A stretch of DNA of 60,457 nucleotides, counting the filler, from Sphacelaria rigidula (Eukaryota), in NCBI GenBank assembly GCA_964200075.2. It is 10 parts of 10 records of this genome, joined end to end, with 100 filler letters (N's around TTAATTAATTAA, not from the genome) between each part and the next. Parts side by side here need not be neighbours in the genome. Positions count along the whole stretch, not along the records: positions 42,393 to 48,347 come from CAXNAA020023235.1; 9 more parts are not named here. One strand, given 5' to 3'. The notes below the pieces were generated by a model. The model was not told where the DNA came from. It saw only the letters and a list, made by a program, of their open reading frames with translations, and ran no database searches. Of the stretch, positions 1 to 60,457 are shown in pieces. How positions within the stretch are numbered: the first letter of the stretch is position 1; each line of letters opens with the position of its first letter. The translations under genes were made by a program, and so were the position numbers.

Positions 1-28
1 ACCCCCTCCCCCCCCCTCCACCCTCGGA

Positions 29-301
29 GTGACAATACCAGAAAATGAAGTAACTCATTGTAGGCTGTCATCCAAATGCAAGATAATCAGTACGCTCGGG
101 ACCGAACAATCTTGGCGGGATGCAGCTCACCCTTCATGCGACTCGCTGCACACACCACGACGCTTCGCGCTCGGCGATTGAGTGCAAGCCTGATCCGGCG
201 AAAACCCGGCGTTTTCCGTCCCGACTTTTGTGTAGGAATGCGAGGTCAATGGTCTTGTGACTATGGTGTGCATGATCATGAGTCCCCCCCCCCCCCCCCC
301 C
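29..301 (+). mobile_element. Short poly(C)-tailed retroposon-like repeat, family A (~270 bp)
   Basis: Colinear with reverse-strand copies at 29737-30006 and 35543-35815. Shares the 5' end GTGRCRRTACCAGAAAAT and the 3' end CATGAG followed by a C run. Confidence 0.8.
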
Positions 302-680
302 ATCCACTTCCTATCACGTCCCGATCGACGTTCGAACTAACAAAACCCATTATACCTGTAAACCCCAACTTTACCGGTGTATTCTGAACCTGTAGAGGAA
401 GACCCTCAGAAGTATCTTCACCCCGTGACCGCTAGACCTCATTTCGGAATATTATCACGACTGGTCTTTAACGGCAGCGGAAGCTGAGCAACTGCCGTCT
501 GTCCGCGAGCACCGCTCCAATCGTACATTGCAGCATATTCCGTGGTCCCCCACAATGAATGCACCCTGAACAATATAATATTTTGTCCAAACGTGTGCTG
601 CGTACAGTATCGTCTATCATGTCTGACGCAATGGACACAAGATGCCATACTGTACGCAGTACATCTGCTCTTACAGTGTC

Positions 681-900
681 ATCTACTGTCCAGGGTGTAA
701 TATCTAGCTAATCCCTGTCTTATACTTGTCGAAGAATGCAATCTATTGTGTAGGGTGTGATAACTAATCCCCGGTTCATATTTGTCTAAACATGTATTCT
801 ATTGTCCAGGATACGATAACTGATCTCCGGCTCACGATTGTCTAACAACGTAACGTTGTCCAGGCTGTGATAGCGAACCCCTGGCGCCTGTACGTCTAAA
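681..900 (+). repeat. Degenerate tandem repeat, about 4 units of ~57 bp
   Basis: Each unit carries a TATTGTCCAGGGTGT-like motif, the reverse complement of the CACACCCTGGACAAT transposon terminus. Confidence 0.6.
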
Positions 901-2498
901 ACAAAGGATCGTTTTCACCGCATACTTTTGGATACTATGAATGCTACTACTACGTATGTGTAGCTCGCGACCACGGCTGTATCCGTAGGAGATGAGTTTG
1001 TGTTGATGTGCGGCGATTAGTCAATCAAGCAAGCAAGCAAACCGAGCAAGCAAGCCTTTCAATGTGTAGTCAATCACTTGGAGTTGATCGAGTCTGCGTC
1101 GGACCAAAAACAGCACGGTACAAGCCTGGCGCTTGGACCTAACACATGTGGAGAACACAATAGAGAGTTTCGGAAAACGCTTTTTTGTTATTTCTGAGTG
1201 CGAGTATCTCAGGATCAGAATGTAGGGGAAATTATCTCCCTCTCCGTCAAACGTGGTACCCCCTTGACGTTTTTTCGACGATGTTTTTCATTCCATTTGG
1301 CACCTTGATTTTGAGATATATGCAACCAGAGATAATGAAAAAGCGTTTTCCGAGACTCTCTCATGTCTTGTACTGCTGAAATGTATGAAATATATGTTGT
1401 TCTTTACTTCGTTGTACTTGCTTTCTCGTCTCTTGACTTTGCACTGTGCGCACTACTACGGGAGCGCTAGCAATCGTCGGCACCGTACGTCTTCGGAGTC
1501 CCGCCATAAGTAGGAGAGGGCGGTGATTTTATTAGGGCGGGTTTGGCGTTTTCTAAACCTCAAGTACCAGGGAGGGATACCATCGCTTTGTAACCTCCGT
1601 TTAGCTGAAAATCCCAACTCAAAAATAATCTTCTGCGAAAATGGCTCAAACCCTTTGACAGCGAGAGTAGGTCATGTGTTGAATCGACTTCAATTTCACT
1701 TGAAGAAGATATGGATGATCCAGATGGACTACCCTCGTAGTCTAAGGGTTACGTGCACTGAAAAGCAGGTATTATCGAAAAGCCGAGTAGAGACGGCTCG
1801 GATGTACCGCACCTGGAGCTAGAGATGCTCGCCCAAAGATGGAGCCTCTGCGAGAACAACGTCTTTGGTTGCATTCATAGATCAAGTGCAAAAAAAACTC
1901 CCGTTTCGTGACTTTCAACTTTCCCCCCTGCAGTACATTGAGTTGAACAAGTATGCCGACAAGAACATAAATTCAAGGGTGTGTTGGCTGGGGTTAATAC
2001 CCGGGTATTTACTCTCCCGAACTTTGTGTTGCCATGACCCGATCTCCACACTCAACCCATATATTGGGTAAAGTTAGGAACAATCGCGCAACTGTACCCC
2101 CAGTTGTGGGCGCTTAGTATACAATTTTTTCAAAATACCCCAAATGTAGGAAATACCCTACGCAACACACAACTTAGGAAATTTCAGTGCCTGGGTCGTG
2201 AAGCAGTGTTTCCCGAATCAAAATCCGAATGAAAGGGTTCACACGGCGGACGGATCATGATCCGTCTGAAAGTTACTTCTTCTCAGTATACTGATAGGGA
2301 TCATGATCCAGATCATTTGACCCCCCTTTTCCACGTTTTCTCCTTACGGCGCCGGACGCTGAGCACGCCGAGTAGTGCAAAGGCTGCGCTTTGGCGTTTC
2401 TGACTCCGCGGTCACATATTTTGTGTTTTTGGACCAACGGACTCGAGAGTCTCCTTCGTTCAGTTGTTTCAGGCAGATCATGATGCGTGTGACGTGGG

Positions 2499-2527
2499 AA
2501 TGTGTGTGTGTGTGTATGTGTGTGTGT

Positions 2528-2572
<45 letters not shown>

Positions 2573-2602
2573 TGTGCGCGTGTGCGTGTGCGTGTGCGTG
2601 TG
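2499..2602. repeat. (GT)n/(GTGC)n microsatellite; the (CA)n tail of the minus-strand family C element
   Basis: Read directly; abuts the 3' end of the family C copy. Confidence 0.95.
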
Positions 2603-3122
2603 CCTTTTTGTCCTATTTATTCTGGGCGCCTACACTTTCCGGTGTATGTCGACGCGCCAGCCGGCGTCACCCAGGAGGAAGGTCACGCAAGATTTTATTT
2701 TTTTCTCCACCCTCCTTCTGCGGTGCTTGCTTTATTTTCTTGTCGCGAGAAGGGTTCGGCCGTCCCTTTCCCTCGTCGATGGTGTAGGAGAGTGTTGTTC
2801 ACTCACAGAGTATTCACTTTTCTACCGTTAGGCTTGTTGTGAGGAAAAAAAAAAGTAAAAAAAGAGTTCGTGTCACCTCACCGAGGATCGAACTCTCCAC
2901 CTAATCGTCAGAAGGTTCTTGAAATTATCACGCCCTGGACAATATAGGGTCAATAGGTGTACTAGACGAAAAGTGTACTGCATGAAGTATAGGTCCATTG
3001 TAACTATTGCCGGTCGACAATGGTCGCAATAGACCTATACTTCATGCAGTACGTTTCTTGTCCATTGCAACTATTGACCATGTATTGTCCAAGGTGTGGA
3101 AGTTATCAATTGAACCGCCAGG
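2600..3122 (-). mobile_element. tRNA-derived SINE-like element, family C, interrupted by a MITE
   Basis: Body homologous to 6468-6826, 8614-8968 and 13161-13531. B-box GAGTTCGATCC is present; the head is split by the insertion at 2929-3098. Confidence 0.75.
2929..3098. mobile_element. 170-bp MITE with CACRCCYTGGACAATA TIRs and 8-bp TSD
   Basis: Left end CACGCCCTGGACAATA, right end TATTGTCCAAGGTGTG. Flanks GAAATTAT (2921-2928) and GAAGTTAT (3099-3106). Removing it restores the SINE head. Confidence 0.8.
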
Positions 3123-4471
3123 TCGACCGGATGTATCGCTGTATGAATCCTTGTTCAATTTTCGTCCCACCCCCCCCTCCCCACCCCGCGCGCCTTCTCC
3201 CCTCCTTTCCGCCCTCTCCCCCCCTCACTCCACTAGAGTTTGCTGTTTTTCTCCGGGGGCTCATCTGCCAGCAGGTCAAGCAGCAAGTCGAAGGAAGATG
3301 GGAGCAAGAAAGGAATCATGGCGAGCGCGGACAGCAAAGTGGACCTACGAAAGGTGTGTAGGAGAGCCGATGAAATGCGAAAAAAAACTCACACTGAGTA
3401 GAAAATGAACGCCGTTGCAGGTCACAGGATTGATGGACCCAGCGAGACGGGTCGAAACCCTACCCTTCCTAGAAGTGAAGGCCTGGATATTTGAGGATAG
3501 ATGTGACCCGCAGCAAAGAATGAAGATTGTCGTTGGAGTGTCCATTTTTTGTCGCATGACTGATTTTGGGGCTCAGAAGTCCGATTTTGTTTTTCATCTT
3601 GAGCCTAATAAATGGAAGGGTTCATGAGAACATTTTTTTTTTTTCTGAAATCGATTGTTGGTGGTTGACCTCTGGGGGACTTGAAAACCCAGATTTAATG
3701 CTGCGCTTAATGTATGTTTCCTTACAATTAGACCCTTCCGCAATCACCCCCGCATTGCCTGTGCGTGTCCACCCTGAAAGCGTCATGATCTAGTAGCCCG
3801 AAACAGTCGTGAGCGAGCCGATTTAGTATCTCGCAGACGTGGGGCAGCCAATGAGCTATTCCACTTAAAACAACAAATCGAAGAGGATTCTCAGATCCGT
3901 TGGTCCTAGAACACAAAAACACACGTGACCGCGGGGTCGGAGGAACCATAGCGCAACCTCTTTTGCGCTACTCAGGGTGCTCGGCGTCCAGCGCCGTGGG
4001 GACGAGATATGAGAACAGGGGCCGAACGAGCTATGATTGCTCAGGATGATTCGGAGCGGTACATTTAATCAGAAGAAGTCATGTTTCGGTAGACTCATCA
4101 GCTGTCTGACGTGTGCTTTTGTGCTGACGGTTTTCCCCGCCAGGTGGCAAATGCATCCCTTCCTGTGTGTCCCGTGGAGCCAGGATTCGACATGCACTGG
4201 CTTGCCGTGGATGGTCAGCAGCCCTTGCTCCCCCAGAACCCGATTCCCGGCTCGGCGAAAGGTGTTCCTTCGATGTTGCTTGTTTTATTGTTGCCGTTTA
4301 TATTTCGCTTTTGGTTTTGGTTGCGGTGTGCTGCCGGATTACAGTGTTCAACTGCTTCCGAGGGTCCTACGAATAACGACTTGCCTTGAGAATTATTTGC
4401 TTCTACTATGGTGTAGTCGATTCGTGCGGTACGAATCAATCCTTGGGTGTTATTTCCAGCGTTGCGGCCCA

Positions 4472-4749
4472 GGCACGCGACACGTGGAACAGCGCAAAAT
4501 TTGCGGAAAGACTCTTCTGACCCGCGGTCATTTTTTGTTTTTATCCATTATCTTCAGCAGAGAAGAATAACAAATCCGTTTCCCCGCACCGCCGCGTATT
4601 TCAAAAACGTGGGCACGCGACACGTGGAACAGCGCAAAATTTGCGTAAAGACTTTTCTGACCCGCGGTCAACGTTTTTTTTCATCGATTATCTTCCGCTG
4701 AGAAGAACAAAAAATCCGTTTCCCCGCACCGCCGGGTATTTCCAAAACG
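4472..4749 (+). repeat. Tandem duplication, 2 x ~140 bp
   Basis: GGCACGCGACACGTGGAACAGCGCAAAATTTGCG...CCCCGCACCGCCG occurs at ~4472 and ~4612. Confidence 0.9.
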
Positions 4750-5956
4750 ACACCCGGTGCTGTAGCAACGGGAAGGATAGCCCGCAATGAACCCTGTCGA
4801 CTCCGATCGTACGCAATATTTGCTACGAGTACACAGGGGCGGTTAGTTGCACGTCAAAGTCAAGTCGCCAAAACGGCCGGTGTCACGGAAGCCAAGCGAC
4901 GTGGCATACTTTCATCATTTTTACGGTGTGGCGAATCTCACAAAAATGGCCATCAGTGGCGAAATCTCATCTCCCGACCTTGTCGCCTTTGTCCGATTTG
5001 ATTCCCTGGGATCCGCGGGGTGCTCGGTGCCGCATATGCAGTGGAAGGACACGGTATGGCGGATACAGGCGCGACCAATATATATTTACTCCCTGGCTAT
5101 ATCCGGGCAGTATCGCACATGCGGCAGTCAGCACACCAGATTTACCCGAATACTGGTGTACTCCCCGCAGTCGATAATACCCAACGTGTGACTATGACCT
5201 CTGTGTGATCCGATCCGCTCACTAGTAACCCTGGGCATGTCAACCCCGGGACTGTCATCCTCCAATCTCCCGCCCGGGCTCTGATCATACTCCTCACTCT
5301 GGGTGGCCCCATCATGCACCCTCGTCTGTCCTATCCTTACCCCCAAGCTCTTCCCTGCAGAGCTTGAGAAGTCCAAGCCCACGTCGCGTCCCTACACGCA
5401 CCGTTCCCCTACACGGAATGAGAAGCTATAAGCTACGCACACACCGATCGTCTCGGCCTAGATGAGCCACGGCCGCTGTCTACAGGCCTGTCTTATATAG
5501 CTACCCGATAGTGCTCAGGGCTGCAATTACCCTGACATTCAGGGGTGCTTGGGGTACGGTGCCCTACCCTAGCTGCTTTTGTAATGCTTGATAGATCGAA
5601 CAGCCTGCTCAAGTGGCGTGCTCATTCTTTGAGGTCGCCCATTTAGGGCAGGTGCCAACTCCGCAGTTGTGAAAATGTGTTCGCACCGTTACTCCTACGG
5701 TAAGGAAGGGCCCAATCCACTTCAAGACTCGGTCCCGCTAGCGGGCGGTCAACTTTGTGTTTGCTCGACGCGCGTGGTCTCGTGTTACCACTTCACCATT
5801 TGGTCGGGGAAAAAAAAGGCAGGTTTGCTTCCCGGCGGATGCGTTTCATCTATTTTTCCTTCCCCCCCCCCCCATTGAAAGTGTCTATAATTTTCGTCGT
5901 TGAAAACGTGAGCACGTGAGCAAGCAAGAAGAAGTTTTTTTTTTTTTGAAGAAATT

Positions 5957-6056
5957 NNNNNNNNNNNNNNNNNNNNNNNNNNNNNNNNNNNNNNNNNNNN
6001 TTAATTAATTAANNNNNNNNNNNNNNNNNNNNNNNNNNNNNNNNNNNNNNNNNNNN
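5957..6056. other. Artificial scaffold spacer N44-TTAATTAATTAA-N44; also at 12013-12112, 18069-18168, 24125-24224, 30181-30280, 36237-36336, 42293-42392, 48348-48447, 54403-54502
   Basis: An identical 100-bp spacer with stops in all six frames recurs after every 5,956 or 5,955 bp. The segments are in descending length order. Confidence 0.97.
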
Positions 6057-6067
6057 AAAAAAAAGAG

Positions 6068-6160
6068 GTGCCCCCGCTCGAAAGGAATGCGGGGTCAAAG
6101 GTCAAACCCCCAAGGCAAACAACAAATGGGTACCCCCCCCCCCCCCCCCCCCCCCTCCTC
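6068..6160 (+). mobile_element. Short poly(C)-tailed repeat, family B (diverged copy)
   Basis: CTCGAAAGGAATGCGGGGTCAAAGGTCAAAC...CAACAAATGGGTA-poly(C); homologous to 11840-11912 and 13764-13863. Confidence 0.7.
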
Positions 6161-6467
6161 CCCCTCACCCCCGCTTCGACTGCTCGGTGACGTTGGTGAA
6201 ATAGACTCGGCACGCTGCCTACGACGTGCTGCGGTGCACCATGTGGCAGCCGGGAGGATGGGGTCTCCCCACGATGTTTGCCCAGCCAGGATTTCGGGAA
6301 TTCCTGGAAGATCGCGGCATCGAAGCGTCCAAGGTATGCAGCATTGACGCCGTGTCAATAAATGAGAGGCCAGGTTTGCGCCTGAGGGGATAAGGGTCCC
6401 AACCGAAGGGGAGGGAAAGGGCGGTACGTGAGCGTTAGGGGTGCCTTTTGGCACTTTCGTTGTGACT

Positions 6468-6826
6468 GTGTGTCGTGCTGTTATCCCCTTTATTCTGGAC
6501 GTCGGTCCACGCCTTTCGGTATATATGGGCGCACCAGCCGGGGTCACACAGGAGGAAGACCAACACAGGAGCTCTTCTTTTTTCATTTGTTTTTAATACC
6601 CCACCTTCCTTCTGCGGTGCTTGCCTTTATTTTTTTATCGGGAGAGGGGTTTTAGCGGTCCCTTCTCCTCGTCGACCTTGAAGTCGAATTTTTGTGTACC
6701 CACGACGTGGTCGCTCTCCACTGTTGGGCACTATGTGAGAAGAAATCCCAGATCTCTACGAACCTGGAACCCACCACCCAACCATCAGAAGCTTTCGAGG
6801 TTACCAACTTGGCCACCGAGGCGACT
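6468..6826 (-). mobile_element. tRNA-derived SINE-like element, family C
   Basis: Minus strand starts with the A-box-like GGTGGCCAAGTTGG. Body matches the other three copies; short CA tail. Confidence 0.8.
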
Positions 6827-7528
6827 GGCACACAACCATTTTAACCATGTGTCGTCTCACGAACCGCGAATGCAACTGGAAATATGTACGTCCGTATCAT
6901 TGCCATACAGACATGCTCTTTCACTCGGCCAATTACTAGAGATAGCGCGGTAGACGATAATATGTCAGTCAACGTATCCCAGAGTCTGCAAAGAAGTCTA
7001 GTGGCAAGTAGTTGCAGCAGTAGGTGGGATAACTGCAATGCCTGAGAGTTCCGCAGATAGATATATACCTTCTCCATTACTCGTTGGTTATTGACACTGC
7101 TGTTACATACACCTCACGACAGAAATATTGGTCTTGGGAGCATACACCACCGCAGGCAGTCAGGAATGATGTGATTGCCACGCACAAAGCTAAGTTCAGT
7201 ATTGCTTTGCCGAGTAGCAGCTAGCGGACAAGGGGTCTGATGAAATGAAACGGAGAAATTGGATTGCTGGTGCAGCTGCACAGCGTGAGTAGTGTAGACG
7301 ACATGGTGCAATGAATACAGTACAGTACAGCACCAAACATCAGGCGAATGTTGCTGGATCTAACCTGTCGTACGTTGTCTGCCACCGAATCGTTGTGTTG
7401 TACAAAGCCTGAAGTACAACCAAGCGGTGGGTGGATTCAGTCGCTTGCCACACACAAATGTACAGCATATTAGAGTACTGTTCGGTGTGGAGATTGCAAT
7501 GCAAAAGAACAGTAGCACAGCAGAGGGT

Positions 7529-7732
7529 GTGCGTATTTCGACCCCGTGATGTGCGTGTGTACACTTTGACCTTTGCCGTACTGAAGACCAAAGAGACCCC
7601 CAGCACTGCCGCACACACAGGTCCTTTGAGTGCGTATTTCGACCCCATGATGTGCGTGTGTACACTTTGACCTTTGCCGTACTGTAGACCAAAGAGACCC
7701 CCAGCACTGCCGCACACACAGGTCCTTTGAGT
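7529..7732 (+). repeat. Near-perfect tandem duplication, 2 x 101 bp
   Basis: GTGCGTATTTCGACCCC...GGTCCTTTGA starts at 7529 and 7630. Confidence 0.95.
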
Positions 7733-8143
7733 CCTCTGCTCGTTTGGCGTGTCGCAGCGTCATGACACTCAACCAGGCATGTGTCCTCAGGGGAGTGCCT
7801 GTAGTTTTCGTGCTTAGGACCTCGCTATTGTCGATCGACATCGGGCAGGCTGCTCGACAGGCTGCCTCGCATCTCGTTCAGCCGGCAACTTCGCGTCGAC
7901 CGCCCTCCCGTGCTGTATTATCAAGGCTACCCGCTGCACCTCCACTGCGACACCCCCGCCCCCTCCTCGAAATCAAGTCGAGGTTTGCGAGTATCCAACG
8001 ATGAGCGTGACGAGGTTATCGCCCTCGTGCCAGCGCCTTGATATTTTGTTTTGAGCTAGTTGATGTCGGCCCAAACTCAGACCAGTGACGGTATGTTGTA
8101 CTTCGTGTATATGTTGCGAGTATATACCGTACGGTGCAGGTGG

Positions 8144-8435
8144 CGCGCCCCGGTGGTGTAATGATCCGATTCCCCGACTGTCACCATTAGGGTGGAGAGA
8201 ACGTGGGCTCGACTCCCGATGTGTTCAGCTTTTTCTTCCCGAGTAACTGGTTTCCACCGTCGAAAGCGTGAGTACTTGAGTAAACAACAAATACCTGACT
8301 GGATTTGTTTGACAAGAGTTGACGCGGTGCGGGAGTGCTGATAGGCATGACCCAATACGCGAGACCAAGAAGCAAGGCGTGTACCGGGGATAAATGGGCT
8401 GATCCCTTGAGACAATGGACTCGTCCCGGGGAACG
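8144..8435 (+). mobile_element. tRNA(Asp)-like-headed SINE-like element, family D
   Basis: A-box-like GGTGGTGTAATGA, TTCCCCGACTGTCAC resembling the tRNA-Asp(GTC) anticodon arm, and B-box-like GGCTCGACTCC. Body homologous to ~29035-29335 and ~35460-35880. Confidence 0.65.
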
Positions 8436-8613
8436 AGACGAGTTCAAAGTGCGACAAATAAAATAAAAATGGAAGTAATGAAAAATGCATCATCATCTGT
8501 TTGCACGTTGTTCCGAGTAGTATGTGTTGGTTTGCTCGTTTCGATTGCGTCCCTCCCCGAAGTTATGTGCGCCAGGGACCGCACAATACCAAACACTGTA
8601 CACTCTACGCCAT

Positions 8614-8968
8614 TCACCCCGGTGGCTCAGTTGGTAACCTCGACACCTTCTGACGATTGGGTCGTGAGTTCAATTCTCGCAGCGATCGGGGATTTTTTTT
8701 TCACACAGTGTCAAACAGTGGAGAGCGACTGTTTCGTGGGTACACAAAACTCGCCTTGACGGTCGACGAGGGAAAGGGACTGCTAAACCCCTCTCGCGAT
8801 AAAAATTAAAGGCAAGCACCACAGAAGAAAGGTGGGGTACTAGAAAAAAATTAAAAAAAAGCTCCTGTGTTGACCCTCCTCCTGTGTGACCCCAGCTGGT
8901 GCGCCCACATATACCAAAAGGCGTAAACCGGCGCCCAGAATAGATGGGACGACAGCACAACACACACG
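8614..8968 (+). mobile_element. tRNA-derived SINE-like element, family C
   Basis: A-box TGGCTCAGTTGG, B-box GAGTTCAATTC, conserved body and CACAACACACAC tail. Confidence 0.8.
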
Positions 8969-9156
8969 CTCTACAGTACTAGGCCCTGCCACGTCCGTCC
9001 CCTAACCCCGACTCTCAAAGCGACGAGTCCCCTCTTGGGCAGTAGACTTTTATGGGAGGGGAAGGTCTCATTGCCAGGGCTCCATGGATATTAGCTTCCT
9101 GTGTCAACTTGTGAGCTCACGGCGCAACTGCAGTTAGTTGGTGTGTGTATTCCTTC

Positions 9157-11241
9157 CACACCCTGGACAGTACAACATGTTTCTGATGTATAAGTTAATC
9201 ATATTGAAATATTGCGACATATTGTCGGCGCAATATATGTTGGTACCCTTGGCCTGCACACATATTGCGCGCCCAAAATACCTGTATTGGTGTCGTGGGA
9301 CTGCATACAATTTGCCCGCCCATAATATATACTGGTACCGTGGGATTGCACACACATTGTCCCATCAATATATATTGGAGCAGTGTAGGCGAAGACATAT
9401 TACACGACCAATAGATATGTATATTAAAGTTGCATTAGTGAGAACACTGACAGGTCAATATTTTTCGGGACCGTGTGGATGCGAATATATTGGCCGGTCA
9501 ACATAAATTGGAGCCCGTACGAGTGTGAATATATTCCCCGATCAGGGTATCAGTACAAGCGTATATATCGGGATAGTGTGTGTTACAACATATCACCCAC
9601 CCAGCATACACTGGGTGGGCGCATTGATGTCGAGCATATATTTCACCGAGCAATATTATTCAAGTACTGTACTCTGCCGCGTCCGGAAAGTCATGCCGCG
9701 CAACGAATCTTTCATTTGTAATTCAAAAAGTAAATCGTCCAATATTTTTTTGGTGTGCAGGATGTTTATACGAGAGCCATTTCGAATCACTGCGAGAAAA
9801 AAATAAATAGGATAGAGTGTTGCGTCGTTCCTTCGGGATATTTCGGATCAATGTCGTGAGGAAAAGTGATCCTTCTCATCATTTTCATGACCCTTTGGCT
9901 GTAAGGTTACGTTAGTGAGTTGATGAATCGGCATTGCTTGTTCTTGGAAAATGCCGGGATATTTCGGAGTAACTGTGAGGAAAAATGATCCGATGAATTA
10001 GCTACCTGACCCTTTTGCTGTGAGGTTACGTTGGCTGATGAATCGGGATCACTTTTACTTGAAACAATGGCGTGACTCAGATCCAGCAAACAAGTCACGA
10101 ACGTCGGAGGAATTTCATACTCAAAGTTCCGTTTTTTTTAATGTGAAATACAAATAAGTATACCGGTAGCCGACAGTGATTTTTTTACGTATTTTGGCGA
10201 TGCGGTGGGTAATTCGATGAGTGAGGCGCTGAAATTTTGACATAACATTTTAGATGTTTTCTCGTGGGTAGCTGGCAGCCATTTACGTAAAAAAAAGACA
10301 GTCGAAAACACTAGAAAATGGGCGCATTTTTAGTATAGCTGGTCGGCCAACCGCTAGTGGCGAGTATGGTGGTGGTTTGACGAGGTCAGACGATAGGGGC
10401 AGTTGTGGGATCTCGCGGGAGTCGAGGGACAAAGACTGTGCCGTCTTGCCGCGTCAACCGGTTCCTGCAATAACCCGTGTAGCGGAGGCCGTCAAGACGG
10501 TAATCGCCAACATCGCGGTCCTGCAGGGCTCTGCAAAGTCCCACCAACCTCGAAGATCATGCGATATTACAAGTATGTTGTACGCTTTGAAAAAGATGCA
10601 GACGCTGTAGATACTTTGAGCCCGTGTAGATTGGGAAAAGCTTGACAGGAAGCCACAGAAGTTCGCGTGCATGGCTACGGAGAGTTGTCAAATGAATTTG
10701 ATCTTCAGATTGACCGGAAAATATGGTTACAGAAGAGGCGACCCCGTATACATATACCTTCTGATACCTATCTGGCTACCGGTGCGGTGCCGCCCATCCC
10801 CTTCACAGTATGTAATATATCTTGGCTAAACAGTACGATGGCAGAAAACGCGGATCGATATGCGCCTTCGGTACCTCTCTGATCACCGGTGCTGCGTTGC
10901 TTATACCCTGGACGAATCATGATGTTCCGGTGTTGAGTATATATATATATATATATATATGTATATTTATCGACCTCGTGTGGCAGCCAATATATTACTC
11001 GACAAAACATTTTGGCGTCTTACCGCACCAACATATTACTCGGCGCGTGTCGTGATATTTTGCTCGGTCGATAGATACATTGCATGTCACGAGCATATTG
11101 ATTGACACGATATATATTGACTTCTCTCTGGTGCCATCATATTGCTCGCCCAATATATATTGACCACCCGACGCGTCGACATCTTGAGCGGGCAATATAT
11201 ATATATATATATATATTACATATTGTGTTGTCCAGGGTGCG
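9157..11241. mobile_element. Complete non-autonomous DNA transposon (~2.1 kb) with TIRs, subterminal ATATATTG arrays and perfect 8-bp TSD
   Basis: Left CACACCCTGGACAGTACAACATGT versus reverse complement of the right end CGCACCCTGGACAACACAATATGT (20/24). ATTCCTTC occurs at 9149-9156 and 11242-11249. Confidence 0.85.
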
Positions 11242-11839
11242 ATTCCTTCCCATGCTCTCTGAGCACGATACCCCTAATTCCGAATGGGCAGACAACGTTC
11301 GGCTGGACTCTTGTGGCGCAGCACCGCTTCACCGTCTACGAGAATGTCCAAATGCCCGAGCTAAAAAGAGTTACTGGCATCCCCCCGAGCGATTACTTGC
11401 ACATGATTGGCCAACGGGGTCACCATTACACATGAGATCCTACAGAAGCAGCAGCGCATCGTCACCATTCACACCCAGGTAGACACTGGGAAGACGTCGA
11501 ATGCAATATATGCGATATATACACATGGAGTGTCCACGATTGCAACTTCTGACTACAAATACTTCCCGTGTAATCGTTCCGCCTTTTTCGTTTGTTGTAA
11601 TTTGTCTATCTTCGAAATTCAGGTCGGCAAAGAATGGAAGTTCTCCGTGGTGGAGTCGGTGATGCACTGCAAGGAGAAGGATATCCTGGGCCAAGACATG
11701 CTAGATTCTTTCCGGAATATTCTGAAGCAGGGCCCCTTTTGGACACCGGCCAAGACCCGAGACGTTGCCTCCTTGGCGTAATTATGCTCTATGTTGTAAC
11801 ATCCTCTGCCTTTTTCTTCGCCCCCCTCCCCCCATTCCA

Positions 11840-11912
11840 TGCTCCGTCTCGAAAGGGATGCGTGGTCAATGGTCAAACGACTAAGGCAAGCAACAAATGA
11901 GTACGCCCCCCC
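11840..11912 (+). mobile_element. Short poly(C)-tailed repeat, family B, with 19-bp flanking direct repeat
   Basis: CCCCCCTCCCCCCATTCCA at 11821-11839 and 11913-11931 brackets the element. Confidence 0.75.
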
Positions 11913-12134
11913 CCCCCCTCCCCCCATTCCAGTCGAGTGTATTTAGTTTTTCTGAGGCTACAGGCTCGCGCTTGGTGTTTGAGTGCAAGCCTGGTCCGGT
12001 GAAAACCCGGCGNNNNNNNNNNNNNNNNNNNNNNNNNNNNNNNNNNNNNNNNNNNNTTAATTAATTAANNNNNNNNNNNNNNNNNNNNNNNNNNNNNNNN
12101 NNNNNNNNNNNNCCCCCTAACACCACCACCACCC

Positions 12135-12143
12135 ACCCCCCCC

Positions 12144-12212
<69 letters not shown>

Positions 12213-12214
12213 AC
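12135..12214. repeat. poly(C) plus (CA)n microsatellite near the contig start
   Basis: Read directly. Confidence 0.95.
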
Positions 12215-12622
12215 GTTTCCCTAGATTGTTTCCGTGGTACGTGTTTCCGCCCGTATACTCCAGGTTGCGTACGGCGTACGTTTATATTGTGTGACTACGG
12301 GGAGGTTCGTCGCGGATCCGCCGATGCGGGACAATCAACTCGAATCAAATCGAATCGACAAGGGGTCCCGGGAAGGTTGAATCGCTGCACGTGGGCACAG
12401 CGGTATACCATCGTGGGCGAAAAGAGAGCAGGAAAACAAAAAGATGAACAGAAATTGGAATTTGACATTTTTTATACTAGATTGATTCTTTTCGTGCCGA
12501 AAGTATCTAGACTCCCTCTTCGCCCCTCTCCCTTCCCTCCACGGAGGACGAAGTAATGTCCATATATGTGAATGTGGGGGTTAAGGTGAGATACACGATA
12601 CAAATATGGGAAAAACAACGAC

Positions 12623-12878
12623 GACACTCTCTACGATAGCCTCCCCCCCCCAAAAAAAAAGTTGATGGTTTTGGGAGGCGAAATATTCACGTGAATCGAA
12701 ATGGGATGAGCCGAACACAACGAGCAGCTGGGGATTCCCACGGTTGGGTTCGTTCCAGCTTATGTCCCAAATATGAGGCGCTTTATGCAGCCTGAACTCA
12801 AAAATCAGGCGCATTATGACATTTTTTCTCGTGACCCTTTTTGGCTGGTTCCGGGGGGGGGCTATCGTAGAAAGTGTC
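12623..12878. mobile_element. ~255-bp MITE with GACACTYTCTACGATAGC(C)n TIRs and probable 4-bp TSD
   Basis: Inverted termini at ~12623-12650 and ~12853-12878; flanks CGAC/GGAC. Homologous to 57196-57444. Confidence 0.75.
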
Positions 12879-13160
12879 GGACCAAGACGAGAAGTTGAAG
12901 AGGAAGAGCACGTGAAGATATACGAGGGGTTGAGGGAGGGGGTAGGGATGAAAACATGTGTGCATGGCGCATTCAACTCTGCGAACAAGTTGAAACTTTG
13001 ATATCGGGTGGGGGACTTGGACCTGCCATAAAGAGGAGAGAGGTATACCAGTAGTCGGGTCTGGAGGAGGAAGGAGATGCACATGAATGACTTTGCCCCT
13101 GTGGCGACGCAGTCGAGTAGAACTCATATTGTGGAAGAAAATGAACCATAGCCAGTTGTA

Positions 13161-13531
13161 CCGGTGGCTCCGTTGGTAACCTCGAGTCCTTCTGACCGTT
13201 GGGCGGTGGATTTGAATCCCGGTGCAGTCACATGATCTGGGTTTTTTTCTCCCACGTCGCCCAACAGTGTGGGGAGCGACCATGTCGTGAGCGAGAGTAC
13301 GCAGAATTCGACTCCACGGTCGACGAGGGAAAGAGACTGCTGAGCCCCTCTCGCGATAGAAAACAAGGAAAGCACCGCAGCAGGTAGACGGAATATTGAA
13401 GCAAAAATAAGAAGAAACAAATTCTGTGTTTGCCTTCCTCTTATGTGACCCCGGCGGATGCGCCCAAATATGACGAAATCTGTACGCTGGCGTCCAGAGT
13501 AGATGGGGTGACAGTACAATACACACGCACG
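13161..13531 (+). mobile_element. tRNA-derived SINE-like element, family C
   Basis: A-box TGGCTCCGTTGG, B-box-like GATTTGAATCC, conserved body and CA-rich tail. Confidence 0.8.
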
Positions 13532-13763
13532 TGGGAGGAACGGGACGTGTTGGAGGGGAAAATGTGCGAGGTAGACAAGGGTGGCATCGAATGGTCTGGT
13601 AAAATAGATGAGAGAAAAATCTCGCTGTTGTAGGATAAAGACGTTGACCGCAGACGGCAACACAGGAATGGGGTATCCAATGTCGAAAAGCCGTCGTGTA
13701 ACGTATAGGAGAAACGTGAATAGTGCCGGGACGTTTAAAGTATCTTTCGTAGGAGTGGGAACG

Positions 13764-13863
13764 GTGCTCGGTCTCGAAAGGGATTCGTGGTCAATGGTCG
13801 AACGACTAAGGCGAGCAACAAATGAGTGCCCCCCTCCCCTCCCCTCCGCCCCCCTCCCTCTCC
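13764..13863 (+). mobile_element. Short poly(C)-tailed repeat, family B
   Basis: GTGCTCGGTCTCGAAAGGGATTCGTGGTCAATGGTCGAACGACTAAGGCGAGCAACAAATGAGTG followed by a C-rich tail. Confidence 0.75.
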
Positions 13864-15309
13864 AAGTTTGAAAAACATGGGTTGGCTTGCGGGTTAGGGT
13901 GCAGCCCCGAGCTCTGACTGTTAAGGTAAGGTCAAGGATCTGAAGTGCAGGCTGCTGGTGAAGAGTCAGGTTGGAGTGCTGAAAATAGTGAGGATATTGC
14001 TTTTATCATCATGTTGAAAGACGTTGTACCATGTGTAGTCGCAGTTTTTACCATGAACATAGAGTGTTTCCTTTTTATTGCTGTGTCTGTGTCGTCCTTT
14101 ATATCCCACGTGCTATGGGAGATATTGCCCCCAAATATACAACTCCCATGCACTCACTCCATCGCGTCTTGCATCCACACACTAGGCCATGTGAAGCGTA
14201 AGAGGGTCACAAACATCATCGACATTTTGCTCTTCTCCAGCGGGTGTACAGGCTCTGAGTTAGGAGTCCCCATCATTCCTGTATGCGAATACTCCCGTAT
14301 AGCATTATGATATGTGTACTCACAGCCCTCCCCCCCCGTCCCCTGCCGCCGCCGCGCCCCCGTCCATCTGTTATTTCGTGCTTTTGTTTTTGCCCCGCAC
14401 CTTGAATCCTTTTTCATCTGCTTGGAACCGTCCTCTGAATGCTGTCGCCCTGCTGGATACGGTTGGGTTGGTCCAACCGTTCGGCACCGTTTTGTCTGCG
14501 TGTACGTGTGTGTGACTGACTCCTTGGCTTTGGTCCGCACCGCTGCTGCCCCTCACAGTCTAGGAGGATATGATTTTGGCACGGGTGTCTAGAACGATTG
14601 GTTTAATTTTCAATTTTTCTCCTGTATTCATTCTATCTTCATTTCTTTATTTTTATCGTCCTGTTTTCCCCACGCGTTTAGTTGAGGTACCCTTGGGACG
14701 TTTTGGATATTTTGGAAAGATGAGCGGCATTAATTTCGGGGAACTTTTATATTTTCATGTATGAATCGCTTCGGGCGGGCTCGCGATGTCGAAATGTCGC
14801 TCTCGCAGGACGAAGAGCAATCGAGGAGGAGGTTGAAAAACCCCTTTGGTCCTATTTCCGTCACGATGAATGTAACGTGTCTGTGTTTTACGTTCGATGG
14901 AGGACGAGGAGCGCGGGGAAAATAGCATGAATCCCGCCTCTTTCCGTGTGGCGCACGTGGTTGAGTGTGGATATGTTCAGCCTCTACTGTACCCGATAGT
15001 AGAGTCTTGGAATTGACAAGTCGTGCTGTGGTACTGTGATTTCAGGATGTTGTATGTTTTCTATTTTTCCAGAGGCGCTCGTTGTAACAAGATGAATTAT
15101 GACGAGCTTTGTGTAGCTTCTGCAAAGCTGTCTAGCGACATCACGAAGTGTGACGTCATGTCTTTTGTTTTATTCTATCTTCTTCGGCGCCATTTTTCCC
15201 CTTCACATCAGACACTGAAAAAGAAAACCGGAGCCCTCCCCTTTTTTGTCGCCATCGTTCATCATATTTTCACTAGTCCGTTTCTTGATGCAACCGGGAA
15301 GGGGCCGAG

Positions 15310-16228
15310 ATTTGTGTTGCTGTGTATTCGATGTGTTCGTTATCTATCCGTACTTTCCCTATGAAGATTCGAACCTGGAAACTGGTGGAACAATTGCGTG
15401 TTTATGCCCGCCGCTTTTCCCAGCGGTGTTGATGTGTGCAGTAGTATGTGTGCCGTTCGTGATGGGTGGTCGTTGAGGCGGAGCTATCGGTTTAGTTCCT
15501 TCCTTATGGTTTGGCACGCACGTTGTGACAAGTGTGCGAAAGTTTGCGATAAACTACGACCACCACACCTCTCGTAGGAATGCTGAAATTGTGGTGTAAT
15601 GTCCTTGGCTGTGCTTCGGCTCCGTCGGAGTGATATGCTACGCTTCGGACGAATAGTGAAGGAAGCGGGAATGAATTAATCACGAGTTTGAGTGGTCACA
15701 GTGGTGTATGCAACCCCTGATGATGAGAGAGAAGTAGGACCCTTGCGGAGTCATGAAAATGTTGGGGGACCACTGTTTGTCTTGCTATGTATTCAGTGTG
15801 TTTGTTGTCCATCTGTACTTTCCCCGCGACGATTTGGTCCTGAAAACTGATGGAATAATTGCGTGTGTATGCTCGCTGCTTTCGTCAGCAGAATTGATGT
15901 TTTGCAGTAGTATGTGTGTCGTTGTGATGGGTGCTCGTTGAGTTGGAGCTATTGGTTTAGTTCCTCACTTATGTTTTAGCTCGCGCGTTGTGAGGAGTGT
16001 GTGAAGAGTTGCGAAAGGCTACAATTGTAGGATGCTGAAATCGTGGCGTGCTGTGCTGTGCTGTGCTTTAATATGCTGTACTGTACTGTGCTGTGGCCCC
16101 GTCGGAGTAATGAGCGACGTTTTTGACGAATAGTAAAAGGAAATGGGGATGAATGATCACGGGTTTGTGTGATCACGGTGTAGCCCACCCCTGATGATGA
16201 CAGAAGCAGGACTCTTGCGGAGTCATGA
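15310..16228 (+). repeat. Diverged tandem duplication, 2 x ~450-470 bp
   Basis: Units at ~15310-15756 and ~15775-16228 share colinear blocks such as CAGTAGTATGTGTG and CTTGCGGAGTCATGA. Confidence 0.85.
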
Positions 16229-17019
16229 CAAGGAAAGAGTTTCACATTCGGGTCCAGGTATTCCTCCTTGAGGGGTCCCCAGAGTTGGGAACTACACAAA
16301 AATATAGCTTGGGACATTTTCGTTTTATAATACATCGAAATATTCCTAGCCTATCGTATTATTGCCTGTCGTGACGCGGTCTCACATATTTCAGACGTTG
16401 GTTTTGGGATGAGGTGAAGGTCTCCTGACAGTTCACCCCGAGAAATGCACCCCCCAAACCCCTCCTGGCGTCTCTCCTGTGTGTGTCCACGACAAATTGT
16501 CCGTTCGTGGATTGATTGATTGATTGATTGATTGAATAAATTGTTTTGTTCGTGGAGGAAAGATGGTAACATAACACCAGCTCCGAAGTACTCTCCTTTA
16601 TGTGGAACTTCTCCTCTTTCCTGAGGACGCGAGTTTAGTGAGGGGTTCGCCGAAATTTTTCAAGGGTCGGACAAATAATTCGTCTGAAAATTACTTCGTT
16701 ATAGTATGATAAGTCGACTCATGTCGAATCAATCCCCAGGCTTTATTTCAGCGTTGCATCCAGGTACACGCACCCCAGACACGTGGAATGGCCCAAAAGC
16801 TGCGTGGATACCCCTCGGACCAGCGATTAACTTTTTCCTCCCTTTTGGGCAAAGAGGTCCAAGGAATCGTGAATTTGGTGATTTTGAGTAATGATGATTT
16901 GTCCTAACCGTGAAATCTTTTGCCTACCGAACGGTATAATATATTCAGTACGTCGCCGACGACGACTGATGCCGCGGTAGCGCTCCGGAGAAAAGTGGCT
17001 GGTTCGAGGAGGCAATTTT

Positions 17020-17231
17020 TGCACGTGAATGATGAATAAAGGAAGCCGATAACACCGAGCAGCTGGGAACTCCTACGCTTGGGATCGTTATCTCTAATGT
17101 TGCCGGTATGAGGCGCTTCATGCAGTCCGAAACCAGGTGTCATGCGCTGTATGACCACTTTCTTCGTGCTGGGACCACTTTCTTCATGCTGGCTTCGGGG
17201 CTGGTTTGTAGTGGGACTATCGCGGTATATC
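17020..17231 (+). repeat. Diverged relative of the 12623/57196 MITE
   Basis: Shares CACGTGAAT, CGAGCAGCTGGG and TATGAGGCGCTTYATGCAG, and ends in a degenerate right TIR. Confidence 0.55.
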
Positions 17232-18168
17232 ACTCAGCCATTTTGTTCCCCCCATTATTGCCGCCACCTTTTGCGATGAAGAGATGTCTTTCGAAAGTAC
17301 CGATAGTCATGTAAGTATATCTCCGGATATTTGTGCTGGATGAAGGAGAGTACTTCGGAGAACTCTGTTGGTCCTCTGGGTATTGAGCGGAATATGCGGT
17401 CAGGAAAAACGACTTTTCGTGTTGTCGCTTATGGTTGTCTCTTGACCTTGCTGTCAAGAGCAGGGCCAGCCTTTGAGCGGATCTGTAGGTGAAGGATCCA
17501 TTCCCGCTCGAACTGTGAAAGTTGGACTTTGAAAATTGGCATCGAGGATTGCCAGGGCATATTGAAACAAAAGATTTCGGGACTATGAAATATTTTTCTC
17601 ATTGACTGAGGGCGACAACAAAAAAAGCCGCTTCCATTACAGTATAATGACCTCAAGTCATGAAAAAATGACGATATTTCAAGGGTCTGTGAAAAGAAAT
17701 GTTTCGGACACGGAGCCCCACCCCCACCCCCTCCCGGAGGCAATTTATCGGGATATTTTTGTGATATTTTTGTGATTTCTTTGTTTTTGTCGACGTTGAA
17801 ACAACTTTAGCAACACTGACAAGAACTGAAGAGTCTGGCGGGCTTTGCGAGGTTCGTATGTTTGCTTTTGGTCCTTGCCCGCTCTGTCCCGATGGACTCG
17901 GATGCCGGCAACGCCTACACACATCTACGTACGAAACACGAGCGCACGGTAGCGACAGCCTGTAGTCAAAGTAGCGAGATAATCTCACACCTATTTTCCC
18001 GGACTACTAGTAACAGTAGTTTCGTGAGATTGAGAGTCTACGATACGATTGAGAGTAGGCTTTTCATTNNNNNNNNNNNNNNNNNNNNNNNNNNNNNNNN
18101 NNNNNNNNNNNNTTAATTAATTAANNNNNNNNNNNNNNNNNNNNNNNNNNNNNNNNNNNNNNNNNNNN

Positions 18169-20243
18169 GGAATCTCAAAGCGCCCACACAGGATGAAGTT
18201 ACTGAACTTTCAAGGAAAGGTATGCTACATACGGATGATGATGGTATAGTTCTGTTAGTTCGCCGGCCCACAGCAGCCCTCCCCAGGGGAAAGCCTACAA
18301 GTCAACATGCCCGCTTGCTAGGTGATGAACCCGTCCGCATCTATGTCCCGATGCTACTGCGCCCATGGGTTCTACACGAATGCCATTCACAGGCATCAAC
18401 TCATTTAGGCGCCATTAGGACCTCCCCGATTTCGGAACGTTTTTATTGGTGGGTTTGTATGGATCAGTGTTGTCGATGGTGGGTGAGGCGCTGTCTCTTG
18501 TGTCAAGCGCGAAAAACTTCTCGTCAAACAGTTCGTTGGCCGATTGTTTCCATGCCACTCCCAAACGGACCTAGTGAAGTAGTGTCGTGGGACTATTTTG
18601 GTCCTTTGCCCCTGACGGATAGTGGGAATAAGTATATTTTGTTGTTTACGGATAGATTTAGTCGACATGCGGTGATGCACGCCGTCCCACCCAGTAGTTG
18701 TACCGCGGAAGGTACCGCCAACATTCTTGTCTACATGCACATCCCACTGTGGGGTGTGCCCAACGCTTATTATCTGACAACGGCCCGAATGTTTTAGGCA
18801 AACTTTCTGCCGCTGTCAGTGACCTTTTGGGTGCCCACCGCATTTTTACTAGTTCATATCACCCTTCCACCAATGGTGGAACAGAACGAGTGAACCATAT
18901 GATGACGCAGATGCTTGCTGCTGTAGCGAATGAGAGACAGATGGACTGGGATCTGCACCTGCCCCTTGTCCAGATAAACTACAACAATTCAGTCAATGCC
19001 ACTATGGGATTGTCGCCGAATGAAATTCATATTGGACGCATGCCTCGGTTACCTTTAACGGTATTCGAACGCAAAAATAGAGGTGGACATCAGAGTCTAG
19101 ATCGTGACGTTGCAGAGTATCATTTGTCGGTTAGCAATCGTCTCCGTCTTGCATATGAAGTGGTACGAGAACAGAACCAAATCAATTTGGCCAAGGTGGC
19201 CAGGGCGAACTCGATGTTGGATGATGTGGTGCATAACCGCCCGGTGTGGAAGGTAGGCCAATGGGCATGGGTGTATAACGATGTGAAGACCATCAATCAA
19301 GGGGCTAGCTCAAAATCATCATCTTTGGATAAAGTGTTGAAGGCGAAACTGTCCTTGAATTGGACTGGTCCTTGGGAAATTTTAGATGTTGGTCCGAGCG
19401 CTACCGCACCCGACAAGAGTCCGGTGGGAGCGAAACTTTTGTATTTAGATTTTCCCACGGATGAACCTGGTTTGAAACCGAAAAATCGCGTCTCGATGCT
19501 ACGATGCAAACCGTGCATCCCCCCTCATGACTCTTCTGACATGCCCAAACAACTGCCGGTAGGGCTTAGCCAGTATGTGTTGATCAAGTATGCGATCAAA
19601 ACTCCGCCGTATCATATAACGGTCGAGGATGCGGACGCACCCCTGGAACGCGTTGAGGTAAAAAGGATTTCGGGCCATCAACTGGTTCGTGGTCGTGGAG
19701 GTAAGATAGCGGTAATGTATTACACACATTGGAAGGGTATCATGCGTGTTACATGGGAGCGTGAGCTTGATTTGCGTCACTCTATTCGGGAAATATTCCT
19801 GTACTGGGTAGGAGATACCGTCCAACACCGCCCGCTGAATAGGAGATATCGGTCGATGCGCACGGGAGCTGCCGCTCGAGAACTGGCACGTGAACACTCA
19901 GCGCGGTTTGTTGTGACAGGATATAGCCTTCTTTCGCTTTCACAATACATGCAGTGTCCACGGGAAACGATTGCCGAAAGGGTCGTATTTTTGGTATAAG
20001 GCTTTGGATTCACTGTGGTGGTTGGGAAAAATTCATTTGATCGACCCTGCAACTGACCACTCCTACTTTATCCGTTTCCTTGATGACCCGAGCCCCCTTA
20101 AGATTCGCTTGGATGATTCGTACTACACCGAGGAGCCGACCGCTCGGAGGGGATCCTGGTGCCTCCAACGACACGACCTAGGCGAACTCGAAACAGCCGT
20201 TCTACGGAACATGGACACCGCTTGGGATGCAGATGACTCATGA
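18169..20243 (+). pseudogene. Ty3/gypsy LTR-retrotransposon pol 3' part: integrase, chromodomain-like and Tudor/PWWP-like segment; two frameshifts
   Basis: HHCC zinc motif (LHECH..HLG...CLLCQ), D-D-E core (SWDYFGPLP, LLSDNG, YHPSTNGGTERVN), GPY/F-like WTGPWEI and chromo-like ISGHQ...YYTHWKG...TWE. Frameshifts near 18760 and 19975. Confidence 0.92.
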
Positions 20244-21483
20244 TGCCGCATCCGAGTCTGCTTCCCCATTCACCTTGCGTAGTGTACCGCGTTTGAGTCG
20301 CTTGTCTTGCATTGTCGCGTCGTTGGACAACCATGTGTTCCCCCCTCTCCCCCATTTCATTTTTTTTCGTACTGATTAGCCCCGTACTTGTAGCGTTTGA
20401 TGAGTGTCGGTGTGTCGTGTTTGGTATTTGGCCTTTCGTTTTGTATTTCATATTCTTTGTTTTTGTGTTGCGTTTTGTTTTTTGTTGCTTTGGACCCTGT
20501 TTTGTTTTTGCTTCGATTGTCTTTGCCTTTGTTGTCCTTGTTTCATTTTGTTTTTGTCTTCTTTTCTTTCGCCTCGTCCTTTGTGTTCGATTTTTTGTGT
20601 TCAATGGGTACTTTTCTTGGTACTTCTGGGTTCATCTGGCGAAGTACAAGTGACGACCGTTCTATTCCTGACCCCGAGTCTGGAACCTTGAACCTCCGTC
20701 CTCCGCGCCATACATTCACAACCATTCCGTCCACCGGAACAGTTGCCACGAGTTGATAATGTCTTCATTTGTTTTTCGTTGTACACACATGTTGTCTTGC
20801 TTTGTTATTACATGGTCTTTATCTTTGATTTTTTTTGTTTCGATGGAAGTGTTTCTGGAGCAAGCGCTGGCCATACCTGACGCCCACGTCTGGAGTACTT
20901 GCGCTCTTGTTCAATCGCTCCGCACGCGAATGCCGCCTCCCTCTTCGGGATCGGTTATGAGGTGCCTTTTTTCGTGTCATATGTTGTCGGTATTTCTCTT
21001 CATTTTCTTTTGCCTTTTCGGTTGAGAGTTTTAGGAGCGAGCGCTGCATATACCTGACCTCCCCGTCTGGAATAATGACGCTCTTGCCCAACCGCCCCGT
21101 ACACGCATACCGCTTACCCCTGCAGGATCGGTAATGACGTGTCCTCTTTCTGTGCGCGTACCACGTTGATTTTATATTGACATGGGTTGCCTGGAATGTT
21201 TTTACCTTCATGGCTGAAATTTTTTTATCCTGCTTGCTTCATACACACGATAACCGCTCCCGTTTACAAGGACGATCGCCACGTGTTGTTTTTCTGCCTT
21301 GTGTTGAGGATTTTCGTTTTCGCTGTTGCCCAGCGTGCCCCTGGTTATTTATTTTGGTTTTGGTTTCTGCGTCCATGTCGGGAATTTCGCCACGAGTGTT
21401 CCAATTTTTCTGACCCTCGAGTCTAGAAACCTTGGCCTATTTTGTGTTTGCGAGTCCTGCCGCATGTGACCGACCTCGTTTAT

Positions 21484-22130
21484 AGGAGGGGCACGGGTAA
21501 TGAATGCGACGCGATGATTTATACTTTGGTGATTGATAAGTTACAACGAGGCCACCACTGGCCGCGTCGTACATAGCGGTGTTGAAGAATTGTTATTGAA
21601 GTCGCAGTATGATCGGTTGCAAACGTCTCCTCATACAGGACCATCACGTATCATGATGAGGTAGGTCGCACTTTCGGAACTGTCCGTTCCGCCATGTCGA
21701 TATTCGACCGTTAGTACAGCCTACAGGCTCAGAGTCCGCCACTCGCTATTTTTTCTGTCACTTTCACCAGTTTCTGCGTACAATTACCCGCCCCTGAAAA
21801 TGGTCGGTGGTGTTTTGTTTTTATCAGGGATTATTATTGGACGAAGTAACGTGACGGTACGACCGGCTGTGGTTTTTACTCCAGTTTGTGTTCGGGCCAG
21901 TCTCGTTTTAGTCCGAACGGGCAAATACTGTGAAGAGTGGGCTGCCTTGGTCCTCTCTGTCCTGTGTATTTGTCGTGGTTCAGAAATGTGTTGGGTGATC
22001 CGCCTCGGAACTCCGCAGTAGGCCCGAAGGTTGTGTATTGTTCGCCACGTTTGTTTTGACGTGTACGGACACCTGACCTCACAAACCGGTCAGTTGTTCT
22101 CGTATCGTCGAGTGAGAAAAAAAAAAACAT
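21484..22130 (+). mobile_element. Putative polypurine tract and start of the gypsy 3' LTR (right end uncertain)
   Basis: Purine-rich AGGAGGGGCACGGGTAA is immediately followed by TG at 21501, downstream of the integrase and a T-rich UTR. Confidence 0.4.
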
Positions 22131-24496
22131 ATATATATATATATATATGCTGTACGACTGGATCATCAACCAGACGTCCCCAGCAAGTCGTTCTCACAAA
22201 CAAGTACCGACAACTAACTCACGCCAAACGAGTTGATTTGTCCGTATCATTTTTTTTGTTTTGTTTTTCATCACCGTGTGGTTTTCGCGGGAAACTACCA
22301 TTTCCGCGACGAACTCGGCTGTACGTTGTTTGCTTTTACTGATTGACTGGGACGAGTGATTAGCATGGACTTGGTTATCGAAGTGATATAATGCCTTGGC
22401 GGGCTTGCTTGTTTTTCTACCAATGACCCAACACAAATCGGACATTCGAAAAAGAGCGAACTATTTATTCATGATATAGTCATGGCAGGGTAGAATAACC
22501 GTCTCAATCATTGGTCTCTGATTTCCTGTACCTATCACGGAAATGCTTACGACATTCTGGAGACTGCATTTATGGATATGGTTTGATTGTTGTTTTTGGG
22601 TCATATTTTTTTTGTTTTATTTTTTCTTTCCCGTAACCCCGTCTGAAGAACTCACGGAACATGAGGACACCGAATCATTGTATCGGTTCGATTATTTTCT
22701 CTTTGCTTTGTGCTTGTGATGGTAAGTTCCTGATTTTTTGTTGATCGCCCCTTCCCGTTTCCCGTACCCAAGAGGACTCGATCTTCAAATGGAGCCTCAA
22801 TTTTCTGTGGTGTTGAAGAGGTGTGGCTCGATGCAAGTTCGTCCCTTATGAAAAGTGACTGCACTTGAACGATCCAGGGTGGGCCAATGTGATGGTAAAT
22901 GGCTGAGTGCCTGAATTAAAAGTAGTTCCTTGTGGATATGCAGATGGTCCCTAGAAACGACCAGCGGGTATGGAAGGATTTTAGTCGAATGTGTGTATGA
23001 GGCAGAATTCGATCCTTGTATTGTTGACGCAGCGGGTTGAAGGTAGAAGGACTGTACCCGATCAGACGCGTGTACCTACTGCCACTACAGCTTTGATTGG
23101 CTTAAGGTACAGTGCGCCACGTTGAGTGGTATTTATATGACAAGATTGTATGCGTAGCTAGGAGTTTTTGAGGGTAATCGTGTGCCGCATCGCCCACGCA
23201 GCCCACTGGCAACCCACCGCCAGAAACAGCTACCGTAGAACTAATGACAAGAACGACCTTCAGCTTTCACCTGTTCTGCGCGACGTCTCCCCTTCTGCCG
23301 GCAAGCTGTGACGAGCTATAACACGAGTAAGTCGCAAGTAATATAACCCCTTGATGTCCAGTGGTGTTTTCCTTTTCAGAAAGAGTTCAGTGCTTACTTT
23401 CAATAACAGCTGTCCGCTGTTGACGAGTGCCTTGTGCGAGAGAAACCTACAGTTTGAGTGTAACAAGTCAATCCAGGACCGCGGCAGACACCTCACAAGG
23501 GTGTGGCTTGCTTGCGTTCGGTGTATATGGCACTACTGCTTGCGGTTGTTGCTTATACTTCCACATCAGCCACCACTGGGAAACATCTCGCTTGCAAGTA
23601 AGTCAAGAGCACCTCTTCTGCACGTGAAAGTGAGTCCCTGCTTGGCCTTGCGATGCAGTGCTTATCGGACTCGATGGTCTATTACTCACGAGCCCAAGGG
23701 TCATTCCCCTCGACTGCAATTGTTCAATGTGGCCAGCCGCTGATCTCGTGTCACCCCGGGCCGGGCGTGTTCTTTGAGAGTGACGCCAGTATCACCTCGT
23801 AATCAGACCACGACAACTGTGTCAACTACACAATGACGGTAGATGGCGGAATATAACACGCCTACATGACGAAATATGAAATCACATCCATGCCCTCGGG
23901 GCATACATGTATGAAAGATACGGCATAGATGGGCAGGGAATAACAGTGATCGAAAAAACAACAGGGGATGAAAGGGAAGGGCAATGTATTGCCTACAAAA
24001 ACAAATCCGACTGTAAGCCTGCAAAATGAATCTTCGACACGTTACACGTGACCAGATAACAACAAATTGTGAGAATTGAGGTTTAACTTCGAGATGAGGC
24101 TCAAGCCTAAAACAGTGCTTTCCCNNNNNNNNNNNNNNNNNNNNNNNNNNNNNNNNNNNNNNNNNNNNTTAATTAATTAANNNNNNNNNNNNNNNNNNNN
24201 NNNNNNNNNNNNNNNNNNNNNNNNGTCCACACATACGTCAAGCTTCAGTATCATCAGACGCCTGGTGTACTGTGTTGGGGCGCCTAATCTTCACAAATAC
24301 CGCCTCCATATTATTGAAAAGGAATAACACTGAGCGGTGCACTTGCCGGTGAATTCAAACCTGATATTTCTGTAATAATAGTAATAAATATCTTCGCCTT
24401 TTATTTTTTCTTGTATCGCGTATGTGTGAATTTTCCTGGTGTAAGAATCTCTCGAACATTTATGCGGCGATCGACGTAGATTTCCCCCGCTGCGTG

Positions 24497-25720
24497 TTTT
24501 TGTCATGTGGTTGATACACGTTATCACGCGACGGGAGACAAAATGGATCTGCCGAGATTCAATCTCAACTCAACACACTGCACCATCAACGAGAAACACG
24601 AAACGTGTTCTGCCCGGATTTTTTACTGTGCTCAGTGTTGTCTTGTGCAAACCTTGACCGTGCGTGTCTACTGCACGCAGGACCCGTCCCCTCACGCAGA
24701 TCCTCGCTCTATTTCATTGGTAATGAAGGGAAACACGGTGTGAGTGCCGCGTTGTGATGAAATAGACTTGGAACAAAAATTGGGGATGCGGGGAGAAGAG
24801 TTGGTGTCTCGAGTGCAAGACTCACAGTACTAAACCTAATACAACAGTTTGCCTTTGGATCGGAAATTTTCACGGATGTTCATCGTCAGCGTCTTTTGTC
24901 CTCGTTTTTCATCGCCGCCGATACCCATCGGTATAGTCAGCTCACGTCGAAATGACGAAGCGAGCGGTTTAGCGAGGGCACGGGTAGCAGCTAACGTGCA
25001 ACGGATCCGCACATTGGACCCCTAGCATCAGCAATTTTGCGCTTTTCCCGCGGGGGCGGGCGGGCAGCATCTCAGAGCGTATCTGCTCAATTAAATTCGT
25101 CACATGTTGAAGAACCTCAGGTACGCAGTAGTGTGAGTGGTGGTGACGTGTTTCTGTCCCTGTCCTCACCGGCGTAAACGATATCTAATTATTTTTGTCA
25201 TGTGGTTAATAGACGATATCACCCGACTGGAAACGAAATGGATCTCCCGAGGTTTAAGCTAACCTCAACACATTGCAACGCCAACGAGAAACACAGAAGG
25301 TGTTCTGCCCGGATTATTTACTGTACTCAGTGTTGTCTTGTGCAAACCATAACCACCGTGCGTGTCCTCGACTCACAGGGCCCGCCCCCCTCACGTGGAC
25401 ACCTGCTGTATTTCATTGGTGATAAAAGGCATACACGGTGTGAGTGCCGCGTTGTGATCAAATAGACTTGGACTAACATTGGGGGCGCTGGGGAGGGAGC
25501 TCATGTCTCACGTACTCAAAGTAATAGAGTATGACCTCGGATCAAGAGTTTCTACGGACATTCATCGTCAGCTTGTTTTGCCCCACGTGTTCGTTGCCGC
25601 CGTAACCCGTCGATATTGTCGGTGTACATCAAAGCGATGAAGCGTTTGTTCGAACGGTCGCGAACGCAAGAGTACACCTACACAAAATGTAGCACGAATC
25701 CGCGCACTGAACCTCTAGTA
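24497..25720 (+). repeat. Diverged tandem duplication with ~695-bp period
   Basis: TTTTTGTCATGTGGTT...AAATGGATCT...ACACGGTGTGAGTGCCGCGTTGTGAT occurs at ~24497 and ~25192. Confidence 0.85.
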
Positions 25721-26821
25721 TCGGCGTTTGCCCGAACAGTCATCCCCCGACGCGGGTGCGGCGGAATCTGCACACTCATTTCAGCATAAATCGCGTGGAC
25801 GCCTCCTTACGATAATCGCTGCGCGCTCGTTCATCCTAAATATGTTATATATAACTATTTATGTATGTACATACTCTGGCTATTCCCTCGCTAACGGCCT
25901 AGATTAAATGTCGGTGTTATGCTCCCCCGTTTTCGCGCAGTTCTCGGGTATTGCTGGAGGAGAGGGATCGGAAAACGAACCTCCAAATCGCTTCTTTCAG
26001 GGAAGAGATAACCAGGTGTGTATTTCTCCACCAAAAAATAACAAAGAGAGAGGGGGGGGCAGGGGGCATCACGATGGGTTTTGCATTTTCATGGTTTTTG
26101 ATTGCGTAAATTACGATGTGTTCACCCATTGATGCTATTACTAGTGTCACTGTTCGTATTTTTATTACGAGTACTGTTATTTATTCATCGTTTATTTGGT
26201 TACTTTTTTCTTTTTTAGCAAAATTGTTATTTGTTGCATGTGGTCAGCTCGCTAGTCTCGTTGCTCCGAGCTCTTGACCGTGTAGAGCCAACTGTGCTGC
26301 TGCGACGACAGATTGCGACGGAAAAAAAAAAAAAACGCAATGGATCGGGAAAAGGTCGGGGTGTGTAACCTATAGGCTATACGTATGTATCACATGCTTT
26401 TTGTTTTTTTCTGCGAACACTTTCTGGATTCTGGACACATCTTGAGGATAGGCGTGTCGACGTCGAGGCCACCGTATAACGAGAAGGTTGATCGTATTCG
26501 ACGAGTAGCAGTCGAAGGAGTACGATTCGTACATACCCGTCTCCGTCGTACTTTGCACACAGGATGATATTTTCAGTAATTTTCAATTAAACATGATGCC
26601 GATTCACGAAAACACAAATCGTCAATGGGTGGTTCCAAAAGGGTTCAACGGCAGGAACTGGCGTCGCGTCGCGCCCCTGTGGTCTGGTATAATACGAGCT
26701 GGGCCAGCTGACAGTGATCTGCGAATGTATCCGGGCCGGGCGGTGGGTAATCCAAAGCTTTAGGAGCTGAAAAATTGGCGCAACAATTTTATCATCACTG
26801 CGCACAACCTTCCCAGGGATG

Positions 26822-28573
26822 CACACCCTGGACAATAGATGACAATATTGTCGTCCGTAATGGCTATCGATCGATAAGTTTATCTTTCTGTTGATCCCTT
26901 TCCCACACTGTTGCCTGGGTAGCTTTCTATTGTAGCCCTACACCTAAAACCATTGCCGCTGACCAAATATATCGATCGATAGCTTTCCGAACATATTTAT
27001 GACGGCAATGGTCATCGATAGACAGCGTACCAAATATACTGATAACGGCGATGGCTATTGATAGATCGGGTACCAAATCTATTGATGACGGTGATGGCTA
27101 GTGATGGAGTGCGTACAAGATCTATCGAGGGCGGCAATGAATATCGATAGATACATACCAGAATTTATTCTGGTATACAATGCCTATCGATAGATATTCT
27201 CTGTCGTCTACTGCCACTCCTACATTTCCACATACTAGTACCATGGCCCATATTATACTCTGTTGAAGCAGGTGAAGGTGCTGTGGGTATGTGATAACAC
27301 TACTCGTGAAAATATGACGTCACGATCCTGCAAATTTTGAACGTTTGTGTGACCTAGGAATCCGCAATATATATGGACAAAATGTTACGAGTTTTGTTGT
27401 TGGTATGATGTTGGTCCTCAAGGTTTGTTCCTCTGATGGGCATGGGCGCTTGTATAACTTTTTTGCGTGGGTGAAATGTGCTTATACCTTGGACAATAGA
27501 CTATGTAAAATAACCTTGCGCATGGAATAGCCTCGAAAACTTGACTGTCAATGTTTATTGTCAGTCATAATCGACTGACGTCACTATCTATCGATAGCTA
27601 TCGTAGGCGACAATAGATTCGGGACAAGGGACAGAATGTACCACTGCCGTGACAATGGAGTGGCCACGTTTTCTATCGATACATCTTATTTGTAGCAATA
27701 GGCCCTGAATTGCGACCACCAATGTCTATTGCTAATTGAAGTAGGACCTACAACGCGGCCACCAATACATTTTGCTTGTCACAACAGGATCTAAATGGCG
27801 CCCACCAATGTCTATTGCTAGTGACAAAATAATCTGAATCGCGGCCACCAGTGTCTTTTGCTGGCCACTATGAGAGCTGAATGGCGTCGATCACTAGCTA
27901 TGTACTTCGTATGCCCATTGTCGGTAGATGTTTCTACCTTATTCCACAAAAGCTATGGCCAACTACCGCCTCAGGTAGTTGCGTGTTCGTGTGTGAGTGG
28001 CATTGACGTTGATGCCATAATACCATTGCAGTGAGCCATATATTTATCAAAACCCATCGTTGACGTCACTGGCTATCGATAGATGCTTCCTAGAACACCA
28101 ATTGCCGACGGCAATGATTATTGGGAGATACCCCCAAATACTTTGTTGGCTGCAGAGGCTATTGATGGACGTCTCACCAAATCTATTGATGACGGTAATA
28201 GGTATTGATAGATGGGTCAACTAATCTATTGATGACGGCAATGACTATCGATGGATGGCTTACCAAATATATTGATAACGGCAACGACCATCGATCGGTG
28301 GCTCACCGAACCTATTGATAACGGCAATGGCTATCGATATATACATCCCAGAGTCTATTGCGGTACACGATTTCCATCGGTGGCGAGTGATCTTTATCTA
28401 TTGTAATTGTCATGGGCTATCGATCAACTATTCCGACATATATTGTCCCTTGCAATACATATCAATAGATATGTTTCACCATCTATCGTGTTCGAAAAAA
28501 TATATCGATAGGTTTTCCCCCGCCTCTATTACTGAAGCAATGTACTGTTACTGTGGTCATTGTCCAGAATGTA
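26822..28573. mobile_element. Non-autonomous DNA transposon (~1.75 kb) with CACACCCTGGACAAT-type TIR, TATCGAT/CTATTG arrays and 8-bp TSD
   Basis: Left CACACCCTGGACAAT; right end reverse complement TACATTCTGGACAAT (12/15). Flanks CAGGGATG (26814-26821) and CAGGGGTG (28574-28581). Confidence 0.7.
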
Positions 28574-28771
28574 CAGGGGTGCCAAGAAGGGAAAAAAAAC
28601 AGAAAGTTGGAGCGTTTTCAAGTTTCCGCAAAAACAAAAAAATGTTATAACTCCGCGAAAATGAAGAAATACGGAGCATCCTTCGCGTAGTCGTGCGTCC
28701 TTTTGTAGAGGAGATCCTGGTACAATTTCGGCCAAAAATTCCAGAAATTTGGCGTTTTGTGTGGCACGACT

Positions 28772-28842
28772 GCGCTCCTTTAATCCACGTGGTGCAGTTG
28801 ACTCCAGTTATGGAGGTCACGAGTTCGAATCCCGACGAATCC
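28772..28842 (+). pseudogene. tRNA-like relic (Trp-CCA-like), probably a SINE head
   Basis: TGACTCCAG anticodon-loop-like motif, B-box GAGTTCGAATCCC and a T-run after it; stems pair poorly. Confidence 0.35.
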
Positions 28843-29034
28843 TTTTTTTTGTTCCATCGGTTAGGTGATACATTCATTGTGCAGTACATTTTTTTTCTCT
28901 TTCTTTTTAATTCAGCGGCGGTCCTGTGCATTTCCACGTTGATCTGCAGGTCACACCGATATCCTCAAGTCGAGCTGATTTTTTAAACCTGGAGTTTATT
29001 GGTGTGATACGGAAAAATGCGGGATTTACTACTG

Positions 29035-29335
29035 GCCCAGCTCGTAGTCCAAATTGATACCATTAGGGTGAAAACAGCACGGGTTCGACTGCCGCCTGAT
29101 GCGCTTGGCTTTTTACTTTGAAGTACGAGTAACTGATTTCCCCCGTTGAAAGCGTGAGAGCGTACGTGAGCAGCAAAAATTGTTTTGTTCGAGCGCATTT
29201 GTCTGTTCGACGACAGCCGACGCGGTGCAGAAGTACTGATGGTCATGATCCAAACCGCGAGACCGAAATGTAAGGTGTGTATCGGGAAGGAGAGGTGAAT
29301 TGATCCCTGGAGACCACGGACACGTGGGGAGGAAG
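29035..29335 (+). mobile_element. Family D SINE-like element
   Basis: ACCATTAGGGTG, GGGTTCGAC, CGAGTAACTG, GAAAGCGTGAG and GACGCGGTGC are colinear with 8144-8435. Confidence 0.65.
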
Positions 29336-29736
29336 GGAAGGGGTTGGAACCGTGACGAACTTCAGCGGATCATGCAACTGTTCGTTTTTGCCCGACCCCA
29401 ACACACGGATGTTCCTCGTTGCGTCCGCCCAATTTCGTACGCGAACCCTGTACTGAAAACATGTTGCTGCTGTACGGTACGTGAATACTCCGGACGGCTT
29501 TTGCCCCTGCTGGCCCTTCCTCGTCATGGCGGTTTGTTATCTTGTGTCAGGCTCCAAACGACCATCTTGGATCAGGCCGATCAAGTCGTCAACCACTCCA
29601 TCTCTCAGTCCACCCCACCGGCGAGGCCCATGCTGACTGCTGACTGCGAGGACGCCGGCAGGGAGAATGCCTTGGTCCCCGCAAAAGGTCCGTTTATACC
29701 ATATATATATATATATGTTTTGTCGCGTTTCCGGAT

Positions 29737-30180
29737 GGGGGGAAGGGGGCGTGTACTCATGATCTTGCATGCCATAGTCATATGGTCATTGACCTTGCAT
29801 CCCTACAAAGCCGGGACGGAGAACGCCGGGTTTTTGCCGGATCAGGCTCGCAATCAATCACCAAGCGCTAAGCTCCGTGGTGTGTTTGGCGAGTCGCATG
29901 AAGGGTGAGCTGCATCCTTCTTAGATTGTTCGGTCTGAAGCTTACTGATTATGTTGCATATGGATGGCAGTCTACAATGAGCTGCTTTATTTTCTGGTAT
30001 CGCCACGTCCAGAGACCGACCGCTAGGGGGAAGGGCTACGAATTGTATTGCATGCCATGGTGACAAGACCAGTGATCCGGCATCCCTACAAAGTTTTTAT
30101 GGAGGGGAGGGGGTGTACTCATGATCATGCGTGCCATAGTCATCAGACCATTGGCCTCGCATCCCTACAAAGCCGGGACG
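29737..30180 (-). mobile_element. Cluster of family A: one full copy (29737-30006) and two 3'-end fragments (~30024-30092, ~30100-30180)
   Basis: Repeated poly(G)...GCCATRGT...GCATCCCTACAAAG units in the same orientation. Confidence 0.8.
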
Positions 30181-30280
30181 NNNNNNNNNNNNNNNNNNNN
30201 NNNNNNNNNNNNNNNNNNNNNNNNTTAATTAATTAANNNNNNNNNNNNNNNNNNNNNNNNNNNNNNNNNNNNNNNNNNNN

Positions 30281-30485
<205 letters not shown>

Positions 30486-30519
30486 ACCGGAACCGCCCAC
30501 CCCCGCTCCTCCATGTTAG

Positions 30520-30816
30520 TAGCGTCGGAGGTGACGACAGCTGCAATGGTGAAGAGACCGATATAGTAACTGTCAGACCGCGATACGTGGCGCCTGCTCC
30601 TCCTCCTGTTGCTCCTGCTGGTAGCGACAGCGGCAGCGGAGAGGGACTTCGGGTGCTGCCCTCGGAGACGGGTGATGCTGCTCTCCCGCTCGATGTCGGG
30701 GGGCTTCATCGCGAGCTCCTTACCACAGGTGGATTCTTCATCAAGTACGGTCGCTTCGGGAAGCCGCACGTGCGGTTTGTCAGGATGTCTTCAGACCTCA
30801 AGACCATCATATGGAG
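30520..30816 (+). CDS. Exon of a PH-domain protein (N-terminal half of PH); 5' boundary uncertain
   Basis: LLTTGGFFIKYGRFGKPHVRFVRMSSDLKTIIWR resembles PLC-like/Mcp5-type PH strands 1-3. GT donor at 30817 (phase 2); candidate acceptors end at 30519, 30522 or 30540. Confidence 0.75.
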
Positions 30817-31869
30817 GTGAAGGTCACGTTTTCCGCGTAAAGCATATGCCCATAACAGCATCATCCAGCTAACGTCTGATAGCATGTCAAGATGGACAGC
30901 TACTACCAACGTACACTATTGTTCACTCAATTTGGCAGCTTTATCAACTCACGCTGTGTTGCTAGTGATTCCCTTTGAACACATGCATTGGTTTCCCGAA
31001 TATTTTCTGGACGCTGTCTCTCCCGCTCTCTCCTCGTCAGTTTCTCCAGCTTTTTGTAGCACTAAGGATGGTGTATGCATTCTCCGTGAATCCAAGCATT
31101 CATTGTGGGTGTGTTGAAGCCTCGCTACTGCAACCACTGCCTCGAGACTAACATGCGGCTGTTTGCTGGATGTTGCTAGCGGATTCATCTGTCTGAAAAT
31201 TGTCTTCAGCGGACATGGCAACGTCAACGGACTCGCTCGGACGGTACATACAGTATGCGATTACCCAATACGCAGCGAGTAGAAGCCTGAAGCATCGAAA
31301 TAAGCTCTGTTGAGATCAAAGCACGCTCGTTTCTTGGACAATTTCTCTTTCGACATACCTCCACGTGTGAAACAACTTTGAATATAAAATACTCCCGAAT
31401 GGACCCACACTGGCTCCTGGCCTCTACTCTCACACACGTTGCATCCATGGAACTATCCCGACTTTCAGCTCGTCACACGGGTCGACTCAGTAGTCTACCC
31501 GTCTTCCATACCTATCCCATTGGTTATGTATTTTTCTCATAATAATCTTCTCGACAAGATGTCACCCAATGAACGAACACTTCAACAACATCGAAAACAG
31601 CAAAAAAGCAAGAGCAGGCAAGCAAGAACGCTTACAAAATAATCAAATAAAAACAACAGGCGCTACGGCGGACAACACAAAGGCACGGAGAAATCAGTTG
31701 AAGCTGTTCTCTTCGACACCGTTCACCTGGGGTCATCATCGTCCTGCTCCTCCGACAACCCTTGCTCAAACCCGGCCACACCCGCCGCTGCTGCGTCAAG
31801 TGCAGCATCACTGTCTTCAAGAACTCCAAGCACCACAACACCGATAATGGTACGACAACATTCCCTCAG

Positions 31870-32182
31870 GAGGGGCAGCGGCGGGACTAGCAAAATGGAG
31901 AAGCAGGCTACCGGTTTCACACATACGACACCGGTGGCCATCGTTCGACCGCGTGCCGTATCATCGCTAACAGTCACCGCCAGCCCCGGCGGGATCGCCC
32001 CTGCGATGTCTACCGGATTCTCGCGGCACAACTTTTCTCGCACACTTGCGAGGGTCCGCGGTGATACCGAAAAACAGATCGTGTTGTCGGGCGGTGGGGG
32101 ACGACACTTGCTGGTGCTCGAGGTGAACGCGGGGAAGTTGACGCCGGGGATGGAGCTGAAGCAACGGGACGAGTGGTTCAAG
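31870..32182 (+). CDS. Next exon of the PH-domain protein
   Basis: TTCCCTCAG acceptor, phase-compatible with 30816. Encodes ...KQIVLSGGGGRHLLVLEV...QRDEWFK (start of the PH C-terminal helix); GT donor at 32183. Confidence 0.7.
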
Positions 32183-32216
32183 GTATTATGTACATGCCTG
32201 TTACTATTTGGCAACG

Positions 32217-32279
<63 letters not shown>

Positions 32280-32318
32280 CGTTGTTGTGGTTGTTGAGGC
32301 GGTTGTTGTTGTGGTGCG

Positions 32319-32381
<63 letters not shown>

Positions 32382-32460
32382 CGTCGTCGTCGTCGTCGTC
32401 GTCGTTGTTGTCGTCGTTGTTGTCCTCGTCGTTGTTGTCGACGTCATTGTTGTTTGTTGT
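32217..32460. repeat. Intronic (GTT)n/(GTC)n microsatellite
   Basis: Read directly; lies between the predicted donor at 32183 and acceptor at 32963. Confidence 0.9.
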
Positions 32461-32963
32461 TAGTTTCGTTTCGGGACGGGCAGTCGGCAGTGTAAGGACT
32501 AGGATAATATGAAGTAGGCATGCCAATGTGGACTTTTGGTTTTCTGTCAGGCTTGACGAGGATCATTTGGCCACATTGCAACCAGCTCCAGGTCTCTCTC
32601 ACCGATATGATGACTGTGACTAGAGGCGCGCAAAAACGATATATCACTCCACCTGATACTTCTCTGTTACTCTGCAGCGCGAATATCACATGTCTAGTTC
32701 GTTGTTGCTTTGAAGCGGCAAATATGTTTCCGTGACACCTTCGTCACGAACCACAGATCTACACTGTCGCGCACGATAGCGATGAGTTGGGTTCTGCTGA
32801 AACAAAGCAAAGAAATCCGATCGACGCGCTTCAACGGAATGCTGAATATTTTTCAGAGCCCACGATCTACCCAATGTTAACCCACTATCGATCCATTGTT
32901 AACAACAACACCAAAACAAACGTATCCTCCCTCCCCCCTTCAAAACATGGTCGTTTGCCGAAG

Positions 32964-34559
32964 GCCTTCAAATTCGCCGTTGACCAAGCCAACAAGGAGG
33001 TCATATCGAGGATGGCCTCAGCAGCGCAAAACTTGATAAGCACATCACGATCGACTCTGAGAGCAGTGCCGCTTGTCCCAAGGGGCTCAATAAGCGTCCC
33101 GCCATCAGAGTCCTTCCTGAGCTCGTCAGCACGGCAGCCTGCGACAGCTGACTTTAGATCATCGCCAGCGCTCCAAGAGACTTCTCGCTATCCTTCTTCC
33201 AGTGAAGGCGATCAAAGCGAAAGTGAGGAACGCGACGAGGGCAAGCGAACAGCACCCGCAGCGTTTGCACCCCCCCCTCCTATCGACACTACAGCTGCTG
33301 CATACGAAAGTGCTCCCTTCGGGCCAGCGAGCCCTCCGGCGCGGAATGGTGGCGGTCAGCCCGATAGAAAATCTCGCGCTCGTAGTCAGACGCCAGCCGA
33401 AGCAGCCTCGCAGACGGTCGCTCGACTTTCGGCGACCGCCAGAGCCTTGAGCAGTCGAGCGATTGGACTCTTGACCCCGTCGTCGTCGGGACCACAGGGC
33501 CGAGAACGGACAACATTAGCCACGTTGCTTCCTGACACTTGTCTCGATGATGAGCGAAGGCGAAGCCACGACGTTCCATCAAACTCCCGCCCGAGCTCTG
33601 CTGGCAACACGTTCGACCATGTTCCGTCGCCGACGGCGGCGGGGGTCGAAATCGGGAGCCCGTTGGCGCGTGGTGGCACCTCGAAGATCTTATCACGAAA
33701 GCCGTGCGCCGCAACGAACCACTCAGATAATCGGCCTGCTTACGACCATGGTAGACAGCTGAACACCTTGACTTATTGCGATGGGGCCGAGAAGGGAAAC
33801 TCTATGGAAAATGATGTCACGATCGCTTTTACTGGGGCTGCCACCGCCTCAAGACGTACTAGTAACAGCCGAATCAAACGATCGGACGGTGGCGCCCAGC
33901 CGGCACCTCGCGGCGCCCAGACGCCGTCACCATGGGCTACACCACCTGGATCGCCGGAAGCGCCAGCAGGGATCGATGATGATGTGTCGTCATCTCCAGC
34001 TCGAGGTCTGGTAAGGGCTAATGTCCGACAACGGTCGGCGTCTGCCTTCAACAATAACAACTCCGCCGCTACGGCCAGCGTGGGGAGTGGGGGTACAGCA
34101 GCAGCGCGTAGGGCTAGCATCTCCGCCCGGCTTCAAATAATGAAGTCGATGACAGGGTCCCCAGGCGCAAAGGGCGAGGGTTCGCAAAAACCTTTGCCAC
34201 CCCCAGAAATTCAAGAGCAACAGCGACGGATCTCGCTTCATCAACAGCAGCAGCGGCGGCAGAGTTCTTCCTCCGCTGGCCGCAGATCATCAGTCCAGCA
34301 GCTGGCTGCATGGGTGGCTAGCGGGGTGGGCGTCAACGATGCTTCGTCGGCTGTTGGTGGTTCGTTGGGGTCCCCGGGAGCCAGGGATGTTGGAAGGGAT
34401 TGGTCTCCTTCCGCAATCGCTCATACCGGTGGTGTCGGCGGGGCTAACCGCAGCCGTGGGGGCGGCGTCGGCGCCCTGTCTCCACTACGCCCCGTCGAAT
34501 ATACGGCGATGCAAGAGATTGGGTCTCCTCGAGCCCGTGGTGCTGTGACGATGGGCTAA
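32964..34559 (+). CDS. Terminal exon of the PH-domain protein; long S/P/A/R-rich disordered tail
   Basis: Phase-0 AG acceptor gives RDEWFK|AFKFAVDQ, completing the helix. Open, GC-rich frame of ~530 codons to TAA. Confidence 0.75.
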   Translation, partial: AFKFAVDQANKEVISRMASAAQNLISTSRSTLRAVPLVPRGSISVPPSESFLSSSARQPATADFRSSPALQETSRYPSSSEGDQSESEERDEGKRTAPAAFAPPPPIDTTAAAYESAPFGPASPPARNGGGQPDRKSRARSQTPAEAASQTVARLSATARALSSRAIGLLTPSSSGPQGRERTTLATLLPDTCLDDERRRSHDVPSNSRPSSAGNTFDHVPSPTAAGVEIGSPLARGGTSKILSRKPCAATNHSDNRPAYDHGRQLNTLTYCDGAEKGNSMENDVTIAFTGAATASRRTSNSRIKRSDGGAQPAPRGAQTPSPWATPPGSPEAPAGIDDDVSSSPARGLVRANVRQRSASAFNNNNSAATASVGSGGTAAARRASISARLQIMKSMTGSPGAKGEGSQKPLPPPEIQEQQRRISLHQQQQRRQSSSSAGRRSSVQQLAAWVASGVGVNDASSAVGGSLGSPGARDVGRDWSPSAIAHTGGVGGANRSRGGGVGALSPLRPVEYTAMQEIGSPRARGAVTMG

Positions 34560-35542
34560 AATAGGAAACGTGTGACTGCCGTGTACGTTAGTATGCGTAC
34601 ATTGGCAAAGCCTTGTGGTCGTTGGGCTTATGACTTCGCACGGTGGGTCGACGAGCCCGCTGGTTGATTCCGTCATATGTTCTTTCGAAGAAGCACTTGC
34701 GGGTGTTTATAGAGACCTGTGAGTACGCCGACCCATAGCAAATATTTTACGGTAAAAAGTTTGCAAATGCAAAACTTTTCGTATGATGTACGAGTAAAAT
34801 GCGCGTCGAAAGAAATCCGGCAAACGGTACTGTAAGATTATCAAACGTTGCGCCTTGCACGATGCCGCCATGTCAACACGTCCTGTGGAAAAGCTGCATC
34901 ATCGATATCTGGGAGTTCCAATTCGAGGCTGTCTTTTTCGGAGCTGATCTGTCCAAAGGCGGGAGAATTAGCGGAAGACGACTCGAGCTGCACACACCAT
35001 ACCAGTAGCCATTTGAGCTCCGAAGTGGATTAGTCAACTGTAAGCTTAATCAACCATGGTTGGGTTGGGGTTTTGTGCTAACACATACCGCGTTTGTTCG
35101 GAGCGAGCTCCGTCGTACTTCACATCGACAGCGTTTTGCGGTCTTGCATTATCGCGCAACCTCCACATGGGATATCATATCCATCTGGGACATCCATCTG
35201 GAATATCAATGTCCATCTGGGATGTCCATCTGGATCACCGGATTCATCTTGAATGCCCATCATCTGGGGTATGCCAATCCATTTGGAATATGGACATCCT
35301 GGACCCTGTGGCCTAATGAAGCAACTAACAATATCTATTTTGGGTGGAAAGAGCGCGAGCTTGATCCTCACCAGATCCCTTCCGGTATCTTCTGCAACTG
35401 GATTCCCTTTGTTTAACCGTTGTTTAAAACATGAGGACGTGGGTAGCAACAAGGGTTCGTGTGAATGAGTGTATTTGACGAGAGTCGACACGGTGTGGGA
35501 GTGCTGATCCAATCCACGAGACCAATATATCAGCCGTGTAGC

Positions 35543-35815
35543 ACGCGCGGGGGGGGGAGGGTGCTCATGATCTTGCATGCCATAGTCATATGACCATTGA
35601 TCCCGCATCCCTGCAAAGCCGGGACGGAGCACGCCGGGTTTTCGCCGGACCAGGCTCGCAATCAATCTTACCAAGCGCGAAGCGTCGTGGTATGCTCGGC
35701 GAGTCGCATGAAGGGCAAACTGCATCCTGCTGAGATTGTTCCGCTCGAAGCTCACTGATTGTCTTGCATTTGGATCACAGTCTACAATGAGTTGCTTCAT
35801 TTTCTGGTACCGCCA
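35543..35815 (-). mobile_element. Family A copy with perfect 12-bp TSD, nested in a family D element
   Basis: CAGCCGTGTAGC at 35531-35542 and 35816-35827; the flanks rejoin to give family D sequence. Confidence 0.88.
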
Positions 35816-38800
35816 CAGCCGTGTAGCGGGGAAGAGATGGACCGATCCCTTGATAGTATGGACTCATACCAGGGAAGGGGAGAGAGTAGAAACGTGACTT
35901 GAAAAACTGAAAGAAAAATGTAGAAGACGGATCGCTCCTCGCTCCAAGAGTCCGAACCGCATCACCCGTGCTATCGCGTGTACCTGAGTCCGAAGCCCCG
36001 CCATCATCATCTGTGTTGTCGTTTGACTCGGGCCTACTATACAGGGACAGATTCCAGTCGAAAGGAACAGGCGTCGACTGCCCGACGTCGATAACGCTTG
36101 ACGCCAGTTCCGACATCAACGCCGTATGATATTGGTTCGCCGACAACCCCTCCGGCAGCTCACCTGTGTTATTAGACGATATATTGGCGTATAGTACGGT
36201 GCGTTCAGCCTCCATTAATGATGAGATGGGAAAGCANNNNNNNNNNNNNNNNNNNNNNNNNNNNNNNNNNNNNNNNNNNNTTAATTAATTAANNNNNNNN
36301 NNNNNNNNNNNNNNNNNNNNNNNNNNNNNNNNNNNNCTCGTACTCTGGGAGTGGAAGTCAATGCACGTACGTCACCTCAAAAAAATCGGGGGAGTCACGA
36401 TCTCGGAACGATTTTCCCCTGATTTTTTTTCGAAAAATGGGGGAAAACCGTTCCGAGATCGTGACCTTCCGATTTTTCCGGCGCCGACTTGGTCCAAATC
36501 CATGTCCATAGAGTGCGTTCCCCGATTTTTTGTCCCTCCAATTTTGAAAAAATCAAGATTCGTGCTTGCAATAAAAGTGGGTCTGAGACTGCGGGTTAGC
36601 CCGATGGTTTCCCAACTGAGAGAACGCGTTTTTGTGTCGCAGTTTTTTTGTGCCACAACAGTTTTGGGTATTTTCCTATATTGCAAAAATCCATAATTCT
36701 TGAGCCAGAAGCAAAAAGGTTGTTTCCAGATCTTCACTCTGTTCGCTCGTTTGCCATCACGAGTAAAAGCGGTCTTCAACAGCTCCAAAAAACCAAGGAG
36801 AGCAATAGTTCAACAAGCAATATAGGAACATCTCGCCGGGCCCAGCTTAGAGGAAACTGAGAAGAAGAGAAAAAACGGAGGGGAACATGAGGAAAACGCT
36901 AGACTAACCTCTATTATTACCGGTTCCTAGGAAGCACCTGACAGGCCCTTGCCGCACGACACCGTGGGTGAAGAGAACGTGCAGAACATATACTCGTACA
37001 CAAACACCGAACACACATATTTTTGACGCGGGGCATTTGCGTTGGACATGTCATGCACATCCCTCGCCCAAGGGTTCCCGGCTTGCCTTGGATTGGGGCG
37101 CCATGGTATTGATTATACGACATCAGAGAGTGCGCCAACCATCGCCTATTTTTGCCGAAGTTTAGGTAGAGCGGCTTTGAGGCAACGACCTTTCCCGTGG
37201 GGGTGTTGAAACTATCTCGGATCCCAGGCGACAGGGAACGGCGGCCAACTGGCGCATGGGCACCCACCCACTCACAGAAGATATACCCCTCGACCGTCAA
37301 ATCGAGGTCTGTTGAATTGACATCACACGTACATATACTTGTACTCGAAAAATTAGGGTGGGAAGGGCATTTGCCACGAATACCCCCTAATATAGTTTGA
37401 GATCTTCACTGCCGGAGGATTTGTATACGAAAACCAGTATATTGAAGTGGGTTCATTGGCACACATGAACATCGAAGCAGTTGCAGTTGAATCGACGGCT
37501 TCGCACATAATACACGGTGAAGTTTGTACATGGGAGGTGATGTGGACTGGGGCCGTACCATGACTGCCAAAACAGTGGATATCGTGACGACAAGACAATA
37601 TTTCATCAGGAACACGTGTCTAATCTCGCACCATTCCACGCCGGAGTCTCGGCGGGCAACACGTCGACAACAATGACATGGTACTGGATAATATGATAGT
37701 AAATAATGGCTGCGCCTTAGGCGGCGCCACGTCAAACTCCTGGCAAGGTAGGCCAAACAGTCGAGCGATAACACATGGTGGAGAGGTCGAGGACGAGGTC
37801 GCCGTGGGAAACCAAGCTCGAGCCATGTCGTGCAAGATTTCGGAACAACAATCTTGCCGCCATTTTCACATGCAACATCCACTCCCCCCTCAGCTTTAAA
37901 GTCGAGGGCACTCGGGGCTTGGAGGGGACGGTGTGGCGTCTCGAGAGTGCCCATGAGATTTTGTGAAGAATGCGAGCGGTGAGGGCAGAAGAAAATGGGC
38001 GTTTTACGACCACCACTTTTCTTCACCAGGCTCCATGGTTGAGCAGCTCACTACGTGTGAGCATCACTGCGTGCGCTGCTACACCGTATAATCGTATGCA
38101 GCAGAACTTCCCGTGCGCGCTTCACCAGTCAAAGGTGCCAAGAATGACTTGGACGGAGAAACAAATGCCACCAAAGTTTGCATTTACAACCCCATCGCGC
38201 TACTGCACTCACATCCAAACTCGGTCCGCTGTTGAGATAGACGGGCCGTTCGAAGCATCTTAGTTTCGTTTCATGAAAGAAGACGATATTCGGCATAGGA
38301 AATGGGCGAATTGAAGCTGAACAACGAGCTGCGCACACACAATCTTCGTGTATAGAAACAAGGAACAAATGGCTCAGGATTAACCTCACCCTGGACGACC
38401 AGACTGCCGTTTGCAGTAGCCGGCCAGAACAAGAGCTGCGTTCGTCACACACATGGGTGGATCATACACTCCAGCTAATGTGCAATGTACTTAATATTGT
38501 TGGTGGCAGTGGTGTCCGACTCGTACATGATCTCGCGGGGGCTTTGACTCGGGAGTATTTCATGTCCACAAATGACGGCTAGTTAGTTTGTCCTTAGAGC
38601 TCATCCCTTGTAAACCATTAAAGGTTTGGCTCTGGTGTTGGGTTGCGACAGGACACAGTACTGAACAGTACAGTCAGTCACATCCACGTCGGCAAAGTTC
38701 GTCACCCACTTACTTTTGACATCAATTTATTCATCGTCACGACATACTTGCAAAGCAATAAACGGGGCATGAGAGGGACATGCAATCATGATGCGGCCTG

Positions 38801-39727
38801 AGGACACAACTGCTTGGAAGCTGCGACCACCACAGACACGGCAACGAGACTGCTGTACCGCAAACACATCGTGAGTCATGATGATACGCTCTGTGAACGA
38901 GTAAGAACATTTCATAATATATTTTGAAAAACTTTTCACATACAGATCATTCTGCCACTGGCCCATGTTCATTCTCCTCCTGACAATAAAATATGCCCGC
39001 AGATTTGTACTTGTGTACGTCATGCGGTGCTTTTGTACACACCACTTCGTACCCCCATTTATTCGTAACGAGCTGTCGGATCATGTAAGAAAGTGCAACA
39101 TTGCCGTTGGTCTGCGCTGCTGAACCGCACTGTTGTTGTACTTCTGCATTTGAACTATCCTAACTGCTGCATTTGAATCATCTCACTCCAGTCTGACTCC
39201 ACTTGTTGTTGCCGTGCTTTGATGAGCTGGAGAAGGGATTGTATTTCGATCACGATGTCATTAACATGGCGAAAAAAAGCGCCTGTCGATACAGACAGGA
39301 AGGCAGCTAGTTTTCAGTTCAACCTCTCGATGAATAGCAATCAAGCTTGCCTACCACATGCCTATGTTGTGCATGATCCGCGCGAGTTCAGTGGAGCGAG
39401 CGAGCGAGAGCATCGCACCACGTCACACCACAGAGCTCGATCACTACCATGCCACGCTATTCGTTTCTGTAAAATCCTACCGTGGTAGCAAACGGATGAT
39501 CATTTTCTCCCTATCCCCCCCTCTGTTCCCGCTCTGCCTCTCTCCCGTACTCCATGTTGCTGGCTCCTCGTCTCTACTTCCACTTGGATTCTTTCGTGCA
39601 AATAAATGTTGTTCCTCGAGAAAAGCACCGCGCAAAATTCATCATTTTTCATCACCATCCCATATTCATTTCACCACAACCGTCAATCGAACAACTTTGT
39701 TGCAATTTCTAGCGAGCACACAACAAG

Positions 39728-39978
39728 ATGACGAATACCCAGACACTGAACCCACGGCTACCACGGCATTATGTTTATTACGCACCTTCCGTGGCCATCG
39801 CTCCTCCCGATGCTGCCGTCGCGGCCCCCTCGTTATCCTGTTCCCCCTGCTGCTGTCCGTTCGCAGTGGTTCCATCAGGGTCTGGATCGTCTTCTGTCAG
39901 AATCCCGTCGCCGCTGCTCGCACGTACCACACCATCGGCATCCGCACCAGTGGCGCCTAAGCCCTGTCCGTCTAGCAG
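39728..39978 (+). CDS. Possible first coding exon of an unknown P/S/A-rich protein
   Basis: CAACAAG-ATG context, GC-rich open frame, ends at CAG|GTGATC. No recognisable domain. Confidence 0.25.
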
Positions 39979-42900
39979 GTGATCCACACTGGCCAATTGC
40001 ATCTGCATGTCCATTACACCATCCATGTTTAGCTTTGTCTACAGTATGTTTGTATTGTTGTCTATGTGGAGCGGTCCATCAAATCGTGTCGAGTGTCCAA
40101 CTGAGAGCGGTTTTCGGATATGTATCTCATTGAAATATGTCATTATCAGGTATGGAGAACTCGGATCTTGTATCTTTTTTGCGCCTGAAATATTTACCCA
40201 CCAGAAACAGATGTGCGTGCTGTTGTGTCAGTCTTTTTACATCTAAGAGAGAGAAATTACTGATTAATAATGGAAGAACACATTTATTGAAAAATAAAAA
40301 GGGAAACATTACATTACATCAATCGTGCTGGTTTATTTTCCGCCTGTCCGATCTTCTACATGTGAATCATTCGACTACGGATCTGATTAGAATTAAAAAT
40401 GGCAACTATGGTGAAAGAAGAACTATCACAGAGGGCGATGAAAAGCAAAAGATTGAACGGAACGAGCATAAACGAGTGCGTCATGGAGGCCGTGGAAGTG
40501 CCGGAGGTATGCGCCGATGTAGCCATAGTGACATATTCCCTGTATGCTACATTTCCCATACCCTTACCCGGCTGATATACTATGCTGCACTCTAGTGTAG
40601 TCTACAGTTGTCTCACTATGCACTACACGGACAGTGGTGTTCGTTGCAGTTGCCGTGACATTTTCAAAGTCAGCACAGCACTTACATTACATCAATCACT
40701 ACTTCAGTCAGCACAGCATCATTGAACTATCCTGTACCACCGTGTATAACTGACATATCTCACCCTTGGGCAGGGACTACCTGTGCCAATTGTAAACAAT
40801 CACCCGTTGAAGGTCGAGCAATCTAAATGTTATTCTCGTCCCGAGTGGTCCAACATGCGGTAGTCAGTACAGGCGAGGACAACAGTGGAGTACGTGATAT
40901 ACAGACGACACAGCTGGCGGTGGTACAAACAACAGTAGGAGAGTCTACTCATTACAGTATAGGTCGCTGGCGACGCTGAGCGCACCCCGAATTTGATCGA
41001 AGATGCATTTTTTGTGCGTTCACCCGTCTGTTTTTCCGGTGCCTGTTGGACCTGTGCCTCTGCGTACGTGTGCGTCTTGTTGTAATCGTTGTCCGGAGAC
41101 CTACCATAGGTTGAATCATGAGCGCTATTCATTCAAGTATCAGGTCAAATCCCCCCCAAAATAGTCATTTTGGTGGTATTATAGATAAAATGCCTCGGGT
41201 GCTCCCTAAACAATTGACATACAATACAGTCGGTACTACCGATGCAAGTTGAGGATCCGAAGTCCAGCCGTGCTTGAGCCGTGTGATTTTTTTTACTTTG
41301 GGGATATATTGTGCACCTCTTGGCTTGAGTCCGATCTAGTTCGTCGCTCATCTTCCTGTTTGCGATTGCCTCGGAGTTGTCTATGTACTATCCTTGCCGT
41401 GTATGCCCAACCTTTACTCTGGCAGAACTGACTTTTGTGGTCTGCCCACACCTTGCCGTTGCATTTACAGCACGTGTTCACTGTCATACACCTAACCAGG
41501 TCGTATCTGACAGTTTGGTACTTCGTTGTACAGTAGAAAGGAGCCAATTACTGTACTTTTTGATCCCTTACAGTCAGTATGAGGTATCTCAAACTCGAGG
41601 TTCTCGCTGCAAAGGTATTCAACAATAATTTACTATTGAATAGATGGGGAACCTCGAGTTTGAGGTACCCCTGATGCGAGCTGGGCCGGCCATCAGTGAT
41701 TTTTGAACGTGAAGTGGAGATGCGATTGGCAATTGGAAGAGTTGGGCGCTGAAATTTTGACACAACATTTCTATCATCAATCCGCGCAACCCTGTACAGT
41801 AAGTGGAGTCCAGGAAGAAAAAAAACAGGAAGTTAATCCTTTGGGGACTGAAGCTCACGAACACCACGTTCACGACGTCTTAGTAAAATAATAATAAACA
41901 AGTCTGGGAGAGACCTGTCCAATCGGGGCGAGGCGAAATTTATCGACTACATCAAAACGACCAGTGGAGGGGAGGCTGTTGCCGGGAGTGATGTCACTGC
42001 AAAGTTGATGTACCCTGTCCCTGGCCCACAGAAAAGCCTTCGAAGCAAAGGAAAGCCTACATTCTCGGGGGCAAGATTCCCGATTTTTTCAGCTTTTACT
42101 TGCATTTTATCTACGGCCCGACCTCCCATCCCCCGATTTTTTTGGGTCACCATCCTGAAGTAAATCCTAGTTGATAGCACTAACATGTCATGCCCGAGGG
42201 AAATGCGGGAATAAATGTACCCCACTATATATGTGATCATGTTCACAAGGCGACTGAATCTGGCAACGCTGTGGGACGAGAGACGGAGCTAGNNNNNNNN
42301 NNNNNNNNNNNNNNNNNNNNNNNNNNNNNNNNNNNNTTAATTAATTAANNNNNNNNNNNNNNNNNNNNNNNNNNNNNNNNNNNNNNNNNNNNTTCACCAC
42401 CCCGATTTTTTTTTCTCTTGTATGGGATTTCGGAACCCACTCCCCCCCCCCCACCCCCACCCCCAAAAAAAACTCCAGGATTCGAAAAAAGGGCATAGGG
42501 TCTCGGGATTGTTTTTGGGCACTCTCGGGTGCACCCCCTAAGGACAAGGCTACGGTCGGCTGATGATCATGAACATGCATGAGAGGCGTTTTGTGCGGGA
42601 AGATAACCCGCTTAGCCCAGTACATGACGTTGCTCTTCGTTGGGTTGCCATTACTCCGCTGGCGTCGTGTGTGCGAAGTGTTGGTGCATATATGATACCG
42701 CTTTTTGTCATGAAGGTTCACCAATTTGTAGGTGTTTTTCATTTTCGTCCGGTTTAGAACCACTGAGTAGTATGTTGGGAGGGACACGTGAACGACAGCA
42801 GCAGTGGTCGAAGCCCAGTTTCGGGACGCGCGTTCGCTGTTTGCACTCTACGCTTGGGCTGAACGTTGCACACATATTCTGGTGTTCAACTTAGCAATTC

Positions 42901-44865
42901 GAAAATATGCATGGAAGCGTGACACACTCGTCTCATGCTCGAAGTTGAAGTACCCTTAACCCTGCTGTCCACGTGTGGGGAAGAAGCAAAAAAGTGTACG
43001 TACCCACCAAGTCCTTCAAGAATCGTACTATGAGTAGCATCCGCTAACTCGAGTATCCCTGTTGTCGCAGATGGTGGACATGTGTGGGTAATTGTTTGAT
43101 GAAGCTACAACGCCGCCCCCGAAAAGACCCCGGCCACCCTGTTGCAGTACACAGACGTTATCAGCGCTGTCTGCTGAAGAGAGTGAACGGAAAGAAAAAC
43201 TAGGGCTGGTCAAAGATTCCGGCGGAATCAAAACCTGGGCAAGTCACTAAGTTTGCCAACAGCGAGCAAGAACTCGAGACATGGAAGTCTAAAGCTCCGC
43301 GTTTCGTTTTCTATTGCACGGCTTTCTCTATAACAAGCAAAGGTTATATTTGGTTGGTTAGATTGATTGTGGCACATTTAGGGATCCCCAAGGGATGTAG
43401 TCGTCACAACATGGCTGTACACAAGGTTAACAAATCGGAACATTTTCTGAAGGAACCTCCAAGTGGGAAATATATGTCGAACAGACAGTACACTGAAATA
43501 AAAACGAAAGGAAAAAAATAATCGGTCCCGATGAACGTTGATCATAAAGGAAGCAAGAAATGACCGGCCCATGAAGCGTTGCTTCACGTGCATCGGGGCG
43601 TGCGCGAAACGCACAACGATATAGGCTGGGCCGGCCAGAAAGAAACGTTTTATTCTAGATGGTGACATGGTATCAACAACCCCGAGTTGAGGCAAGCTGG
43701 GCATATTGTTGTAATAGACGGATCAAAGCGGTCGCGTTTACATTTGGAGACTGTAGTGTCAAATTCGACCAAACTTTCTGAGCGTGCACCTTCTGATGCG
43801 ACAAAAAGCGGTAAAGGTGTTACTCCGTTGGTCATGGACCTTCGAACGACTCACCGTCGGAATGATATCAAATTCTCATGTCCGTTGGTTCGCATGCGGA
43901 TCGGCTCCAAAGGAGTATCTGCAAGTATCGCCACGGGGCGCCAACCTGTTCGAGCTAGTACCTGTACTTTTGACATGTGATCGACAAGGTCATTTCCGAC
44001 GACACATTGTCTCGAAACCCTGAGTTTGGCTTCGTTGAGATGCGACGAATCATCATGATGACGAATTCGAGTGATCGGTCGTTTTTCGACGGATCGAAGC
44101 AACTCAAGGTTTCAAGCCAAGAATCGGAAAGTAAGTTGTCTATGACGTTTCGAATATTGAGGTTCCAAGTCGAGAGGGTTGACTCCGCGTGACGATGTCG
44201 GCGAATACCCATATCTTTTTACATGAAACAAGAGCAATAGCCCGTTGAAGCAGACTGCGGCTCCGCTATCTTAGAGTCATACTATTTGGGCATGAGGCCT
44301 CACCCACGAGCCCCACGGAAGCGGAGCACAAACACTGCTGGAGTGCAACATGAAAATATATAAAAAACGTAGAACTGGGCGTACGAAAGATTGAAGAATT
44401 GTGCTGAACTATTTTCGGAGAGTGCAGCAAGTCTTTCCGAGGCGCATGTGGATACCATCTTATGTACTTGTTTCATCATCCTCACTAGGCTCCCTTGGAG
44501 GAACTGTTCGATATTGAAATATGTTGGGGCGGGCGCAAGGATTTGAGTCCCGGCAGACACCTTTCTTTGTTAAAATGTGTATGGTTTGTGCCGTTGAAAA
44601 CATGACGCGAGTAGCAAAAACAAGTTTGCCGTTGAGAATCGATGCGATGCGAGAATGGTGATGGTCATAATCCCATCCGCGATACCAAAGTGTCAGGTAT
44701 ACACCAGGTAGACAGCATTGCTGATATTATGATACAATAGCGTAATGAAGGGGCATACCTGACCCGCGTGCAAGAGCTGATCGTTGCTGTCATGATGTCT
44801 GTTGTTGAGTGATGAGCGGTGCGTTTGCCTTGGTCCCTTTTGCATGATCTCCTCCCTTCGCTCAG

Positions 44866-44937
44866 GCGCCATCCCCTCTGAGCTCGGTCGTCTAGGTCGT
44901 CTTCAACGGCTGGACCTGAGCTATAACAAACTCTCAG
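44866..44937 (+). CDS. Single 72-nt leucine-rich-repeat exon, (G)AIPSELGRLGRLQRLDLSYNKLS(G)
   Basis: Matches the 24-aa GxIPxxLxxLxxLxxLxLxxNxLx LRR consensus. Pyrimidine tract plus CAG acceptor; symmetric phase 1; donor CAG|GCGAGT (GC type). Confidence 0.88.
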
Positions 44938-47650
44938 GCGAGTAGAGTTCCAGAGAGTGATGCGTGCAGGAAAGGATTGATTCGTTTCTCCTCATTCGTG
45001 GTGTTATGAGCTACTCAAGTCTCCGACATGAAGAACGATTTTTGCTCTTCAATTCTGTCGACACTACACTACTCGGAGACGACAGTCGTTGTGTAACATG
45101 TGCGTCGATCCACCTTATCTGTCGAGTGCGTTACTTCTGGTGGATCACGTCCAAGCGAGTCGTCCCTGTTGCATGCACGTGTCTCATCTGACCACAGCGA
45201 GATGCCTCCGTGGCATGGGCTTTTTGGCGTTCACGAATCAGACCAGATATCGCGATCATGATATATGTTGCGGGTCCCTACATGACCCCACGTGACGTTC
45301 ATTTGACGACCAGTGATTTTTTTTTAGTGAAGCTGTGGCAGCATTTAGTTGAGTGCTAGGCTACTGCAAGTGAATTGCAATAACGAGTGTACTCGGAGAC
45401 TTGCATACCTGTATTGAGCAGAACCCATATCTTTGCACGGCGAGGATAGTCAGGGTGATACACTATCGATCTCACTCGATATCTACTGTAGTCCTGTGTA
45501 GTTCACCAAAAGCGCATGCTACCATACTCGGAACGTAACTGAGATATAACGAGGAAAATAGACCGTGCTTGATGTCCGGCGTGGTTATCTCCATTTGTTG
45601 ATGAACCTACCGCCCTTAGCAGCGTCGAGCGTGTGTCGCAATAAGCTGTGCATGTCGGATTGTTGGCGATATTGGGCCGCGTCTGATGTAATTGCTTTTT
45701 TGTCATTGTGTCGTATCGTTCAATATCCTAGTCCGGGGGAGCATGCTGAGTACGAGTAACTTTCGTTTTTGTGGCTCCTTGTTGGTAGCAAAACGGCAAG
45801 CTGTGGCGCTTTATTTGATACGAGGTCTGCATGAAGGTAGATGTGGAAGGTGGAGAAGTGCATGTGTCTCTGAAGAAGCTCGGTTTTTCACTGCAGACTT
45901 TCTGTCCTCGTCAGTGCAGATGAATCAAACCGAGCACCGTTTTGGCGTTGTCGCTATAATAGCTATGCTGTGGCTTCATGTTTTATAACCGTGTTGGACG
46001 AGAACACTGGGGACGGACAAAAACATGTACACAGGACAGGACAATGTAATTTTACCGTTATTCCCAAATAAGTAGCGATGCTAAAAGCTGGAAACAGGCT
46101 AGTTCATCCGTTTTCTCTGCCCGATAACAATGATACTTCACATGATTTCCACTTGCAGAGCACACCTTCACATGGCCGTCTTCCTAACGGTTGGTTCCGG
46201 GAGGACAAAAGAAAAATGCAGCACTTCACCTAAGGTTTGGTTTATTTTGTTTCCGTGTGCGTGGCACCAGTATATATACAACACTTGCCTCGAAAGTGTG
46301 TAACGATCCCGTCATGTAGGAAAGCGTGCCGATCACGAAGGAGAGTCCTGTGCACGAGGAATAAAAAGGTATGTTTGTCGCGTACATGCTTCGTGTTCTA
46401 CGGTGGCATGCCTTCACACGTTCGATATTTTTTTGTGGTTCACTTGGTGTCTACCGATCACACATATATATATATATATTTGCGGCCACGAGATGGTGGA
46501 GTTGTGCGATTCCGAAAATGAGCAGACTCGGGTATTGGCGTTGGAAGGTTTAAAAGGAAGTACGGGCCGCGTTTTCTTCATCTGCGACTGTCACCCAATA
46601 CTTTGTTGGTTACATATTTCTTACGATCCCACGTGGCTACTTTTTGTCAGACAGTTTGTGTACGAGCTAGGTCGGCCTCAAAACTGAAATTCCTTCCACC
46701 AGACATATCTCAAAAACCGCGGCATGTCAAAAAGTGAACGTATCCCTTTGATCGGTTGATGGCCACGCGTGTGCTTGGACAGCTCTTAGTATACTTGATG
46801 GTGTTGATCCAAGGGAAAAAGCGGTGTCCCAAAATATCCTGTTATGTGTATGAATGGAGGACGGTTTTGGGTACTCTTGTTGTGGTATGTTGTGCCAATA
46901 TTTCAATGCGGTTATCTCGGCAGTGGAGCGGAGGATTGGGCTGCGGTTTGTTGCGTGCGCTTTCCACGCACCCAATCTAGGTTGCGTCGTTCCGCGACTG
47001 CCTTCGTGCGTGATACTAAGCCGCACCGAACTAAAATGTACACGAAAAGTTGTTTTTTAGTTTGTGGGGCTTTTCGGATCCGCTGTAGCGAATTGAGCGA
47101 AGAGGTAACGGCTTGGCCTACGTGGCTGTTGTGTTTGCGGGGGGTTGTGCAGTGCCGCGGGCCGGCTTGCTTCCTGTATCGAGAAACTCGCGATAAAACG
47201 TGCTATAGCTGTCGCATACTAAAGCAAGTTGATCAGGGATGAAGCGTGTGTTCTTCTCGTGTTCTGCTTGGCAGAGGTGCGAGCACCTGATAACGTATTC
47301 ATTATTTCTCCGTGTTTTGGTTGATTATTTCCGGAGAAGGTTTGTTGAGTCTTGAGGGGCCCCCTTCACACCCACACCTGTCTCGAGTGCAGGGCAAAAC
47401 GGTGGTCTGATGGTCAGATTGGTACCGTCAGGGTGCCGAGGACAAGGGTTCGGTTTCGGTCAGACACGTTTTCTCCCTTCGAAATACATGATTTCCATCA
47501 GCGTATTAAGGTTGAGTACATGAGGAGACATGGGTTGTTCCCTTGAGACCACTAGACCGTGGACTCGTCGCGAGGGTGGCGGGAGATTTAGGGTGTGAAG
47601 GAAAGGAAAGTCATGTGTCAATCGAGAGTGGAAAACACAAAAGGTCTTGT

Positions 47651-48283
47651 GCCGTAATATACCAAGTTGAGTACAGCACGTGGCTAAACATTCGCCACGA
47701 GAAATATGCTCGCGATTCCGCCGCGTATGATCGCTATGATAGGCGATGAAATATTTTGGACGCCTGGCAAGCGTGAGGTTACCCGCTGGGTCTGCGGTAT
47801 CCACATGCGCGAGTCCCACACCCCTACCATGTGCCATGTACTTCTGTACTACACGTAGCATTCGCTTGGCTGCTGACACTCTCTTCGGACCAAAATCAAT
47901 GTTGGAACGTCATCGTCACATCAAAGCTGTCGTGGTACGTGGAAAAAACGCCCGTACTGTCCTCCGCGGGGTACCACTTTTGTTCGCAGCTCACCAAAGT
48001 TTTTTGCGCCGGGTTCGGCACCAGAAAGGTCCCGATATAGTACTGTTCGGAAAAAAGGCGTGGCAGCCAGGGAGGGTTAAGTGTGGTACAGAAAGTACAA
48101 GGCACCTGGTACGAGTGTGGGACTCGCGCTGCGGATACCGCCGACCCAGCGGGTAATCTAACGCTGCACATACGTCCAAAATATTTCATGGTGCCATCGT
48201 AGCTAACATACGGGGCAGAATCGTCGCCAGTCCATCCCTGCCAAATATTCGAGCACGTTCTGTACTTCATGTACAGTAACGGC
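47651..48283. mobile_element. Foldback/MITE-like imperfect palindrome (~630 bp)
   Basis: ~47668-47860 is the reverse complement of ~48075-48270 (for example ATGAAATATTTTGGACG and TTACCCGCTGGGTC). Confidence 0.75.
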
Positions 48284-48889
48284 CCGCTAGTAAGAAACTA
48301 AAAAATCGGCCTGAGGCTGGGTTTCTCATTTTCCTGGGAGCATGAGCNNNNNNNNNNNNNNNNNNNNNNNNNNNNNNNNNNNNNNNNNNNNTTAATTAAT
48401 TAANNNNNNNNNNNNNNNNNNNNNNNNNNNNNNNNNNNNNNNNNNNNATGATGAGGTTGTTGTTGCTGCTGTAGTTGGTGAGGGTGTTGCAGTTGAAGTT
48501 CACCTTGCTGCGATGATGGCTAGATCTAGTAGCTGGTGGCAGTTGCGGAGGATTGCGGGGGGTTGCGGGGAAATAGGATGCAGTGCGCGTAGCCTGCACC
48601 GCTGAAGTCGCTGCTATCTTCCAACACCCACCCGTCTTCTTCCGTTCCGTTCCACTGTTGTTCGTCGTGGCTGCTCTCTTCGTACCCCCCTTGGTCACCG
48701 TAAAGTTGCACGGTGTTGACCGATCCGTAGGAATGAGTCTAAGGGGGGGGCTGGTGTCCTCCGTGACGAGGTTGATTCTGGGTGGGATGCGCATGACGTA
48801 CCCCCGAATCGACTTGCGGCGTCACTACTCTACGCAATGGGCAAAAAGTATGCATGTGGCCCAGTTCGTCGCATGTGATGCATCGTTTA

Positions 48890-50943
48890 TGGGGGATCGG
48901 CGTGGTGAATTGGGAGTTCGTTGCCTACAGGGCAATATAAACGATCAGGATAAGCTGAATAGTCATACCCACCTTGCGGCGGGTCATAGTGGGGTAGTTG
49001 GCTGCCGGGGTGGGCATTCCCGCCCCCGCGCCCCGAAGCACCGTACCTGTGACCAAATCCACACCCTGCACCCCGTCCTCCACGTCTCGCTTCCTGCTGA
49101 TGTTGCTGGGGTGGCTGGCGTTGTTGATGCTGTTGTTGTTGCTGAGTGAGCTGCGGTGATTGCGTGGGAATCCTACCGCGTCCACTACCCCCACGACCTC
49201 CAAAACTGTCTGCACTATGGTACTGCTGCTGGCGAACACCATTCCACGCACCACAATCACCACGACTTTCTTGTGCGTGCATGTTTCGTTGTGCGTGGCA
49301 TTCGGAGTCATCATGCTGGGTCGTATTGTGGAAATGACAAAAAACGTCGCTCTGTTGTTGACGTCTCTCACCACCTTGTCGTCGTCCGTATTGCAGCACG
49401 CCCCCACCTCTGCCACCCCCAGTGGCAACGACGAGCGCGTGGCCTTAAACCCCATCCTGACTCCTGCCTACCCTACTCCTGGCCAGTTCCATCTCTCTAT
49501 GCGCCGTCACCACCTTGCGCTCCAGGGTATATGTTGTTCCTTCATCGAAAGCAAGCAATACACAACGAACGATGTCCAAATCACTTGAAAAGCGGCGTAT
49601 GTAGTGCCGATTGGCATCTGCATCTGAAATCACGACTCCAAGCTTAACACGGTTGTACCTTATCCATTTCGCCCTGTCTAGAAACATACGGGGTTCCTCT
49701 CCCAAGTTCATATCGAGTGTCTGCCATGCATGATCCAACTGTGCCTTTTCGGTGGTTGGAGAAACGGTGTATTAGTCTACAACGTACTTCCATCCCTCGC
49801 TGGGGTTTCCCAGTCTCACAAGTTGTTGTACAGGCGGCGCGTAAGTAATTTTTTCGACTAGTATGCTTCATGCTCTACTGGCCTTCCCTACCAACTCGGT
49901 CCCAAACCTCTCGATCAAATCCCGCTCATTGTCAAAATGTACCCTAATTGGAAACGCCAGTGTGATATAGATGGAGGTAGAAACGAGGTCCACACCTTCC
50001 TAGCTATGATCAGTGTGCTGCAAGCTTGGGTAGGTGCGCAAACGCACCAGGTGTCCAAGTGAAGCAAGCTGCAAAAGCACACGTGCAGATTTACGTGACT
50101 GTTGGTCACAGCAGCAACAAACAAAAGGAGCTCAAAGGCTTGATATGTTTTTAACTCTCACTGATTATCCCCTTGATCGCCCAGCACACTGTTCTCACCA
50201 ATGGTAAACAGTAGGAGCAGATGGTCCGGCCCAAAGGGTAGCTCAAGAGTGAGCGAGGATGCATGGGCACATGCGACGCAACCTATCTGAATTCGGCCCG
50301 AGAAAGCGTTTGCCTCCTCGGGGCCAGGGCATGTCAGCCTGCACACTAATCTCCCCCAGCTAGGATATACCAGCCTGTGCATCAATCTTCCCTACAACGC
50401 AGCCTGAACATCAACCTTCCCCAGAACTTTGGGAGCATTCTCATGGCTGGATCGAGTGATCTGTGAGCCAACCTGGCCCAAAACTGTCTGAAGGAACAAA
50501 TAACGCCTCTCTATCTTCCTTCCTCATGACAAAGACGTGTTGAGAGCCTCTTCGCAGAACTCTTGCTTAAAGTACGCTGTCATCGGTAGCTTGAAAACCA
50601 TGAACTTCTCTCTTACTTCCTCACCACTCTTTGTCGTACCATCCCACGCTGCAATACCGTTATGCGAACGTGCCCTCAAAATGCCAGACTGTACCATCTG
50701 TGCTTGACCCTGTGTATGCAGGTGTGCGTCTTGAACCTCGTGAAATGCTGCTGTAGTAGTCGTAGGTTGGAATCGCTGCTGAGGGGGCGTAGCTCTTGTT
50801 GCTGACGCGCGCGCTGCCAGGCTTGGATCCCCTTCTTGTGCTTGACTTTGTTGTTGCAGGTCCTTTATCTGATTCGCTTGCTCCTGCATGTATCCTGTTA
50901 AAATCTCCCTGGCCGCGTCTGGGTCGGCGCCTTGCATCTTCAC
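48890..50943 (-). pseudogene. Degenerate LTR-retrotransposon gag, interrupted
   Basis: Copia/UBN2-like MNLGEEPRMFLDRAKWIR..KLGVVISDADANRHYIRRFSS, knuckle-like CHFHNTTQHDDSEC and G/Q/R-rich segments. Stops, frameshifts and unrelated sequence at ~49870-50520. Confidence 0.6.
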
Positions 50944-51827
50944 GATGTTGTCATTTACTTTATTTTCGAAGTCTATCTGTTATGGCTGAATAAACACTGA
51001 GGTTGCCCGTGCGGGGCGCAGCCTGATCGCCAGCGTAAGGGCTGAATCTCCTATTCGGCGCTGGGGTCTATGTGTACGAAAAGGTGGTGGGACCTCTGTT
51101 GCTGAATTGATCCCCTTGTTGATGAATGTATATTATACTCTCCACCCAAAACGTAAAAACCCAGAAAAGTGCACTGCCAAAAAGGGGCGTGGTCAATCAT
51201 GAAGAGCCATTCATGCAGAACAACAACACGTCAGAACCTAATTCCTTGGCCACGCGATTGGGCGTGTGCCTCTTCAGCGGATTCTTGCTGCAACCAACAA
51301 ATCGGGTATATCCTTAATAACAGAACTGTATCTCTTATTTTTCCTTCACCCATATGTCATATACCAACCACAATATCCATTTCCCATGCATCCAGGTCTG
51401 ATCACATGCATCCATCATTGAGTGTGAGTATATTCGATTAGCCCTCGTACTCACGGGCTAATTCTACTCATGTCTCAAACCCTACTGAACAATATTCAAT
51501 GCTATACCATCAAGCACAAACAATCGACCCACCCGTGTACAGACATTTGGTAACGCCATCTACTTAGCAAACTGAAATTCCTTCCTATAGTCCTTTTCCT
51601 CAATACGTTACGACATACTCATGCTATTCATCCATCCCATCACGCCTTTCAGTACTGAAAAAGAATTCGAATTCAAAAGCTCAAATCATCGCAAACCAAA
51701 ATGTAAAAAAATCCCAGAGATATATTCAACAAAAATAGGAAAATTCATCAACCAAACGGAAAGTCGAAAATCAATCCAGTTTCCGGTATTTGCTATGGCA
51801 ACTTTTGTGGCACCCGAAGTCCATTAC

Positions 51828-51977
51828 CAAAAACCATTGAAAAATATTTCGTCTGCAACAAAAAATCAAATCCGGTCGTACCCGTCGAAGACCGAAATCC
51901 TACACCAAAAACCATTTGAAAAATGCGTTGTCTGCAACAAAAAAATCAAATCCGGTCGTACCCGTTGAAGACCGAAC
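51828..51977 (+). repeat. Tandem duplication, 2 x ~80 bp, downstream of the copia pol
   Basis: AAAACCATT...GTCTGCAACAAAAAA...TCAAATCCGGTCGTACCCGT.GAAGACCGAA occurs twice. Confidence 0.85.
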
Positions 51978-52106
51978 TAATTAATTATAAAATTGAAAAT
52001 GTTGCAACCATGGCCTCGTACCCCTACTTTTCCGGGGTGGATGAATGTCCCCGAATAAGAATCAAACCAGCTCAAACCAAACCAATGTACCAGTGTCTGG
52101 CAGACT

Positions 52107-54402
52107 CTACATGATGTTCATGACAATATTACGGTAAAACTCAAAAAACTCTGTCGGCAACACTTTAGTGAGGAAATCTGCATGTTGATACTCCGATGTC
52201 ACGTGAATAACCGAAACCTCATTCCTCCCGACCTACTCCCTGATAAAATGATGCCATATGTCGATGTGCTTGGAGTTGGAGTTTGTGTTTGGGTTCTTCG
52301 CCAACTGAATAGCTCCCTGATTATCCTCAAACACCGGAATGCATGGCATTCCCATCTGTGGCAACATGAAACGCCAAACCTGTCTCAAAAACAATACCTC
52401 CTTCAGAATATCTGTCATCGCAACGTACTCTGCTTCCGTTGTGGACAGTGTCACACACTTTTGAGTCCTTGAAAAACCAAGACACACATCCACCTCCACA
52501 CAATACCAGCCCTCCTGATACCGACCGCCTATCAGCTGCCTTACTTGCGTAGTCTGCGTCTGCAAACACATGAAAGCTCAACCCCTGTATACTTCCTCTG
52601 CGAAAAGAAATCCCCCGCGAACTTGTTCACCTAACATACTCCAAAATCCCAAGTGCAGCACGCCAATGAAGGTGTTTTGGTGAGGCGCAGTACCTCGCTA
52701 CTGCACGGACTGCCTTAGATATGTCTAGCCTCGTTTGAGTTGCCAGCCACATCAGTGACTCTATCAATTCCCGAGACGGAAATTCCGTTGCCTGTTCTTC
52801 TACACTGAACTCTTCAAGCTTTGCACCAACAGCGATGGGGATACTCGTTCCCCACTCTACTCCGTATTCCTTCGCCAACTCTTCTGCGTGTGTTTGTTGT
52901 GAAATTTTCAGAGTCCCCCTTGCAATATCTCTCTCATAGTACAGTCCAGAATACCAACGCAAATCCCCGAGGTTTCTGACTGGAAACATCGTGTTGAAAT
53001 CTTTCCCAAACTCGTCACATCTGTCCTTCTCTCCCACTGCGAATATATCATCTACATGTACTACAATGGTGATAATCACCCTGCCATCCTCAATCAACCG
53101 AAATACACATGAATCCGCCAAGCACTGGTCAAATCCCAAGACAAATAAACATTCCGGCAGATGATTGTGCCACTGCCTATTTGCCTGTTTCAATCCGTAC
53201 AAACTTTTGTTGAGTCTTACTATTTTACCAGATGAGCTACCACAACCAAGTGGCAACCGCATGAAAACATCCTCGTCCAACTCAGACTGTACGAAAGTTT
53301 GTTCGATATCAAAATGGCGCACCGCAAGATTTTGCTCACAAGCCAGAGTCGCCGACAAACGTACGCTAGAAACTGCTACAGTGGGGGCATACAACTCTCC
53401 AAATTCTATGTTCTCCCTCTGCATATCTTCTCTTGCTACTAGTCTCGACTTCATCTTCGTGGGCCATCCAAACTCGTCCGCCTTCCAGCTATATACCCAC
53501 TTTGCATGGATGTAGTTGTCCACGAGTTGCTCTTCCGCCGAGTCTATCGTCCCCGCCATCAGAATTTCCCGCCATTCCCGCCCCATCGAGTCCCTCCATA
53601 AATCACCGTACTCCGAGTGCACCGCCTGCGTGTATCCGTTGGGGACCTTGAGATCCTTTGCTGGACAATGTGGGAGTTCCGGTGGGATGTGCGGCGGGCG
53701 CTGCTCACGCAAAGCGGTATATATATCTTCACGCGTCGCCAGCCTCGTCGCGAGTCACATCGGTATCCCCCCGGCCCCCCCTTTCTTAACATCGTTGCCC
53801 TGTCGCCCGGCATCAATCACGCCGCGCGTGAGGAGAGCAGACAGCAAAGATTGCTCATTTGACTGCTGCATGAGTCCCTAGCTGTGGTGCAAGAGTGCAG
53901 CCTTGTCTGTCTTGTATTGCGTCGACCCTGACCGCGTCCGCCCTGGCTGCCGTGGGTCTGCTTCCAGATCCAGCTCCTTTCCTCACGTTGATTGGAAGCG
54001 GCGAGAAAGAATGGTCCATCACTTCAGGGGCGGATGATGCATCGCGCGACGCAGTCGAGGAAGATGCTGACGGTATCGAGGACGGGATCGGGGCCGAAGG
54101 TCCGGAGAAGATCGGCAGGGATGTCGGCGGCGATCGGTGCATCGACGGAGTGGATGGGTCCGTCGGCGGCGGTAGTACCGGCTGAGTCGGTGGAGTCGGC
54201 GGGCGCGGCGGCGGCAGGATCGGCTGAGTCGGCGGAGTCTGCTGGCGCGGCGACGGCGGCGGCGGCGGCGGCTCGAACTCCAGTGTGTGATATGTCGGCG
54301 GGAGCAGCGGTGTGGCGACGGCGGCGGCGGTGCTGCCATGAACCTCCTCCCCCCCGACGAGCGGCGTTGGGACCTTCCGCCGCCGCCCCCGCGGGCGGAT
54401 CC
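52107..54402 (-). pseudogene. Ty1/copia pol: linker, reverse transcriptase (RVT_2) and RNase H; frameshifted
   Basis: KWVYSWK, KSRLVAR, LNKSLYGLKQA and VHVDDI; RNase H FADADYAS..DRRSVSG, STTEAEYVA, EDNQGAI, SKHIDI and QHADFLTK. Confidence 0.95.
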
Positions 54403-57195
54403 NNNNNNNNNNNNNNNNNNNNNNNNNNNNNNNNNNNNNNNNNNNNTTAATTAATTAANNNNNNNNNNNNNNNNNNNNNNNNNNNNNNNNNNNNNNNNNN
54501 NNGATTCATTCACTGATTGACCGCTTTTTACTCTCAATCGTATCATCTACTCTCAATCTCACGAAAACAGTGTTAGTCCTGTTTGGTACAAAGTTGCACA
54601 GTGTAAACCCGCTGCCACAGCACACAGTACAGTGCAAACACCATGCGATCACGTACCTGGCTAATATAGTGCAAACCCCATGCGAACACGTACCTGGTCA
54701 ACATGGTAGATACTGCTGCACCAGATTTAATAGGAGCTGTTTTCTGTCACAGTACACACCTGAATAATGAACGCGGGTTACGGTCTCGCAATCCCTCCAG
54801 GTGCACAGCACCAACAACCGCCGCCCATGTGTACTTTGCGCACGCATGTTCGGCCGTTTCCGTGTCGGGACACTTCACTCTCTAGTAGTGCATCAACAGT
54901 ACTTACCTCCTGCCTACGAAGCACTTCGTACACAGCGTGCCCGCTGTGAGTACTGTATGGGACACATTGATCGAACGTGCGGTACTGTAAAATCCCGACC
55001 CGGAATTTTGAATTTTGAATTTTGAAATTGTGAAAAAACAGTCCTCGTACACGGAAGCAGGCGCATGTGAAATGATGAATCACAGGACGTACCTGTGCTG
55101 TCGTGGTAGCACGGATGGTGGCAAGCATACACTGCAGCCAGGTGTCCCAGCTCTGTTCTGTCCAGCTGATGGTCGCTTCGAGGAATCAACAGGCATGTAC
55201 TATTCTGGCACCTAAACACGTGATCGTTGCTCAGAAGACCCCACGCTAAATAGAAAGCACGATTGATGCACTACCGTACACCGTATGCAGACACAACGCG
55301 AAACAGTGCAGCTCTACAACGATGTGACTATGCAGTATTGCTTACATTCTCGATTGGTCACCATGTCGTGGTCGAGTCTCAGGGTCGCGTATCAAGCTCG
55401 TGGGACATAGGCTGGGGGTGGTGTAACATCAGCGGCCAGCATAACCGTTACTGCAGCACATAACGGTGTTGCACCAGAGACTCACCAGAGTTCGGTTCAA
55501 ACAGCACTGCATGCCTCATGCAAAACACAAGCTCACGTTCACGTGCAGAAGAGGTGCTCTTGACTTGCTTGCAAGCGAGATGTCTCCAAGTGGTGGCTGA
55601 TGGCGTTGTATTAGGTTTGGCTAGGTAGCTAAACACGACCGACCAGGCTGTGGGGTGATACTGCAAAACCCGACTGGAATATATCTACACTAACGTACAG
55701 CTGGAATACGACCTATCGCCCATATCACGCACATCGAGAACGCCTTCTATATGAGCGACTGATATCCGCCGTCACAGCTTTCAAGAATTATTTCCGATGT
55801 GAGGAGGTCATGCATTACAAGCTGAGGCGAGATACGACCCCACGAGGAACCAGAGTGCTCTATGATCAACGACGTGTCGTTGCATTTGACACCCACGCCA
55901 TCGACAGCCGGCCGCAAAGGTCTTGTGGCTTTCAAGCAAAGCTGGCGGCAGTACGGTAGGCAAGCCCGATCATAGCTAGCTTTCGTTGCTCTACTGTACC
56001 GATGGTCGTCTGCACAGAGGTCACCCACCGTTACAACATGCATCGAATTTTACAACAGCTGTAAAAACAAAACAGTTCTATTTTCTCAACTACGTCCACA
56101 TGATTTAAAGGATTCTTGTTACCTAAGGGAAAGACCCTAACCCTAACCCTAATCCTTAATAGCACCCCCCAAGTTCCAATTGGACCTGTTATCGCCGCAG
56201 CAGCACCATCCTTGCTGGCATGTGTGTTACAGAGAACAGTAGCGGTGACGGAAACATTGCCCTGTTTTTCAACGACATGTTCTGCAGCGCACAGAGGCGC
56301 GTCCTGTCCAAAAAGAGAGGCAGAGGGAAGTCGATCTTCGCATTGGTGAGCTCCACGGACAAGAAGAGACGACATCCCTCCGCACCTCGATGTTCTTCGG
56401 GGGGCTGTGCGCACCAATATAATAACATGTCTACCGGCACATGAGAAGTTGTTGGGTACATGCGGGTAACATGCATGATGCCAGTCTCTCGAGCGATTAG
56501 TAATCGCCGAGCGAGGATACACAAAAGACACGAGCGAGTAGCTTCCTCTCTGCCGTTTCTTCTCTCTCCGGTGGTATCGTCATCAACACGCGTGTACACC
56601 GCATTCGTTCGGTGCACCTAGCCACAACTGCTTGACTGGTGCAGGCTTGTGGAGGGGAATATGGCTTCGCTCTGTGCAGCTGTTTGGCGTCATCCCTGCA
56701 ACAAAGGTATGCCACTTGAGCCTCATTTTAGAGATCAACCCCAGAAATTAGGATTCACTGCTATATTCAGATTTTGTGTATTTAGTGTCTCTGCTCATAA
56801 CATATTAACTTTGAGATAGGACCTTGTGTGCGCCATATCTCGAGGTAGACAATGAGCTAGTGAAGTTGAGGGTACCTTTGGTTTCCTCGTGCTCCAGGGA
56901 ATGCTCACATCAAGAATCACCATCTTCTGTATACATCGTCTGGGGTTTCACGTAGACTTCAGTATGGACGGTATATCCGTACGGTATAGGAGTTACTAGA
57001 CATGAGGTTTAATCGAGGAGAGAAAAATGACCCATACTTTTGAGCGGATAGACACCTCCCGCTTGATTAGACGATCAATACGATATGCGGGTCACGGCCC
57101 AACTCGTCTGTATCGATGAGATATTTCTTGAGGAGCTGAAACCCGTCTCTAGGCTTGCCCAGTTAGTGGTTTCCATTTGTTTTACATAATCATTG

Positions 57196-57444
57196 GACAC
57201 TTTCTACGATAGCTCCCCCTCCAAAACCAGCTAAAAGTGTCACGAAAAAAATGGGCATACAGCGCCTGATGTTTGGGTTCAGGCTGCATGAAGCGCTTCA
57301 TATTAGCGACATTGGCTAGAACGAACCCATGCGTGGTGATTCCCAGCTTCTCGTTATGCTCAGCTTTTCTCATTTCTATTTACGTGAAGATTTTGCCTCC
57401 CAAAACCATGCACGTTTTAGGGGGGGGGCATCGTAGAAAGTGTC
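57196..57444. mobile_element. ~250-bp MITE with GACACTTTCTACGAT TIRs and perfect 4-bp TSD ATTG
   Basis: ATTG|GACACTTTCTACGAT...ATCGTAGAAAGTGTC|ATTG; inverted homologue of 12623-12878. Confidence 0.85.
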
Positions 57445-57589
57445 ATTGGTTACCACTATCGTCATTATTCAGAGTTCTTTGTCTGACATAAGGTTTTTTA
57501 TTTTTCCGCATTCTTTACACATCGTTGTTTTAGTTTTAGACTCAAGTGTCCTACAGCTCCACGTGTCTGCAAGGTTGTATTAGAAAAGC

Positions 57590-57908
57590 TGTCGCTAGGA
57601 CCCCTTTGACGTGATCACTAGAGGCGCAACGGCACTTCAGCCGAGCAAGCAGACAAGCTGCTTTGGAGTGTGGACAGAAGATAGTGTTCAAGGTGCTACT
57701 TGCGGGCGAGACAGTCCGAACAACCCACTGTGTTGAACGGTCAACCGAGGAGAGTGGGGGCAGCCCGACTACTGCTGCGCTCCATATCAGACCAAACTAT
57801 CGTGAGCAGTACCGGCAATCCATACAATGCCCCCATACAAATACAATACCATACGAAGCGCTGACGAGAGTAAGCCTCACAGTCTCATTTTCTGACACCC
57901 CCTCTCAA
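57590..57908 (-). mobile_element. Putative 3' LTR (57590-57897) and polypurine tract of the copia relic
   Basis: Minus-strand TTGAGAGGGGG immediately precedes TGTCAG; TGTC...GACA termini; lies just downstream of RNase H. Confidence 0.6.
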
Positions 57909-58039
57909 CGCAAGTACAAGTCTTACTCCCTCGCACTCCCCCTCAATGCAATTACATACTAGTATCAACCACCCAACTCAATACAACCGTCCCGGCACTC
58001 AAGGACGAAATAATAACGGGTCCCACAGCCAAACGAAAG

Positions 58040-60350
58040 TCAGATTTTGTATATGTTGATCAGCTTGACGAGATGGCAGTGCCTGTGCCTGCTGAGGTAC
58101 TTGGTTCCTATGTCGGCGAGTTGGTCTTTAGTCTTAACGTATAACGAATGTCGATCCTTCCCTCCTTGACTGATTCCTGAATGAAGAAGTACCGTAGAGC
58201 TACGTGCTTGACTCTCGAGGTGTAGGCTCGGTTGCCTGTGACGTGGAGAGTTGAGGTGTTGTCGATGTAGACGGGGGCGGAGTCGAAGCGTGTGCCAAAT
58301 CCCATCTCCAGCATCATGTTCGAGCTAAATATGGCCCCCTTCATGGTGAGTGCAGCGGCCACGAGTTCTGCTTCCATGGTCGATTGCGCCGTCAATCCTT
58401 GTAGTCCTGGCTTAAAGCTGATGAGGCCATTCGAGCGAAAGAGAAGATATGATGCTGTTGATTTCTCGTTGTCGGGGTCGTTGCCCCAGTTCACCTATGA
58501 AAAATCCGTCACTTGGAAACCACCCTGGTTGTAGGTGATGTCATGGTCCGTAATGCCGGCCAAATATCGAAGCAAGTGTTGTGCAGCTGCCACATGCGCC
58601 TTCGACGGTTTGAATATCGCCCGCGTCAGTTGATTGACGCCGTATCCAATCTCGTAGCGGGTCACTCGAGCGAGATACATCACACTGCATGTGATGGCCT
58701 GGAAGCACTGTTTGTCCTCCTCGTTTAGTATTTTGTCCCTCGGCTGGTCCAGTGACAATTCTTGTCCCGCCCCAGGAGTGCACGCCGGGTTACAGTTCGC
58801 TATCTCGTATCGTTCCCGGAGAGACTTGTTGTAATTTGTGTGACTAGTGTTGATTACCTTGCTATTACGGTCACGAACAGCCGCCATTCCCAGCACTAAC
58901 GATTTATCTCCCATGGCCGTCATAAAAAAACGTCCCAATAGTTTATTTTTGTTTTTTTCCAGCACCTTGTAGCCAATCTGCCACCACTCCAGGTTGTACC
59001 CCCCGACTATTACCGATATCATGCGAATACGCTGAATCCAGCAGATCGGAATAAGTGCGGCAACCGAAACCGGAGACTTGTTTCCAGCCCAGCACGCCGA
59101 CACGAACCTTGTAACAACAGCAGCAGCAACAGCGGTAGCAGCAGTAGTAGTAGTAGTCGTAGTAGTTGTTGTTAATGATGATGATAATGATGGTGGAGAT
59201 AGTGGTGGTGATGACGTTGTTGTTGTTGTTGTTGTTGTTGCCTGTAGTTGCGGGCTGCCATGCGTCCACACGTCACCATGAAGTGAGTGTCGATGATTAC
59301 GGGGTAGCAATGGTTCTGCGAGCCGTGTCATCGTGTGTCCGCGAAAACCGTCCCGTGGGTGTGTCACGAGGTGCTCCGGCAGTGTACCACCCTGCGAAAG
59401 ACCATCGTGCGGAAGCGTCCCGCCACAGGTCGGGGCACCGTCGTGCATATCTCGCCTAGTGATGACGCTGATTCTCCCCAGAAGCTCGCCCCCTTGTGAA
59501 TTTCTAGCGCCCCCGCTGGCAGTCGCATGGTCGGCAAAGACATGAGCCAGATGAGTCAATACAGAAATGTGATTGCGAAGGTCGCGTATGAAGGCGTCGT
59601 TGGGGGCGTAGTTGCGACCCTTACTGCCGCCAGGCTCCTCGTCGTTGAGTAGTGAAGGTTGTACGATGTAGACGCGATAGCACTTACTGTTATTGCCATA
59701 CTCAACCAATCGTCCTCCGACTGGCTCGGGAGATAGTTTCTTTGTTCCTTTATTGGTGCGAACGAACGCCTTGGCCTCAATGACTCGAGGATGTCTCTGA
59801 TCTGGCTTTCTCCCCTGCAGCATCTTGTGCGGACATTGCATTCTTAGCGCGGAGTGCGGTGCCCCGTATGCAAGGTAGGATGTCCTGAGCATTGATTCCC
59901 CCCAGGGAAAGGTTGGTAAGCCGCTGTCGGCAAGTATGCACCGGACCATGGCTGCAAGCGTCCTCCCTACGCGTTCTGACAGGTCGATTCGTTGTGGTGT
60001 ATTGGTGCTCACAAACTCTAGCAATATGCCTGTCTGCCGGCAGTACGTTCTGAAATCGTTGCCAACAAACTCATCCCCTTTGTCTGCCCTGAGTCATTCG
60101 AGCCGAACGCCGCCGGTCCCACCCATGGTCATGACCAGTTGCAAGGTGCGTTATACTTTGTTGTAGGCTGTCTTCGGATAGTCTAGTTGATGGCTTTTCC
60201 CAACAGCACGAATATTCCAGTCTGGGATAGATCCACCGAAGTCCCCTCCGTTACTTTAGATGGTTTGGAGGAGGTTCAAACTATATTGCTGTTCATGTCC
60301 CCCATCCGCCTATGCCACAGCGTGGCGGCGTGTACAGCTTGCATGGCCAG
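58040..60350 (-). pseudogene. Ty1/copia pol relic: GAG-pre-integrase, integrase, RT C-terminus, RNase H; RT core missing
   Basis: LWHRRMGDMN, AVGKSHQL, RADKGDEF, NTPQ...SERVGRTL, HLLRYLAG, AQSTMEAELVA, YIDNTS and RVKHVALRYFFIQE. Confidence 0.92.
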
Positions 60351-60457
60351 TCCAGGCGCGTCGTTGCCGCTGATTACTTCTAGAGAAAAGAAATACAAAC
60401 AACAAGTTGTGCGAATTGAGGTTTAACTTCGAGATGAGGTTCAAGCCTAAAACAGCG

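Follow-up and report, generated by a model that had tools for sequence, protein, structure and literature searches.

The question raised by this locus is whether a stretch of only 72 nucleotides, 44866-44937, on a short contig is a real coding exon and, if so, what kind of gene it serves. The earlier note, made from the sequence alone, had taken it for one LRR module of the brown-algal shuffling-exon type, hidden from the ORF track and equipped with a GC donor. The window, i.e., the whole stretch of DNA analysed here (60,457 nucleotides), is made up of ten pieces, each 5,955-5,956 bp long, with spacers of the form N44-TTAATTAATTAA-N44 between them. These spacers lie at 5957-6056 and at eight more places, every ~6,056 bases, and features cannot be linked across the joints. 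The stretch in question is on the eighth piece (42393-48347; 5,955 bp), for which the following features are used below; X8 and X9 are two of the public sequencing runs described with the splicing evidence.

42393 to 44840, plus strand: upstream intron sequence, extending with the acceptor region over 2,473 nt or more to the contig end, without coding match
44841 to 44865, plus strand: 3' end of the upstream intron, a pyrimidine-rich tract and AG acceptor, seen in the sequence and in RNA-type contigs, which diverge from the genomic sequence here
44866 to 44937, plus strand: type I LRR exon of 72 nt for (G)AIPSELGRLGRLQRLDLSYNKLS, both flanking introns in phase 1
44938 to 44945, plus strand: GC donor of the downstream intron, CAG/GCGAGTAG, seen in the sequence; contigs of X8 and X9 continue past 44938
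44946 to 48347, plus strand: downstream intron sequence to the contig end, at least 3,410 nt including the donor, with high-copy repeats and an inverted repeat, without coding match

The anatomy of the exon leaves a single reading. Two stop codons are present in each of frames 1 and 2, and the sole open frame is the third (nt 3-71), which reads AIPSELGRLGRLQRLDLSYNKLS; joined to the split codon G/GC, this peptide gives a 24-aa unit, G-AIPSELGRLGRLQRLDLSYNKLS. Since the first two bases of the exon finish the codon of the previous exon and its last base opens the next codon, the introns are in phase 1 on both sides. The acceptor reads ...ATGATCTCCTCCCTTCGCTC-AG/G, with pyrimidines at 16 of the 20 bases preceding the AG. 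The donor is CAG/GCGAGT, in which the GC at 44938-44939 takes intron positions +1 and +2. The general donor consensus is MAG/GTRAGT, and the donor here agrees with it at eight of nine places, the C at +2 being the sole misfit. Everything that had been claimed of the exon itself, i.e., its 72 nt, its phases, its one 24-aa LRR, its acceptor and its donor, was borne out on the sequence. In Pfam, the 23 residues of the exon matched LRR_8 (E 0.014) and LRR_1 (E 0.02), both under the curated cut-offs, as expected of a single repeat, and the 49-aa stop-to-stop ORF around the exon (44796-44942) matched LRR_1 at E 0.0039.

The exon falls into a class already described from brown algae. The type I LRR exons of Ectocarpus each encode one repeat on a single 72-nt, 24-aa exon with the consensus GxxPxxLxxxxxLxxLxLxxNxLx (Zambounis et al. 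2012, PMC3341825), and the same exon design was reported from four brown algae, with nt 3-71 encoding 23 residues and a core of LxxLxxLxxLxLxxNxL (Teng et al. 2024, PMC11378527). The peptide encoded here fits both expressions, and the length of 72 nt for 24 residues and the symmetric frame are likewise those of a brown-algal type I exon. The assignment to the shuffling-exon type thus holds for length, register and consensus, as far as these are laid out in the two papers. None of four peptide strings of the exon was found in the text of the supplement to Teng et al. (2024). Type II LRR exons, which occur in the LRR-kinases of Ectocarpus and have the register xLxxNxLxxxxxGxxxxxxxLxxL (PMC3341825), were also considered and rejected, the peptide misfitting that register at positions 2 (A), 5 (S), 7 and 13.

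Geometry alone, i.e., an AG followed by 72 open nucleotides and a GY, is found at 37 places when both strands of the contig 42393-48347 are counted and therefore has no evidential value by itself. The repeat register is far more selective. When nine register positions were scored across the whole window in six frames, ten stretches scored eight or more, and the only one with nine of nine was 44866-44937, which was also the only one of the ten with AG..GY borders. In 100 shuffles, the mean number of stretches with nine of nine was 0.13, and the mean number scoring eight or more with AG..GY borders was 0.02, with a maximum of 1. The earlier statement that the 6-kb contig has no other LRR exon was confirmed by regular expression, register score, blastn-short and tblastn, and by these searches no second copy, relic or reverse-strand copy of the LRR was found in the whole window.

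Evidence on splicing was taken from public runs, of which five are of DNA type (two studies; one labelled 'algae metagenome') and three small ones, X8, X9 and X10, come from one study with the same species label and are presumed, not certain, to be RNA. These three were retrieved by species label; the runs listed for a 3.2-kb stretch included none of RNA. The whole contig was compared with X8, X9, X10 and the best DNA run, X1; the material compared was assembled contigs and not reads, which give neither junction counts nor strand nor a measure of skipping. Two contigs, a 443-nt one of X10 (record 9) and a 175-nt one of X8 (record 17), agreed with positions 44865-44938 (74 nt) at every base. 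Loose ends, of which at most 30 letters each were visible (median lengths 10-255 nt), were found on both sides of the exon. Those before 44865 belong to two contigs each in X9, X8 and X10 and end in ...AACAAGCTGACG, in frame ...NKLT, and those behind 44938 belong to one contig each in X9 and X8 and start with TGATATCCCCGAAGAG..., in frame (G)DIPEELGQL. The upstream continuation ends in ...ACG and then G, the downstream one starts with G TGA TAT..., and the frame of the exon is kept throughout. In this frame the order in the transcript is ...NKLT-G/AIPSE...KLS-G/DIPEELGQL, that is, the end of one LRR, the LRR of the exon and the start of the next.

The positions of the two cuts follow from the bases shared at the joints. 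The G at 44865 also fits as the last base of the upstream exon, and the G at 44938 is common to the first base of the next exon, so that the only canonical cuts are AG/G at 44865/44866 and G/GC at 44937/44938. We conclude that contigs of X8, X9 and X10, all three probably RNA runs, make use of both borders, the GC donor included; contigs of an intronless DNA copy would look no different. The borders predicted at 44865/44866 and 44937/44938 are thus those found in X8-X10, given that the RNA type of these runs is presumed and that the contigs are assembled. Most intron bins had little or zero cover in the RNA-type runs, which was not counted as evidence. Because both borders continue into LRR coding sequence, the exon is part of a longer LRR transcript, as one of the two earlier readings had it, and the other one, an orphan spare exon, is unlikely. 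The last 18 bases of the upstream partner and the first 30 bases of the downstream partner are absent from the whole window, and no joints to other places on the contig were listed for the RNA-type runs. The partners being absent from the contig, the neighbouring exons must lie at distances exceeding 2,473 nt on the upstream side and 3,410 nt on the downstream side.

Related copies of the exon and variable partners are also seen in these runs. The upstream continuations differ, with a consensus agreement of 0.77 in X9 and 0.9 in X10 and with consensus letters differing between runs, and have their last 12 bases in common. The exon therefore has at least two distinct LRR partners on its upstream side, a diversity that may be due to alternative splicing, alleles or paralogues. 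One contig in each of X8, X9 and X10 is the same as the exon up to 44904 and then continues into a different LRR second half, from which it follows that a family of related LRR exons is expressed. The DNA run X1 covers 30 of 30 bins of the contig, with a summed depth at the exon bin of 473 versus ~60-79 for perfect single contigs, and 446 of its 777 aligned contigs are only 90-95% alike. This excess of depth, together with the diverged contigs, points to several diverged genomic copies of the exon region and fits a duplicating module.

Against this background, other explanations of the locus have to be weighed. That non-coding DNA has by chance produced an LRR-like open frame here might be argued from the abundance of AG-72nt-GY open frames on the contig and from the Pfam scores under the cut-offs. 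However, a perfect register match was expected far less than once per window, and still more rarely with splice dinucleotides, and contigs of three runs continue from the very borders of the exon into LRR coding sequence; on the latter ground this reading was rejected, and its probability is negligible. The existence of related genomic copies raises a subtler alternative, since perfectly matching transcripts could stem from an identical paralogous exon elsewhere, leaving the copy on this contig a silent duplicate, i.e., a relic or intron-borne LRR module whose splice sites are intact. Non-coding type I copies, with conserved splice sites, do sometimes lie inside introns of Ectocarpus according to Zambounis et al. 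(2012, PMC3341825), several copies of 90-95% similarity are present in X1, and the exon stands alone on its contig. However, the RNA-type contigs have no mismatch over 74 nt, as opposed to 90-95% identity for most of the other DNA copies, and the frame and both splice sites are intact. A silent duplicate is therefore quite improbable, and the transcripts probably derive from exactly the locus 44866-44937 and not from an identical paralogue.

The remaining alternative concerns the use of the exon and not its reality. It had been suggested that the weak GC donor could make inclusion optional, so that the exon would be a cassette whose inclusion is limited by that donor. Alternative splicing of type I LRR exons is reported, also for Ectocarpus ROCO genes (PMC11378527), and the two or more upstream continuations joined to the exon in RNA-type contigs might be read in the same way. 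However, the two partners concern the upstream exons and not skipping of this exon, and they may equally be alleles or paralogues. The donor moreover fits the consensus outside +2 and is used in contigs of X9 and X8, where the donor half of a GC-AG intron is present; the contig ends before the corresponding acceptor. For Ectocarpus, the published share of GT-AG introns is 95.3%, the remainder (4.7%) being GC-AG (PMC3787667), i.e., about one in 20, so that a GC donor is unremarkable. The suggestion is weakened by these points, and an optional cassette limited by its donor appears unlikely; inclusion could possibly be optional here in the same sense as for any type I exon. The reading preferred accordingly, and very probably correct, is that of a brown-algal type I LRR exon at 44866-44937 that is functional, transcribed and spliced to LRR exons off the contig.

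To which class of gene the exon belongs is a separate question, on which the earlier note had named an LRR-ROCO or LRR-kinase receptor. The part of this claim that stood is the LRR module of a longer transcript; the ROCO or kinase identity gained no support on the contig, where Roc, COR and kinase gave no match among 83 ORFs of at least 45 aa. One of these ORFs, that enclosing the exon, matches LRR_1, and nine others have weak, below-cut-off matches to unrelated families. Proteins were searched with the 49-aa ORF 44796-44942 as the query. The first search gave 12 matches among 35 candidates, and the six named ones (five plant RLP/RLK and one bacterial Ig-like protein) show 50-73% identity across the repeat; a Roc or COR domain was found in none of the 12 and a brown-algal origin in none of the six. 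The second search gave 31,456 proteins at E <=0.001, mainly long multi-LRR proteins among the matches listed, and in most of the best 150 of these 31,456 the best matched stretch starts at query residues 17-24, at or just before the part encoded by the exon. Fourteen proteins of at least 58% identity were picked by eye from the same 150; all 14 have LRR families, nine have bacterial-type or extracellular partner domains and none has a Roc, COR or kinase domain. No brown-algal protein with the repeat of the exon was among the protein-database matches listed for this query, and the metagenome contigs gave no match to the first 39 bases of the exon or to its codon-degenerate pattern. We conclude that the similarity of a single LRR cannot assign a gene class.

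The class can nevertheless be judged from published locus counts. A gene for an LRR-ROC-COR (ROCO) GTPase, from the family of candidate immune receptors, is suggested by the exact match of the exon to the ROCO exon consensus and by the fact that ROCO loci are the main carriers of type I exons in Ectocarpus (222 exons; 37 ROCO genes and 20 pseudogenes; PMC3341825), with nine ROCO genes carrying 62 such exons in Saccharina japonica (PMC11378527). However, type I exons are not specific to ROCO genes, as they also occur in five LRR-kinases and 46 of 164 other LRR loci of Ectocarpus (PMC3341825), and shuffling LRR exons occur in 15 non-ROCO loci of S. japonica (PMC11378527). Roc and COR are missing from both sets of proteins examined and from the ORFs of the contig, although the latter counts little, since the contig is too short and ends 3.4 kb past the exon. 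By the same counts, non-ROCO loci are as many as ROCO loci or more (in S. japonica 15 versus nine), and all visible loose-end sequence on both sides of the exon (up to 30 letters each) is LRR coding. Nothing speaks directly against an LRR-only protein or another non-ROCO type I locus, in a setting where a C-terminal domain would be beyond the reach of the short RNA-type contigs. On these counts, the chances that the exon belongs to an LRR-only or other non-ROCO locus are about even, those of a ROCO gene somewhat below even, and those of a type I LRR-kinase small at best. The product would presumably be a ligand-binding, receptor-like LRR protein.

The exon is unusually isolated for its family. 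Mean intron lengths are given as 703 bp for Ectocarpus and 1,057 bp for S. japonica (PMC4421812), and both introns flanking the exon are more than twice the mean of either species, while the published ROCO arrays, as far as they are figured, are drawn as dense runs of 72-nt exons. The exon may belong to an array: its two transcript neighbours are both LRR coding, and the 5,955-bp contig has no second LRR exon.

Within the downstream intron, high-copy repeats occupy 46970-47566 and 48164-48347, with summed depths in X1 of 5,207-18,720 and 21,155, respectively, compared with ~60-79 for single contigs. The segment 47368-47566 also reaches a depth of 836-2,040 in the three RNA-type runs and may be an expressed short interspersed element. 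In the same intron, an inverted repeat (47713-47873 and 48063-48223) has arms of ~163 nt with 81% identity and a spacer of ~190 nt; the ORFs on its two arms are alike (MKYFGR...VRLPAGSAVS), and the whole resembles what is left of a hairpin-forming or foldback transposon. Scans of the contig for Rfam families (E <=1), tRNAs and tandem repeats gave no match. The repeats and the inverted repeat are probably the reason why the assembly ended in a short contig and why the exon would be missed by gene models.

Other pieces of the window were surveyed as well. A copia-type reverse-transcriptase ORF of 375 aa lies at 52627-53754 (-) on a sister contig. Among its 29 best database rows, 27 are from Ectocarpus sp. 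CCAP 1310/34 (31-71% identity, proteins with PF07727 and PF00665); the later rows include one from Ectocarpus at 42%, and all others are at or below 34%. If the ten contigs share an assembly, this homology and the 'algae metagenome' label of one DNA run indicate a brown-algal host, probably one other than Ectocarpus. Two further long ORFs, at 18117-19999 (+) and 58495-60093 (-), resemble, by eye, pieces of retrotransposon integrase or polyprotein. Long trinucleotide runs at 30281-30450 and 32150-32520 translate, according to frame, into poly-Q, poly-L, poly-N or poly-V, and a 607-aa low-complexity ORF lies at 32736-34559 on their contig, whose GC content (52.5%) is the highest of the ten.

The function of such an exon can be proposed as follows. 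The symmetric 72-nt module would add one 24-residue plant-type LRR (GxIPxxLGxLxxLxxLxLxxNxLS) to a multi-exon array. Splicing would proceed via the canonical AG acceptor at 44865/44866 and the GC-AG type donor at 44937/44938 to further LRR-coding exons, which would lie beyond an intron of at least 2.47 kb upstream and at least 3.41 kb downstream. As the repeat exons are self-contained and frame-neutral, the reading frame survives when a copy is duplicated, lost or skipped, and the exon would thereby follow the exon-shuffling and alternative-splicing design published for brown-algal LRR proteins. A more far-reaching reading, which must be considered speculative and rather improbable, is that several near-identical LRR cassettes are dispersed in repeat-rich DNA with introns of multiple kb between them, and that the transcriptome has more than one upstream partner exon. 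If this were true, a brown alga other than Ectocarpus would build variable LRR arrays by combinatorial splicing of modules that are dispersed and not tightly arrayed, and the GC donor would be one tuning point.

Based on the preferred reading, a single 72-nt coding module that ORF-based annotation had missed was found from the raw sequence, and public presumed-RNA contigs confirm it to the base. The type I LRR repertoire that it joins has been proposed to comprise candidate immune receptors that arise through shuffling and alternative splicing of exons. The value lies in annotation, as the short unplaced contigs of brown-algal assemblies contain real receptor exons; no new principle is involved.

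In comparison with known systems, the exon shares with the type I exons of Ectocarpus its 72 nt and 24 aa, its consensus, its frame-neutral symmetry, the coding of one LRR per exon and a brown-algal host (PMC3341825). It differs in that the Ectocarpus exons stand in dense arrays, whereas this one is alone on a 6-kb contig between introns of at least 2.47 and at least 3.41 kb; the host is also another species, with transposon proteins at most about 70% identical to those of Ectocarpus, and the exon is known here without a linked ROC-COR on the contig. The type II exons described in the same paper are also of 72 nt and 24 aa, but their register is offset from that of the exon. With the ROCO exons of S. 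japonica (e.g., SJ02233) and the 15 non-ROCO loci of that species it shares the 72 bp, the coding span of nt 3-71 and the core LxxLxxLxxLxLxxNxL (PMC11378527). The 'phase 2' of Teng et al. (2024) is taken here to count the bases that precede the first complete codon, which corresponds to intron phase 1 of the present exon. The S. japonica exons are reported to be alternatively spliced, whereas two upstream partners, and not full isoforms, were seen here; a GC donor is present in this exon and is not mentioned in the relevant parts of PMC11378527. The LRRs of plant RLK, RLP and PGIP proteins have the same 24-residue motif as the exon, LxxLxxLxLxxNxLSGxIPxxLG. Plant LRR domains are as a rule encoded by a single long exon or a few of them, not by one exon per repeat. 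The design, register and alternative splicing of such exons are already published (2012, 2024), and the exon at 44866-44937 extends the set of expressed type I LRR modules by one, from a brown-algal host outside Ectocarpus.
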